Below, one piece after another: positions 1 to 64,000 of a stretch of 64,000 nt of DNA; position 1 is the stretch's first letter; each line of letters opens with the position of its first letter. Both the position numbers and the translations under genes were made by a program. Location of the stretch: the NCBI GenBank assembly GCA_002269645.1, contig NIVC01000788.1, forward strand, positions 1 through 64,000. Direction: 5' to 3'. This DNA comes from Macrostomum lignano. Its lineage: Eukaryota. The notes under the pieces were generated by a model, which was given only the letters and a program-made list of their open reading frames with translations, made no database searches and was not told the DNA's origin.

Positions 1-777
1 CCTCGGTAAACTCGTCCAATGTCGGTATTTGTTGCTTTTCAGAGATGACATAGGCGTTTAGGTTGCGCAGGTCCTGGCAGATTCGGACTCCGCCATCGTC
101 CTTTGAAACTACTACCATGCGGGCCACCCACGCGCAGGGTCCTTTTACTGGCTCGATGATATCTTGCCTTTCTAAGTCTTTCAGCTCCTTGATGACAGAT
201 TCTCGGAGATGCGCTGCAACTCGGGCTGGCGGATGACACACCGGGCCGCGTTGTCTGACAGCTGAACTTCGACCTGCACGCCTTTGATGCATCCAATTCC
301 GTCAAATACTTTTTGTGCTGATGCAAGATGTCCTGAATGTTCTGGCTTTCACACCCCTCGGCAGCTTTGACGTTGGAGTTGACATCTTCTGTCTGGCTGA
401 GAATTGGCAGCTGGATATGCAGGATTCCTAGCTCAAAGGCAGCTTGGCGTCCGAGTATCGTTAGACCGTCGTCGTCGAGAACGTGGAAGGGCACAGTTGC
501 GCTAGCGGTACCTATTTTGATGCCTAAGCTCGCAGTACCGATGATTTTGAGAGGTTCGGGCGTTCCATTATGCATGAACTTTTACCTTGGTGGTTCGAAT
601 TCGCTGATCGCCCAGCTGTCGGAATGTGTTGATGTTCATGATACTGCAGCTGGCTCCGCTGTCCACCATCATCGGTAGCTTACAGTCTCCGATTTCGACA
701 GTTAACGAGACGTCTGCTGGGTAGCTGCTGTCTTTGCAAGGCCAAAAACGTCTTCGCCGATGCTAGCGTCGAGGTTT
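1..777 (-). mobile_element. Decayed Ty3/gypsy-type LTR retrotransposon pol fragment (aspartic protease + start of reverse transcriptase), frameshifted, truncated by window start
   Basis: Minus-strand translation across frameshifts (~571, ~320, ~245): LTVEIGDCKLPMMVDSGASCSIM (protease DSG at ~652-663), then GTPEPLKIIG...LGRQAAFELGIL, KVFDGIGCIKG, and VCHPPARVAAHLRESVIKELKDLERQDIIEPVKGPCAWVARMVVVSKDDGGVRICQDLRNLNAYV, a typical gypsy RT N-terminus. Confidence 0.9.
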
Positions 778-840
778 GGCGTTGGATTGGAAATCCAATG
801 GGGTTTCCCCGCGCAGGTTCGTATCCTGCTTGCGACGCCA
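778..840 (+). pseudogene. 3' 63 nt of a tRNA-Ser with encoded CCA; on the minus strand it is an extended primer-binding site of the gypsy element
   Basis: Anticodon arm TTGGA/TTGGAAA/TCCAA (782-798), long variable arm GGGG-TTT-CCCC, T arm GCAGG/TTCGTAT/CCTGC (813-829), acceptor 3' strand TTGCGAC, discriminator G, CCA at 838-840. The 5' acceptor strand is not recognisable. On the minus strand it reads ...CTACA-G-TGGCG, an LTR-end/PBS junction. Confidence 0.85.
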
Positions 841-841
841 C

Positions 842-1293
842 TGTAGGAACCCTGACAAGGCGTGTGAGTTTGTTGGATCGATACCGATAGCAAAGTCCTA
901 ATACGAGTGAATGCCAATGCGTGTATTTAAATATTAGTCAATGGGGGGTTGGCGCGTGCATGGTTGGAGAGTTGAATGTACGCCTATATAGAATGACAGA
1001 GAGATAGAAGAGGCCAACCCTCTTTCGTGAAGCGAAGAAATACCCGTTACCTCAAGTGGCCAGTTTTTCTTATTGATTTTTATGACTTTTGCTTTCTGTG
1101 GAATCTGTCAAACTGAGAAATGAAGCGACGGAATTTTTGCTGGCTAGTGTTTTTTATTCAAATAAAAACGAAAACGAGTATAAAATGAAAACGTAGAACG
1201 TGTATACAAAATGTACACAAAACGGAAGTGAGCAGGTTAGATTTGTCAGAGCAGTGGCATCTCAGAGAGAAGTTGTATTACTTGTCATCGACA
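842..1293 (-). mobile_element. Probable 5' LTR of the gypsy element (distal boundary uncertain)
   Basis: Ends in ...CTACA one base before the TGG of the PBS; TATA-like CTATATAG near 985; candidate TG start at 1293 (TGTCG). No second LTR in the window to confirm. Confidence 0.45.
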
Positions 1294-4259
1294 CAAAACA
1301 AAGTTACTAGCACTGCACTTAGCATTTGAGCTAGCACTAGAAAGTTTAGCCGACTTTCGCTTATTTCGAGCCCCAGCTCCACCAACCGAAATGTCTTTGA
1401 CCAGATTTTTCATCATGCAGTTGAAAAATGCACTGACGATTCCTTCTTTCGCATCATGACCTTCCGTGCACATCTCGTCTGACACATGCATGTCTGCCTC
1501 AGTGGTAAAATATTTTTGACTACTCTTTCTTTGCTTCCACTCCAGATTCTAATTATAGAACTCCTTGGTTTGGCAATCAGAAGCGTTGTCAGTGGTCTTG
1601 ATCTATATGAAAATTACTGTGAGCTCGTCAAATATTGCTCAATGTCCATTTTTGCCTAAATAAAAACAATTTACTGGTTTGAATACAATATTTTCCTGGA
1701 AAGAAAGATCGTAAAGCGTGACTTTTATAATTTTCATACGCCTTACGCCCTACCCTAGCGATAGGCCTGGCCAGCTATGAAATCGATAGGCTTAAGTGAT
1801 ACTGATAAGTGATAGGCTCCTGGAGATGTACTCAGCTGCTTCAGAAAAAACGATTCTGCCCTCTGTTTTCCCCCTTTCTACATTGCAAAGCTGCCTTTCC
1901 ACTTCAGGCAAGGCCACACAGCACACACGAAGATGGCCACAGCATTGAATCTCTGTTAGGCCCTATATTTACTCTTTCTCTCTATACCATTAATTATCAA
2001 CTTAATAGGGAAATAGCTATTGTAATATTAACTAATATGTTTAATCAATCATATTAATATTTATAAACACTGATAGGAGGCTCAGGCAGGCTATAATAGA
2101 TTTGAAACTAATTACATATAATACAAAACTTTAATATTTTTCTGTGGCTATCATTGCATCTATCAAATTTATCACTATTAGTTTATCAAGGAACCATTGC
2201 TAGTAGTAATGCTATCATACATGTGCAACCTCCAAAATTTGGTCGGCCATGCGACTTAGGCCCTACTTTTAGTTTTAACAACTAACAATTAATGCAACTC
2301 TGGGTCATGTGCCACATATATTGAATATTGGACTTAACATAGACTATTATAGTAGTATACGTATAGGCCTATATAATATAATAATAACTCAAAAACTTCT
2401 AGCTTATAGGCCTTATATTCCACTTTTATAAGCTATAGTAGGCACTTCAGTGAGAAAATTAAATTTCAGAAATTGTTATAGGCTGCTATTTCACTAGATA
2501 GATCTTACTTTCCCATTTCCAAAATGGCCAAACTTTAGTGATTTGGTTGAGTAATAAGGAAACTACAGCTATTTTAGTAACCCCGATTTGTGCCTTTAGC
2601 CAATGGAATTTTTACATTACGGTTTGTGATCATTTTTGGCCAAAAAGTTGGCTTTTTGTCTTTGAACACTTGTAATTAATTTTCTAGCCAACCAAAATGA
2701 CTGTGCTTAGTGTCATTTTGTTCAGTTTTTTAGTGTTAATTGTATGAATTATATATTTTAATATTATTTTATATGCCCAAGTTGCTAAGCTAATTGAAAC
2801 AGGATGGGTGTATGAAATTTTGACTATTTTAACCAGATACGCAATGATTGCAATTTTAAAAATACAATAGCATCTGTTCTGCTTGCTTAATTTATACAAG
2901 GCTAGTGTCATTTTGTTCAGGTTTTTACCTACTATAATACTATTCTACTTCTTGCCCTAAATTTTTAATGCATGACAGACACCCCAACTGCAATGTAATG
3001 TGCTGTACAGGCTTTGCGCATGGGTTTATTAAAAAACGGTTTTGCCTATCGTGTTCAGCATAGCAGAATTAGTTAAATGACACAGAGAACTAGTTTGCCG
3101 GAAGGCAGAGTCTCACAAAAAACACGAAATACACGTTTCAATGGGTATTTTACATGTAAACGTATCAAAAAAAGAAACCTCCACAAAATTTTTGCGCCTA
3201 TAGCTATTGGCAAGCGGTTTTTTTTACTGTGCTTGTATTGTCAATAGGTAATGAAAAATATAAAGAGAAACAATGCAGGAAAAGGATTTCATGGAAAATT
3301 TTGGATTTGAAATTTTGCATAGAGCCATATGGGCATTAAAAGAAAAAAAAAATTTTTTTTAACACCAGAAAAATGTTTCTAAATTATCCCTTTACACTAT
3401 AAAACCTTTGTTTCCATTATAAGAAACACATTGCAGCTAAGAAAAAGCATTTTCTGAACCACTGTTTTTTTATTCATTTTGGCTTCAATTTTATATTCCT
3501 CCTAAAAAATGGTCAACTTTAAAAATAGACAGTGCAAAAAGTATAACAAAGCTAGACTTGCAGTTGGTGTCATTTGAAAGAGCTCCTTTTTACCTTTTAA
3601 ATGCATATTTTACTTTCATCCTGGCTTCTATAGTTTCTTTAAAATCGCCCTTGAAAAATTGGACTTTTTTCTTACTTTTTTGCCATTGGCACGCACTTCT
3701 TATAACTCACTGAAGTCCCTAGCTATAGTCATACGACATATACGCATAGAACTATTTAAATATCCAAAAAATATAGGGCCTATCAAAATATATAATATTG
3801 TATTACTTTAGCCTTGCAATTATTATTAGGGCCTATATTCATACATATACAATATATCTAACTTAGTTAATTTAGTCAAGTGACAAAATAGCCAAGGCAA
3901 GTATATCATAAAACTAGGCCTATTCAATTAAGCATAATAAGTTATAATGTAATATACAAGAAAAAACACTCAATAAATAAAATAAAACATATAAATACAT
4001 ACAAAAATGATTCTAAGTATAACTAGGGCCTATTTAGCATTTTTATCAGAAAAATATATTGACTAGATAAAATATAAAAAGGTTTTAAACATATAAGATA
4101 TAGGCCTTATGATATGTTAGCCTAGGAATATAATATATTATCTCTAAAGATCAGGCGCATCACTATGGATTTTATGGTAGGAGTAGGAGGAGACAAAGTC
4201 AAGAATTCTACATGTATATATACATGACAAAATTCCTATACGCATATTATTTTTAGAAG

Positions 4260-4545
4260 TGGTATTGTTAGCACTTATTTTATCACTATAAGCACTCATT
4301 TTAGTGCCACATGCACTTATTTTAGTACCACAAGCATTATTTTAATGCCACAGGCACTAATTTTAGTGCCGCAAACACTCATTTTAGTATTGCAGGTGCT
4401 ATTTTATTGCCATGCAGCAAAAAATTATTGATTTCACAATGGGCCACTAGGTGGGAGTGGGAGGGACAAAGCATTAGTATGTCTCTCCCATATCTTTTAC
4501 TAGAGGGGATATGCCCCCCCCTGTCCCCCCTGTTGGCAATACCCC
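4260..4545 (+). mobile_element. Old, degenerate copy of the 21-bp-minisatellite-bearing element seen at 34150-34990
   Basis: Eroded GCACTCATTTTAG units followed by GCAAAAAATTATTGATTTC...GGGACAAAGCATT...CCCCTGTCCCCCC..TGGCAA.ACCCCT, in the same order as 34860-34988. Confidence 0.7.
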
Positions 4546-5899
4546 TACCAAAGATATATTTTCTAATAGAATAAGAATATATAGATAAAGTAAGGTATAC
4601 TATTATTTATACTATAAATAAAATAGTTTATATTTTGCAGTTTGAATTTACAATTAGTTGGCCTCGTTTTTTCCTATAAAAAACTAAATATCTTATGGTA
4701 TGAACTTAAGTCAAAACTGATTATTTAAATTTTATTAATTAATCTAAAAAAAGTCAAGATAAAAGATTAGAAAGAATACAAATACTCAGTAAGCTAGATT
4801 GCCATTGTGAAATTTCAAAGGACCTAAGAGCCTTTTCTATACTTTATGATAAATGCATAGGTTATATATATAGCTATATACATATAAGATCAAATAATAT
4901 ATTAGTATATAATCTAGCTCTATACTATCTTTAATTTTATCAACAACTCACAGATTAAATATCAATTGAAGAGACCCACTTATAATTCATATAATATAGT
5001 ACTTGCAAGTAGTAGCTTAGCACTAGGCCATAAGCCTATACCACTATATGCTTAATAACTCTGGGCTATAGCCTGCAAAGTCCGACTGCGATAAGCAGTA
5101 TAGTAATTATATAGTCATGCCAGCTTCCAAGCTTCCAGATCCTAGCTATTCAATTCCACTCCAAGGCAGCTTGCTTGCATCTAGTTATATTTTCTCAGAT
5201 GCTCTCAAATGGACAGATATATTAGTATAAACTGCTGATAAATCATCATCTTGGGCCTTTAGGAGAGGCTCTGCACTCTGCGCCACTGTTGTCTGCAATT
5301 TTCTGCTCAGGGATCAGATCTGGAAGCCCAGCCATAGGCTTTATGTTTGGCAATTTGGTGTAGATGGTATAGACAGTAGCTGGGGAAATCCATTAACTAC
5401 TACTCTTAGTATGATTAGTAGTGCATTTTCTTCACAATCCAACTGGCTAGTGGGCTATTGTCGACTGTCATTTTGACTTTTCATTTACCCTCGGTGTGAA
5501 GTTTGTATGCTGTTATACTAATTAACAGTTTAGTACGGTAGAAGACGAGTTGAATTTTTAGAAAAAAACTATTTTAACGCTGATATTATGGGTGTATTAC
5601 TGCTATGGGTTTGCATACAGTAGCGAGTGTAGTAAATCTTGATACACTAGTATTTTTGTCACGAGTTGGTGCTTAATGCAGCTCTTTACTATATCTATTT
5701 AAACCTCTCCTGAAGTGCCAATTTATCAGATACTCAGATATCTTTGACTTTCATTCTATTGAAACGTTATATAAAAAGTTTTTTCACCTTAATATCAACA
5801 CTGTTGACTGCTTAGAAGTCAGTGCTGAATTCCAATTCTAAACCCAGTCTATTTAAGCTCGTTTATACCGTTGGTCTTTTTTCAGAGCTCAAAGCCGGT

Positions 5900-8800
5900 A
5901 TGAGCAGTGCTCAACCTGCAGCTAACGCGAACCGCCTGGACGCCTATCGCAGCTGCTGCAAACCTGGCTGCACCAATCAGCAAGCGGCGCACCTGCTGCA
6001 CACCTGTCTGCACCCTGTGTGCAAGAACTGTTGCTCAGCCGGTGCCGCCACCACTGAGTGGATCTGTCCCAAGCCTGACTGCGGTCTGGTGAGCCGCCGT
6101 CTGCTTGACAATCCAGCCGTAATGCTCACCCCGCTGCCAGCTGACAGCCTCTGCTCCTGCAAGTCCTGCCACAGAGTGCACCAGCCCAACGATCAGCGCT
6201 TCCCTGTTGTGGCCTATTGCGACAAGTGCAATTTGCGCATGTGCCGCAATCGGCTGGCCGCTCACGTCTACGATGTGCGCGATTGAGTGTACCTGTATTT
6301 TTGTGACCTTATGCGCCCATCAAAGTCCTATTAGTTCTTGTCGAGAATTGAACCTCACCCTTCAGATATCCAAAATCACCTTCTGGAATCTGGATACCCA
6401 AGCCGCCAAAAAGCTACCTATCAAAACTAGCTAAAGACTAGGGAAAGTAAAACTATAGTGTGTGAGTAGGCCCAGTTACAAAACCATCTCTCTCCGCGCC
6501 CAATCCGGCAGAACTGCAACGGCCAGGTGCAGCACTTGCCAGATCCGCGGCCCCCGCAGCTTGCCTGCAGCCTGCACCCGAACTGGTCAGTTATCCTGCT
6601 GTGTGTCAGCTGCAGCAAGCCGCTTTGCAGCCAGGAGTGCTTCCGCTTGGGTTCCTGTCCGCACTGTCGACAAAAGAAAGTCGAAAAACTGGCCGGGACA
6701 CTGTCCAACTGCCTGACGAACATGTCAGCCAGATCGGCCGCTCTGCGCAAGCGCTCTATCCAGCTGGCCGAGAGTCGAGACCGACTGGCCGAGTCGCAAC
6801 GTCGTTTAAAGTGCAGCGCCGAGCAAATCGTGTCCGACAATCGGCTGGCGTTCAAACGGGCGACGGAGATCGCCAGACAGCACGTCACTGACGTGGCCAT
6901 GCAGATTGACGCCCTGGCTAGGCTGCGCAAGGACCGCCTTAGCGGCATGCTGTCAGCCTGGGCAATTGAACAGGTCCATTGGCGCCGGCTGTACGGTCTA
7001 GCCAGGCTGGCCACCGAGCTGCACTCGGCTAGCGAGCCCGCCCTGTCTGTCCGGTGCGTTAGCTGTAGCCGCCGCTTGCGGAATCCATTCCCAAGTATTT
7101 GATCCGTACATCTGCCTACGCAATATTCTTCCATCCCTCCGTGTCCTTAACCAATGAACTTCACTAACATCCCTACATGTCCCTAACCAATAAGCTTCAC
7201 TAACATCCCTACATGTCCCTAACCAATAAGCTTCACTAACATCCCTACATGTCCCTAACCAATAAGCTTCACTAGCATCCCTACATGTCCCTGACCAATA
7301 AGCTTCACTAGCATCCTACATGTCCCTGACCAATAAGCTTCACTAACATCCCTACATGTCCCTGACCAATAAGCTTCACTAACATCCCTACATGTCCCTA
7401 ACCAATAAGCTTCACTAACATCCCTACATGTCCCTAACCAATAAGCTTCACTAACATCCCTACATGTCCCTAACCAATAAGCTTCACTAACATCCCTACA
7501 TGTCCCTAACCAATAAGCTTCACTAACATCCCTACATGTCCCTAACCAATAAGCTTCACTAACATCCCTACATGTCCCTAACCAATAAGCTTCAATAACA
7601 CCCTACATGTCCCTAACCAATAAGCTTCACTAACATCCCTACATGTCCCTAACCAATAAGCTTCACTAACATCCCTACATGTCCCTAACCAATAAGCTTC
7701 AATAACACCCTACATGTCCCTAACCAATAAGCTTCACTAACATCCCTACATGTCCCTAACCAATAAGCTTCAATAACACCCTACATGTCCCTAAACAATA
7801 AACTTCACTAACATTTCTACATGTCCCTAACCAATAAGCTTCAATAACACCCTACATGTCGCTAAACAATAAACTTCACTAACATTTCTGCATGTCCCTA
7901 ACCAATAAGCTTCGCTAACATTTCTGCATGTCCTTAACCAATAAGCTTCAAAATCCCTAGATGTTTACGAGTAATTCTAGAATCTTTTATCCACCGGTCT
8001 GTCACATTCTTGATCGCGAAATGTTCAAATCCTCATAGAAACCTCCTAGCAGCAGAGTTCGATCCCTCTTGCACCCTTGCAGGCAGCGCATCACTATTGG
8101 CGCTTTGAGCACTCTTGAGGTGGCCTGCAAATCCGCGTCGCGTCGATCGGCTTCGGTTCCGTCGGCTCAGGACTGCCAGCTCGGCCCGTATTTAATGTTG
8201 CGACTGGACTTTAGCAAATCCGCTGTGCCCAGATTGCTGACTCTGGGCGGTCCCTGTCTGCGTCTAGTTAAGCCGGGCGAAGATGGACAGGAGGAAGGTG
8301 AGCACAAATGTGCTGGTTTGGTGTGGTTTGGATTTGTTTGGTGTGGTTAAGTGTAGTTTGGTTTGAATTGGTGTGGCGTGGTGTGGTTTGGATTAGACTG
8401 GTGTTTTTTTAACTCAAGTATACTCAGCAACATCGAAAAGTCACCATCACAGAAGATTCCGTCTGTGGTCGCCACTTCTGAGAAGTAAAGTCTCAATCTT
8501 TGCGAGTGACGCAATTTAAAATAGCTACGCCGCGGAAGACTTGAGTTGAGGAATGAAGTAGGGGAAGCGGTGTGAGAGGGTTGGAAGGATTACCCCGATC
8601 AGTTTTCTCGTATCTTTTATTTCATAATAGCATAACAGAAATTGCTCACTGGCGCATAGAGTGGCGACTTTTTTTAACGTTGCTGAGTATAGGTTCGGCT
8701 TAGGGGCTAGAGCAGCTCAGCGGTAAACGCGTCCGACTCGCGCGCCACGACCCCTGGTTCGATTCCGTGCGCAAACACATTCAATAGGAACTGGCGCACG

Positions 8801-9335
8801 AAAATTGGCCGGAGGGTGTCTGCGATTCACACCCATGAGGGCCAACCCACAAGGCACAGAGAGTGTACATGCTTGACGATTAGCAAGCCAGGGCCGCTGT
8901 GCACCCTGCGTGCCTGCGTACAGTATTAGCGCGCTTGTCAGGAGCCAGGACTCAGGAGTCAGCGGTATAGGCAGAATCGCCTCAGCGGTGGTTGTGTTAC
9001 GATGTCGCCGAACGCGTTGCGCCAGGATGCCTGCAGCCTTCCTGCAAATATTATCATTGACATTAGGTTCAGCTAATACCGCAACTCTATTTGACTATTT
9101 AACCTTCTCACGGCGTGTTTCACAAATCTTAGCTTGAAAACCAGGCGTAGTGACAGACTATGCAATAGCAATCGTTACGTCTGCTATTGCATAACTTGGT
9201 TCTGATTCAGTTTGTATCGTGTGTCATCTCGGGCTTAGTGGAGGGGGTGCTCTTATTATGCCTGTGTTGCATGCTGTCAATCTTGATTATTCTTGCTTAT
9301 AATTTTCAGAAATCAATGTCACCTCACCGGAGTAG
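5900..9335 (+). CDS. TRIM/TIF1-like RING - B-box - B-box - coiled-coil protein (~397 aa)
   Basis: Proposed exons 5900-6274, 6476-7053, 8083-8297, 9310-9335 (phases 0,2,1 compatible; last exon tentative). RING-like C..C...CLHPVCKNC...CPKPDC; B-box-like AYCDKCNLRMC...AH and CSLHPNWSVILLCVSCSKPLCSQEC; then a helical coiled-coil segment. Confidence 0.65.
7142..7950. repeat. 36-bp tandem minisatellite (~22 copies), intronic in the TRIM model
   Basis: Unit TGTCCCTAACCAATAAGCTTCACTAACATCCCTACA. Confidence 0.95.
8419..8691. mobile_element. MITE with ~28-bp imperfect TIRs and TA/TATA ends
   Basis: Left TATACTCAGCAACATCGAAAAGTCACCA; right GTGGCGACTTTTTTTAACGTTGCTGAGTATA. A related copy is at 29324-29544. 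Confidence 0.75.
8701..9050 (+). mobile_element. tRNA-derived SINE (copy 1)
   Basis: A-box-like GCAGCTCAGCGGTAAA and B-box GGTTCGATTCC; body CAAGGCACAG...AGGGCCGCTGTGCACCCTG...GATGTCGCCG...GCGCCAGG shared with the copies at 29545, 32320 and 53025. Confidence 0.8.
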
Positions 9336-9911
9336 CAACACGTTGGCCTTCGTATAGCCGTGGCCATTGTTATCTTTGTTTGCGCATACAATGCAGGGCC
9401 GGGTGCTACGGACTGGATTAGACTTTGAACCTGCGCAATCTATAGCCAAATGCATCAAAGCGTGCACCCTCGCTTCTTGTAATGTAAGAGTTCTCTTGCT
9501 GGGGGCTTCTTTATCAGGCCTGCAGACTTTCATTGCCAGTACAGATAAGTGGGCTAAGTTAGCCTAACTCGGTACAGCTAGAGGTCAGCCATCACCTTCT
9601 CTGCTTGACTCCAAACCAGTTAAAATCAGTCGCTAGTTAAATTTAGTTTTCAAATCCGGTGTACAAGTAGCTCTTCGCACGCCTGTTCTTCGTTGCTTTG
9701 CATTTGTTTTTTTCAAATAACATTCAAAATTTAAACTGCTGAATCTACCGTTGCTTCAATTCTAATTTGTTTTAAGTTTCCAGCTGATAATAATACAAAT
9801 AATAAATTTGTGTGCAATGACAGTGTTTGTTTATCAAAATTCTCATTAAATTGATAATCGAAAGTGGAATATCTTTTTAGCTCTGTGCTTTGCCTTATTT
9901 CTGCTGGGATA

Positions 9912-10425
9912 ACCCGGTTAAAAAGGATTTGGGGCAAAATGTTGAATTTACGACAGAAACGACAGTGGCACGACAAGCACGACAGTGATACGACAGAAAC
10001 TATACGATAGTCATCACTGTCGTATGGCACTGTCGTAGACTGTCGTACAGTACTGTCGTATGGTCACTGTCGTACAGTACTGTCGTATGGTCACTGTCGT
10101 ACAGTACTGTCGTATGGTCACTGTCGTAGACTGTCGTACAGTACTGTCGTATGGTCACTGTCGTAGACTGTCGTACAGTACTGTCGTATGGTCACTGTCG
10201 TAGGGCACTGTCGTACTCTGTCTTAGGGTACTGTCGTATGGTCACTGTCGTACTCTGTCGTAAGATCTAGGTGGGTCAATGTGGGTCAAGGTGGTTGACT
10301 CAAGAAAGTTGGGATGCGGCACTGTCGTATTATGTCGTAAAAACGCCTGTCGTATGCTGACGAGGACTGTCGTAAAAGCTCTGACGTATAGCTCTGTCGT
10401 ACGACTGTCGTTTTTTTAAACGGGT
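9912..10425. mobile_element. Foldback-like MITE with internal CTGTCGTA minisatellite
   Basis: Termini ACCCGGTTAAAAA and TTTTTTTAAACGGGT; motif occurs as (TA)CGACAG in the left ~100 bp and as CTGTCGTA tandem units in the remainder. Confidence 0.65.
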
Positions 10426-10837
10426 AAACTATTCGTAACTATCTATATCGTCTATTTGATTGTATCTATATATCATTTATGTGAACTAGTCGTATGCTTT
10501 GGTGAATTTGGTGGATGCGTTATGAGATTATGGGATGATGTCTTTTATTTTATAGATTTCGCTTTCGTTTTGTCCTACCCGATGTACTTGTTCACGCTGT
10601 CCTGATCCATGCAGGACTGGCTGGTGGTTGGCGAGATTAGAGGCAGATTCATTTATTATTATACATTTAAGAGTATTTAAGAGTTGCATACAGCGAAAAT
10701 TATTTTACAAAATACTGTACAGAAGTGCGTGTTCGCGTAGTACGAGTATGTGCCTCATGTGTACGGTTACTTGAGCGTAGTAAAACTGCAGAGTTGAAGT
10801 TTCAAACATTAAAATACAGTATCGATCTCCTACAATG

Positions 10838-13800
10838 TCAGCGCAACTCATCTGCGCAAACGATTCTCGCAAATTCGGCAAACGACACCCGACCGTCGCC
10901 ATCCGCATCGGCTCCGCGAATCATGTCTGCTACCAGCTGGTCGGTGACCTCGCCAGGCGGCAGCAGTCGGACAAGTGTCGAGCGCAGCTCCGCCGGCGCG
11001 ATGAAGCCGTCTCGGTCGGTGTCGAACATGCGAAAGGCGCGGGCCAGGTCTTTCTCAGTGGTTAGAGGCGGCGGCTTCGGCTGCTGCCGGGTAGACTGGC
11101 GCTTCTGTTGTCGGCTTCGGCTATCGTTGGCCGCCAGTCTCACAAACTCCCATCTGTCCACGTAGCCGTTCGAGTCCACATCGGCGGCGGCAAGTATGCG
11201 CTGCAGGAATGGAAGGGTATTGGGGTGAAAATTAAGGAATTTAGTCCCGTTTTCGTGTTAAAGCGAGTTTCAAAAGCAGCTTAAAAACGAATCATTTTTC
11301 TGAATATTTTTTCCGCCGTTTGTGAATCAAATTATCGAGAAGCGCCCGCGCTTCATAGTCACAATCCGCTGCATGCATGCGTACTGAAGACCGCTTAAAA
11401 ATGAGTGCTTATTGCACTTTCTGTCCTTGCTTCTTACCCACGTACTTTCTAGAATCAATTTACAGACGTCACCATAGACGCTGTTGCTGTTCTGTTTAGT
11501 CTGCAGGGCTGCATTTGTTGAATATTGTTTACTTAATATTGACTTAGTCTTCTGCAGATCAAAATTGAAGTTCAACCAGCAGTCATATTATTTGAAATTA
11601 AGATTCTGCATTCAACCAGTGATAATGAACAATACAACTGAAGTCGTACTGCCAGACCTGGAGAACATCTTCTTCGTCAACAATTACTTCTTTATCGTGC
11701 TAATCGTACTGTTGATGTTCGCCTTCAGAGTTGTTTACGCTTTTTACGGATTGCATAGAATTTTTCCAGAATCTGCGGCCTTCATCGCCCTGGGCGTCCT
11801 GGTCTCTTGGGTTATGAGAAGCTTCGGCGCGGAATACATGGCTTTAGTGTCCGGTCTAAGGCTCACACATTACCTGTTCTTTACAGTGCTGCTGCCACCG
11901 ATCATACTAGACGCAGCTTACAACCTGTTTCATCCTGTATTCCTCAACAATGTGCCTACTATTCTCACATTCGCTATTCTTGGCACACTATTCAACTTTC
12001 TGTTTATCGGGTCCATGCTGGCCTTGCTGCACAACGCCAACTTTATACCCTTTATTAAAGGATTTAAAACTGTGGATAGCTTCTTCTACAGGTGAGACTA
12101 TCTAATTTTTGTCCTGAATTAGCAGTATTAGTACATGTACATGTTGGTAATGATGCTCAATAATTTTCAATCTAGCTCGATAATCGTTGCCGTGGATCCG
12201 GTAGCGGTAATCCAAGCATTTGAAGAGCTTCAAGCGGATTATCACCTACACTTTCTGGTTAGCGGCGAGGCTATGCTTAACGACGCCATGACAGTTTCGC
12301 TATTCAAAGCCATGACCAATATACAGGGCGTGGACCCGAACAATATGTACATTGTGGGCGAAGTAATGGAAGCGGTTGGCAACACGATTCTATCTACTCT
12401 AGGCTCCTGCATCCTCGGCACCGCTCTAGCCCTATTCTGCGCCATCATTACCAAGCGAACTCAGATGACAGTCATCTGCGAGCCGACCATCATGCTCAGC
12501 TGCGGCTTACTTAGCTACCTGCTGGCCGAAGCTATCAATCTGTCGGGTATTCTCAGCCTGATCGTGTGTGGCGTCCTTCTGGCTGCGTACGCAAAGTGTA
12601 AGGAAATCTGTGCTTATTCTACTCGTAGTTATTTTACTCACCCAGCATTTGTGTCCTTTTACTCGTATTTTCGTACTGAGCTGATTTCAAATGGATTAGT
12701 TCTATTTTAAACTCGCTTGCAGGCAACATATCGGACAGCTCAAAGCGAATTTTTAGCCTTTTGCTGCATATGACTGCTTCTCTGAGCGAGATGCTCATTT
12801 TCCTATCGATGGGCGTTGAGCTGGTGATGCTTAGCAACAGCCAAGCTTGGGACGCCGGCCAGGGACTTAATATCTCGCTCATGATTTTTACTCCATTTCT
12901 ATGCCTGCTTGGGCGAGCCTTCACTACTATCACGCTCTCTCACGTGCTGAACTGGTTCCGGACCAAGAAGCTGCAGGGTGAGTGCCTTTATTTTTTTTTT
13001 AAAAGGTGATGAGGGATAAAAAATCAAATGACCTCAATCGCTATTTAAATTCTGCCCTGTTTCAGGCAAGGAACAAATCATAACAATCCATGCAGGCCTA
13101 CGCGGCGCCGTGGCCCTTTCCCTAACCATGACAAGCTTTCATAACGCTGAACGAGACATGGTTAACAATTTAAAGGTTAACACGCTAATCCTAGTCATGA
13201 TTATGAACGTAATCATGGGACCGTTGACTAAGTTTGTGGTAACCAAATGCAGCATCATGTTGGAACAGAGTCGGTACAGCGAGCAGTCAATGCTGACCGC
13301 GCTCACCGATGACTTCGCTGGCCAAGTGATGGGCTCGATGAACTTCTTGGCTGGTATCAGTCGGCTGCGTCTGTTGTGGCTCGAGTTTGAGCGCCTGATT
13401 CTGTCTCCAACGCTGCTATCGTATCCGCAGCTGCGCAATGAAGTGATCAACGCTTATCTGCGAGTGTCCTTCACCAAAGCCCTCGAGCTGGACAGTCAGC
13501 ACATATTTACTGCCAAGCATCAGGAGGTCAGCCGGAAGCAGCAGCACATGCAGGCGTCGCACTTTTTGGATCGTCCGCGGAAACGAAGTCGAGTAGTTTT
13601 TCAGCGGCACTCAAGTGGGGACAAGTTCTATTCCCAGCAGCAGCAACAACAGCAACAGTTTTCTGTCTTCGCATTAGATAATTAAGCAGCTCAACAGTGC
13701 AGTATTGACTGATTAGATGTGATTGATTCCGATTAATAGAACAACTTTATTTATCGTATAAGAAACACTTGAAAATCCCTATCCAATGTTTGACTATAGC

Positions 13801-16800
13801 TAATGAATTCATTACAATCAACAATTCGTTCAGATTTGACGCCAAAATAAACTGTATCGTGTCCTTTATTTGTGTCAAGAGTCAAGTTTCTTTATTTATT
13901 ATTATTATTATTACTATTACTATAAGAACGAATTAAGCAGCCGTAGTTTCAGTGCTGTAAATAGTTGATTACGGCAATACTCTAAGCCACAAACCCATTC
14001 TCGGAATTATGGTGCACATCAAACTGGGCCCACTGGCCCAGTTTAGGGATAGTGCAGGCAGGCCTGCGCAGTCTGCCCTGTTCTCTTTGCGACTGTGAGA
14101 AAACCAATCCTCTCACGAATCTGTTTTTCTTCCGAAAATATCGGCTTTGACCACCCCACTCCGAGACAAGTATAGAGTTTAGCGAAGTCCCGAGAGCTCC
14201 GATCGTGTAGCAAAACTAATTGATGCTGCTGAGTGCTGCCTCCTCATACTTGGAGCGGCCTCTGAATGCACAGTATTCACTCGCTAAGGAAGGATCTCCT
14301 AAGAGAGAACGAAGGGAAGAGTAAGTACAACGGATCTTTGGCTTTGATTGATTATTGAGTGATGGTTGAGGGCAGAGCGAGGCAAATTTTTTGACATTTT
14401 CTTCCATGCTATGTGAGCAACTAACGTTAGCCCTTCATCATTAACGAGTTGCCCATTATACTTTACTTTATATTCGTACACGCAATTTGAGCACCAATTG
14501 ATCATTTCTAGCTATGGTATTGTTCAACTTCCAATTAAATGCTTTATCCCTTTATGCTTTCATAGATTAAATATACAATACAAGGCAGGTAGGTGATGGC
14601 CTGATGGGTGGTGAATAATTTAATTGAGGAATTAATTAAGTCTACATTTCCTTTAAGGTATTATTTAAAGTTAAAATTAAACATAAGAATATTTTATAAA
14701 TCAGTAAGTTTCTTTCGAAAAACCGTCAAGCCTTAGTTACGCCACCGTATCAATGGGAGAAAAGTATTAAACGCAAGAGTTCAGCAGGTCCACCAGCAGG
14801 TGGGTAAAGCAAAGCCATAAGTAAGTATTGTTCTCAACTTTATTTGATTGAGCTGCTAGCTAATAGCTATCGTATGGTTCGTTCGATTAAAGCGAAGAGA
14901 ATTTTCCAGATCTTTTCACTTCAGTTGCAAATGCAAACGTGCAGCAGCAGTAATCTAGAGCTGGCGGCATAGAATGTGGAGTAAAACTAAAGCGATAACA
15001 TATCAGGCCGAATGACCCTTCAGCCCCGATCTTCAATTTCATGGGGTGTCGAAAGGGGCCTGGGGCCTGGGCCTTATGTTTGCCTTCTTTCCTGTCCCAA
15101 ACCCGGTCCCTCATTCTTTCTTAACCCACGCTATCTATATGGCGTTCAATTTTGGTGGAATTTCACTCCGGATTGGCTCCCCGGTGGGGGGTGGCGGCTG
15201 TATGTGAAAGAGCATGGATCTGAGTGTACACTAGTTTATGGTGTTGGGGTAGGGCTGGTTATGTACACAGGGTCTGAACCGGAGTGTCGCTTTATAATGT
15301 AGGGAAGCCAGGACTAAATTCAACAACCAACTATTTCTAGTCAGCCCAGCAGTGTGTGGCCCCCCGCCGTTTTGCCAAAGCGAAGACTAAAGCTTAATAG
15401 AATATCTCGGTGCCTTCCTTTCCTACAAGCCGGGTAAGTTTAAAGCTTAAACATGCTTAATCATGCATGCAGTTCACTTAGCATATGCGGTTACGGTTTA
15501 ATTTGCATGCGAGGGGTGTCACTTTAGCATAAAGTGCAAATTACGTCCACGAAAAAAGTTATTGTCGTAATAATAAATTAATAAAATTTTCAAGCCTAAA
15601 ACTAAAAGTATACATGTTTTAATTTAACGTTTAAGTTTTTCTTTCCTCTACGCTTCATATTTTAAAACTCTAGTTCTTCTCACGTGACCTCTATTTATAC
15701 GGGTTCAAATTAAGGTTAAACGTGCACAGGCTTCCAAGGTACGACTTGGAACTGCGTAAACAGGCTATTAAATTATTTGTGGCTTCGCAAAGACCACGCA
15801 GGCTCAATTAAGTTTCTATCTCGAATCGCCCTGATTGCAGTTAAATTAACACGCCATCATGACTCGCAAGATTCTAATCGCTGTTGACGGTAGCAAGCAC
15901 TGCGAACGCGCCCTAGAATGGTACGCCAGCAATATGCGCAACTCGGAGGATCAGCTGATCTTTGCCTATGTTGTTGAGCCGCCGCCGGTCACCATGGGAG
16001 CCGGTTTTGCCAGCGCCGTCTCCGCCGATCTCTATGCTAACAGCGTCAACGAGGCCATCCAGGCTGGGAAGCGGCTTGCCAGCCAAACCAAGGAGAAGTG
16101 CGAGACTCTGGGACTGCAGAATCACACCAGGTTAGTGTGATCTCTGCTACGAGTCTGTGAATTCCCGAAACATCTTAGCAATCGTCAAGTAGATTGTTAT
16201 AGAAATTATTTGCAGATTCTTAAATCTTAGAAACTCAAAACGCTAAATCTGATTCTTAATCTTAGAAATCTTTAAGACTGAGCATATTATAAATCCCGAA
16301 AACAGATTCTTTGAAATTCTCTAAACATTATTATAAATCCCCAAAGCAGATAAATCCCAAAAAGCAGATTCTTAGAAATCCCAAAAAGCAGATTCTTAGA
16401 AATTGCCAAAGCGATTACTATAAACCCCAAAAAGCAGATTCTTAGAAATCCCGAAAAGCAGATTCTTAGAAATCCCAAAAAGCAGATTCTTAGAAATTCC
16501 GAAAAGCAGATTCTTAGAAATCCCAAAAAGCAGATTATTAGAAATCCCAAAAGCAGATTCTTAGAAATCCCAAAAGCAGATTATTATAAACCCCCAAAAA
16601 ACAGATTCTTAGAAACCCCAAAAAGCAGATTCTTAGAAATCCCAAAAAGCAGATTCTTAGAAATCCCAAAAGCAGATTCTTAGAAATCCCAAAAGCAGAT
16701 TCTTAGAAATCCCAAAAAGCAGATTCTTAGAAATCCTAAAGCAGATTCATAGAAATCACCAAAGCAGATTATTATAAATCCCAAAAAGCAGATGCCTAGA

Positions 16801-19800
16801 AATCCTAAAGCAGACAGTCAAACTCGAACCACCCGCAGATTCCTTGAGCGCATGACCAGCGGCGCCGGCCCGGCCATTGTGGAGATTGCCAACGAGGAGG
16901 ACGTGTCTTTAATCGTTATGGGCAACCGCGGCATGGGCACCCTGCGCCGTACATTCCTGGGCAGCGTGTCCGACTACGTGCTGCACCACGCCCACAGGCC
17001 AACCATCATTGTGCCGCCGGCCAAACCTGCCGGTGCCAGCTAACTGTCATCCGTCATCATGCCGGGGATCTGACTGACTTAACCTTCTAGGCATTGGCTA
17101 AATAAAGAGTTTTAATATTTAAATGGATGCGTCACATTCGTTGGATATACTCTTATCCATCCTACTAATAGGAGCATAATAAGCGCATACAAGCTTCATA
17201 AGCGATGCTAGACTTCACTATTGGTTAGTCGGTTTTGTGTTATATATTCAGTAGTGTTATAATTGACACAGTCTATATAATCCATATACTAAATTAGTTT
17301 ATTAAAAAGCAAAGTTTTGGCTAAATTTTTGGTGCCCTCAATAAGCTGTGTCCCAGAGTTCCAGCAGGAGTTGTTTCATTGTTTTCGATTTTTTGCTCGC
17401 GGTTGTAGAGACAGTTTATTTCTAGCTTAAATAAACAATGTTAAACAGGGTTGGTACTATTTGTTCTTGTTTCTACGATAGCTAAAATGATTGAATCTTT
17501 GTCTTGTTGGTCTCTTGCTTTGTTTCTGTGCTTCAAGTGTATTAAGCTAAGTTGCAGGCACAGCAAGTGCAGAGTAACGCAATAGGCGGGAGTAACACCT
17601 GTGACAACAGGTGGTAGTGTTGTAGGGGGCTTAGTTCAAGCAGTTGTGCTAAGGCGTTTGGCGTTTGCCAGTGAATTCCTATTTGTCGAGAATTATTTTA
17701 GTAACCCGAAACCGAGAACAAGCAGTTTTGCTTTTACGCTACTAACAGTAGTTCACCCTCGGGGAAAATATTTGAAGCATAGGGAAATCGTTCTATTGTA
17801 GCTTTCTCCATTAGTAAAAGGCTGTTTAGCCCCTGGAAAAGAACCCTAGTTGGACAGTCCGCTAGGACAACATTTTAGAGACAGTCTCAAGATAAAACAT
17901 ATAGGGAATCTTCCCTTTTGTAAAAGCAAGGTATAAAATCCCAAGTGAACATAGGAAATTTAAGGGAAAGTACAGTTTAACATAGGGAGGCTAACGGAGT
18001 CTACCATTAGTCAAACGGAGTCTACCGAGAATAGGAATAATTATTAGATAACATAGGAAAGGCCAATGGAGTCACCATTAGTGCAATCTATAAGGACGGA
18101 GTCTACCCAACATATTAGAATAAGGAAATAGTGGATTCTCTCTTTGCATATTTGGCTCTTTCATAATATTATTTTTTCTTTTGTCTTAATACCTTACTGA
18201 AATTGACTTGTGTCTTACTTATTTTAAGTTAACATTAATTATAGGGGACACTAGTCTGGTGGCAGCAACCTATACCAATAAGAGTAAAATTAATACGCTC
18301 GTAATAAAGTAAAATAGAAAACAGAATAAACCAGTAGCTTAACCGCCAAGACCACGTACGATTCCAGTAGTATAACACCTGTGACACAACAGGTGGGAGC
18401 AACACCTGTGATAGGTGGAGTAACGCAAGCCTTAGGTACATGTACTTCCGTAGTAGTGTCTGTTGCAGTCTGTGTCTACACTATCAATGTCTGTTGATAG
18501 TGTACTATTTCTAATATACTACTGTATCATAGCACTCAATATTTACATGTACATGTATATACTACTTTACTTACTGTACATGCACACATACACGTAAGAC
18601 CACTAGAAGTTTCGGTTGTATCAGGCCGGACATCATATAAAATTAACACTGGTGTGTTATGTCTCCATTTTTATCATATTAATTAAGATTGCCCCCATTT
18701 GCATTTGATGAATGCACTGAATGCACTTCTATGCATAATAGAAGCCCTGAATGGAAGGTGAGATCCTCGTACAAACATTGTAATGCCATCTGCATTCCTT
18801 AGAACTCGATATCCTGGGATTAATGGTTTGACGCTCCAGATCGCGCCGCATCCCCAAGTGAACCATTTCTGTCGGCCTCAATTGGTTTTGAGGTTCAAAA
18901 AAATTGCAATATTTTTTGCATAACCATTAATGTGGTCTGCTAAATCAACAGTACTAGTATTTACTAGTTACGTGTAACTCGAGGCTCGTGTATCATAGAG
19001 GAGTCATGGATCTGTGCTTCACCACAGCCATGCATTCATTCAAACCGTTTGAGTAAACTATTTAGTTTGTCAGTGCCATCTCTACTCAAGCATTGCTGCA
19101 CGATGACTCATCCAACAATGGGATTCCTTCACGCATTCATTCATTGACACTTTAGTGCTAAAAAGATAACAAGTTCCTACGAATATCCCATTAATGCATT
19201 CTGGGCAAGATTATTGGGCCCTCAAATAAATTACTCATTAGAACGCCAGCAATACGTCCTGACGCAACGGTATATGCAACTTCTTGTGGTCCAATTGCAT
19301 TGGTAACTTGTGTGCATACAGTATCTTGCCTTTTACTGTAATTAAACCAGTTAGTTTGAAGTATTCATAAATTCGTTCTGCAATCTTGTAAAAACGCTGA
19401 TCGATGACCCATGCCCAGAAATGATAAAGATTAAGCAATAGGGAATATTTCGGTTACGAGCCTAATACCCAGCAGCTGATCGGGATAAATCTCCCTCGGT
19501 GCCAGCATAATCGATTTGACAGTCATGCACAAAATCTTGCTCTATTTGCATGTGTACTCGTAGGATTAAAGCTACAAGAAGCAAAGGCTTATTGTTGGAT
19601 GAAGTCTGCTAAGGAGTCCGTGAGCAATATCTCACTGGACACTTGTACTTTTTCCCGGAGTATTGGGCTCAGGGCGCTGTAAAAGGTTAGCAGTATACCG
19701 AGAGAAGAATCTGTCTGCAAAAATGTTTTTGACTGACTAGTTTTGCATAACTTGTTGCGATCGATATGCAATGCGCTGAATTCAATTCATAACTTTATAA

Positions 19801-20867
19801 TTTCACATTTATGAGCACTCTACTGATTGTAATAACAGCTGCAGTGACTTTTGCTACTTGTATATAAACAATACGACAGCAGATACAATTTTACAGCTAT
19901 ATGCATGCTGAGGACGCTAAGATCTATCAGGACTCTTTTTATCCAGGGATGCTGGCTATCTGGGGGATGCTTGCTATCGGGGGGATGCTTGCTATCGGGG
20001 GGATGCTTGCTATCGGGTGGATGCTTGCTATTTGTAGGGATGCTTGCATGCTGTCTAGGGATGCTTACTGTCTTGGAATGTTTTCTTTTTAGAGGGAATG
20101 TCTGTTGTTTTTTATGAAGACTTTATTTTGCTGTCTATTTGTTCTTGTAAAGAACAAATATTCTATCCAGATGTCCCCATCAGGGGGCGAAGATTGCTAG
20201 TATGCATGCTAAGGACGAATTAAGTTGGGCGGGATCGAAGCTTCGCTTCTTAGAAAATAATTATGGGCTGAGGTTGCGCGGAAAGCACATACTATACGGA
20301 GATAGAAATATCAATTATTTTTGGCGCAAAAATAATAGCGATAGTTTTTTATCACTTTGTCATTTTTGTAAAATTTCATTAGTAATAATTGCTTAAATAA
20401 TAAGCCATTGTAAAATTCAAATTAAAAACTTTAATTTGGTTTCATTTTTAATAAAGTCGTTTAATAAAGAACGAGCTAGCATGCAGCTATATAAAATTAT
20501 TAGGCTCAATTGTTTGCTTAACTGACCGGGAGATTTTGGCAGCTCTGCCTTAGTTGAAATATTAATTATTAAAGCATTGTCGATTAAGACAATTTAACAG
20601 ATACAATAGTCCAATACATATAGCTAAAAAGGTCCTGGACCTTGAGCTCACCTTCGACAGCTGTACCGAACTCACCTTGAGCTCCTTCTTAGTCAAGCGC
20701 TGTCCGTGTAAGCTGGCCAGCGCGATGCCGACCTCGCTGGCCACAATGCGGCCGTCTCTATCGGCGTCGAACAGATCGAACACGCGGTCCAGCTGCTGCT
20801 CAAGCGTGTCGCTGTCCGGCAGCTTGTCCCGGTGCGGCTGTCGGCTCCAGTTGTTTTCTATCGCCAT
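10838..20867 (-). CDS. Calmodulin-like four-EF-hand protein (184 aa), two exons
   Basis: Exon 20867-20676 (MAIENN...VFDLFDADRDGRIVASEV...LTKKELK, donor AAG|GTGAGT) splices in phase 0 to exon 11200-10838 (acceptor CCTGCAG|, RILAAADVDSNGYVDRWEF...FDTDRDGFIAPAEL...ADADGDGRVSFAEF). The helix-loop register across the junction is as expected for calmodulin. Confidence 0.85.
11625..13685 (+). CDS. Sodium/hydrogen exchanger (SLC9A/NHE-like, CPA1 family), 587 aa
   Basis: Exons 11625-12091, 12176-12597, 12723-12977, 13066-13685 (1764 nt, all GT-AG, in frame). Motifs FFTVLLPPIILDAAY, AVDPVAV, SGEAMLNDA, LSGILSLIVCG, EMLIFLSMG, GLRGAVALSL; C-terminal polyQ. Confidence 0.92.
15859..17043 (+). CDS. Universal stress protein A-like (USP domain), 158 aa
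   Basis: Exons 15859-16130 and 16839-17043 (phase 2). RKILIAVDGSKHCERALEWY and IVMGNRGMGTLRRTFLGSVSDYVLHHAHRPTIIVP are canonical USP motifs. Confidence 0.93.
16340..16815. repeat. 23-24-bp minisatellite in the USP intron
   Basis: Unit AAAGCAGATTCTTAGAAATCCCA(A), ~20 copies. Confidence 0.93.
19945..20045. repeat. Short 18-bp tandem repeat
   Basis: GGATGCTTGCTATCGGGG, ~5 copies. Confidence 0.8.
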
Positions 20868-22326
20868 GCAGGAGGAGAGCTGATCAGTTACGAGTATAGG
20901 CCAGGAACTGCTGCCGAGAGTGTACTGCAAATTTCCAAGCAACTGTTTCAAGCCGCTGGCTAACTTGACTTTTAGGCAGCGGGGCGTGGCTTGCCGAGTA
21001 GCGCATTGCACGGTGCGGTCTTAAATGAGAATCTAGGAGGAGTATATAATATAGAGTTTCCCTCTGTGCATTGGCTGAATCCCAATCGAATCCTGACCAA
21101 CTCCAGGAGTAACTGGCAACGTGTTTCTGGCTGTGGCAGCTAACACATTTTGAGGAGGGCGCAGCGCAGTGCAATTTTTGTGCTCATATTTCCAATGGGG
21201 CTGTGGCGGGCTGAGGCAGTAGTTTGTATAAGCATCACATTATCCAACATCGGCGCGCGTAATGTTCGGGTATGTATATGGCTGTGTTAGACACTGACAA
21301 ATTGAAAAATAATTGATATAATCAGGACTGAATAGTTCTTATTTTTGAATCTAAAGCTGTCTTTTAAATCAACAACAAATATACTCGTACTTATCGTTGA
21401 TAAGTAGCTGAGTACTATATATAACTAAAAAATTTACCTATCCGTACTCTAGCTATTTTTGTTTACTAAAATGTGTCAAGGGCTGGTTCGCTTTCTCATG
21501 AGCATCACACGACTACACGAAGTTGGTAGACTTTACTGGGGGCCGAAACCAACATGATTTAGGAGGTGGCTCGTACGTTATTCTCCGAATTTCTTATAGT
21601 TCAATTCGTATAGATTAGTGAAGACAAATACGAGTAGTTTACATCTCTGTGATTCTGAATTTTCTAACTATAGCACGCGGTAACAAACAGAAATACCCGA
21701 ATTTAAATTTTAATTAGCTTAATTTAAGTAGTACATGTATTACTCAAAAATGCTTTGTACCCAAACCCGTATACAATTTCTCTTGTTAGCCTTGGAAAGG
21801 TTCACAACTGCATGACTAACAAACCATCTATCTGAGTTTGGGCAGAAGCGGTTTCTTACTCAACTCAGTCCTCAGCGCTATCTTAACGCAACGTGCAATT
21901 CAACCATTTTGTCAACAGACCCCCTCCTCTCTCTCTTGCTCTCGATCCAAAAAGGTGTGTTCTCTGCGGTGCTTAATTCATACCTTCACCGTGCATTGTA
22001 TACGGCCTGCATAGTTTGCGTCAGCGCCAAATAGTCATTGGCCGGACAGCGAGTAGCAGGGGAGCTGACCGGAGTGAGGCAGAGAAAGGCAGTTTCGGAA
22101 TGGAGTTTACAATGCAAGCGCATCTACACGGTAACGTACGTAAGCGAGAGACCATATAGGCGTGCACGCTGTACAGCTCCGAAGTGCGAACAGTGGAGTT
22201 GAGACGTATACTCGGGTTGGAGATGGCACGAGGTGGGCTGAGTGTAATAAAAATGCCTCACAGCCCGCCTAATTCTGCGCTCTACATAGCGTTTGCTCGC
22301 GAGATACTTTCTACAGCACTGCAACA

Positions 22327-23313
22327 ATGAACCCGAGTTATCCTGCCCAGAATCCACCGCCTATCGGACTGGAGGGCATGCAATACGACCAGATTCCGCA
22401 GCCGGGGCCCGGGGGCTATGCTGGCTATCAGCAGCCGCAGAGTGGATATCCACAGCCTCAGCCGGGCCAGTGGCCTCAGCAACAGCCGCAGAGTGGATAT
22501 CCACAGCCTCAGCCGGGCCAGTGGCCTCAGCAGCAGCCGCAGAGCGGATATCCACAGCCTCAGCCGGGCCAGTGGCCTCAGCAGCAGCCGCAGAGTGGAT
22601 ATCCACAGCCTCAGCCGGGCCAGTGGCCTCAGCAGCAACCGCAGGCAGGCCAGTGGCCTCAGAGTCAACAGCAGCCAGGTCAGTGGCCTCAGGGTCAGCA
22701 GCAGCCGGGTCAGTGGCCTCAGGGTCAGCAGCAGCCTCAGCCGGGTCAATGGCCTCAGGGTCAGCAGCAGCCGGGCCAGCAGCAGCCGCAGCCTGGTCAG
22801 TGGCCTCAGGGTCAGCAGCAGCCGGGCCAGCAGCAGCCTCAGCCGGGTCAGTGGCCTCAGGGTCAGCAGCAGCCGGGCCAGCAGCAGCCGGGCCAGCAGC
22901 AGCCTCAGCCGGGTCAGTGGCCTCAGGGTCAGCAGCAGCCGGGCCAGCAGCAGCCTCAGCCGGGTCAGTGGCCTCAGGGTCAGCAGCAGCCGGGCCAGCA
23001 GCAGCCTCAGCCGGGTCAGTGGCCTCAGGGTCAGCAGCAGCCCCAGCAGCCGCAGCAAGGCCAATGGCCTCAGGGCCCCCAACAGCACCAGCAGCAGCCT
23101 CTTTCAGGTGGCCATGCTGGTCCGCAAGCTTTTGGTCAGCCGGGCTATGGGCAGCCGCAGCAGCCAATGGGAGGTTCGGTGCCTCTGGGACCAAACGAGC
23201 AGCGCCAGGTGACGGGACCGTACGACTTTCGATCTTGGGGCAACACAGCTTTCAACCAATCCGGTTACCGACTGACCAACTACAATCCAGGCTACCCGCT
23301 TATCAAAGCCTAG
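22327..23313 (+). CDS. Intronless Gln/Pro/Gly/Trp-repeat protein (328 aa), no recognised family
   Basis: ATG follows a TTTTCTACAG acceptor-like site. Unique N-terminus, repeats SGYPQPQPGQWPQQQPQ then QPGQWPQGQQ, unique C-terminus GPYDFRSWGNTAFNQSGYRLTNYNPGYPLIKA. Variation at third codon positions favours this frame. Confidence 0.8.
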   Translation: MNPSYPAQNPPPIGLEGMQYDQIPQPGPGGYAGYQQPQSGYPQPQPGQWPQQQPQSGYPQPQPGQWPQQQPQSGYPQPQPGQWPQQQPQSGYPQPQPGQWPQQQPQAGQWPQSQQQPGQWPQGQQQPGQWPQGQQQPQPGQWPQGQQQPGQQQPQPGQWPQGQQQPGQQQPQPGQWPQGQQQPGQQQPGQQQPQPGQWPQGQQQPGQQQPQPGQWPQGQQQPGQQQPQPGQWPQGQQQPQQPQQGQWPQGPQQHQQQPLSGGHAGPQAFGQPGYGQPQQPMGGSVPLGPNEQRQVTGPYDFRSWGNTAFNQSGYRLTNYNPGYPLIKA

Positions 23314-24035
23314 AAAGCAGACTGGCTGGATTGCGCTAGATAAAAAAAACATTTTTACGCACCATAAAACGACCAATTTATGAAAACTTCGATGACTCAG
23401 TAGACAGACGCTTATGCCCTACACTTTTATTACATCTTGAATTTGGTACAGCTGTGTTTTTAACCCAGAATTCGCTGATCATGTATTTTGATTATCTAGC
23501 TCGCTCAACTCATACAAATACAATTGTGTATAATCCTGTTTTATCCTCAATCGCTAACAAGCTATAATTATCACAAAGTATCGATTGATTAATCGAACAA
23601 ACCAGTTAGCTGACTGCGCTCGTGTTTAAAACTATGTTCGATTTTTACCATCATCGAAAGCCAAATAGACAGCTTATTTGTCGAGTATATTAGAAAAGCT
23701 TCGTCATATTGAGCATGATTTGAGCACTATAAGTCAACTAATCGCTTAATTTACGAGCTACAGTATTCACTACGAGCTACTACACACAGTAGCCAGAGTC
23801 CTGCCGAGTCTAACAAAACGAGAGCGAATTAAATTCCGTAGATCAAGGATCACGAACGTCTATGAAAGAGGGCAATTATTGCGAATGAGCTCACAAACGC
23901 TTCTATTTCAGGTTAAGGTGCGAGGAGCTTGAAATTGGGAGTGATTTGCCAAGATAATTTTTCTCTCACGTGACCTGAATGTACTGATATTGCTGTATTA
24001 CGCAGCGAGTGATAGGAAGAGTTTTATTGGCGACG

Positions 24036-25384
24036 TCATTGCCGTCGCGGCCTCGTCAACTCTGTCCTCGCCGATTTTACTTCGTCCGACTGCCGGAAGC
24101 TGCTGTCAGCAGCAAATGGGCAGGTGCTCATTGACTCCAACAGGTAGCGAAGCACCGACACAGCTTCGTCTGCCTCAGGAGGGCCGACCCGACTCCACGG
24201 CCCGACTGCTTTGCCTTGGCTGCCGGAACTGGCTCTCACCGTTGCCGCCGCAGTTCTTGCGTGTCGACGGCGATTTGAAGCTGCAGCTGAGTGGGTCGTC
24301 CTTGACGGGACGGATAGCTGCGCAGGTTGCTGCCGGCGTTCTCGAGTAGTGGATGGAGTCTGGCGGCTGCCGCTTACCCACAGCAGCTGTGGCTGAGGCG
24401 GCGGCATTGGAGTTGCTGATGGCAGCCTTTGGCCCGGCTGAGACTGACGCTGCTGATCTGGCTCGCCATGATTTTGCATTGCCAAAGGTTCCTCCCGCGT
24501 CGACGTGACTGGAATCCTGATTTTTTGAGAGGTTGCCAAGGTTCAACAAATAGCATTTTGTCTCGGAATCAGATCAAGACTTTTCAGTCAAGTCCACAGT
24601 AGTTTGCAAAGCTACGGCATGCACTCGACATAGCGATGTCTCGGTGCGAGGTGCTCGGCAGTACGACGATCTACTCGTACATGTAAATTGTTTCTGAACA
24701 TTAGGCCACATGTCCAACCAGCTGCAGTCCCTGCCTGACCAGCGAGAGAGACCCAGGGTTCGCGGGAGGCCGTGGATGCAAAACTAAGTTATCGCAGGTT
24801 TCTTGATAGCACTGATAGCTCATGATAGATTTTGTTTTCCTGCACCTGTTCCATTCATTTTATACTTCATTGAGATTGAAAGAAAACTTTATCGGTATTT
24901 TCTGCTTGCATGCGATACAGGGTATACGGGATACGTACGAGTACGAGCGTAGCTTTACCTTACCAAGTATTTAGATGAGATATGCATTTAAAAAGCAAGA
25001 TTCCCTCTGTTGTCAGTACCTTGCAAAATCCTGTTGTTGTTTCTGCTGCTGCTGCTGCTTATAGGCAGTCGCCCGCAGGTATCTTGGGCCTGCTGAGGAC
25101 ACGCCACCAATTCTCGGCAGGCTGTTGATGGCTGTAGCCGATTCAGCTAAGCAGTAATTAACTTTGGCGAGTCGACCGCTACGATGGGGCATTTCAACTC
25201 TTGTTTGCTCCGGTGGCAGCGCGGCCGCGCCCGCAAGACCGAACTCCACGCTGAGCATGCTTCCAGTTCCGCAGCCGCCTCCACCACCCCCTCCCGTCTG
25301 GCCAAGTTTGCGAACCCAGTCGCGACGATGGTGGTGATGTTGCTGGTGCAGGCGCTGGTGCAGTTGTCGACAGCCGTTATTCAT
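24036..25384 (-). CDS. Low-complexity hypothetical protein, two exons (281 aa); may instead be the 3' end of the DUF4419-like gene
   Basis: Exon 25384-25020 (donor AAG|GTACTG, phase 2) joins exon 24516-24036 (acceptor AATCAG|) in frame; His, Gly and Gln runs; no domain recognised. Confidence 0.5.
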
Positions 25385-26649
25385 GCGCCAGCTAATACAG
25401 GACTTTGACGCCAATTCATGGCTTATTCACTGCGCTCTGAATAACTCGGCATGCAGATGGCGACTGACTGCCGCATGAACAGTTGCCATTCTTCTCACAT
25501 TTTTGTTTCCAGAAATTGTACGTCTCAGATAGTTTCTCCCCACTGTCGGGCTTGCATAGGGACCACACTATTCTGCATTTACTTTTAGCCGCATCTCGCT
25601 CAGGAATTGTATCGGTTCATGCTGGGACACGTTGGGACGGGCGGGGAGAAAAGGAGGGGAAGAGAAATACCTTGCTGGGCCCGTGTTGCCGATGGCAACC
25701 TCTGGGTATTCTGCATGGAACAAGCGAGCTCGTGACTCCCCTCACAATGGCCGGTTTGAGAGCTTCTGCAGAGAGAAATTGGAAGAGAGGGGAGAGAGAG
25801 GTAACCGCATTCAGTAGCTTTTCCTATTCTCAAACAATTCAACGAAGCCTTCCTAGTCTTTTTTGCTGTTTTCTTTTCAGTAAACCCATTATTCTGGCCC
25901 TGCTGTTACTGGTTGCTGGGTAAACTTAAGATCTTCCTTACCACTAATCCTCTCCCCACTCCCTTCTATGACCATTGGTACGAGCGTAGTTTTCTGTGAA
26001 ATCTGTTGGCGTTGAGCTGAGCTGCTTCACTGGGTGGTTGAGTCGTGGTGGACTAAAAAATCAATAGCCTCTTGTTGCTGCCGAGACAGTTGCTGGCTAC
26101 GCCGGAAGCGGGGGAAACAATGTTGTCTGTTAGCTGTCATTTTCTATTGGACCGGTTACGGATATGACTAGGAAGCAACTTCATGCGCCTCAGTGTCTAA
26201 ACGAGCCTTTTTAAATGCATAAACTGTAATGTTGCTGATAGCATTTTTGCATCGCCCTATGCTACTTTCAGTACTAGTGTAGGTGTTTGATTACCCTAAC
26301 TGCCAGCACTTGAATTTCAAATAACCTGCTGCGCATGATTGTAAATTAATAAGTTAAGATGGCATTGGAAACAAAGATATTAGTTTTATTCGAAAAAAAA
26401 TGCTTCTCGGAATACACTTCCACACTACACAGACAAAGAAAGCTTGTTGAAGCTTTGGGGATTAGGATCAACTAGATGGCTTTGACTACTGGAATTTTGC
26501 TTTTTTGTTTCAGCAACCTGTGTTTGATGAGGGGAGAAGTGACTTTGAAGATTCAAGTAGCTACTTTTTTAAGATGCAGTCTGTTAGCTTTTTTCTTTTG
26601 CATTTCAAATGCCATTGGTGAGGGTGTGAGGTAGGAGTCGCAGTTGTGC

Positions 26650-27040
26650 ATACGGGAAAGGCGTGAGGTGGGGGCCCAGCTGTGCATGGGGGAAGGCGTG
26701 AGGTGGGGGCCCAGCTGTGCATGGGGGAAGGCGTGAGGTGGGGGGGCCCAGCTGTGCATGGGGGAAGGCGTGAGGTGGGGGGCCCAGCTGTGCATGGGGG
26801 AAGGCGTGAGGTGGGGGCCCAGCTGTGCATGGGGGAAGGCGTGAGGTGGGGGCCCAGCTGTGCATGGGGGAAGGCGTGAGGTGGGGGACCCAGCTGTGCA
26901 TGGGGGAAGGCGTGAGGTGGGGGGCCCAGCTGTGCATGGGGGAAGGCGTGAGGTGGGGGGCCAGCTGTGCATGAGGGAAGGCGTGAGGTGGGGGGCCCAG
27001 CTATGCATGAGGGAAGGCGTGAGGTGGGGGCCCAGCTGTT
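26650..27040. repeat. ~36-bp G-rich minisatellite (~11 copies)
   Basis: Unit GTGCATGGGGGAAGGCGTGAGGTGGGG(G)CCCAGCT. Confidence 0.93.
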
Positions 27041-27423
27041 CCCGGAGAAAAGAACTCACGAAGAGATTTTGGGTTAGTACTGGGTTTGGATAAGGAAAAC
27101 AAAACAAATATAATTGCTTTTAAGAACAAATTGAGAAAAGGACTCGAAAGTAATAGCATTCTGACCGGAAAATTTTGTGAAATGACGTCAAATAGAGTTC
27201 CGAATTAATGGGAACGTCATGAATACTTGTACTTGTAGACTACTACATGATATTGAAAGCGCCATTCAGGCTTTTGTCATCGATGAATTAACATCGGTTC
27301 AAAGCAAAAAAGGGATGCGAACATTTATACCTTGAGTTAAGAAATGAGTCAATCCCCCTCGAATACGATTTCAAAGAAGCAAATTGGTCGCACGCAATTC
27401 TGCTTTGGAACGGATTGGTTCAC

Positions 27424-30400
27424 TTGTGTCGAGTCGGCACTGGCGACTGGCTGTAAGGTGAAGCCGCACATGCCACTCATCAGGCAGCACATATTGTAGG
27501 CGGGCTCTGATTGGCTCCTTGTCACGCGTTTTGATCGACAACCGCAGCAGAATCTGGGCGATGGGGCGAGGCGGGAAAATGAGCATTGTATACTACTGAA
27601 TATTCTTTTTTTCAACTACAAGTAACAACTCCTTTAATCATAGTATCACGTACTAACTGATATGTAAGTCTTAATAACAACAACTTAATATGACGAACAG
27701 TCATACCCACCTGGATTTAGAGTAGTTGTGATTCCTAATGGTCCAAATATGGACTGCCAGCTCGTCGTCGACAGAAGTAATGTCTGATCTTCGGCTAACA
27801 GTGGTTTGCTGAAATTCAGTTACAAAACAAGGATGAAATTATAGTTCTAAACTACTTCAAATATTAATAATAATAATTCGTAGGGAAAAACATACGAAGT
27901 ACAACAGTCACAATTTCAATCACAATGGCCAAGTTTCAATCGATATTTGGCATCTCAACAATTGTCTTTAAGCCTGAAAGTCGAAGCAATTCTCAAAGGG
28001 CCTGGGAGTCTCGCGACGCTCAAACAGATATCCATGCGCACATGGCCCCCACAAGAGCTTAATCTATTGATAATTAATACGGCGATCTCAGTAAACTATC
28101 CCCAAATTCTGCTCGAACTTTGATTAGCTTAGTGCGCAGTGGCATCTCGGCTATTCGAAAAGGTGTCGGAAGAGTTGAATGAGTTGATAGAATGAAAGTC
28201 TCTGTAATTCACAGGCAAGGTCGCTCATACGATTGCTAGCTGTTCAGAGCCCCAAGGTTCACATCTTCCTGATGCTTACTATTTAGCACATCAAAGTATA
28301 TTCGATTCGATTATCCATCAGAAGAATAAATAGATGAAGACTAAAAACTGTATGCGATTAGGGTTATGGTTCGCTAAGGCTAACGCTCCGTCCCACTCAC
28401 GCTGTCAACATTGTTCAAATTTCTGGCGGCCTGGCCGCGCAGCGCTTCACTCAGTGGCCGGGACACCGCGGGAGAGTCTCCACCGATGTGGCGCCACAGC
28501 CGTCGAGTCCTATTGACAGCCTCGCAGCTGCGCCAGGGCATGAACAGGCCGACGGGCTCTTCACAGGCGTTTCCCGAACTGTTCAGCAGCAGTTTCTCCC
28601 TTGAGTGTTTCGGAAGTTGGTAAAATCTGGCTTTAACTTTTTTAAAGATCAATGGCTGCTTTAATCGAAAACAGCGAATTCAAACTATGTACTGAAGAAG
28701 CCAGGCACATTAAACAAAATAAATTAGACCAAGATTTCAATCCCGTGTACGTGTTGACAAAATTTCGCTGTGTTCTCTTTACTGTGAAGGCGCAAATGTT
28801 CCCTCTGGAACATTCTACGAGTACTTTGTCTTTATACGTCATTTGATCTAGAAATTTCCCCACGGGCAGCAGCTATTCATTTACAAAAGCTTCACCAACT
28901 AGCTCATTGAGCTCCCCATAATGAGAAAGCTAACTGAACCTGTATTCGTCGTAGAAAATTAGCCTAGTTTTCTGCCGGGCCAAATCCGTGCCGTCCAGCA
29001 CGCTGTCATCTGAGATCACCGCCGATAGCGTCGCAGCGGGCGCCATGCCCGTCTCGCTGTCGTGGGTCTCCTTGTTAGGCAGCCGCACCAACAGCACAGG
29101 CAGCCTGACGCCAGTCTTCATGTCGACCAGATGCCGCAGATTCATGCCGCTCTGATCGCTAAACAGCCGAGCGCCCAGAAGAGTTGACAGCCAGCCGTCA
29201 ATTTGATAGTCAGCTTCGGGCAAGGTTTTCGGTTGGCCATTTTTAAACAGTATGTTGCTCCAGAACTTCCTGCCAAGGCGTCAATGAAAGGTATGCGTTT
29301 TCTGTACAAATTTAGAGGAAAAGTATACTCAAAAATATTGAAAAGACGCCACCTTTGAGTGTGCGCAGTAAATTTTATGTCAGTATTGACTTTTGAATGA
29401 CGCAACTTGCGCCACGCGACGCAGAGTTGGACTGGGTGAGGAGGGATTGGGGAGAGCGGAGGGCGAAGATTTGATGGATTTGATGGTCGAAAGACACTGC
29501 TCACTGGGACAAAGGGTGGCGACTTTTCAATGTTGCTAAGTATAGCTCGACAGTAAACGCGTCGGACTGTTGCACCATGACCCCAAGTTCAGATTCGTGC
29601 GTGGCCACATCCATTTGAGGCTTTTGCACGAAAATTAAGTACACCAAAAGTATCATCTCTCAAGGCGCAGGAATGTATATGCCTAAAAGTTGGAAAGTCA
29701 GGGGTCACTGTACACCCTGTGTGAGCGTGTGTGAGTGCCTGCGTACAGTATCCACGCTTGCATGTGCTCAGGAGCCAGCGGAATGGGCGGAATTGCCTCA
29801 GCGATGGTGGCTCTGAGACGATGTCGCCGTAGGCGTTGCTCCAGGGTGCATGCAGTCCGCCTGCAGTTATTATTATTACTGTACTAATCTGTTGCATGCA
29901 AATGTGACAATGGGCGACACGGATACGAAAAAGCTCGCAGCGAATACGCAAATTCATCCAAAAAGCCATCGCCTAGTGCTTGCTGTTTACTGTTTACTGT
30001 TTACTGTTCAGGGCGACCAAATGTTCGACTGAGACGGTTTTCAAACAAGTCTTCTTTCTTTGCCGGTGAGGTAGTATTTCCCGAGTGAGAAATCATTTCT
30101 GTTTGAAAGCCTTAAGCTCAAATAAAAAGGCCCTTGTTCGACGCTTATCCCCTCTGGGAAAGCCTCTTGATGGATGATGGTTAACGAACGATTTTACTAG
30201 CTGTGTCTTCATAAGGTCATTTTTAAGGTCAAGATCCCATCCTCTTTTCACTGCCGGCTATTTCCTAGTTTACCCAGACAGAATGGAGACTACTTTACGA
30301 GCGTAGTAAAAGGAAAGACGGCGAGCGACAAACGATAGCGAGAAATCGTAGAAAGTACCCTATTGAAGGCACGAAACCGTTTTGACAGGTCCGCAGAATT

Positions 30401-33400
30401 TCACTGCTCTGATCTGCCAAATACGATCAAATACTCAAGTACGAGCGTATTGATAGTTGGCCAAATTTTTGGCAGGCAAATAGCGACCGTAAAATGTCGG
30501 GCTCTCCACTCTTATTAGTAGCGCTAAGTTCAAATATGCATGTCGAATAGGTCAAGAACCAACATACTTATTAGAACACCAATATAAACCCTTGAGAAGT
30601 GCTTACCTGCACTGCTGATTCATGTTCAACCGACTCGTCTGTAAGAATTTGCCAATATCGACTATTTCATTTATCACACGCCTTTCCATACCGAAAAACG
30701 TACACAACTCAAACATCATCTCGGGTAATTCCACCCAGGCGCGTCGACTTCCCAGAAACTTTACCGACTGGATTCCATTCTCTGGAATTGTTTTAAATTT
30801 TCAGTAACTTTTCTCAACACTTAGGCACTCGCTAGAATAAACAATGCTTAATCTATTCTTGTCGCAAAAAATGACAGCATTTTTCATCTACATGTTGGAA
30901 GTAGTCAGTTCAACATCTTACCTTTTTTAATATCGTAAATTTTGCCCGGCGTAATCTTTTTCGGTGCCCATTCCTGAGCCTCAATGACGCTGGGCCGGTT
31001 TGCATTGTTCCTCTGACTTCTGTAGAACTCTCTCTGAAATTGCTTCAAGATGCAGTTGACAGATTTACAGATTAACGTAGCGCTAAACTTTCACTGTTTT
31101 ACTTTCCTAAACCTGGCTTGAATATTTTATATTTTCTTTACTACTAAAAGCTACCAGTACAGGAGCCACTGTTTACGGTGTTAAAGACATTAGCAAAGAA
31201 ACAATTCAGCTATAACAATGATAAAACCCACAGTTGTTGATGGCGGAGGAGCGGCGACTCCAGCGGCATTTGCTTCAACTCCAGCCCTATTAAGCAGTTG
31301 CTGACTGTCCTGACTGCCATGGCCGTCTTCGGTGAGCCTGGCATCAAGCATTGTGCGCCACTCGCCTCCATTCACGCGCATTTCATTTGTCCCGCCCATC
31401 GCCCCCTCCGTCTCTTGTCCATTTCTTGTTGCCTGCAATTGAACGCCAGCTTCACTCGCGTCATCCAAAACCAGCTGATCCCGCTGCGGCCTTAGTCGCT
31501 TAGGCGTCCATTCGACAGCAGATGTTGACAAGACGTCAATCGCATCCGCGTTAACCTCACATTCCATTAGATCGCCGATGGCCCCTTCTCGGCTCTGACT
31601 GCTTTTCCGCGCTGTCGCCTGCTGATTGTTGACGTCTTTGGCAAGACTGCGCAGCCGGCGGCTTGCTGTCGCTTGAGGTTCGTGACGGACGTCAAGTACC
31701 CCGGTCGGTGCGATGGTCCTGTTAAAACAAGCGATAAACTACTTTTACTTGCCGAAATTTATACACCTTTTATATTTTCAGCCATCTGAATGCTACGACA
31801 GGCTCACCAATTGTTGTGAACCAACGGCTCCATCAGCGTCTCGCTGGATTCCTCCAATTCGAACAAGCCTCGCATGTGCTCCACCGTCAGCCTGGTTGTC
31901 TCCTTGGTGCCAGCGAGGTAGCAAAGCATGCCGATTGCCAACCGAACCACTAAATGATCCGGAGAGTTTAGCTCAGTGTTGATTAGTCTGAACAGCTTTG
32001 GCAGCGGGTAGGTCTCAACCCGGCGGGCCAGCCGGGCCACAGCGGCCAGGATTAAGTGCGACCGGGTGAACGGGCGCTTGAGCCGGATTTGAGTGATCTT
32101 TGCAAGCTCTTCGTTGTTGTTACGTATCGGATTCTTGCGGTGGTCTGAATTGTTTAACGAATTCCTGCTATGAACGATAATATTCTCAGCCCAGGACTTG
32201 TCGTCAGCGGTAGGTAATAACTACTGAGCTACCTAAACCGTAGACCACACCAGAGAACCTATTTGCACATACTTATAAGATATTCACTTATGGAAATTAT
32301 TTTAGCGTTGCTCGATAGTTATTAGCAATTGGTATGGACTTGTGGGCTCCCGGTGCAACGCTTTCGGCGAAATCGTCCCACAACCAGCGATTCCACCCAC
32401 TCCGCTGCCTCCTGAGCACGTACGCTCGTTCAAGCGCCAATACTGTGTGCGCAGGCACGCACAGTCGTACTCATCATACACACGATCACACAGGGTGTAC
32501 AGTGGCCCTGACTTGCCAATCGTCAAGCATTTACACTCTCCGTGCCTTGGGAGCTGGCCCTTGTGAGTGTGAATCGCACGAGAACCATGGCTAACTTTCG
32601 TTCAAAAGCCTCAAATGAATGTGGTTGCGCACATGTCGCTAGGATTAGAAGTCAAGAGTTTAAGTATCTCCCAACTCTTCACAATTGAGGCAGCAGTGCG
32701 CGCTATGAAGTAAGATTCAAGTTCAAGTGTTTAGAAGTCTCTTGAAAGAGTCTCGAGGAGTCGTGCAACAGTCAGGAATGAGCGTGCCAAGCTAGGAGCG
32801 AACTCAAGGAGTTAGGAGTGAATGAGGCCGCGTTAGGAGTCAAGTGTTTAGGAGTGAGCGTATTATACTCGTAAAACGAGGACTGTGGGATTCCACTCCT
32901 AACACCTAAGTCAAGCGTTCAAGAGCCGATATCAATCAAGAGTAAGTTAAAGAAAAGCCTGACTGATTGAATTCTGTTTCTGATAAAGATTGCATCACAA
33001 CAGGCTTTTTATTTATCGTCAATCTGAATTTCGACGATCAGTGTGGTAACCATTTTGTTAAATTCAAAAGATTTAATCTAAAAAATCTCTAACGAAATTC
33101 AAAGTTAATCTACGAGCTAGTTTCATAGCACGGGCCCCTGCTCTGCTCCCTTTAACACGTACCTAATTGCCCCGCAGCAAACGAAAAGGCAAACTTTAAC
33201 AGCAAACTTTTCCCCCAGACCACTGATTTCTTACAAGTTCGTACTTACAGGTGCACACAATGAATTCCATCTATAAATTTTAATTGAAATCCATCTATAA
33301 ATTTTTAATTGAAACCGTTTTAACTGAAACGACATTTTAAAAATTTGTTAATAACTATAGAATGTACCGTTTTTTATTCCTTATTGGTACTCACTTCCAT

Positions 33401-35477
33401 ACGTATAGCACAGGTTGAGTAGAATATCCAGCGGGTGCAGCACCAAGGTCGCGTTGCTGGCGTAGGCATGCAGACAGGCATCGAGCAGGCCGAAGCCGGA
33501 GACAGTGTAAGCCGGAGTGTTTTGTTCCACTAAGTCTTTGGCGGTGTAGAATTCACGACTAGCCCACATGTAGCGCGGCTTCGACCCATTGGCCTTGATG
33601 TACCTCGGAGTGAAGTGTTTTAGAAAAGCTGCGTCGCATGGAACTCTGGATAAAATCGATTGGATTCAAACAAATTTTTTTAAATAATGGGAAGTAAATC
33701 CAGTGGCGCGCCAAATCAAGTGCTGCGCCAGAACTACTGCAATACTATATAATACATGTATTGTGCAAGTGTCCTAATATAGTCGCTCCCAGGGATTGGA
33801 CTATCAAGATCTACACACGTCAGCAAGGCAGTTCCATCGCTCAAGCCGCGCGCTCTCCCAGCACATGCACTCGATTATGCAACCTATCAAGCAGATTGAT
33901 TGAACTTATGAACTTTAGCAAGAAGTGGAAATAGCACGGCAGCAATCCTAATGAGTACGTTGGGTTCTTTTGTCATTCATTCTCTTATTAATAAGTCCAC
34001 GCATTGAGGAGAGCCTCCAGCAAGCAGTGCCTGAGCTAAGCGACCAGAGCGTGCAGTATCTTAAAGCTTCTGATGCTCCAATACATTTGAATGTCTTTCT
34101 TCAAGTTAATTATTAAATCTAGACCGAGTCGGAAAACTTTCTTACTTCGGATACTGCACCTAGCGCATGACTGGGGGGGGGGGGCAGAGAAGGGGAGAGA
34201 TGATAGAGAATAGAGAGGAGAAACGAGGACCGAGAAGCGAGAGGCGAGGCAAAAGAGCAGACGAGACCAGAGGCATTCATTTAGCACCGCAGACACTCAT
34301 TTTAGCGCCGCAGGCACTCATTTTAGCGCCGCAGGCACTCATTTTAGCGCTGCAAGCACTCATATTGGCGCCGCAGGCACTCATTTTGGCGCCGCAAGCA
34401 CTCATTTTGGCGCCGCAAGCACTCATTTTAGCGCCGCAGGCACTCATTTTAGCACCGCAGGCACTCATTTTGGCGCCGCAGGCACTCATTTTGGCGCCGC
34501 AGGCACTCATTTTGGCGCCGCAGGCACTCATTTTAGCGCCGCAAGCACTCATATTGGCGCCGCAGGCACTCATTTTAGCTCCACAGGCACTCATTTTAGC
34601 GCCGCAGGCACTCATTTTAGCGCCGCAGGCACTCATTTTAGCGCCGCAGGCACTCATTTTAGCGCCGCAGGCACTCATTTTAGCGCCGCAAGCACTCATA
34701 TTGGCGCCGCAGGCACTCATTTTAGCTCCACAGGCACTCATTTTAGCGCCGCAGGCACTCATTTTAGCGCCGCAGGCACTCATTTTAGCGCCGCAGGCAC
34801 TCATTTTAGCGCCGCAGGCACTCATTTTAGCGCCGCAGGCACTATATTCTGTCGCCCTGAAGCAAAATTATTGATTTCTACAAGGGGTTACAAGGTGGGG
34901 TGGGGGGGGGGGACAAAGCATTGTCATGTCCCCCAAAGCTTTTACTGTGGGAGACATATCCCCCTGTCCCCCCGGTGGCAACGCCCCTGAGGAGAGGAGA
35001 GAGGAGAGGGAGAGAGAGGAGAGATTAGAGAGAACAGAGCTGAGAAGAGTCACAAATGCCATTGTGAAGTTTCAATGGACCCGAAGGCTGGATAGAGGCA
35101 ATATGGCCCGCGGGCCGGAGATCTATCGACAAAACGAAAGCAGTGACTACAAAGCATTTTGCTTTTAACAATTTTTGTGCAATAAAATTGATTTCATTGA
35201 TCGGTGTCTCACCATCGGAGGAGGGGTTAATATTGCCGATAAACCAATTCAATTTAAGGTTGTAATGCGTATTTATGCATATATTTACGGTAATATACTC
35301 AATATTTGTTTAATTCACACGCTTCCCAGTTCAATTCACAAGCTACCTTTTTTAATTGGTGGCCTACCTGCAACTGCTGACGTCCACGATGGGCTGATCG
35401 CTTGCCTCCTGAAGATCAACGCACTCAGAGTCGTTGTCTTCAACATGCCGGTCTCCCCAGGACAGGATGTGCGTCAT
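27424..35477 (-). CDS. Multi-exon gene, DUF4419-like protein (at least 767 aa; 3' end unresolved)
   Basis: Exons 35477-35368 (GCCACCATG), 33645-33395, 33270-33249, 32167-31808, 31718-31232, 31033-30922, 30781-30607, 29269-28940, 28626-28401, 27808-27711, 27553-27424 give one open frame with compatible GT-AG phases; a further exon probably starts at 26517. Motifs GFGLLDACLHAYASNATLVLHPLDILL and KFWSNI...YQIDGWLSTL resemble my recollection of DUF4419. The gene model is firmer than the family call. Confidence 0.72.
29324..29544. mobile_element. MITE, same TIR family as 8419-8691
   Basis: Left TATACTCAAAAATATTGAAAAGACGCCAC; right GTGGCGACTTTTCAATGTTGCTAAGTATA. Confidence 0.7.
29545..29880 (+). 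mobile_element. tRNA-derived SINE (copy 2), 5' end abutting the MITE
   Basis: GCTCGACAGTAAACGCGTCGGAC head remnant; body AGGGGTCACTGTACACCCTG...GTGCCTGCGTACAGTA...GATGTCGCCG...CCAGGGTGCA; (TTA)n tail. Confidence 0.75.
32320..32600 (-). mobile_element. 5'-truncated SINE (copy 3)
   Basis: Reverse complement CAAGGCACGGAGAGTGTAAATGCTTGACGATTGGCAAGTCAGGGCCACTGTACACCCTG matches the SINE body at ~8850-8920. Confidence 0.75.
34150..34990 (+). mobile_element. Non-autonomous element carrying a 21-bp minisatellite (~27 copies, 34280-34850)
   Basis: Unit GCACTCATTTTAGCGCCGCAG; ends ...CCCCTGTCCCCCCGGTGGCAACGCCCCTG. Homologous eroded copy at 4260-4545. Left boundary approximate. Confidence 0.7.
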
Positions 35478-37094
35478 GGTGGCGATGCGTGTGCAGCTTG
35501 TGCTTCTACATGTGCTGTGTCTTATTTAGCCTTCACAGACGCCATGCTAATCCGTGGAAAACAAAAGAGAGAGAGAGCAGCATATGAGACTAGGGCAATT
35601 CAAAACAGCATTGATACTTTTGCTTTTATTTTCTTCATGTCCATCAGTTAAAGCTAAGTGTCTATGGGTGCAAGTACGAGTAAACAAGTGTCAGGCATGA
35701 AATAAGGACAACTTGATAACAAGTTTTATAGTTATCAGGCAGTTATCAAGTTGTCCTTGGCATGAAATAAAAACGATCGTATAATTACTAATACTTTGAT
35801 TGTGACATACGTGATGATGATTGTGATGATGTGTTCCAAGTTTTTTTTAACCCAGGTAACTCAAGGATCAAAGATGGCCACTCTAACTTGTAGTTTCCCG
35901 ACTCTATTGAGTAGTACCTGTCCAAAATTGACTATAAATCATTGTTGCATGTTGCGACAAAGTTCGATTAGAGCATGTTGCGATGTTGAGGATTTTATTG
36001 GGGGCGGCTATAATAAGGTTAGCGCTGCATGCGAGTGCCAAAGCTGCTGCACAGGGCCCCATGTAATACTACCGGCCGTCTTTTGTGTTCGCCATTCATT
36101 TTAGGGGCCGCTATAACGTTGCATGTACACTCACCGCTCACTCGTACGTGTAATAACATGAAGCTGCTGCAAGGGCACGTCATCTGATAGCCCGTTTCAG
36201 GGCCTGTGGATGTGGCTCCCTGCTCCCTAGAATGGCTCTAGAAGCGTGGTGTACGTAGGCTGGTGTATCAGAGAAGCTGAAGATTGTGCAGAAGCTTCTA
36301 TATTCTCACGTCAATTCCAGTGGATCCTCAAACCAAAATTAGGCACTCTTCGTTCTGACAGATTTACTAACCTGAGCTTCCTGCTCCCCTAAAGCCTAGG
36401 GAAAAACGTCGGCTCTAAGAGCTCATATCGCACTGTATATATACAGTAGTCCTTGATCGCAGGGTTCTCAAACAATCTAGGATTCTATTTAAAAGTCTGA
36501 TTGGTGGAGGCCAATATACTGTAATAATCTTGAATGCTCATAATATAATTTTATTTTTATGCTAAACAAAATTTACAAGCTTTGATCGAAATACAGGTAC
36601 ATCCCGACTCGATTAGAAATGCGAAACATAGTTTGCTTTTTTACCCCCAGGTTGTCTCTATATGCTTCCACGTAAAACATTCGTCAACGCTTTTCTTGTA
36701 AAAATCGTTGCTCGATTTTAAAATTATAAAACATCTGATTGACATTTCACGGACACTGACAAATAATAGAACTTAGACAAAGGCATTTTACATGCTGATA
36801 ATTAGCATAGCGATAAGTCCAAAAGAAATTGAAAAGGATTGGTGTGCTGTGACGTGCTATCGGATGTTTGCTTGCTTTTGTCATTATAAAATGTAATACT
36901 GCTGGCATTTGCTCTTGCCAGTGTTTTCTTGAATTAGAGCTTCTGTTATCTACTAAATTCTTTGCTGCAAGCCTTAAATCTGGTTATTGACTGCTTGTTC
37001 TATACTTAGGCCCCTACCACTTGGATTTGACTTTTTGGGCTTCCTAGTAGCAGTAGGCCTAACCTACTAACCGTGACTTCTAGTTAACATTCCA

Positions 37095-40000
37095 ATGGGT
37101 AACACACTAAGAAACTGTGTGAGCTCCCCAGAGGATAATGAAGGTAGCAATGCAAGCCTTTTGCGAGAAAATAGTCATCCATCAAGGCATGCTCAACAAC
37201 AAAGTGGTACAAGCAGCAATCCTACATCCCAAGGCCAAGATCAGGTAGGCCAAGGCATATGTCAATGTATGATTCTGTGTTGATTCATTTGCCCATGCCT
37301 AACTAGCTAAGAGTAAGCCTATTAATTTCTTATAGTTAAGTCCATTCAAAATATTTCAAAACTGATAATTTTTAACATTGATTAAATTTTGCTAATCTTA
37401 AGCTCATATTAGTGTTCATAATTTTTTAAATATTTAAAATCTAATAATAGGGGGGGGCCTATTAAGTCTAGTATTATAATATATGCCTTTTTTGAATTGC
37501 TATCTTAGTATTCTATATTTATAGGTTAACAAGAAACCAAACATTAAATAGTCTTAAATAAAGCTATATATATGCCTAAAGGTATAAGCCAAGGTCTAAA
37601 AACTTTTTAAATGCTATATATAAATTTGCCTTTGAAATTTAAATTTTCATGGTTTTGCTTGAGGGCTTATTTCTTTTTTGAATAATTATCTAGCTTATAT
37701 ATTTATATATTATGTCTAGGTTTATATCACCTAATTTTTTATTCTAATCCTATACTAAAAATTGTTTTTCTATATTTTTATCTAATAAAAAATTAGATCT
37801 CTTTAAATTGAAAAAAAAGAAGAAAATCCTAATTTTACTTTATTTTTAAATAAATGAATAAATGGGAATTCCCAATTATTATTAATATACTTTATAGCTA
37901 AATATATATATAAGCCTCCTATGCATGCATGGAAATGTTTAAAATTTATGTTTAACCTATAATTAGATATATTAGAGGTAACAAAAGATAATTTTTGGAT
38001 TAGATTTTTGGCAGCATATTTTAAATCTGGTATTACCATACTTGCACTGTTTTGATAATTACTGTGCTATTATGCTATTTATTGTTTTAGATACTTTTTT
38101 AGATCTGTTTTTCTATATTTGATCTATATATAATTGTTTTTGCCATAAAAAGTCTTTTTACAATAAATTTGAGAAAAATTAATTCATTTCCTAATAATTT
38201 TATATATAGTTTCTGTGTTTGGAATCTATTAGGTGGGTCTAAATATAACTAGATTTGTGCAAGATATATTTGTAGTATAGAGTTACCATTGAGCAAGTTG
38301 GCTTCTTTAAGGATGTCTGGAACTTTTAAACTGAGCTTGTTAGTCTGTTGTTTAACTATCTACCACTAGAAACTTATGTGCTGTGTAGACTTTGCTTCCT
38401 TGACCAAAATTTTCTCCTGGGCACCAACTTTAAGTTTGATAACAGTTCTGCACGTTGCTAAAGTTTATGCCCAGTGTCATTCCTGTGAAGCTGCTACACA
38501 ACTTGCTAATTAAGATAAAAAACTTCGCCTTAAAACTTCCCTCTTGAAACTGCAACTTAAGCATGTGCTAAAGCGCGTCTCTAGCAATGTCAAACTATGA
38601 TGCAATGCCATCCTGGATTTGCTCCTAGCCATTAAAACTTGGCAGCAGTGAAGCTCAGTCCCATATTGCTTGCATCTGTCTTTGCTGCTCATGTCAAAGC
38701 TGACGACCAGACTCGTGCAAGAAAGAACCAGGAGGAGGCAATGGCAAAGCTGACGACCAGACTCGTGCAAGAACGAATCAGGAGGAGGCAATGGCAAAGC
38801 TGACGACCAGACTCGTGCAAGAACGAATCAGGAGGAGGCAATGGCAAAGCTGACGACCAGACTCGTGCAAGAACGAATCAGGAGGAGGCAATGGCAAAGC
38901 TGATGACCAGACTCGTGCAAGAAAGAACCAATTAATAGCTAATTACTATTTTTGGCTTTTTATTATTTAGAAATCATTTAATTCACTAAAATTTACTATT
39001 TACTGGTACGAGCCATGTCTTGATTCAGCCTAAATATTCATAGATCTGACTTATGAGCTAATCTTTAAACAATTTTGATTCCTCTCCTATATAAATTATT
39101 TGTCGAACCTGTAAGTCGTAGCTATTAGTAATAGTCATAAGGCTGTGATGAAATCATTTTTTTTAATTTGGATCCAATTCTTTGTGGGGGTTCAATTCAA
39201 CCTTTTTTAGTTCTAAAGCAGGGGTCGGCAGACTTTTTTACCTTATAGTCCAGGTAGAGAACCCAGCGCATGATTGCGGGCCCGAGGAGGGGAGAGAAGA
39301 GAGATGAGAAAAATGAGAGGCAAGGGAATAAAGAAGAATAAAAGAGAGACGAAATAGTAGAAGAAAAAGAAGAGAAGGGATACGAGAGGAGAGATTAAAA
39401 GAGAAAAGAGAGAATGGAGGAGAGAGAAGAGACTCTCGCAGTAAAGTGGAGAGAAGGAAGAGGAGAGGAGAGGAGAGAACCCTGCTCTTGAGTCTAGACT
39501 ACGCCTAGCCCAAGCTCCCGTGTCACACCAAAACCGCAGGCTAATCGGCAGCAGCGGTACTTCCTGACCCCGGACAGTAGCCGCCGAGTGGACGAGCTGT
39601 CCGAAGACGAGCAGGTGAAAATTGCCAAGCGAATCGGCCTGATTGGCTACTTGCCAATTCGATTCTACATGGAGCGAGACAAAGATAGCGACAAAGAGTG
39701 AGGAGGCTTGCTGGGCGATTTTTTCTGACTTGCTATAAACCGAAACATTCCCTTGAAATTCACGGCGGACCCTATCTGATTTCACTGAGCCAGTGTCCCA
39801 GTACCCCACAGTGTCCCATTACCACACAGACAGTGTCCCGGTACCCCACAGACAGCGTCCCGGTACCCCACAGTGTCCCAGTACCCCACAGTGTCCCATT
39901 ACCACACAGTGTCCCGGTACCCCACAGACAGTGTCCCAGTACCCCACAGTGTCCCATTACCACACAGTGTCCCATTACCACACAGTGTCCCGGTACCCCA

Positions 40001-40482
40001 CAGACAGTGTCCCGGTACCCCACAGACAGTGTCCCGGTACCCCACAGACAGTGTCCCAGTACCCCACAGACAGTGTCCCAGTACCCCACAGACAGTGTCC
40101 CAGCACCCCTCTCACAGCAGGTATTGCCACCTGCCCCATTGCGCCCAGGTGCGTCATCTGCATGGTCGAATACGAGAACGGCGACGAACTGCGCTACCTG
40201 CCGTGCGCTCACAGCTTTCACAAGGCCTGCATTGACGCTTGGCTAATGCGCAGTTTCACCTGCCCCAACTGCAGCCAGCCGGTAGATTCAGCTCTTGTCG
40301 GCTCCTTTGATCCTCTCGGCGGAGGCGGCAGAGTTGAAGCCGCCCCAGTCGAAGATGCAAGCGAAGATGTCGCAGCCGAAGCGGAAGGTGAAGGCTCTGT
40401 TGAAGAAGAATCAGCCGAGTCAGAAGACCCGCAGCAACTGCAGCCGCAACCCGAACCGCCCACCAAATCTGCGGATAATTGA
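37095..40482 (+). CDS. RNF11: RING finger protein 11-like RING-H2 E3 ligase (227 aa)
   Basis: Exons 37095-37244, 39498-39697, 40149-40482 (phases 0,2). MGN N-terminus, [20 protein letters not shown] and [50 protein letters not shown] match RNF11 hallmark segments. Confidence 0.9.
38697..38930. repeat. 50-bp tandem repeat (~5 copies) in RNF11-like intron 1
   Basis: Unit GGCAAAGCTGACGACCAGACTCGTGCAAGAACGAATCAGGAGGAGGCAAT. Confidence 0.9.
39219..39290 (+). mobile_element. hAT-like MITE terminus (partner end not found)
   Basis: CAGGGGTCGGCAGAC; near-identical CAGGGGTCGGCAAAC at 51757. This terminus type is typical of hAT/Charlie-like non-autonomous elements. Confidence 0.4.
39790..40105. repeat. 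20-22-bp minisatellite in RNF11-like intron 2
   Basis: Units CAGTGTCCCAGTACCCCA(CAGA) and CAGTGTCCCATTACCACA. Confidence 0.9.
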
Positions 40483-40789
40483 GATTTGCAGATTTCATTT
40501 TTATCCATACTCTCGGGGACTGATAGTCTTTGTAACCTTAATTTTAAGACGGCCATGCTGCTGTGCTCCTCTGTTTTTCTGACAATTTCATACTGACCCA
40601 TTTTCCGTTCCATATATATATAGTATATATAGTATTACTGTATTGTGCGAATCCCAATGTCTGTGGCTTTCATTCAGTCCTCCCCTGTCTTTGCCCTGTA
40701 ACCACATTTTATCACTTTGCCGCCATCCGTTCTCCCTCACTTTGCCACTCATGCCTCTCGACATCTATAATTTCATATACCGGAGTTCC

Positions 40790-41180
40790 ATCCCTGACTC
40801 CCATCCCTGACCCATATCTCTGACCCCCATCCCTGACCCCATCCCTGACCCCCATCTCTCTGACCCCATCTCTGACCCCCATCCCCGACTCCCATCCCTA
40901 ATCACCATTCCTGACTCCCATTCCTGACACCCATCCATAATCCCCATTCCTGACCCCCATCCCTGACCCCCATCCCTAATCCCCATTCCTGACCCCCATC
41001 CCTGACCCCCATCCCCGACTCCCATCCCCGACTCCCATCCCTGACCCCCATCCCTAATCCCCATTCCTGACCCCCATCCCTGACCCCCATCCCTGACCCC
41101 TATCCCCGACTCCCATCCTTGACTCCCATCCCCGACTCCCATCCTCGACTCCCATCCCTGATCCCCATTCGTGACCCCCT
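40790..41180. repeat. 12-bp C-rich minisatellite
   Basis: CCCCATCCCTGA variants. Confidence 0.9.
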
Positions 41181-41559
41181 CCCTGACCTCCATCCTCTTT
41201 TCCATTCATAGCATCCAATCCTGGAGCACACGTCCCTAATCTCAATTCCTGATTAATCATGCCAATCCCCATCCCTTACCTTTTCTATCAGTTATTGGTC
41301 AATGTACTCGTAACTGTACTCTTTTATTAATTAAAAAATTGCTTGGACAAGTTTTCTCATAAATTTCCCACTCATCATGCAATTAATTAATCGCGTAAAG
41401 TACTTCAGTTTTCATTGCTCTCCAGTTCCCTATCCGCCACCCGAACAACTTTCATTTTGTAATCGTTTTCTAGCAACCAAGACTGCCGATCCGCGCACCT
41501 TTATTCTCACAAATGTCGGCTTCATTTTTAAACTAATTAATTGGTTATTTTGACTTAGT

Positions 41560-42055
41560 AGCAGAGAGGCAGAGAGAGATCATAAATCAGAGTGGAGTAG
41601 CTGAGAGTCAGAGAGAGAGATCATAAATCAGAGTGGAGTAGCTGAGAGTCAGAGAGAGAGATAATAAATCAGAGTGGAGTAGCAGAGAGTCAGAGAGAGA
41701 GATCATAAATCAGAGTGGAGTAGCAGAGTCAGAGAGAGATCATAAATCAGAGTGGAGTAGCAGAGAGTCAGAGAGAGATCATAAATCAGAGTGGAGTAGC
41801 TGAGACAGTCAGAGAGAGATCATAAATCAGAATGGAGTAGCAGAGAGTCAGAGAGAGATCATAAATCAGAATGGAGTAGCAGAGAGTCAGAGAGAGATCA
41901 TAAATCAGAATGGAGTAGCAGAGAGTCAGAGAGAGATCATAAATCAGAATGGAGTAGCAGAGAGTCAGAGAGAGATCATAAATCAGAATGGAGTAGCAGA
42001 GAGTCAGAGAGAGATCATAAATCAGAATGGAGTAGCAGAGAGTCAGAGAGAGATA
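41560..42055. repeat. 39-bp tandem repeat (~12 copies)
   Basis: Unit GAGAGAGATCATAAATCAGAATGGAGTAGCAGAGAGTCA. Confidence 0.93.
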
Positions 42056-43264
42056 GAGTTCAGGCAAAACCGACAATATCTTGAAAGCAGACAGACCACA
42101 ATCAGATGTTCTGAATTTTAAGCACACACTGATATTGTTTTGCATCTTTGAAATATTTTCTTGGTTCTGCCTTTATTTTAAAAAATCGAAAGAAATTTCT
42201 CCAGACTCGCAAAATATTTATTTTCTGTTTTTTGGCACAAAAAAATAAATAAGGCAGAACTTGAAAAGTCTTGCTGCATTTCATCACCTTCGAATGTATA
42301 ATTATTTCCTTGTTAGAACTGGTTTTGTTTGTCAATAGATCGTTTCGATCTGCCACTATTCCATATGTCAGGTTTATAAACAGGTCTGCCACTATTCCAT
42401 ATGCCAGATTTTTAAGCTGGGCCATAGCTACTAATACTACTATATTATATCTGAGTCAGTAGTATAATTCTACTATCACTCTACCTTTGAGAGTATTTCT
42501 CACTCGAGACGCGATCGGTTTTCTCTGCTGCCATCCGCATTGTCATTCAGTTCGTGAGTCACGCTCTCATTGCATTTCAATCATCCATTTATCACTTTCC
42601 ATTGTTATTGTTCATCGTCTATAATGCTTTCATACGGCTGGGAAGTTGTTTTCAATTCTTTCAATTTTCCACTGTTCCGGAGGACAATGGGCAATTTACT
42701 TCCAAGCCCCCCATTTGCTGGTTCTGCTTCTGTGTCCCTTGAAGCGGTAAAATCTGCTGCAATACTATCTTGACAAACAATGGCCGCCACAGCCGGCACT
42801 TTTTCTCCACAGGGTCTGAATGAGCTGCTTTTTAGACTTTTAGCTTTTCAGCTTCAGTTAGAAATCTACTTCTTTCTTTTGTTTCTTGTGGGATGTCTCC
42901 CACAATGACACAATGACAATTTCACAATGACATGAGAAATAGATACTCATCTCCCACAATGAGTAGCTATTTCTTCTGTTTTGAGCATTAACAGTCTGCT
43001 GGTACTCAGTTACCTGTCGTCTATGCCTGAGATACCTGATGTTAGTTATTATACCTTGAGTATAAATGGTGTATGTTAGTCTATATCTGTGCGTACCTTT
43101 CAGGTGCTTGTTTTCGTGTCGAGACCCGTGTGAATCAAGGAACACAGAACCCATTGATCTCGGTGAGCTTCATGTGAGCTCGAAGCTATGAATTTGGTCT
43201 CCTGTGACCTCTGCTAGGTTCCTGTGAATTCTACGAGTACAATTTTCCTGTGATCTCAATGAAA

Positions 43265-43655
43265 TTCCCCTGAACACGACTAGATTCCTGTGACCTTGAT
43301 AAGATTCCTGTGACCTTGATAAGATTCCTGTGACCTTGATAAGATTCCTGTGAACCCAGTGAGATTCCTGTGACCCTTGATAAGATTCCTGTGAACCCAG
43401 TGAGATTCCTGTGACCCTTGATAAGATTTCTGTGACCTTGATAAGATTCCTGTGACCCTTTATAAGATTCCTGTGAACCCAGTGAGATTCCTGTGACCCT
43501 TAATAAGATTCCTGTGAACCCAGTGAGATTCCTGTGACCCTTGATAAGATTCCTGTGAACCCAGTGAGATTCCTGTGACCTTGATAAGATTCCTCTGAAC
43601 CCAGTGAGATTCCTGTGACCTCGATAAAGTTCCTGTGAACCCGGCGAGATTCCTG
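43265..43655. repeat. 20-bp minisatellite (mirror copy 61790-62080)
   Basis: GATTCCTGTGACCTTGATAA / GATTCCTGTGAACCCAGTGA units. Confidence 0.92.
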
Positions 43656-43984
43656 TTAGTTTAGCCAGTTGACAACCATTAAATTTACTGGAATATTCCT
43701 TAGTTCTAACGCAGTGGCGATCACTGTAAAGGATAAAATCATAGCACACTGGTATTTCGGCAGACTGGACGGTTAAGATAAAGTTTCTAACCAGCCTTTG
43801 ATGTCTACCGCTTGCTTTAGTTGTAGGACTTGTGTTTGCTGATCTGGCATCAAATTCAGCGGGCTCAGTTAAAAGCACTCAGCTCAGCTTTTTTGGTGCC
43901 TAAAGTACATTTCTTGCGACTCGGGTACCGACTGCTTCCCAAGATTTTCCATCGCTCCAGTGGCACCTCCTGTACCGACTCCAC

Positions 43985-44635
43985 TACCAGAGGCGCCTTC
44001 GCTGCCTCTTCCGTGGCGCCTCCACTGCCTCTTCCGTTGCGGCTCCACTGCCTTTTCTGTGGCGCCTCCACTGCCTCTTCCGTGGCGCCTCCACTGCCTC
44101 TTCCGTGGCGCCTCCACTGCCTCTTCCGTGGCGCCTCCACTGCCTCTTCCGTTGCGTGGCGCTTCCACTGCCTCTTCTGTGGCGCCTCCACTGCCTCTTC
44201 TGTGGCGCCTCCACTGCCTCTTCTGTGGCACCTCCACTGCCTCTTCCGTTGCGTGGCGCTTCCACTGCCTCTTCCGTGGCGCCTCCGCTGCCTCTTCCGT
44301 GGCGTAGCGCTTCCACTGCCTCTTCCGTTGCGTGGCGCCTCCACTGCCTCTTCTGTGGCGTAGCGCTCCCACTGCCTCTTCCGTGGTGTGGCGCTTCCAC
44401 TGCCTCTTCGTGGCGTGGCGCTTCCACTGCCTCTTCGTGGCGTGGCGCCTGCACTGCCTCTTCCGTGGCGTGGCGCTTCCACTGCCTCTTCCGTGGCGTA
44501 GCGCTTCCACTGCCTCTCCCGTGGCGTGGCGTGGCGCTTCCACTGCCTCTTCCGTGGCGTAGCGCTTCCACTGCCTCTTCCGTGGCGTGGCGCCTGCACT
44601 GCCTTATCCGTGGCGTGGCGCTTCCACTGCCTGCA
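43985..44635. repeat. 21-26-bp GC-rich minisatellite (mirror copy 60655-61430)
   Basis: CCACTGCCTCTTCCGTGGCG(TGGCG)CCT units. Confidence 0.93.
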
Positions 44636-45721
44636 CTGCAAGGCAGAGTTTCTTATTCTAAAACAAAGCCGTGACAAAAGCAAAATTCTGAACAGATTTT
44701 GCAACCATGTTACTGAGAGAAAGCATGCGATTCCCTAGGGATTTTCATAAAGGATTAGCAAAACTGTTATCTGTCGTCTTAGCAGCTGGTTAATCTACTC
44801 TTAAATTTCAGAATCCGTCCTGCGTGAAAACCTGTCGCTAATCCGACAAGAATTGCTAAGTTGGGCTAATCCTCTTAGCGCTCACGGCAACAAGAGGGGA
44901 TGGGCTCAACCGTTGCTTTCAACAAATGACGCTTTAAAAACTATGTTGGTAAAAAAGTTAATTATTAAAATTGAATCGTGCTGGCGATGGCTTGGTCGCA
45001 TAAGTAATATTCCATTTTTGCAAATTGAATTCGTTCAGCTGCGTTGACGTTCTAACTTTGTCGTTGACAAGTTTTCTTCTATCAAATAAAGTTGCTCTGT
45101 AGTTGAATCAATTCTGGTTGGGACAAACTGTTTTTCAAACTGTAGCAGCTGTCTGTGGCATGATCTGAATTTAGCTACCATAAATACAGCATTAGTGGAC
45201 GAGAAGTTTCGCAGTTTGGCCGAATTCGAATTGCGAAAAGGTATACAGGGTGCCTTTAAAGCATGGGTATCAATGATACTATACTATAGAAATTTTTGTC
45301 CCAGCTACACTTTCATAGCAAGGGCGAGAGTATGGGCGAAGAGTCAAAAGCAGCCTAGAAAGCAAGAAATAGGAGCAACAGTGACCTATGGTCAAAAGAA
45401 CATTTCGGGCGGTTAACGACATTAGCGGGCATGGTACAAAAATGTCAGGGTACAATGTTTTTAAGAGATCACTGGATTCATACGAGTGTGTCATCACTGC
45501 TGCGCTAAACGATCTGGCTTGAGTGTATAGAAGCGCGTTCTAGCTTAAGAAGCTTTTGGGAAAGAGGGAAGTTCAAAGTCGATAGAGGTGTGCAAGCATG
45601 CAGAATAAAAATGTGCTATCAAAGACTTCTAAGCAAGCGTCCTTGGTTGGTCAGTGGTCAAATCTGTTGTGCTACGGTTGTCTACTATCTTCATTTTTGC
45701 ATCTCCGCTTCAACCCACTTG

Positions 45722-47313
45722 CTAGCTGATCTCTTCACCGCCACGCCTGTTGAGCTCCTGAGCCTCGGCGCCTTGGTTGACGCCGTCTCTGTCAGCAACC
45801 TCCGCCGCGGCGTTCCCGGCCTCTCTCCTTGGCAGCCAGGACAGAAAGATGTCCGAGAAGGTGTCGCGGAACTGCTTAGACATGGTAGTGTAAAGCACGA
45901 AATTCACGCTGTTGTTAATCAGAGAGAGCAGGTCCAGCAGGTCGCCCATTGGCGCGTACACATTGCTGCTAAATTGGTCACTGACGAAGCACAGCAGCGA
46001 CATGATGCCTTGCGGCAGCTCTGTAATTATGAAGATAATCACTATAGCCAACAGCATCATTGTTGTTCGCTGCTCTCTGCTGTCCTTCTTCTGCTCCCGC
46101 TTGGACGATTTGCCACTGTTTAGCAGCTTCTTGCGCCGCCTGGCTGCCTTGGACATCTCCACGATGAGAAGGATGGTCATCACGGAGAGCAGCAGGCAGG
46201 GCACGATCTTGTACAGGATGGCGATGGTCCAGTAGTTGGAGCGCATCAGCAGCTCGCTAAAGCCATCTGGAGTTGCTACAAAGTACACCGTGCGATTAGT
46301 GACAAAGCTCTGGCAAGCCCTGACCGAGTTCATCAGATAGTTGGGCACGTTGGTCAGGCAGAACAATCCGTAGGTGGCGGCGATGCTGATGTAGGCGTTG
46401 CGCTTACTGGCCAGCTGGGCACCGCGGCTCGGCAACGCGATGTACAGATAGCGAAACACGGCCAGGGCCACCGTCAGCCAGCAGGCCACGGTGTGCAGCA
46501 CCAGCACCAGGCTGATGGTGAACAGAGAGTACACAATCCACGGGTAAACGTGGGTGTGAGGCTGCTTCAGAGCGTCCTGCGGCGACAGGATGATGAAGTG
46601 CAGAACCTGTCGTAGGCAAAGTGAAACACCCTGTCAATTTGTTCCGGCTTTCTTTTAAAGGCAATAAAAAAGCAAGATCATGAGACGGAAAAGACATGGA
46701 CGAAGTAAAGCAGCATGGTGAGCAGAAGGGACAGAGTCACGCAGGCTCTAGACGAAGCAAAGCAGAATGATGAGAAGGACAGTCACGCACTCTCTGGACG
46801 AAGTAAAGCAGAATTATGAGCAGAAGGGACACAGTCACGCAGGCTCTAGACGAAGCAAAGCAGAATGATGAGAAGGACAGTCACGCACTCTCTGGACGAA
46901 GTAAAGCAGAATTATGAAAAGAAAGGACACAGAGTCGTGCACTCTCTGGATGAAAAATAGCAGAATGATGAGCAGAAGGGACATACACTCACCTGGAAGA
47001 AATAAAGCAGCATGGTTAGCAGGTCAGCCACAGCCACAGCAATCAGGATGGTATTGACTGACGAGGCCATGCTCTTCCTGGTGAGCACGACAATGTTAGC
47101 CAGGTTGGCCACGACTCCGAAGACGCAGAGCAGAACGCAGAGGTAGCCATGGACGGGGGCGTACCACGCTTGGAAACGGACCAGACCGGTGTATTGGGAT
47201 GGAGCGGCAGCTGACAGGTTGGAGCAGTCCCGCTCCAGGTCTCCGAGGCTCACTGATGCGCCCATTCTTAATCGGATTTGTCTCGATCTGCAAGGCGAAT
47301 AGAGGCGATCCAT
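45722..47313 (-). CDS. Rhodopsin-class neuropeptide GPCR, myosuppressin receptor/dmsr-like (intact copy, ~401 aa)
   Basis: Exons 47313-46993 (alternative ATG 47265) and 46606-45722, phase 0. Motifs HGYLCVLLCVFGVVANLANIVVLTRKSM, AVADLLTM, LHTVACWLTVALAVFRY, YKIVPCLLL, RTTMMLLAIVIIFIITELPQGI, DLLSLINNSVNFVLYTTMSKQFR. Confidence 0.9.
46690..46985. repeat. ~46-52-bp tandem repeat in the GPCR intron (mirror copy 58310-58605)
   Basis: Sense-strand unit approximately CTGCTCATCATTCTGCTTTGCTTCGTCTAGAGCCTGCGTGACTGTGTCCCTT, ~6 copies. Confidence 0.85.
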
Positions 47314-47626
47314 TATTCCGTATCTATACGGTAGAACCTCAGTTGCCGTGCAGCATAGCAACCAGTAGACATTATCCAGACTGCTTCCACCCTCATTCAG
47401 CCTTCCCAGAGGACCTATTGTCCCCTTTTCAAGAAGCTAGAGTCCAAATTTTCCCATCTAAAAAACCCAGCCGGTCACTGGGTGAGAAGTCAAGCAATCT
47501 TTGGCCCCAAGTCTTTCCAATTTCTAAACTGCCTTACTCGCACGCGCTCGTAATTGATCGACACAGGCGTATGCGGGTAAAAGAAATCAATCCAAGGTGT
47601 TAAGCTGGATAAGTTAGCCGGCAATG

Positions 47627-47678
<52 letters not shown>

Positions 47679-47904
47679 AGTGAGCAGCCCAGGGCAGGCA
47701 GGTACCCACACGTGAGGCCCCCGCAATATCCGGAGAGCTCTGGGCGCACTGTTGTGAATCGTGAGAAACTCAAGAAAGCTGAATAAGCTCGGGTAGGTCG
47801 GCTCATTCCACCACGGCGACTCCTTCATTTGGCAGGGTAATTAAAAATAAGTTGAAGCTGTAAGATGAATCACTAACTAATTTAAGAAAACAATGGACTG
47901 CGCC

Positions 47905-48560
47905 TATTACTTTCCCTCTCACCCCCACTTCCCCTCTTCCCTCTCACCCACAGTTCCCCTCTTCCCTCTCACCCTCAGTTCCCCTCTTCCCTCTCACCCC
48001 CACTTCCCCTCTTCCCTCTCACCCTCAGTTCCCCTCTTCCCTCTCACCCCCACTTCCCCTCTTCCCTCTCACCCCCACTTCCCCTCTTCCCTCTCACCCC
48101 CATTTCCCCTCTTCCCTCTCACCCCACTTCCCCTCTTCCCTCTCAGCCTCAGTTCCCCTCTTCCCTCTCACCCCCACTTCCCCTCTTCCCTCTCACCCTC
48201 AGTTCCCCTCTTCCCTCTCACCCCCACTTCCCCTCTTCCCTCTCAGCCTCAGTTCCCCTCTTCCCTCTTACCCCCACTTCCCCTCTTCCCTCTCACCCCC
48301 ACTTCCCCTCTTCCCTCTCACCCTCAGTTCCCCTCTTCCCTCTCACCCCCACTTCCCCTCTTCCCTCTCACCCCCACTTCCCCTCTTCCCTCTCACCCTC
48401 AGTTCCCCTCTTCCCTCTCACCCCCACTTCCCCTCTTCCCTCTCACCCCCACTTCCCCTCTTCCCTCTCACCCCACTTCCCCTCTTCCCTCTCAGCCTCA
48501 GTTTCCCTCTTCCCTCTCACCCTCAGTTCCCTCTCACCCCCTCTTCCCTCTCACCCCCTC
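47905..48560. repeat. Polypyrimidine minisatellite (mirror copy 56702-57385)
   Basis: TTCCCCTCTTCCCTCTCACCCCCAC / ...CACCCTCAG units of ~25 bp. Confidence 0.92.
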
Positions 48561-49554
48561 TTCCCTCTTAACCTCACTTCTCACCTCTCAACCACTCTCC
48601 CTCTCTTACCTTGCATCTTTTCTCTCCTACTCTCCCTTCAATCTCCCTCCCTCCCTCTCCCGCTCCCCTCTTTGCAGCAATTCAATTTTAATTTAACCTA
48701 CATTCCAACCAGTTTTAACTATCTGTTTTTGTAACAACCTTAATGTTTTAGCAGCAGGAAGTATCCAGCAGTCTACAGCCATCACTCACTGTTGATCCGG
48801 ACTCTGCCCATCCCCCAGACAGCCAGCTCCCATTGCCGCCCCATCCTTTCCAGTAATTAATTTCCCATTTAATTTGTTGATTGCGTCGGTTGGCATATCT
48901 GGAACTGCAGCTCCAGTCAACGACTTTCATTTTCACCAATTTGATTGTTTGCCTTGCTAGCTTCTCGAATATGAATATATAAAATATGTTTTGCAATTCC
49001 ACCACAGCCCGCCAGTTTAGAATCCAAATGAATGCAGCAGTGAATCTTCATCACTCTGGCATCCTTCTTGCCTGCATCTTCACACCGGTCGACTGACCCT
49101 CTCTCGGCTTCGAGGTATGGGATATAAAATTAATTTTCTATTTACCTGCCCGTCTTCCTGTAGGGTCTGGGGCGCTGCTTCAAAAATACTTTTAGGCCAC
49201 TGAGCGACCTGCCTCAGCATCTCCGCTCTGTCTCTCTGCATCATCTGCCCGCCAGCTGCGATGCAGTTATCCAAACAGGACCCCGGTGCCGACAGCGGTT
49301 CAACAATCGTGATGCCGAACCGTCCCGCCTCCTGTAATACCCTCCGCAAGGTTTGCTGTGTAGAACTGTATAATATATTCAGACCTATCGCTCCTAACCC
49401 AAGGATTTTTGACAATTGATCATAGCCAGTTTATTGTCCTTAGTCACTGCTTGCTAATCAACATCGTTCTAATTGGGCCTTTACGTACTTATGCGAATTA
49501 ACATTAAGCCTTTGCGCAAGATTGATTCACGCATTACATGACTCACACATTCCC

Positions 49555-51345
49555 TGATTCACGCTTTCCTTGATTCACCCATTCCCTGATTCACTCATTC
49601 CCTGATGCACCCATTCCCTGATTCACGCTTTCCTTGATTCACCCATTCCCTGATTCACTCATTCCCTGATGCACCCATTCCCTGATTCACGCTTTCCTTG
49701 ATTCACCCATTCCCTGATTCACTCATTCCCTGATGCACCCATTCCCTGATTCACTCATTCCCTGATGCACCCATTCCCTGATTCACTCATTCCCTGATGC
49801 ACCCATTCCCTGATTCACGCTTTCCTTGATTCACCCATTCCCTGATTCACTCATTCCATGATGCACCCATTCCCTGATTCACGCTTTCCTTGATTCACCC
49901 ATTCCCTGATTCACTCATTCCATGATGCACCCACTCCCTGATTCACGCTTTCCTTGATTCACCCATTCCCTGATTCACTCATTCCCTGATGCACCCATTC
50001 CCTGATTCACTCATTCCCTGATGCACCCATTCCCTGATTCACGCTTTCCTTGATTCACCCATTCCCTGATTCGCTCATTCCCTGATGCACCCATTCCCTG
50101 ATTCACTCATTCCCTGATGCACCCATTCCCTGATTCACGCTTTCCTTGATTCACCCATTCCCTGATTCACTCATTCCCTGATGCACCCATTCCCTGATTC
50201 ACGCTTTCCTTGATTCACCCATTCCCTGATTCACTCATTCCCTGATGCACCCATTCCCTGATTCACGCTTTCGTTGATTCACCCATTCCCTGATTCACTT
50301 ATTCCCTGATGCACCCATTCCCTGATTCACTCATTCCCTGATGCACCCATTCCCTGATTCACTCATTCCCTGATGCACCCATTCCCTGATTCACTCATTC
50401 CCTGATGCACCCATTCCCTGATTCGCTCATTCCCTGATGCACCCATTCCCTGATTCACTCATTCCCTGATGCACCCATTCCCTGATTCACGCTTTCCTTG
50501 ATTCACCCATTCCCTGATTCACTCATTCCCTGATGCACCCATTCCCTGATTCACGCTTTCCTTGATTCACCCATTCCCTGATTCACTCATTCCCTGATGC
50601 ACCCATTCCCTGATTCACCCATTCCCTGATTCACTCATTCCCTGATGCACCCATTCCCTGATTCACGCTTTCCTTGATTCACCCATTCCCTGATTCACTC
50701 ATTCCCTGATGCACCCATTCCCTGATTCACTCATTCCCTGATGCACCCATTCCCTGATTCACTCATTCCCTGATGCACCCATTCCCTGATTCACTCATTC
50801 CCTGATGCACCCATTCCCTGATTCGCTCATTCCCTGATGCACCCATTCCCTGATTCACTCATTCCCTGATGCACCCATTCCCTGATTCACGCTTTCCTTG
50901 ATTCACCCATTCCCTGATTCACTCATTCCCTGATGCACCCATTCCCTGATTCACGCTTTCCTTGATTCACCCATTCCCTGATTCACTCATTCCCTGATGC
51001 ACCCATTCCCTGATTCACCCATTCCCTGATTCACTCATTCCCTGATGCACCCATTCCCTGATTCACGCTTTCCTTGATTCACCCATTCCCTGATTCACTC
51101 ATTCCCTGATGCACCCATTCCCTGATTCACTCATTCCCTGATGCACCCATTCCCTGATTCACTCATTCCCTGATGCACCCATTCCCTGATTCACGCTTTC
51201 CTTGATTCACCCATTCCCTGATTCACTCATTCCCTGATGCACCCATTCCCTGATTCACTCATTCCCTGATGCACCCATTCCCTGATTCACGCTTTCCTTG
51301 ATTCACCCATTCCCTGATTCGCTCATTCCCTGATTCACTCATTCT
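49555..51345. repeat. 16-bp-monomer satellite with higher-order patterning (~110 monomers)
   Basis: Variants ATTCCCTGATTCACGC, TTTCCTTGATTCACCC, ATTCCCTGATTCACTC and ATTCCCTGATGCACCC recur as 64-bp and 32-bp blocks. Confidence 0.95.
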
Positions 51346-51756
51346 CTTTGATTTAAACTCACTGATTCACTATCCTCGATATTTGCCCATACTCCAAAGC
51401 AATACTTTCACGGTGGCAACAGTAGCTAGTCACCGAAATAACTTACCTGATCGGAGAATTTCAGTGAGAGAGTCTGATGGTTTAAAAAAAACAAATTTCG
51501 AATTTGCAAGCCGGTACTTTTAAAACCAATCTACTTTTCGCGGCTCCACTCAGACTGGCAAAGCTGGGAACGCAGCTGCAGGAACGATCGAGTACTTGCC
51601 CCAGCAGCAGCATTTCTAACAGCGGGCCTGTGGCAGGGGCGGCGACTCTTCACTACACGCTATTGGCTGGGCTGCGGAGAGGCGATGCTAGGCAAAACTC
51701 GCTCAGTGTTCTATTCGCCATTTGTTTTTTTACGAGTAACTCTTTAGTCTAGATCA

Positions 51757-52670
51757 GGGGTCGGCAAACCCCGGCCCGCGAAGCCTCTTTATCCGGCCCT
51801 CGGGTCCTTTGGAACTTCACTATAGCAATCCGGCTCGCTCAAGTTTTGTGTCTCTTCTCTTCTCTCTCTTCTCTCTCTTCTCTCTCTTCTCTCTCCTCTT
51901 CTCTCTACTCGTCTCTCCTCTTCTCTCTCCTCTTCTCTCTACTCGTCTCTCCTCTTCTCTCTCCTCTTCTCTCTACTCGTCTCTCCTCTTCTCTCTCCTC
52001 TACTCTCTACTCGTCTCTCCTCTTCTCTTTCCTCTTCTCTCTACTTGTCTCTCCTCTTCTCTCTCCTCTACTCTCTATTCGTCTCTCCTCTCCTCTTCTC
52101 TCTCCTCTCCTCTCTACTCTATCCTCTTCTCTCTTCTCTCCTCTCTCCTCTCTTCTCTTTCCTCTCTACTCTCTCTCCTCTCTCCTCTCTTCTCTTCTCT
52201 CTCTTCTCTCTCTTCTCTCTCTTCTCTCTCCTCTTCTCTCTACTCGTCTCTCCTCTTCTCTCTCCTCTTCTCTCTACTCGTCTCTCCTCTTCTCTCTCCT
52301 CTTCTCTCTACTCGTCTCTCCTCTTCTCTCTCCTCTCCTCTCTATTCGTCTCTCTTCTCTCTCCTCTCCTCTCTACTCTATCCTCTTCTCTCTCCTCTCC
52401 TCTCTACTCTCTTCTCTCCTCTCTCCTCTCTACTCTCCTCTCTCTCCTCTCTTCTCTCCTCATCTTCTTTCTTATCTGTTCTCTTCTCTCTTCTCTCTCC
52501 TCTCCTCTCTGCCCTCTCCTCTCTCCTTTCTACTCTCTTCTCTCCTCTCTCCTCTTTTCTCTCTTTTCTCAATTGTCTCCTTTTTTTTCTCTCCTCCTCT
52601 TCTCCGCTTTATCCGCTCTTTCCTCATCTCTCCCATCTTCTCTCTTCTCTCTTCACTTCCCTCTTCGTTT
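51757..52670. repeat. hAT-like terminus followed by a long CT-rich low-complexity tract
   Basis: CAGGGGTCGGCAAACCCCGGCCCGCG at 51757; CTCTTCTCTCT(A)CTCGTCTCTC repeats from ~51850. Confidence 0.8.
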
Positions 52671-53024
52671 TCTCTCCATATTCCCTCTGTTTCAAAAAAC
52701 TTGCTGAACCCAAATCTAGAACATTTCTCTGGGTTTCTGTGCCATAACAGCACCGCCTCACGGCTCCTCCCGTCGCCAATCCTTGAGCAATCTTCAAGTG
52801 GCTTCTTGGACAACAATAGCAAAAGAAACACAACACTCTGCAAGCTAGCGTTTTGTCCAAAGTGATTTTTTTCATTCTTGCGCTCAACAGGGTTTAAATG
52901 TCGATCAAAGCGAAATCTGGTCTAGAAAATCTGTTTTAAAAACAGCAGAACTTGCGCCGGAACTTTGTTTGCTGGCCGATCTTCGGTAAAGCATTTTTTA
53001 AACTCTAAACCATTTAGCTAGTAC

Positions 53025-53390
53025 GGGGCGCCGTAGCCCAGCGGTAGCGCAGCTGCTCTGGTATGCCAGCGGTCCAGGCTCGATTCCAAGTGCAGTCACA
53101 TTAATTTGGGGCTGAATTGGAATCTCAGCTTGGCTCTGCTCGTGCAATTAACAGTCTTGAGAGCCAAACCCCCAAGGCACAGTGAAGTGTACACGCCTAA
53201 CGATAATATAAAGTTAGGGCCGCTGTACACTCCTGTGTGAGTGGTGCCAGCGTACGTATCCGCGCGCTTGTATGCCTGCTCAGGGGAGTCGGCGGAATGG
53301 GCAGCAATGCCTCTCGCCGGTTGTGTGCCTATGTCGCTTAAAGTGCGCCAGGGTGCACACAGCCCCTGCCTCTAATAAAATAAAATAAAA
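53025..53390 (+). mobile_element. Full-length tRNA-derived SINE (copy 4) with 13-bp target-site duplication
   Basis: TSD ATTTAGCTAGTAC at 53012-53024 and 53391-53403; A box TAGCCCAGCGG, B box GGCTCGATTCC; (TAAAA)n tail. Confidence 0.92.
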
Positions 53391-53944
53391 ATTTAGCTAG
53401 TACTGAAGCAGGCAGGTGTGCAGCGGACATGACCCTTGGCTTAGAGTACAAAATGTAAAACGATCAGTTCCGACTGCGGCTCGAGTCAAACGCAGCGGAG
53501 GGGGCGGGGGGTAAAACGAGTTGGCCAAGTCAAGTGCCAGAGGGGAAGAACTTTGCTGATAACGACTTTCTGTCGGATTAAGGTTGTCCGGCTGGCTCTG
53601 TAGCGAACCCAGAGAAGCGAGAGCAGGCAAACCAGCTGAGGTGCACGGCAAGGAGCCTTCGTATTTACAATACCTATCTGGGGAGCTTGGACTGCGCTTA
53701 AAAATTAGTCTGCCCAGGCCAACTCTTTGTTGAAAGCTTCATCTGCTGCGTCTATATTGTGTCTGTCTTTGCCTAAGTTCTGCACTTTAGAGCCAGAATA
53801 GAATAATAAATCAAACAGGCGCGCTGACGAAGTGGAAATCAAATTAGCGAGCACATGATAGTACAGTACAGGTTCAAACACTGGCTGGCTTATAATGATT
53901 GTCAAGGGATGCAAGACTTTCAACTGCTGAGCATCTGACTGACG

Positions 53945-54162
53945 AGCCTAACCCTAAGCCTAACCCTAACTCTAACCCTAAGCCAAGCCTAGCCTAGCCC
54001 TAAGCCTAACCCTAGCCCTAAGCTTAAGTCTAAGCCTAACCCTAAACCTGAGCCCAACCCTAACCCTAAGCTTAAGTCTAAGCCTAATCCTAAGCCCAAG
54101 CCTAAGCTTAAGTCTAAGCCTAACCCTAAGCCCAAGCCTAAGCCTAAGCCTAACCCTAACCT
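53945..54162. repeat. Interstitial degenerate telomere-like hexamer tract
   Basis: CCTAAC/CCTAAG/CTTAAG hexamers (TTAGGG/TTAGGC on the minus strand), ~36 units. Confidence 0.85.
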
Positions 54163-55089
54163 GAATCGCCGGCAGTCAGAAGTCGGGAACCCCGGTTGCC
54201 ATGCAGGGCTTCCCCCAGCGAGACGCAGAGGAAAGAAAGCGAGGCACTATGAAATCACTATAGCTCTGAATGGGAGGCCGTGGGAAGCTGAGATGATGAA
54301 GAAGAGCGCTGAGAAGGCAAGCCTGACAGTGGCAGTGCCAACTGCCCCGTGTTTCGGCCGGAAATTGCCCGTTTGCTCTGGAATAAGCAGGGCCTGCAGA
54401 CTCCAAAGTAAGAAGTCCAACAGAGTACTCGCTTTCTTTCTTCTGCTCAGCCTCTCCCACACATTTGCGCCCTGCTGCTCTGGTCTCCCTCGGCAGCTGC
54501 AAAAGCGACACACACACCTTCGCTTCAACCAATTTCCTTCTAGATCCTGTAGCTGTTTCTTGCAGGGGAAAACCGGCTGTCTTTCGTTGCAGGTCTTGAG
54601 GGATTTTGACCAGGTGTCCGGCTTCCATTCGACCTCATCAAGCAGCCTCTTCTTGATTGGGAGGCGGCGCAACATTAATTTGCATCAGTTCCGCCTCGGA
54701 GCATCGCCAATCAACGCGACCCGGAAGGGGCGGTCTTGAGGGCTGGGGCTGAGGACCTGTCCTGACGTCCTGGCTTGCTCGCTGGAATTCGTACTTTTAG
54801 ACTCGCGCAGGTGCAGACTTAATTGCCATACTGACGGAATGACACTGCTAGGAGTTAATTTACTGCAGACAGATCCAGCCCACTCGGTAGATTGATGAGG
54901 CCGCAGGCTTGCAGCATCCATCATCAGCAGACGCAGCGTCACGTTATGTCTGTTGCACCTCGTCTTACTGTTCACAATTTTCCTATCGTGTCAGCTGTTT
55001 CTCTCTCTCTACTTTTCCTGTTTCATCACCGCCAACTGTCTTTTGCTCAGGAGAACTGCAGCTCCAATTATTCAGCAATATTCTTTCCA

Positions 55090-55750
55090 CTCTTCCCAAC
55101 CTCCTCCACTCTCCTCAACATCACCCACTCTCCTCAACATCACCCACTCCCCTCAATCTACCACTCTCCTCAACCCCACTCTCCCGAAGCTCCCACTCTC
55201 CTCAACCCCCACTCTCCTCAACCCCCACTCTCCTCAACCCCCACTCTCCTCAACCCCCACTCTCCTCAACCCCCACTCTCCTCAATCTACCACTCTCCTC
55301 AACCCACACTCTCCTCAACCCCCACTCTCCTCAATCTACCACTCTCCTCAACCCCCACTCTCCTCAACCCCCACTCTCCTCAATCTACCACTCTCCTCAA
55401 CCCACACTCTCCTCAACCCCCACTCTCCTCAATCTACCACTCTCCTCAACCCACACTCTCCTCAACCCCCACTCTCCTCAATCTACCACTCTCCTCAACC
55501 CACACTCTCCTCAACCCCACTCTCCTCAATCTACCACTCTCCTCAACCCCCACTCTCCTCAATCTACCACTCTCCTCAATCTACCACTCTCCTCAACCCC
55601 CACTCTCCTCAACCCCCACTCTCCTCAATCTACCACTCTCCTCAACCCCACTCTCCTCAATCTACCACTCTCCTCAACCCCCACTCTCCTGAATCTACCA
55701 CTCTCCTCAACCCACACTCTCCCCAAGCTTCCACTCTCCTCAATCCCCCT
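55090..55750. repeat. 16-17-bp minisatellite
   Basis: CCACTCTCCTCAATCTA / CCACTCTCCTCAACCCC units. Confidence 0.92.
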
Positions 55751-55834
55751 CACTCCTTAATCCCCCATTTCTCCTCGACCTGAGACTGAAAATACTCCTA
55801 CAACAGTCAGTTGTCGGTGGTCTACTGATTGAAC

Positions 55835-56701
55835 NNNNNNNNNNNNNNNNNNNNNNNNNNNNNNNNNNNNNNNNNNNNNNNNNNNNNNNNNNNNNNNNNN
55901 NNNNNNNNNNNNNNNNNNNNNNNNNNNNNNNNNNNNNNNNNNNNNNNNNNNNNNNNNNNNNNNNNNNNNNNNNNNNNNNNNNNNNNNNNNNNNNNNNNNN
56001 NNNNNNNNNNNNNNNNNNNNNNNNNNNNNNNNNNNNNNNNNNNNNNNNNNNNNNNNNNNNNNNNNNNNNNNNNNNNNNNNNNNNNNNNNNNNNNNNNNNN
56101 NNNNNNNNNNNNNNNNNNNNNNNNNNNNNNNNNNNNNNNNNNNNNNNNNNNNNNNNNNNNNNNNNNNNNNNNNNNNNNNNNNNNNNNNNNNNNNNNNNNN
56201 NNNNNNNNNNNNNNNNNNNNNNNNNNNNNNNNNNNNNNNNNNNNNNNNNNNNNNNNNNNNNNNNNNNNNNNNNNNNNNNNNNNNNNNNNNNNNNNNNNNN
56301 NNNNNNNNNNNNNNNNNNNNNNNNNNNNNNNNNNNNNNNNNNNNNNNNNNNNNNNNNNNNNNNNNNNNNNNNNNNNNNNNNNNNNNNNNNNNNNNNNNNN
56401 NNNNNNNNNNNNNNNNNNNNNNNNNNNNNNNNNNNNNNNNNNNNNNNNNNNNNNNNNNNNNNNNNNNNNNNNNNNNNNNNNNNNNNNNNNNNNNNNNNNN
56501 NNNNNNNNNNNNNNNNNNNNNNNNNNNNNNNNNNNNNNNNNNNNNNNNNNNNNNNNNNNNNNNNNNNNNNNNNNNNNNNNNNNNNNNNNNNNNNNNNNNN
56601 NNNNNNNNNNNNNNNNNNNNNNNNNNNNNNNNNNNNNNNNNNNNNNNNNNNNNNNNNNNNNNNNNNNNNNNNNNNNNNNNNNNNNNNNNNNNNNNNNNNN
56701 N
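55835..56701. other. Assembly gap (867 N)
   Basis: Run of N. Confidence 1.
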
Positions 56702-57615
56702 AAGAGGGGGTGAGAGGGAAGAGGGAGTGAGAGGGAAGAGGGTGGAGAAGGGAAGAGGGAAACTGAGGTGAGAGGGAAGAGGGGAAGTGGGGTGAGAGGG
56801 AAGAGGGGAAGTGGGGGTGAAGAGGAGAGAGGGGAAGTGGGGGTGAGAGGGAAGAGGGGAACTGAGGGTGAGAGGGAAGAGGGAAGTGGGGTGAGAGGAA
56901 GAGGGGAAGTGGGGGTGAGAGGGAAGAGGGGAACTGAGGGTGAGAGGGAAGAGGGAAGTGGGGGTGAGAGGGAAGAGGGGAAGTGGGGGTGAGAGGGAAA
57001 GGGGAACTGAGGGTGAGAGGGAAGAGGGGAAGTGGGGGTGAGAGGGAAGAGGGGAACTGAGGGTGAGAGGGAAGAGGGGAAGTGGGGGTGAGAGGGAAGA
57101 GGGGAACTGAGGCTGAGAGGGAAGAGGGGAAGTGGGGTGAGAGGAAGAGGGGAATGAGGCTGAGAGGAAGAGGGGAAGTGGGGTGAGAGGGAAGAGGGAA
57201 GTGGGGGTGAGAGGGAAGAGGGGAAGTGGGGTGAGAGGGAAGAGGGGAAGTGGGGGTGAGAGGGAAGAGGGGAATGAGGGTGAGAGGGAAGAGGGGAAGT
57301 GGGGTGAGAGGGAGAGGGAACTGAGGGTGAGAGGGAAGAGGGGAACTGTGGGTGAGAGGGAAGAGGGAAGTGGGGTGAGAGGGAAAGTAATAGGCGCAGT
57401 CCATTGTTTTCTTAAATTAGTTAGTGATTCATCTTACAGCTTCAACTTATTTTTAATTACCCTGCCAAATGAAGGAGTCGCCGTGGTGGAATGAGCCGAC
57501 CTACCGAGCTTATTCAGCTTTCTTGAGTTTCTCACGATTCACAACAGTGCGCCCAGAGCTCTCCGATATTGCGGGGCCTCACGTGTGGGTACCTGCCTGC
57601 CCTGGGCTGCTCACT

Positions 57616-57671
<56 letters not shown>

Positions 57672-60600
57672 TGCCGGCTAACTTATCCAGCTTAACACCT
57701 TGGATTGATTTCTTTTACCCGCATACGCCTGTGTCGATCAATTACGAGCGCGTGCGAGTAAGGCAGTTTAGAAATTGGAAAGACTTGGGGCCAAAGATTG
57801 CTTGACTTCTCACCCAGTGACCGGCTGGGTTTTTTAGATGGGAAAATTTGGACTCTAGCTTCTTGAAAAGGGGACAATAGGTCCTCTGGGAAGGCTGAAT
57901 GAGGGTGGAAGCAGTCTGGATAATGTCTACTGGTTGCTATGCTGCACGGCAACTGAGGTTCTACCGTATAGATACGGAATAATGGATCGCCTCTATTCGC
58001 CTTGCAGATCGAGACAAATCCGATTAAGAATGGGCGCATCAGTGAGCCTCGGAGACCTGGAGGGGACTGCTCCAACCTGTCAGCTGCCGCTCCATCCCAA
58101 TACACCGGTCTGGTCCGTTTCCAAGCGTGGTACGCCCCCGTCCATGGCTACCTCTGCGTTCTGCTCTGCGTCTTCGGAGTCGTGGCCAACCTGGCTAACA
58201 TTGTCGTGCTCACCAGGAAGAGCATGGCCTCGTCAGTCAATACCATCCTGATTGCTGTGGCTGTGGCTGACCTGCTAACCATGCTGCTTTATTTCTTCCA
58301 GGTGAGTGTATGTCCCTTCTGCTCATCATTCTGCTATTTTTCATCCAGAGAGTGCACGACTCTGTGTCCTTTCTTTTCATAATTCTGCTTTACTTCGTCC
58401 AGAGAGTGCGTGACTGTCCTTCTCATCATTCTGCTTTGCTTCGTCTAGAGCCTGCGTGACTGTGTCCCTTCTGCTCATCATTCTGCTTTGCTTCGTCTAG
58501 AGCCTGCGTGACTGTCCTTCTGCTCATCATTCTGCTTTGCTTCGTCTAGAGCCTGCGTGACTGTGTCCCTTCTGCTCACCATGCTGCTTTACTTCGTCCA
58601 TGTCTTTTCCGTCTCATGATCTTGCTTTTTTATTGCCTTTAAAAGAAAGCCGGAACAAATTGACAGGGTGTTTCACTTTGCCTACGACAGGTTCTGCACT
58701 TCATCATCCTGTCGCCGCAGGACGCTCTGAAGCAGCCTCACACCCACGTTTACCCGTGGATTGTGTACTCTCTGTTCACCATCAGCCTGGTGCTGGTGCT
58801 GCACACCGTGGCCTGCTGGCTGACGGTGGCCCTGGCCGTGTTTCGCTATCTGTACATCGCGTTGCCGAGCCGCGGTGCCCAGCTGGCCAGTAAGCGCAAC
58901 GCCTACATCAGCATCGCCGCCACCTACGGATTGTTCTGCCTGACCAACGTGCCCAACTATCTGATGAACTCGGTCAGGGCTTGCCAGAGCTTTGTCACTA
59001 ATCGCACGGTGTACTTTGTAGCAACTCCAGATGGCTTTAGCGAGCTGCTGATGCGCTCCAACTACTGGACCATCGCCATCCTGTACAAGATCGTGCCCTG
59101 CCTGCTGCTCTCCGTGATGACCATCCTTCTCATCGTGGAGATGTCCAAGGCAGCCAGGCGGCGCAAGAAGCTGCTAAACAGTGGCAAATCGTCCAAGCGG
59201 GAGCAGAAGAAGGACAGCAGAGAGCAGCGAACAACAATGATGCTGTTGGCTATAGTGATTATCTTCATAATTACAGAGCTGCCGCAAGGCATCATGTCGC
59301 TGCTGTGCTTCGTCAGGACCAATTTAGCAGCAATGTGTACGCGCCAATGGGCGACCTGCTGGACCTGCTCTCTCTGATTAACAACAGCGTGAATTTCGTG
59401 CTTTACACTACCATGTCTAAGCAGTTCCGCGACACCTTCTCGGACATCTTTCTGTCCTGGCTGCCAAGGAGAGAGGCCGGGAACGCGCCGCGGCGGAGGT
59501 TGCTGACAGAGACGGCGTTAACCAAGGCGCCGAGGCTCAGGAGCTCAACAGGCGTGGCGGTGAAGAGATCAGCTAGCAAGTGGGTTGAAGCGGAGATGCA
59601 AAAATGAAGATAGTAGACAACCGTAGCACAACAGATTTGACCACTGACCAACCAAGGACGCTTGCTTAGAAGTCTTTGATAGCACATTTTTATTCTGCAT
59701 GCTTGCACACCTCTATCGACTTTGAACTTCCCTCTTTCCCAAAAGCTTCTTAAGCTAGAACGCGCTTCTATACACTCAAGCCAGATCGTTTAGCGCAGTG
59801 GTGATGACACACTGTATGAATCCAGTGATCTCTTAAAAACATTGTACCATGACCTTTTTGTACCATGCCCGCAATGTCTTTAACCGCCCGAAATGTTCTT
59901 TTGACCATAGGCACTGTTGTTCCTATTTCTTGCTTTCTAGGCTGCTTGACTCTTCGCCCATACTCTCGCCCTTGCTATGAAAGTGTAGCTGGGACAAAAA
60001 TTTCTATAGTATAGTATCATTGATACCCATGCTTTAAAGGCACCCTGTATACCTTTTCGCAATTCGAATTCGGCCAAACTGCGAAACTTCTCGTCCACTA
60101 ATGCTGTATTTATGGTAGCTAAATTCAGATCATGCCACAGACAGCTGCTACAGTTTGAAAAACAGTTTGTCCCAACCAGAATTGATTCAACTACAGAGCA
60201 ACTTTATTTGATAGAAGAAAACTTGTGAACGACAAAGTTAGAACGTCAACTCAGCTGAACGAATTCAATTTGCAAAAACGGAATATTACTTATGCGACCA
60301 AGCCATCGCCAGCACGATTCAATTTTAATAATTAACTTTTTTACCAACATAGTTTTTAAAGCGTCATTTGTTGAAAGCAACGGTTGAGCCCATCCCCTCT
60401 TGTTGCCGTGAGCGCTAAGAGGATTAGCCCAACTTAGCAATTCTTGTCGGATTAGCGACAGGTTTTCACGCAGGACGGATTCTGAAATTTAAGAGTAGAT
60501 TAACCAGCTGCTAAGACGACAGATAACAGTTTTGCTAATCCTTTATGAAAATCCCTAGGGAATCGCATGCTTTCTCTGAGTAACATGGTTGCAAAATCTG

Positions 60601-63000
60601 TTCAGAATTTCGCTTTTGTCACGGCTTTCTTTTAGAATAAGAAACTCTGCCTTGCAGTGCAGGCAGTGGAAGCGCCACGCCACGGATAAGGCAGTGCAGG
60701 CGCCACGCCACGGAAGAGGCAGTGGAAGCGCTACGCCACGGAAGAGGCAGTGGAAGCGCTACGCCACGGAAGAGGCAGTGGAAGCGCCACGCCACGCCAC
60801 GGAAGAGGCAGTGGAAGCGCCACGCCACGCCACGGAAGAGGCAGTGGAAGCGCTACGCCACGGAAGAGGCAGTGGAAGCGCCACGCCATGGAAGAGGCAG
60901 TGCAGGCGCCACGCCACGGAAGAGGCAGTGCAGGCGCCACGCCACGAAGAGGCAGTGGAAGCGCCACACCACGGAAGAGGCAGTGGGAGCGCTACGCCAC
61001 AGAAGAGGCAGTGGAAGCGCCACGCAACGGAAGAGGCAGTGGAAGCGCTACGCCACGGAAGAGGCAGTGGAGGCGCCACGGAAGAGGCAGTGGAAGCGCC
61101 ACGCCACGGAAGAGGCAGTGGAGGTGCCACAGAAGAGGCAGTGGAGGCGCCACAGAAGAGGCAGTGGAGGCGCCACAGAAGAGGCAGTGGAGGCGCCACG
61201 GAAGAGGCAGTGGAGGCGCCACAGAAGAGGCAGTGGAGGCGCCACAGAAGAGGCAGTAGAGGCGCCACAGAAGAGGCAGTGGAAGCGCCACGCAACGGAA
61301 GAGGCAGTGGAGGCGCCACGGAAGAGGCAGTGGAGGCGCCACGGAAGAGGCAGTGGAGGCGCCACGGAAGAGGCAGTGGAGGCGCCACAGAAAAGGCAGT
61401 GGAGGCGCAACGGAAGAGGCAGTGGAGGCGCCTCTGGTAGTGGAGTCGGTACAGGAGGTGCCACTGGAGCGATGGAAAATCTTGGGAAGCAGTCGGTACC
61501 CGAGTCGCAAGAAATGTACTTTAGGCACAAAAAAGCTGAGCTGAGTGCTTTTAACTGAGCCCGCTGAATTTGATGCCAGATCAGCAAACACAAGTCCTAC
61601 AACTAAAGCAAGCGGTAGACATCAAAGGCTGGTTAGAAACTTTATCTTGAACCGTCCAGTCTGCCGAAATACCAGTGTGCTATGATTTTATCCTTTACAG
61701 TGATCGCCACTGCGTTAGAACTAAGGAATATTCCAGTAAATTTAATGGCTGTCAACTGGCTAAACTAACAGGAATCTGCCGGGTTCACAGGAACTTTATC
61801 GAGGTCACAGGAATCTCACTGGGTTCAGAGGAATCTTATCAAGGTCACAGGAATCTCACTGGGTTCACAGGAATCTTATCAAGGTCACAGGAATCTCACT
61901 GGGTTCACAGGAATCTTATAAAGGGTCACAGGAATCTTATCAAGGTCACAGGAATCTTATTAAGGGTCACAGGAATCTCACTGGGTTCACAGGAATCTTA
62001 TCAAGGTCACAGGAATCTCACTGGGTTCACAGGAATCTTATAAAGGGTCACAGGAATCTTATCAAGGTCACAGGAATCTAGTCGTGTTCAAGGGAATTTC
62101 ATTGAGATCACAGGAAAATTGTACTCGTAGAATTCACAGGAACCTAGCAGAGGTCACAGGAGACCAAATTCATATCTTCGAGCTCACATGAAGCTCACCG
62201 AGATCAATGGGTTCTGTGTTCCTTGATTCACACGGGTCTCGACACGAAAACAAGCACCTGAAAGGTTCGCACAGATATAGACTAACATACACCATTTATA
62301 CTCAAGGTATAATAACTAACATCAGGTATCTCAGGCATAGACGACAGGTAACTGAGTACCAGCAGACTGTTAATGCTCAAAACAGAAGAAATAGCTACTC
62401 ATTGTGGGAGATGAGTAGCTATTTCTCATGTCATTGTGAAATTGTCATTGTGTCATTGTGGGAGACATCCCACAAGAAACAAAAGAAAGAAGTAGATTTC
62501 TAACGGAAGCTGAAAAGCTAAAAGTCTAAAAAGCAGCTCAATTCAGACCCTGTAGAGAAAAAGTGCTGGCTGTGGCGGGCCATTGTTTGTCAAGATAGTA
62601 TTGCAGCAGATTTTACCGCTTCAGGGACACAGAAGCAGAACCAGCAAATGGAGGGGGGGGGGCTTGCGAGTAAATTGCCCATTGTCCTCCGGAACAGTGG
62701 AAAATTGAAAGAATTGAAAACAACTTCCAAGCCGTATGAAAGCATTATAGACGATGAACAATAACAATGGAAAGTGATAAATGGATGATTGAAATGCAAT
62801 GAGGAGAGCGTGACTCACGAACTGAATGATAATGCGGATGGCAGCAGAGAAAACCGATCGCGTCTCGAGTGAGAAATAGTCTAAAGGTAGAGTAGAATTA
62901 TACTACTGACTCAGATATAATATAGTAGTATTAGTAGCTATGGCCCAGCTTAAAAATCTGGCATATGAGATAGTGGCAGATCTGTTGATAAATCTGGCAT
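56702..63000. repeat. Right arm of the inverted duplication
   Basis: Reverse complement of 42346-48560, with scattered substitutions, many 1-2-bp indels and different minisatellite copy numbers. Confidence 0.95.
57982..59576 (+). pseudogene. Second copy of the myosuppressin/dmsr-like GPCR with three frameshifting indels (pseudogene or consensus error)
   Basis: Exons 57982-58301 and 58691-59576. Relative to the left copy: -1 at ~58060 (CTGGAGGGGAC vs CTGGAGCGGGAC), -1 at ~59316 (GTCAGGACC vs GTCAGTGACC), +2 at ~59485 (AACGCGCCGCG vs AACGCCGCG). Confidence 0.8.
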
Positions 63001-64000
63001 ATGAGACAGTGGCAGATCTGTTTATAAACCTGGCATATGAGACTGGCAGATCTGTTGATAAATCTGGCACATGGGATAGTGGCAGACCTGTTTATAAACC
63101 TGGCATATGAGACAGTGGCAGATCTGATTATAAATCTGGCATATGAGATAGTGGCAGATCTGATTTTAAATTTGGCATACGAGATAGTGGCAGATCTGAT
63201 TTTAAACCTGGCATATGAGATAGTGGCAGATCTGTTTATAAATCTGGCATATGGGATAGTGGCAGATCTGATTTTAAATTTGGCATATGAGATAGTGGCA
63301 GATCTGATTTTAAACCTGGCATATGAGATAGTGGCAGATCTGTTTATAAATCTGGCATATGGGATAGTGGCAGATCTGTTTAAAAATCTGGCACATGAGA
63401 TAGTGGCAGATCTGTTTATAAATCTGGCCTATAAGATAGTGGCAGATCTGTTTATAAATCTGGCACATGAGATAGTGGCAGATCTGTTTATAAATCTGGC
63501 CTATAAGATAGTGGCAGATCTGTTTATAAATCTGGCATATGAGATAGTGGCAGATCTGTTTATAAATCTGGCACATGGGATAGTGACAGATCTGTTTATA
63601 AATCTGGCCTATAAGATAGTGGCAGATCTGTTTATAAATCTGGCCTATAAGATAGTGACAGATCTGTTTATAAATCTGGCATATGAGATAGTGGCAGATC
63701 TGTTTATAAATCTGGCATATGAGATAGTGGCAGATCTGTTTATAAATCTGGCACATGGGATAGTGACAGATCTGTTTATAAATCTGGCATATGAGATAGT
63801 GGCAGATCTGATTTTAAACCTGGCACATGGGATAGTGGCAGATCTGATTTTAAACCTGGCATATGGAATAGTGGCAGATCTGATTTTAAACCTGGCATAT
63901 GGAATAGTGGCAGATCTGATTTTAAACCTGGCATATGGAATAGTGGCAGATCTGATTTTAAACCTGGCATATGGAATAGTGGCAGATCTGATTTTAAACC
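62950..64000. repeat. 36-bp tandem array (about 29 copies, runs off the window end)
   Basis: Unit CTGGCATATGAGATAGTGGCAGATCTGTTTATAAAT; only ~2 units at the mirror position 42346-42417. Confidence 0.95.

What the first reader, a model, noticed from the sequence alone, without database searches (positions are those of the whole stretch)
27424..35477. Spliced animal gene encoding a DUF4419-like protein
Seen: eleven exons splice into one open frame of at least 767 aa, with a ~160-aa low-complexity insert (31718-31232) splitting the conserved parts. In order: GFGLLDACLHAYASNATLVLHPLDILL, NTELNSPDHLVVRLAIGML, KFWSNI, YQIDGWLSTL, DMKTGVRLPV. From memory, these follow the DUF4419 pattern (GF..A...AY..H..LVL.PDD.W; FW..I; I.GWI..F), a family of unknown function that I recall mainly from bacteria, fungi, protists and giant viruses. 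Inference: an uncharacterised, fully intronised gene, possibly of horizontal origin.
Basis: partly seen in the sequence, partly recalled or inferred. Interest (0 to 1): 0.72.

Follow-up and report, generated by a model that had tools for sequence, protein, structure and literature searches.

The report
Divergent DUF4419-like flatworm gene

Summary
The window is Macrostomum lignano contig NIVC01000788.1, positions 1-64000. On the minus strand at 35477-27349, ten GT-AG exons splice into a 770-codon frame. The product is identical to GenBank PAA76830.1 (hypothetical protein BOX15_Mlig005410g2), whose annotation was built from RNA-seq. The exon count (10, not 11) and the 3' end (27349, not 27424) are not.

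DUF4419 homology is real but remote:
- Pfam gives 29.1 bits (cut-off 25, E 9e-7) over about one third of the profile. Canonical members score 257-611 bits.
- Reversed and shuffled controls give nothing.
- My own profiles recover the N-terminal and middle motifs in the right order.
- The C-terminal third is not detectably DUF4419.
- Residues invariant in canonical members (His, first Asp and Trp of PDD.W, Cys and Pro of CGIP, GSGG) are replaced.

No closer relative exists among 1.84 billion representative proteins. Three intact copies, with exons better conserved than introns, argue that it is functional.

DUF4419 itself has no known function and no fold match in the PDB. Canonical intron-bearing members occur in a hemichordate, so horizontal origin is neither needed nor excluded. 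Interest is low.

The parts
35368..35477 (-). Exon 1 (110 nt): start codon at 35477, residues 1-37. No signal peptide is obvious.
   Evidence: Donor is GTAGGC. The first ATG follows an in-frame stop.
33395..33645 (-). Exon 2 (251 nt), residues 37-120. It carries the N-terminal DUF4419 motif SGFGLLDACLHAYASNATLVLHPLDILL.
   Evidence: My own HMM domain 1 covers residues 80-124 at 10.8 bits. hhalign supports it. AF2 pLDDT is 90-93 for residues 90-120.
31808..32144 (-). Exon 3 (337 nt), residues 121-233. The acceptor is caattcag|ACCACC. My first guess and any frame-breaking acceptor upstream were wrong.
   Evidence: Only this acceptor keeps the frame with the GTGAGT donor of exon 2 and reproduces PAA76830.1.
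31232..31718 (-). Exon 4 (487 nt), residues 233-395. It encodes a polar, hydrophobic-poor, mostly low-confidence segment that expands the region between the N-terminal and middle motifs.
   Evidence: pLDDT is mostly below 50. No Pfam hit.
30922..31042 (-). Exon 5 (121 nt), residues 396-436. An alternative acceptor 9 nt downstream (31033) gives the 767-residue isoform.
30607..30781 (-). Exon 6 (175 nt), residues 436-494: ENGIQSVKFLGSRRAW..., the counterpart of the family's CGIP..TL.GT..DW strand-helix.
   Evidence: Lies within the Pfam best stretch, residues 431-524. HMM domain 2. hhalign. pLDDT 85-91.
28940..29269 (-). Exon 7 (330 nt), residues 494-604: KFWSNI...YQIDGWLSTLL, the counterpart of FW..I...GSGG..GW. 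The rest is unmatched.
28401..28599 (-). Exon 8 (199 nt), residues 604-670. The acceptor is cactcaag|GGAGAA. No similarity to anything.
   Evidence: pLDDT about 30-60.
27711..27808 (-). Exon 9 (98 nt), residues 671-703. It is skipped in an older public model (A0A1I8JHN2), which shifts the frame of exon 10.
27349..27553 (-). Exon 10 (205 nt), residues 703-770 plus the TGA at 27351-27349. The tail is Cys-rich. It resembles the family's C-terminal strands by eye and in the MAFFT/AF2 result, but this is not statistically supported.

Best explanation
Shown: this is the transcribed nuclear gene BOX15_Mlig005410g2 of the free-living flatworm Macrostomum lignano. It has ten exons and nine canonical introns, and two nearly identical further copies, as expected in this neopolyploid genome. 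It encodes a 770-residue protein with no obvious signal peptide. The core of the protein descends from the DUF4419 (PF14388) domain.

Shown: the protein is the most diverged member detectable, and has no closer relative anywhere. It is about twice the usual domain length, because polar, probably disordered segments (chiefly exon 4) are inserted between the conserved elements.

Shown: it has lost most of the polar residues that are invariant in canonical members. These are the His of AY..H, the first Asp and the Trp of PDD.W, the Cys and Pro of CGIP, the Asp of DW, and GSGG.

Inferred: canonical DUF4419 proteins are probably enzymes or small-ligand binders built on those residues. The flatworm protein keeps the hydrophobic scaffold but not that site. 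It therefore most likely acts as a non-catalytic, lineage-specific binding or scaffolding protein, with the inserts as interaction surfaces. It remains under purifying selection.

Its origin, whether vertical descent with fast divergence or old horizontal acquisition followed by intron gain, is open.
For: Identity and splicing:
- The spliced product is identical to PAA76830.1.
- The record coordinates equal the window coordinates.
- The GenBank annotation derives only from genome-guided RNA-seq assembly (PMC5730564).

Homology:
- The Pfam score is above the gathering cut-off, with clean shuffled and reversed controls.
- An independent profile gives 16.6 bits against at most 6.9 in 2000 shuffles, with two collinear domains.
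- hhalign agrees.
- AF2 is confident exactly at these elements.

Extreme divergence:
- phmmer against 1.84e9 representatives finds only the protein itself.
- Two word-indexed searches find only its own cluster.
- Canonical members score 257-611 bits.

Lost invariant residues: HMMER and hhalign alignments set against the invariant columns of 120 members.

Selection:
- All three copies are intact with identical exon structure, and pN/pS is 0.15-0.36.
- There are 8 synonymous events of 16, where 23% is expected (p=0.017).
- Between copies g2 and g3, exons differ by 0.65% and introns by 2.3% (p=2e-7). All indels lie in introns.
Against: - The Pfam match covers only profile positions 122-213 of 303, and sits just above the cut-off.
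- The C-terminal third is not detectably DUF4419 in any frame.
- A MAFFT count of retained conserved columns (30 of 75) is no better than shuffles, which give 21-36. Alignment outside the motifs is therefore unreliable, and some of the 'lost residue' calls could be misaligned.
- The AF2 model is poor (mean pLDDT 54) and depends on the alignment. It finds nothing in BFVD.
- The function of DUF4419 is unknown: no PDB fold match, no PDB sequence match, and no informative gene neighbours or domain fusions. 'Catalytic site lost' is therefore an inference from conservation only.
- The selection tests rest on 16 substitutions.
Confidence: 0.75

Rival explanations
1. The gene entered the Macrostomum lineage by horizontal transfer of a DUF4419 gene from a bacterium, fungus, protist or large DNA virus. 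It then gained nine introns and diverged. It concerns origin, and is compatible with the best explanation.
For: - The family is patchy. It is abundant in giant-virus-size contigs, insect viruses, myxobacteria and fungi.
- Transfers among amoebae, bacteria and giant viruses have been proposed (PMC7125106).
- No homologue from other flatworms or most other animals appeared in any search.
Against: - No donor-like sequence exists. Nothing reaches E<=1e-3 in 1.84e9 proteins, in viral contigs or in metagenome contigs.
- GC, GC3 and the exon/intron contrast are like the neighbouring host genes.
- Nine introns is more than the genome average of 4.9.
- Canonical DUF4419 genes with introns exist in the hemichordate Glandiceps talaboti. 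The family is therefore not foreign to animals.
Confidence: 0.3
2. The DUF4419 match is spurious. The gene is a de novo or otherwise unrelated lineage-specific orphan.
For: - The score is only 4 bits above Pfam's cut-off, and covers one third of the profile.
- hhalign probabilities are low: 5.6%, 0.8% and 6.6% in the three runs.
- A profile of 120 close canonical members gives only 8.7 bits.
- There is no structural confirmation.
Against: - Pfam E is 9e-7, and ten controls are empty.
- Three different home-made profiles all exceed every one of 2000 shuffles.
- Two separate motif blocks align in the correct order and spacing class.
Confidence: 0.1
3. The protein is still an active DUF4419-type enzyme or ligand binder that uses a remodelled site.
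For: - Purifying selection and intact copies.
- Several conserved positions are kept in the reliably aligned blocks: GF, AY, LVL, P108, D110, G438-I439, G446, W451, F496-W497, G519-W520.
- The hemichordate members also vary the second Asp, reading PDM.
Against: The residues that are strictly invariant in 120 members are replaced: His, the first Asp of PDD, Cys and Pro of CGIP, the Asp of DW, and the Ser-Gly of GSGG.
Confidence: 0.2
4. It is a transcribed but decaying pseudogene family.
For: Extreme divergence from the family, loss of invariant residues and long disordered inserts.
Against: - A 770-codon frame is intact in three copies with no indel.
- Introns are 3.6 times more diverged between g2 and g3.
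- There is an excess of synonymous changes.
Confidence: 0.07

Closest known systems
Pfam PF14388 / DUF4419, canonical members (for example Glandiceps talaboti LOC144446589, Polyangium sp. 6x1 DUF4419 protein, and giant-virus ORFs in loci L002-L012)
   Same: - N-terminal helix-strand-helix motif (GF..A..AY...LVL.P.D).
- Middle strand plus two helices (GI.S..LG...W ... FW..I ... I.GW).
- Same order of elements.
- Pfam score above the gathering cut-off.

   Different: - 29 bits against 257-611 bits for canonical members.
- 770 residues against about 310-420.
- About 160 residues of polar insert, plus further expansions.
- The invariant His, Asp, Trp, Cys, Pro and GSGG are replaced.
- The C-terminal third is unrecognisable.
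- Nine introns.

DUF4419 proteins of large DNA viruses (LbFV ORF1, entomopoxviruses, Yasminevirus, Orpheovirus, Catovirus, Marseillevirus)
   Same: They belong to the same Pfam family. The canonical animal model matches them structurally (Foldseek E 4e-23 to 6e-8; PMC5381508).
   Different: - The flatworm model does not match them.
- There is no sequence affinity to any viral member in particular.
- The viral names 'inhibitor of apoptosis' and 'eEF-3 like' are unverified database labels.
Taxonomically restricted genes of Macrostomum lignano, kept in two to three copies by the recent genome duplication
   Same: There is no detectable orthologue outside the species in 1.84e9 proteins. There are three copies (g1, g2, g3) that differ at 2-8 of 770 residues.
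   Different: Unlike a true orphan, it retains a statistically supported link to an old, widespread domain family.

Membership tests
DUF4419 (PF14388) | Whole-protein score against the Pfam profile at or above the curated gathering cut-off (25 bits) | tested here: met
   29.1 bits, E 9e-7. The three other public isoforms score 28.8-29.6 bits. A reversed copy and nine window-shuffled copies give no hit at E<=10.
DUF4419 (PF14388) | Match along the whole 303-position domain, as in canonical members (profile 1-303) | tested here: not met
   The best stretch covers profile positions 122-213 only. The N-terminal motif is recovered only by my own profile. The C-terminal 80 residues score no better than shuffles in any of three frames.
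DUF4419 (PF14388) | N-terminal motif skeleton GF..A...AY..H..L.L.PDD.W | tested here: inconclusive
   The skeleton GF, AY, LVL, P and the second D are present at residues 86-112, with a 2-residue insertion. His is replaced by Asn101, the first Asp by Leu109, and Trp by Leu112. These positions are invariant or nearly invariant in 120 members.
DUF4419 (PF14388) | Middle motifs CGIP..TL.GT..DW, FW..I and GSGG...GW | tested here: inconclusive
   G438, I439, G446, W451, F496, W497, G519 and W520 are kept. Cys is replaced by Asn437, Pro by Gln440, Asp by Ala450, and SGG by EAD512-514.
DUF4419 (PF14388) | Shared three-dimensional fold | not testable with these tools
   The flatworm model has mean pLDDT 54. 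It is confident only at the motif segments, and it depends on an alignment that forces the family onto it. It has no BFVD match. The canonical model (pLDDT 77.8) matches viral DUF4419 proteins but nothing in the PDB.
Horizontally acquired gene in an animal | A donor clade nested around the animal sequence, or foreign composition, or absence of the family from other animals | tested here: not met
   There is no relative close enough for a tree. GC3 is 0.63, within the 0.54-0.79 of the neighbouring genes. Canonical members occur in a hemichordate.

The most novel reading that the evidence does not exclude
A DUF4419 gene was captured long ago from a microbe or giant virus by the macrostomid lineage. 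It was intronised, lost the family's conserved active or ligand site, and was expanded with disordered inserts. It is now retained under selection as a new flatworm-specific non-enzymatic protein. This would be a traceable case of domestication and neofunctionalisation of a foreign domain of unknown function.
Probability: 0.15. Interest if true: 0.45.

Novelty: already known. Interest (0 to 1): 0.22.

Why it matters
It matters little by itself. The gene model, its protein and its Pfam label are already in GenBank and UniProt, and nothing about its anatomy is unusual for this genome.

It has modest value in two ways:
- It is the most diverged DUF4419 relative found here. It shows which parts of this uncharacterised, widely scattered domain survive when the invariant polar residues are lost.
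- M. lignano has working transgenesis and RNAi, so an animal DUF4419 derivative could be tested in vivo.

The function and fold of DUF4419 itself remain unknown. The family occurs in bacteria, fungi, protists, giant and insect viruses, and hemichordates, and it has no PDB relative. That is the larger open question, and this gene is a poor entry point to it.

Tried and rejected
1. My first splice guesses for exons 3, 5 and 8 broke the frame or added residues. They were replaced once the GenBank protein was found.
2. Two word-indexed searches and one full phmmer search with the flatworm protein returned only itself. Family members therefore had to be fished out with a degenerate DNA motif in viral contigs.
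3. Counting conserved family columns kept in a MAFFT alignment gave 30 of 75. I rejected this as evidence because shuffled sequences give 21-36.
4. The similarity of the C-terminus (annotated frame, exon-9-skipped frame, third frame) to the family's C-terminal strands was no better than shuffles.
5. Foldseek of the flatworm model against BFVD gave only noise.
6. Foldseek and profile searches of a canonical member against the PDB gave no significant match.
7. PHROGs, NCBIfam, PADLOC and Rfam gave nothing.
8. Gene neighbourhoods of a myxobacterial and two metagenomic members, and long family members checked for fused domains, gave no functional hint.
9. A comparison of intron positions with the hemichordate gene found none shared.
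10. Literature: only two papers mention DUF4419 and none mentions Mlig005410.
11. Scans of viral and metagenome contigs for close relatives found none.
Full report
**What is there**

The finding lies on the minus strand. Reading 36000-27000 in reverse complement and translating the three frames shows a chain of open segments bounded by AG and GT.

A first hand-built model found a single database relative: P0001 = PAA76830.1, 'hypothetical protein BOX15_Mlig005410g2 [Macrostomum lignano]', 770 residues, with PF14388 precomputed. Using that protein to correct three acceptors gave ten exons:

| Exon | Window coordinates |
|---|---|
| 1 | 35477-35368 |
| 2 | 33645-33395 |
| 3 | 32144-31808 |
| 4 | 31718-31232 |
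| 5 | 31042-30922 |
| 6 | 30781-30607 |
| 7 | 29269-28940 |
| 8 | 28599-28401 |
| 9 | 27808-27711 |
| 10 | 27553-27349 |

Their translation is identical to P0001. All nine introns begin with GT and end with AG.

The contig look-up shows that the window is NIVC01000788.1 (assembly GCA_002269645.1), positions 1-64000.

The GenBank annotation of this assembly was made only from a genome-guided RNA-seq transcriptome: StringTie/TACO, the TBONE pipeline and TransDecoder (PMC5730564). The junctions therefore have indirect RNA support. I could not look at reads.

- The start (35477), exon 4 (31718-31232) and all five quoted peptides are right.
- The exon number is 10, not 11.
- The stop is at 27351-27349, not 27424.
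- The '767 aa' equals a public isoform that uses an acceptor 9 nt downstream at exon 5. Another public model skips exon 9.
- Exon 4 is polar and poor in hydrophobic residues rather than strictly low-complexity. It is predicted with low confidence.

**Is it DUF4419?**

Pfam:
- The whole protein scores 29.1 bits (cut-off 25), E 9e-7.
- The best stretch matches residues 431-524 to profile positions 122-213 of 303.
- A reversed copy and nine window-shuffled copies gave no DUF4419 hit even at E<=10.

No search seeded with the flatworm protein found any other sequence. I therefore obtained genuine family members by scanning viral contigs with a degenerate back-translation of AY..H..L.[LIV].PDD.W. 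The eleven loci, all on giant-virus-size contigs, encode proteins that score up to E 7.5e-99 against PF14388.

Independent profiles:
- A profile of ten of these proteins gives the flatworm protein 16.6 bits, against a maximum of 6.9 in 2000 shuffles.
- It reports two collinear domains: the N-terminal motif (residues 80-124, 10.8 bits) and the middle block.
- Narrower profiles give 5-11 bits, always above every shuffle.
- hhalign aligns 203 columns in order, from the GF motif to I.GW, at E 0.0056.

I conclude that homology is real (about 0.9) but very remote. Canonical members score 257-611 bits.

**Limits**

- A MAFFT alignment seemed to show 30 of 75 near-invariant columns retained, plus matches in exon 4 and at the C-terminus. 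Shuffled sequences added in the same way retain 21-36, so that count is worthless.
- The C-terminal 80 residues do not match the family better than shuffles in any frame.
- The AF2 model of the flatworm protein has mean pLDDT 54 and pTM 0.62. It is confident only at residues about 90-120, 440-530 and 720-770. It inherits the alignment, so it is not independent evidence, and it finds nothing in BFVD.

**What has changed**

In the blocks that HMMER and hhalign align reliably, the hydrophobic skeleton and several Gly and Trp residues are kept. The polar residues that are invariant or nearly invariant in 120 canonical members are replaced:

| Family residue | Flatworm residue |
|---|---|
| His of AY..H | Asn101 |
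| First Asp of PDD | Leu109 |
| Trp of PDD.W | Leu112 |
| Cys of CGIP | Asn437 |
| Pro of CGIP | Gln440 |
| Asp of DW | Ala450 |
| SGG of GSGG | EAD512-514 |

The protein is about twice the usual length.

**Is it functional?**

The cluster holds three GenBank copies:
- g2 lies in this window.
- g3 lies on the same contig at 72162-81280 on the other strand.
- g1 lies on NIVC01000152.1.

All three keep the ten exons and a 770-codon frame with no indel. pN/pS is 0.15-0.36. Counting events gives 8 synonymous of 16, where 23% is expected (p=0.017).

Between g2 and g3, exons differ by 0.65% and introns 2-9 by 2.3% (p=2e-7). All indels, hundreds of alignment columns, lie in introns. This argues for a functional gene, although on few substitutions.

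**What does DUF4419 do?**

Nothing is known.
- Only two papers mention it. It is ORF1 of the wasp virus LbFV, with entomopoxvirus relatives (PMC5381508). It is also a candidate for transfer between an amoeba, bacteria and giant viruses (PMC7125106).
- A model of a canonical animal member (hemichordate P0105, pLDDT 77.8, pTM 0.72) has no significant PDB match: best E 0.16, with only short PAS-like fragments. It clearly matches twelve viral DUF4419 proteins.
- A profile search of PDB sequences, plus PADLOC, NCBIfam and PHROGs, gave nothing.
- Gene neighbourhoods and domain fusions were uninformative.

The family's invariant His, Asp, Cys and Ser residues and many Trp residues suggest an enzyme or ligand-binding site. 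That is my inference. From it I infer that the flatworm protein is most likely a non-catalytic derivative.

**Origin**

- The profile search returned 2898 family members. Those that carry names come from fungi, myxobacteria and the hemichordate Glandiceps talaboti.
- The Glandiceps gene has four coding exons on a 24-Mb scaffold. Its one intron inside the domain is not at a flatworm intron position.
- The flatworm gene has host-like GC and GC3, nine introns, animal neighbours and no donor-like relative anywhere.

Horizontal origin is therefore possible but unsupported. If it happened, it was ancient.

**Verdict**

This is a real, expressed, already annotated gene. It is an ordinary result, with a mildly interesting degree of divergence.

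Noticed in passing
window 42821-47628 versus 57667-62540, centre about 52-56 kb; run of N at about 55.8-56.7 kb: A near-perfect (98-100%) inverted duplication lies around a sequence gap. The DUF4419-like gene g2 (27349-35477, minus strand), its copy g3 (record 72162-81280, plus strand), the RING-finger neighbours and the Srw-type GPCR ORFs (45722-46534 minus, 58763-59377 plus) sit symmetrically in the two arms. This is either a true palindromic segmental duplication or an assembly join of two subgenome or haplotype copies.
   Followed up: partly
window 34271-34843 (intron 1): A 21-nt unit (AGGCACTCATTTTAGCGCCGC) is repeated about 27 times at 92% identity. Intron 1 differs strongly in length between the three gene copies (1722, 3143 and 2305 nt).
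   Followed up: partly
window 26626-27039: A G-rich 35-nt tandem array (11.6 copies, 94% identity) lies about 300 nt downstream of the stop codon. It creates long spurious ORFs on both strands.
   Followed up: no
window 29597-29637 and 32592-32632 (introns 6 and 2): Two copies of a dispersed repeat lie in opposite orientation (41 nt, 85% complementary, with further similar flanks around 29700-29760 and 32480-32560). It may be a MITE-like element.
   Followed up: no
window 47900-55800: Kilobases of C/T-rich simple sequence with extreme GC skew (-0.3 to -0.6) flank the centre of the inverted duplication. They give long Ser/Leu/Pro-rich ORFs that are probably not genes.
   Followed up: no
window 22327-23313 (+): An annotated 328-residue gene is made almost entirely of Q/P/G-rich repeats (PGQWPQQQPQSGYPQPQ...). 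It has no Pfam match.
   Followed up: partly
window 31033-31042 and 27711-27808: Public protein models differ by a 9-nt alternative acceptor at exon 5 (plus or minus QFQ) and by skipping of exon 9, which changes the C-terminal frame. I did not check which forms are really expressed.
   Followed up: partly
L015 10001-13077; L017 and L018: The hemichordate DUF4419 protein P0105 has a signal-peptide-like N-terminus, and its tandem paralogue P0117 does not. Several top metagenomic DUF4419 genes sit as single ORFs on Mb-size contigs with very sparse gene calls, which look eukaryotic.
   Followed up: no
BFVD hits W6JIV0 and A0A7R5WD75: Entomopoxvirus DUF4419 proteins carry the database names 'Inhibitor of apoptosis protein' and 'Putative apoptosis inhibitor'. 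The LbFV paper's best hit is named 'eEF-3 like'. I found no evidence behind these names.
   Followed up: no
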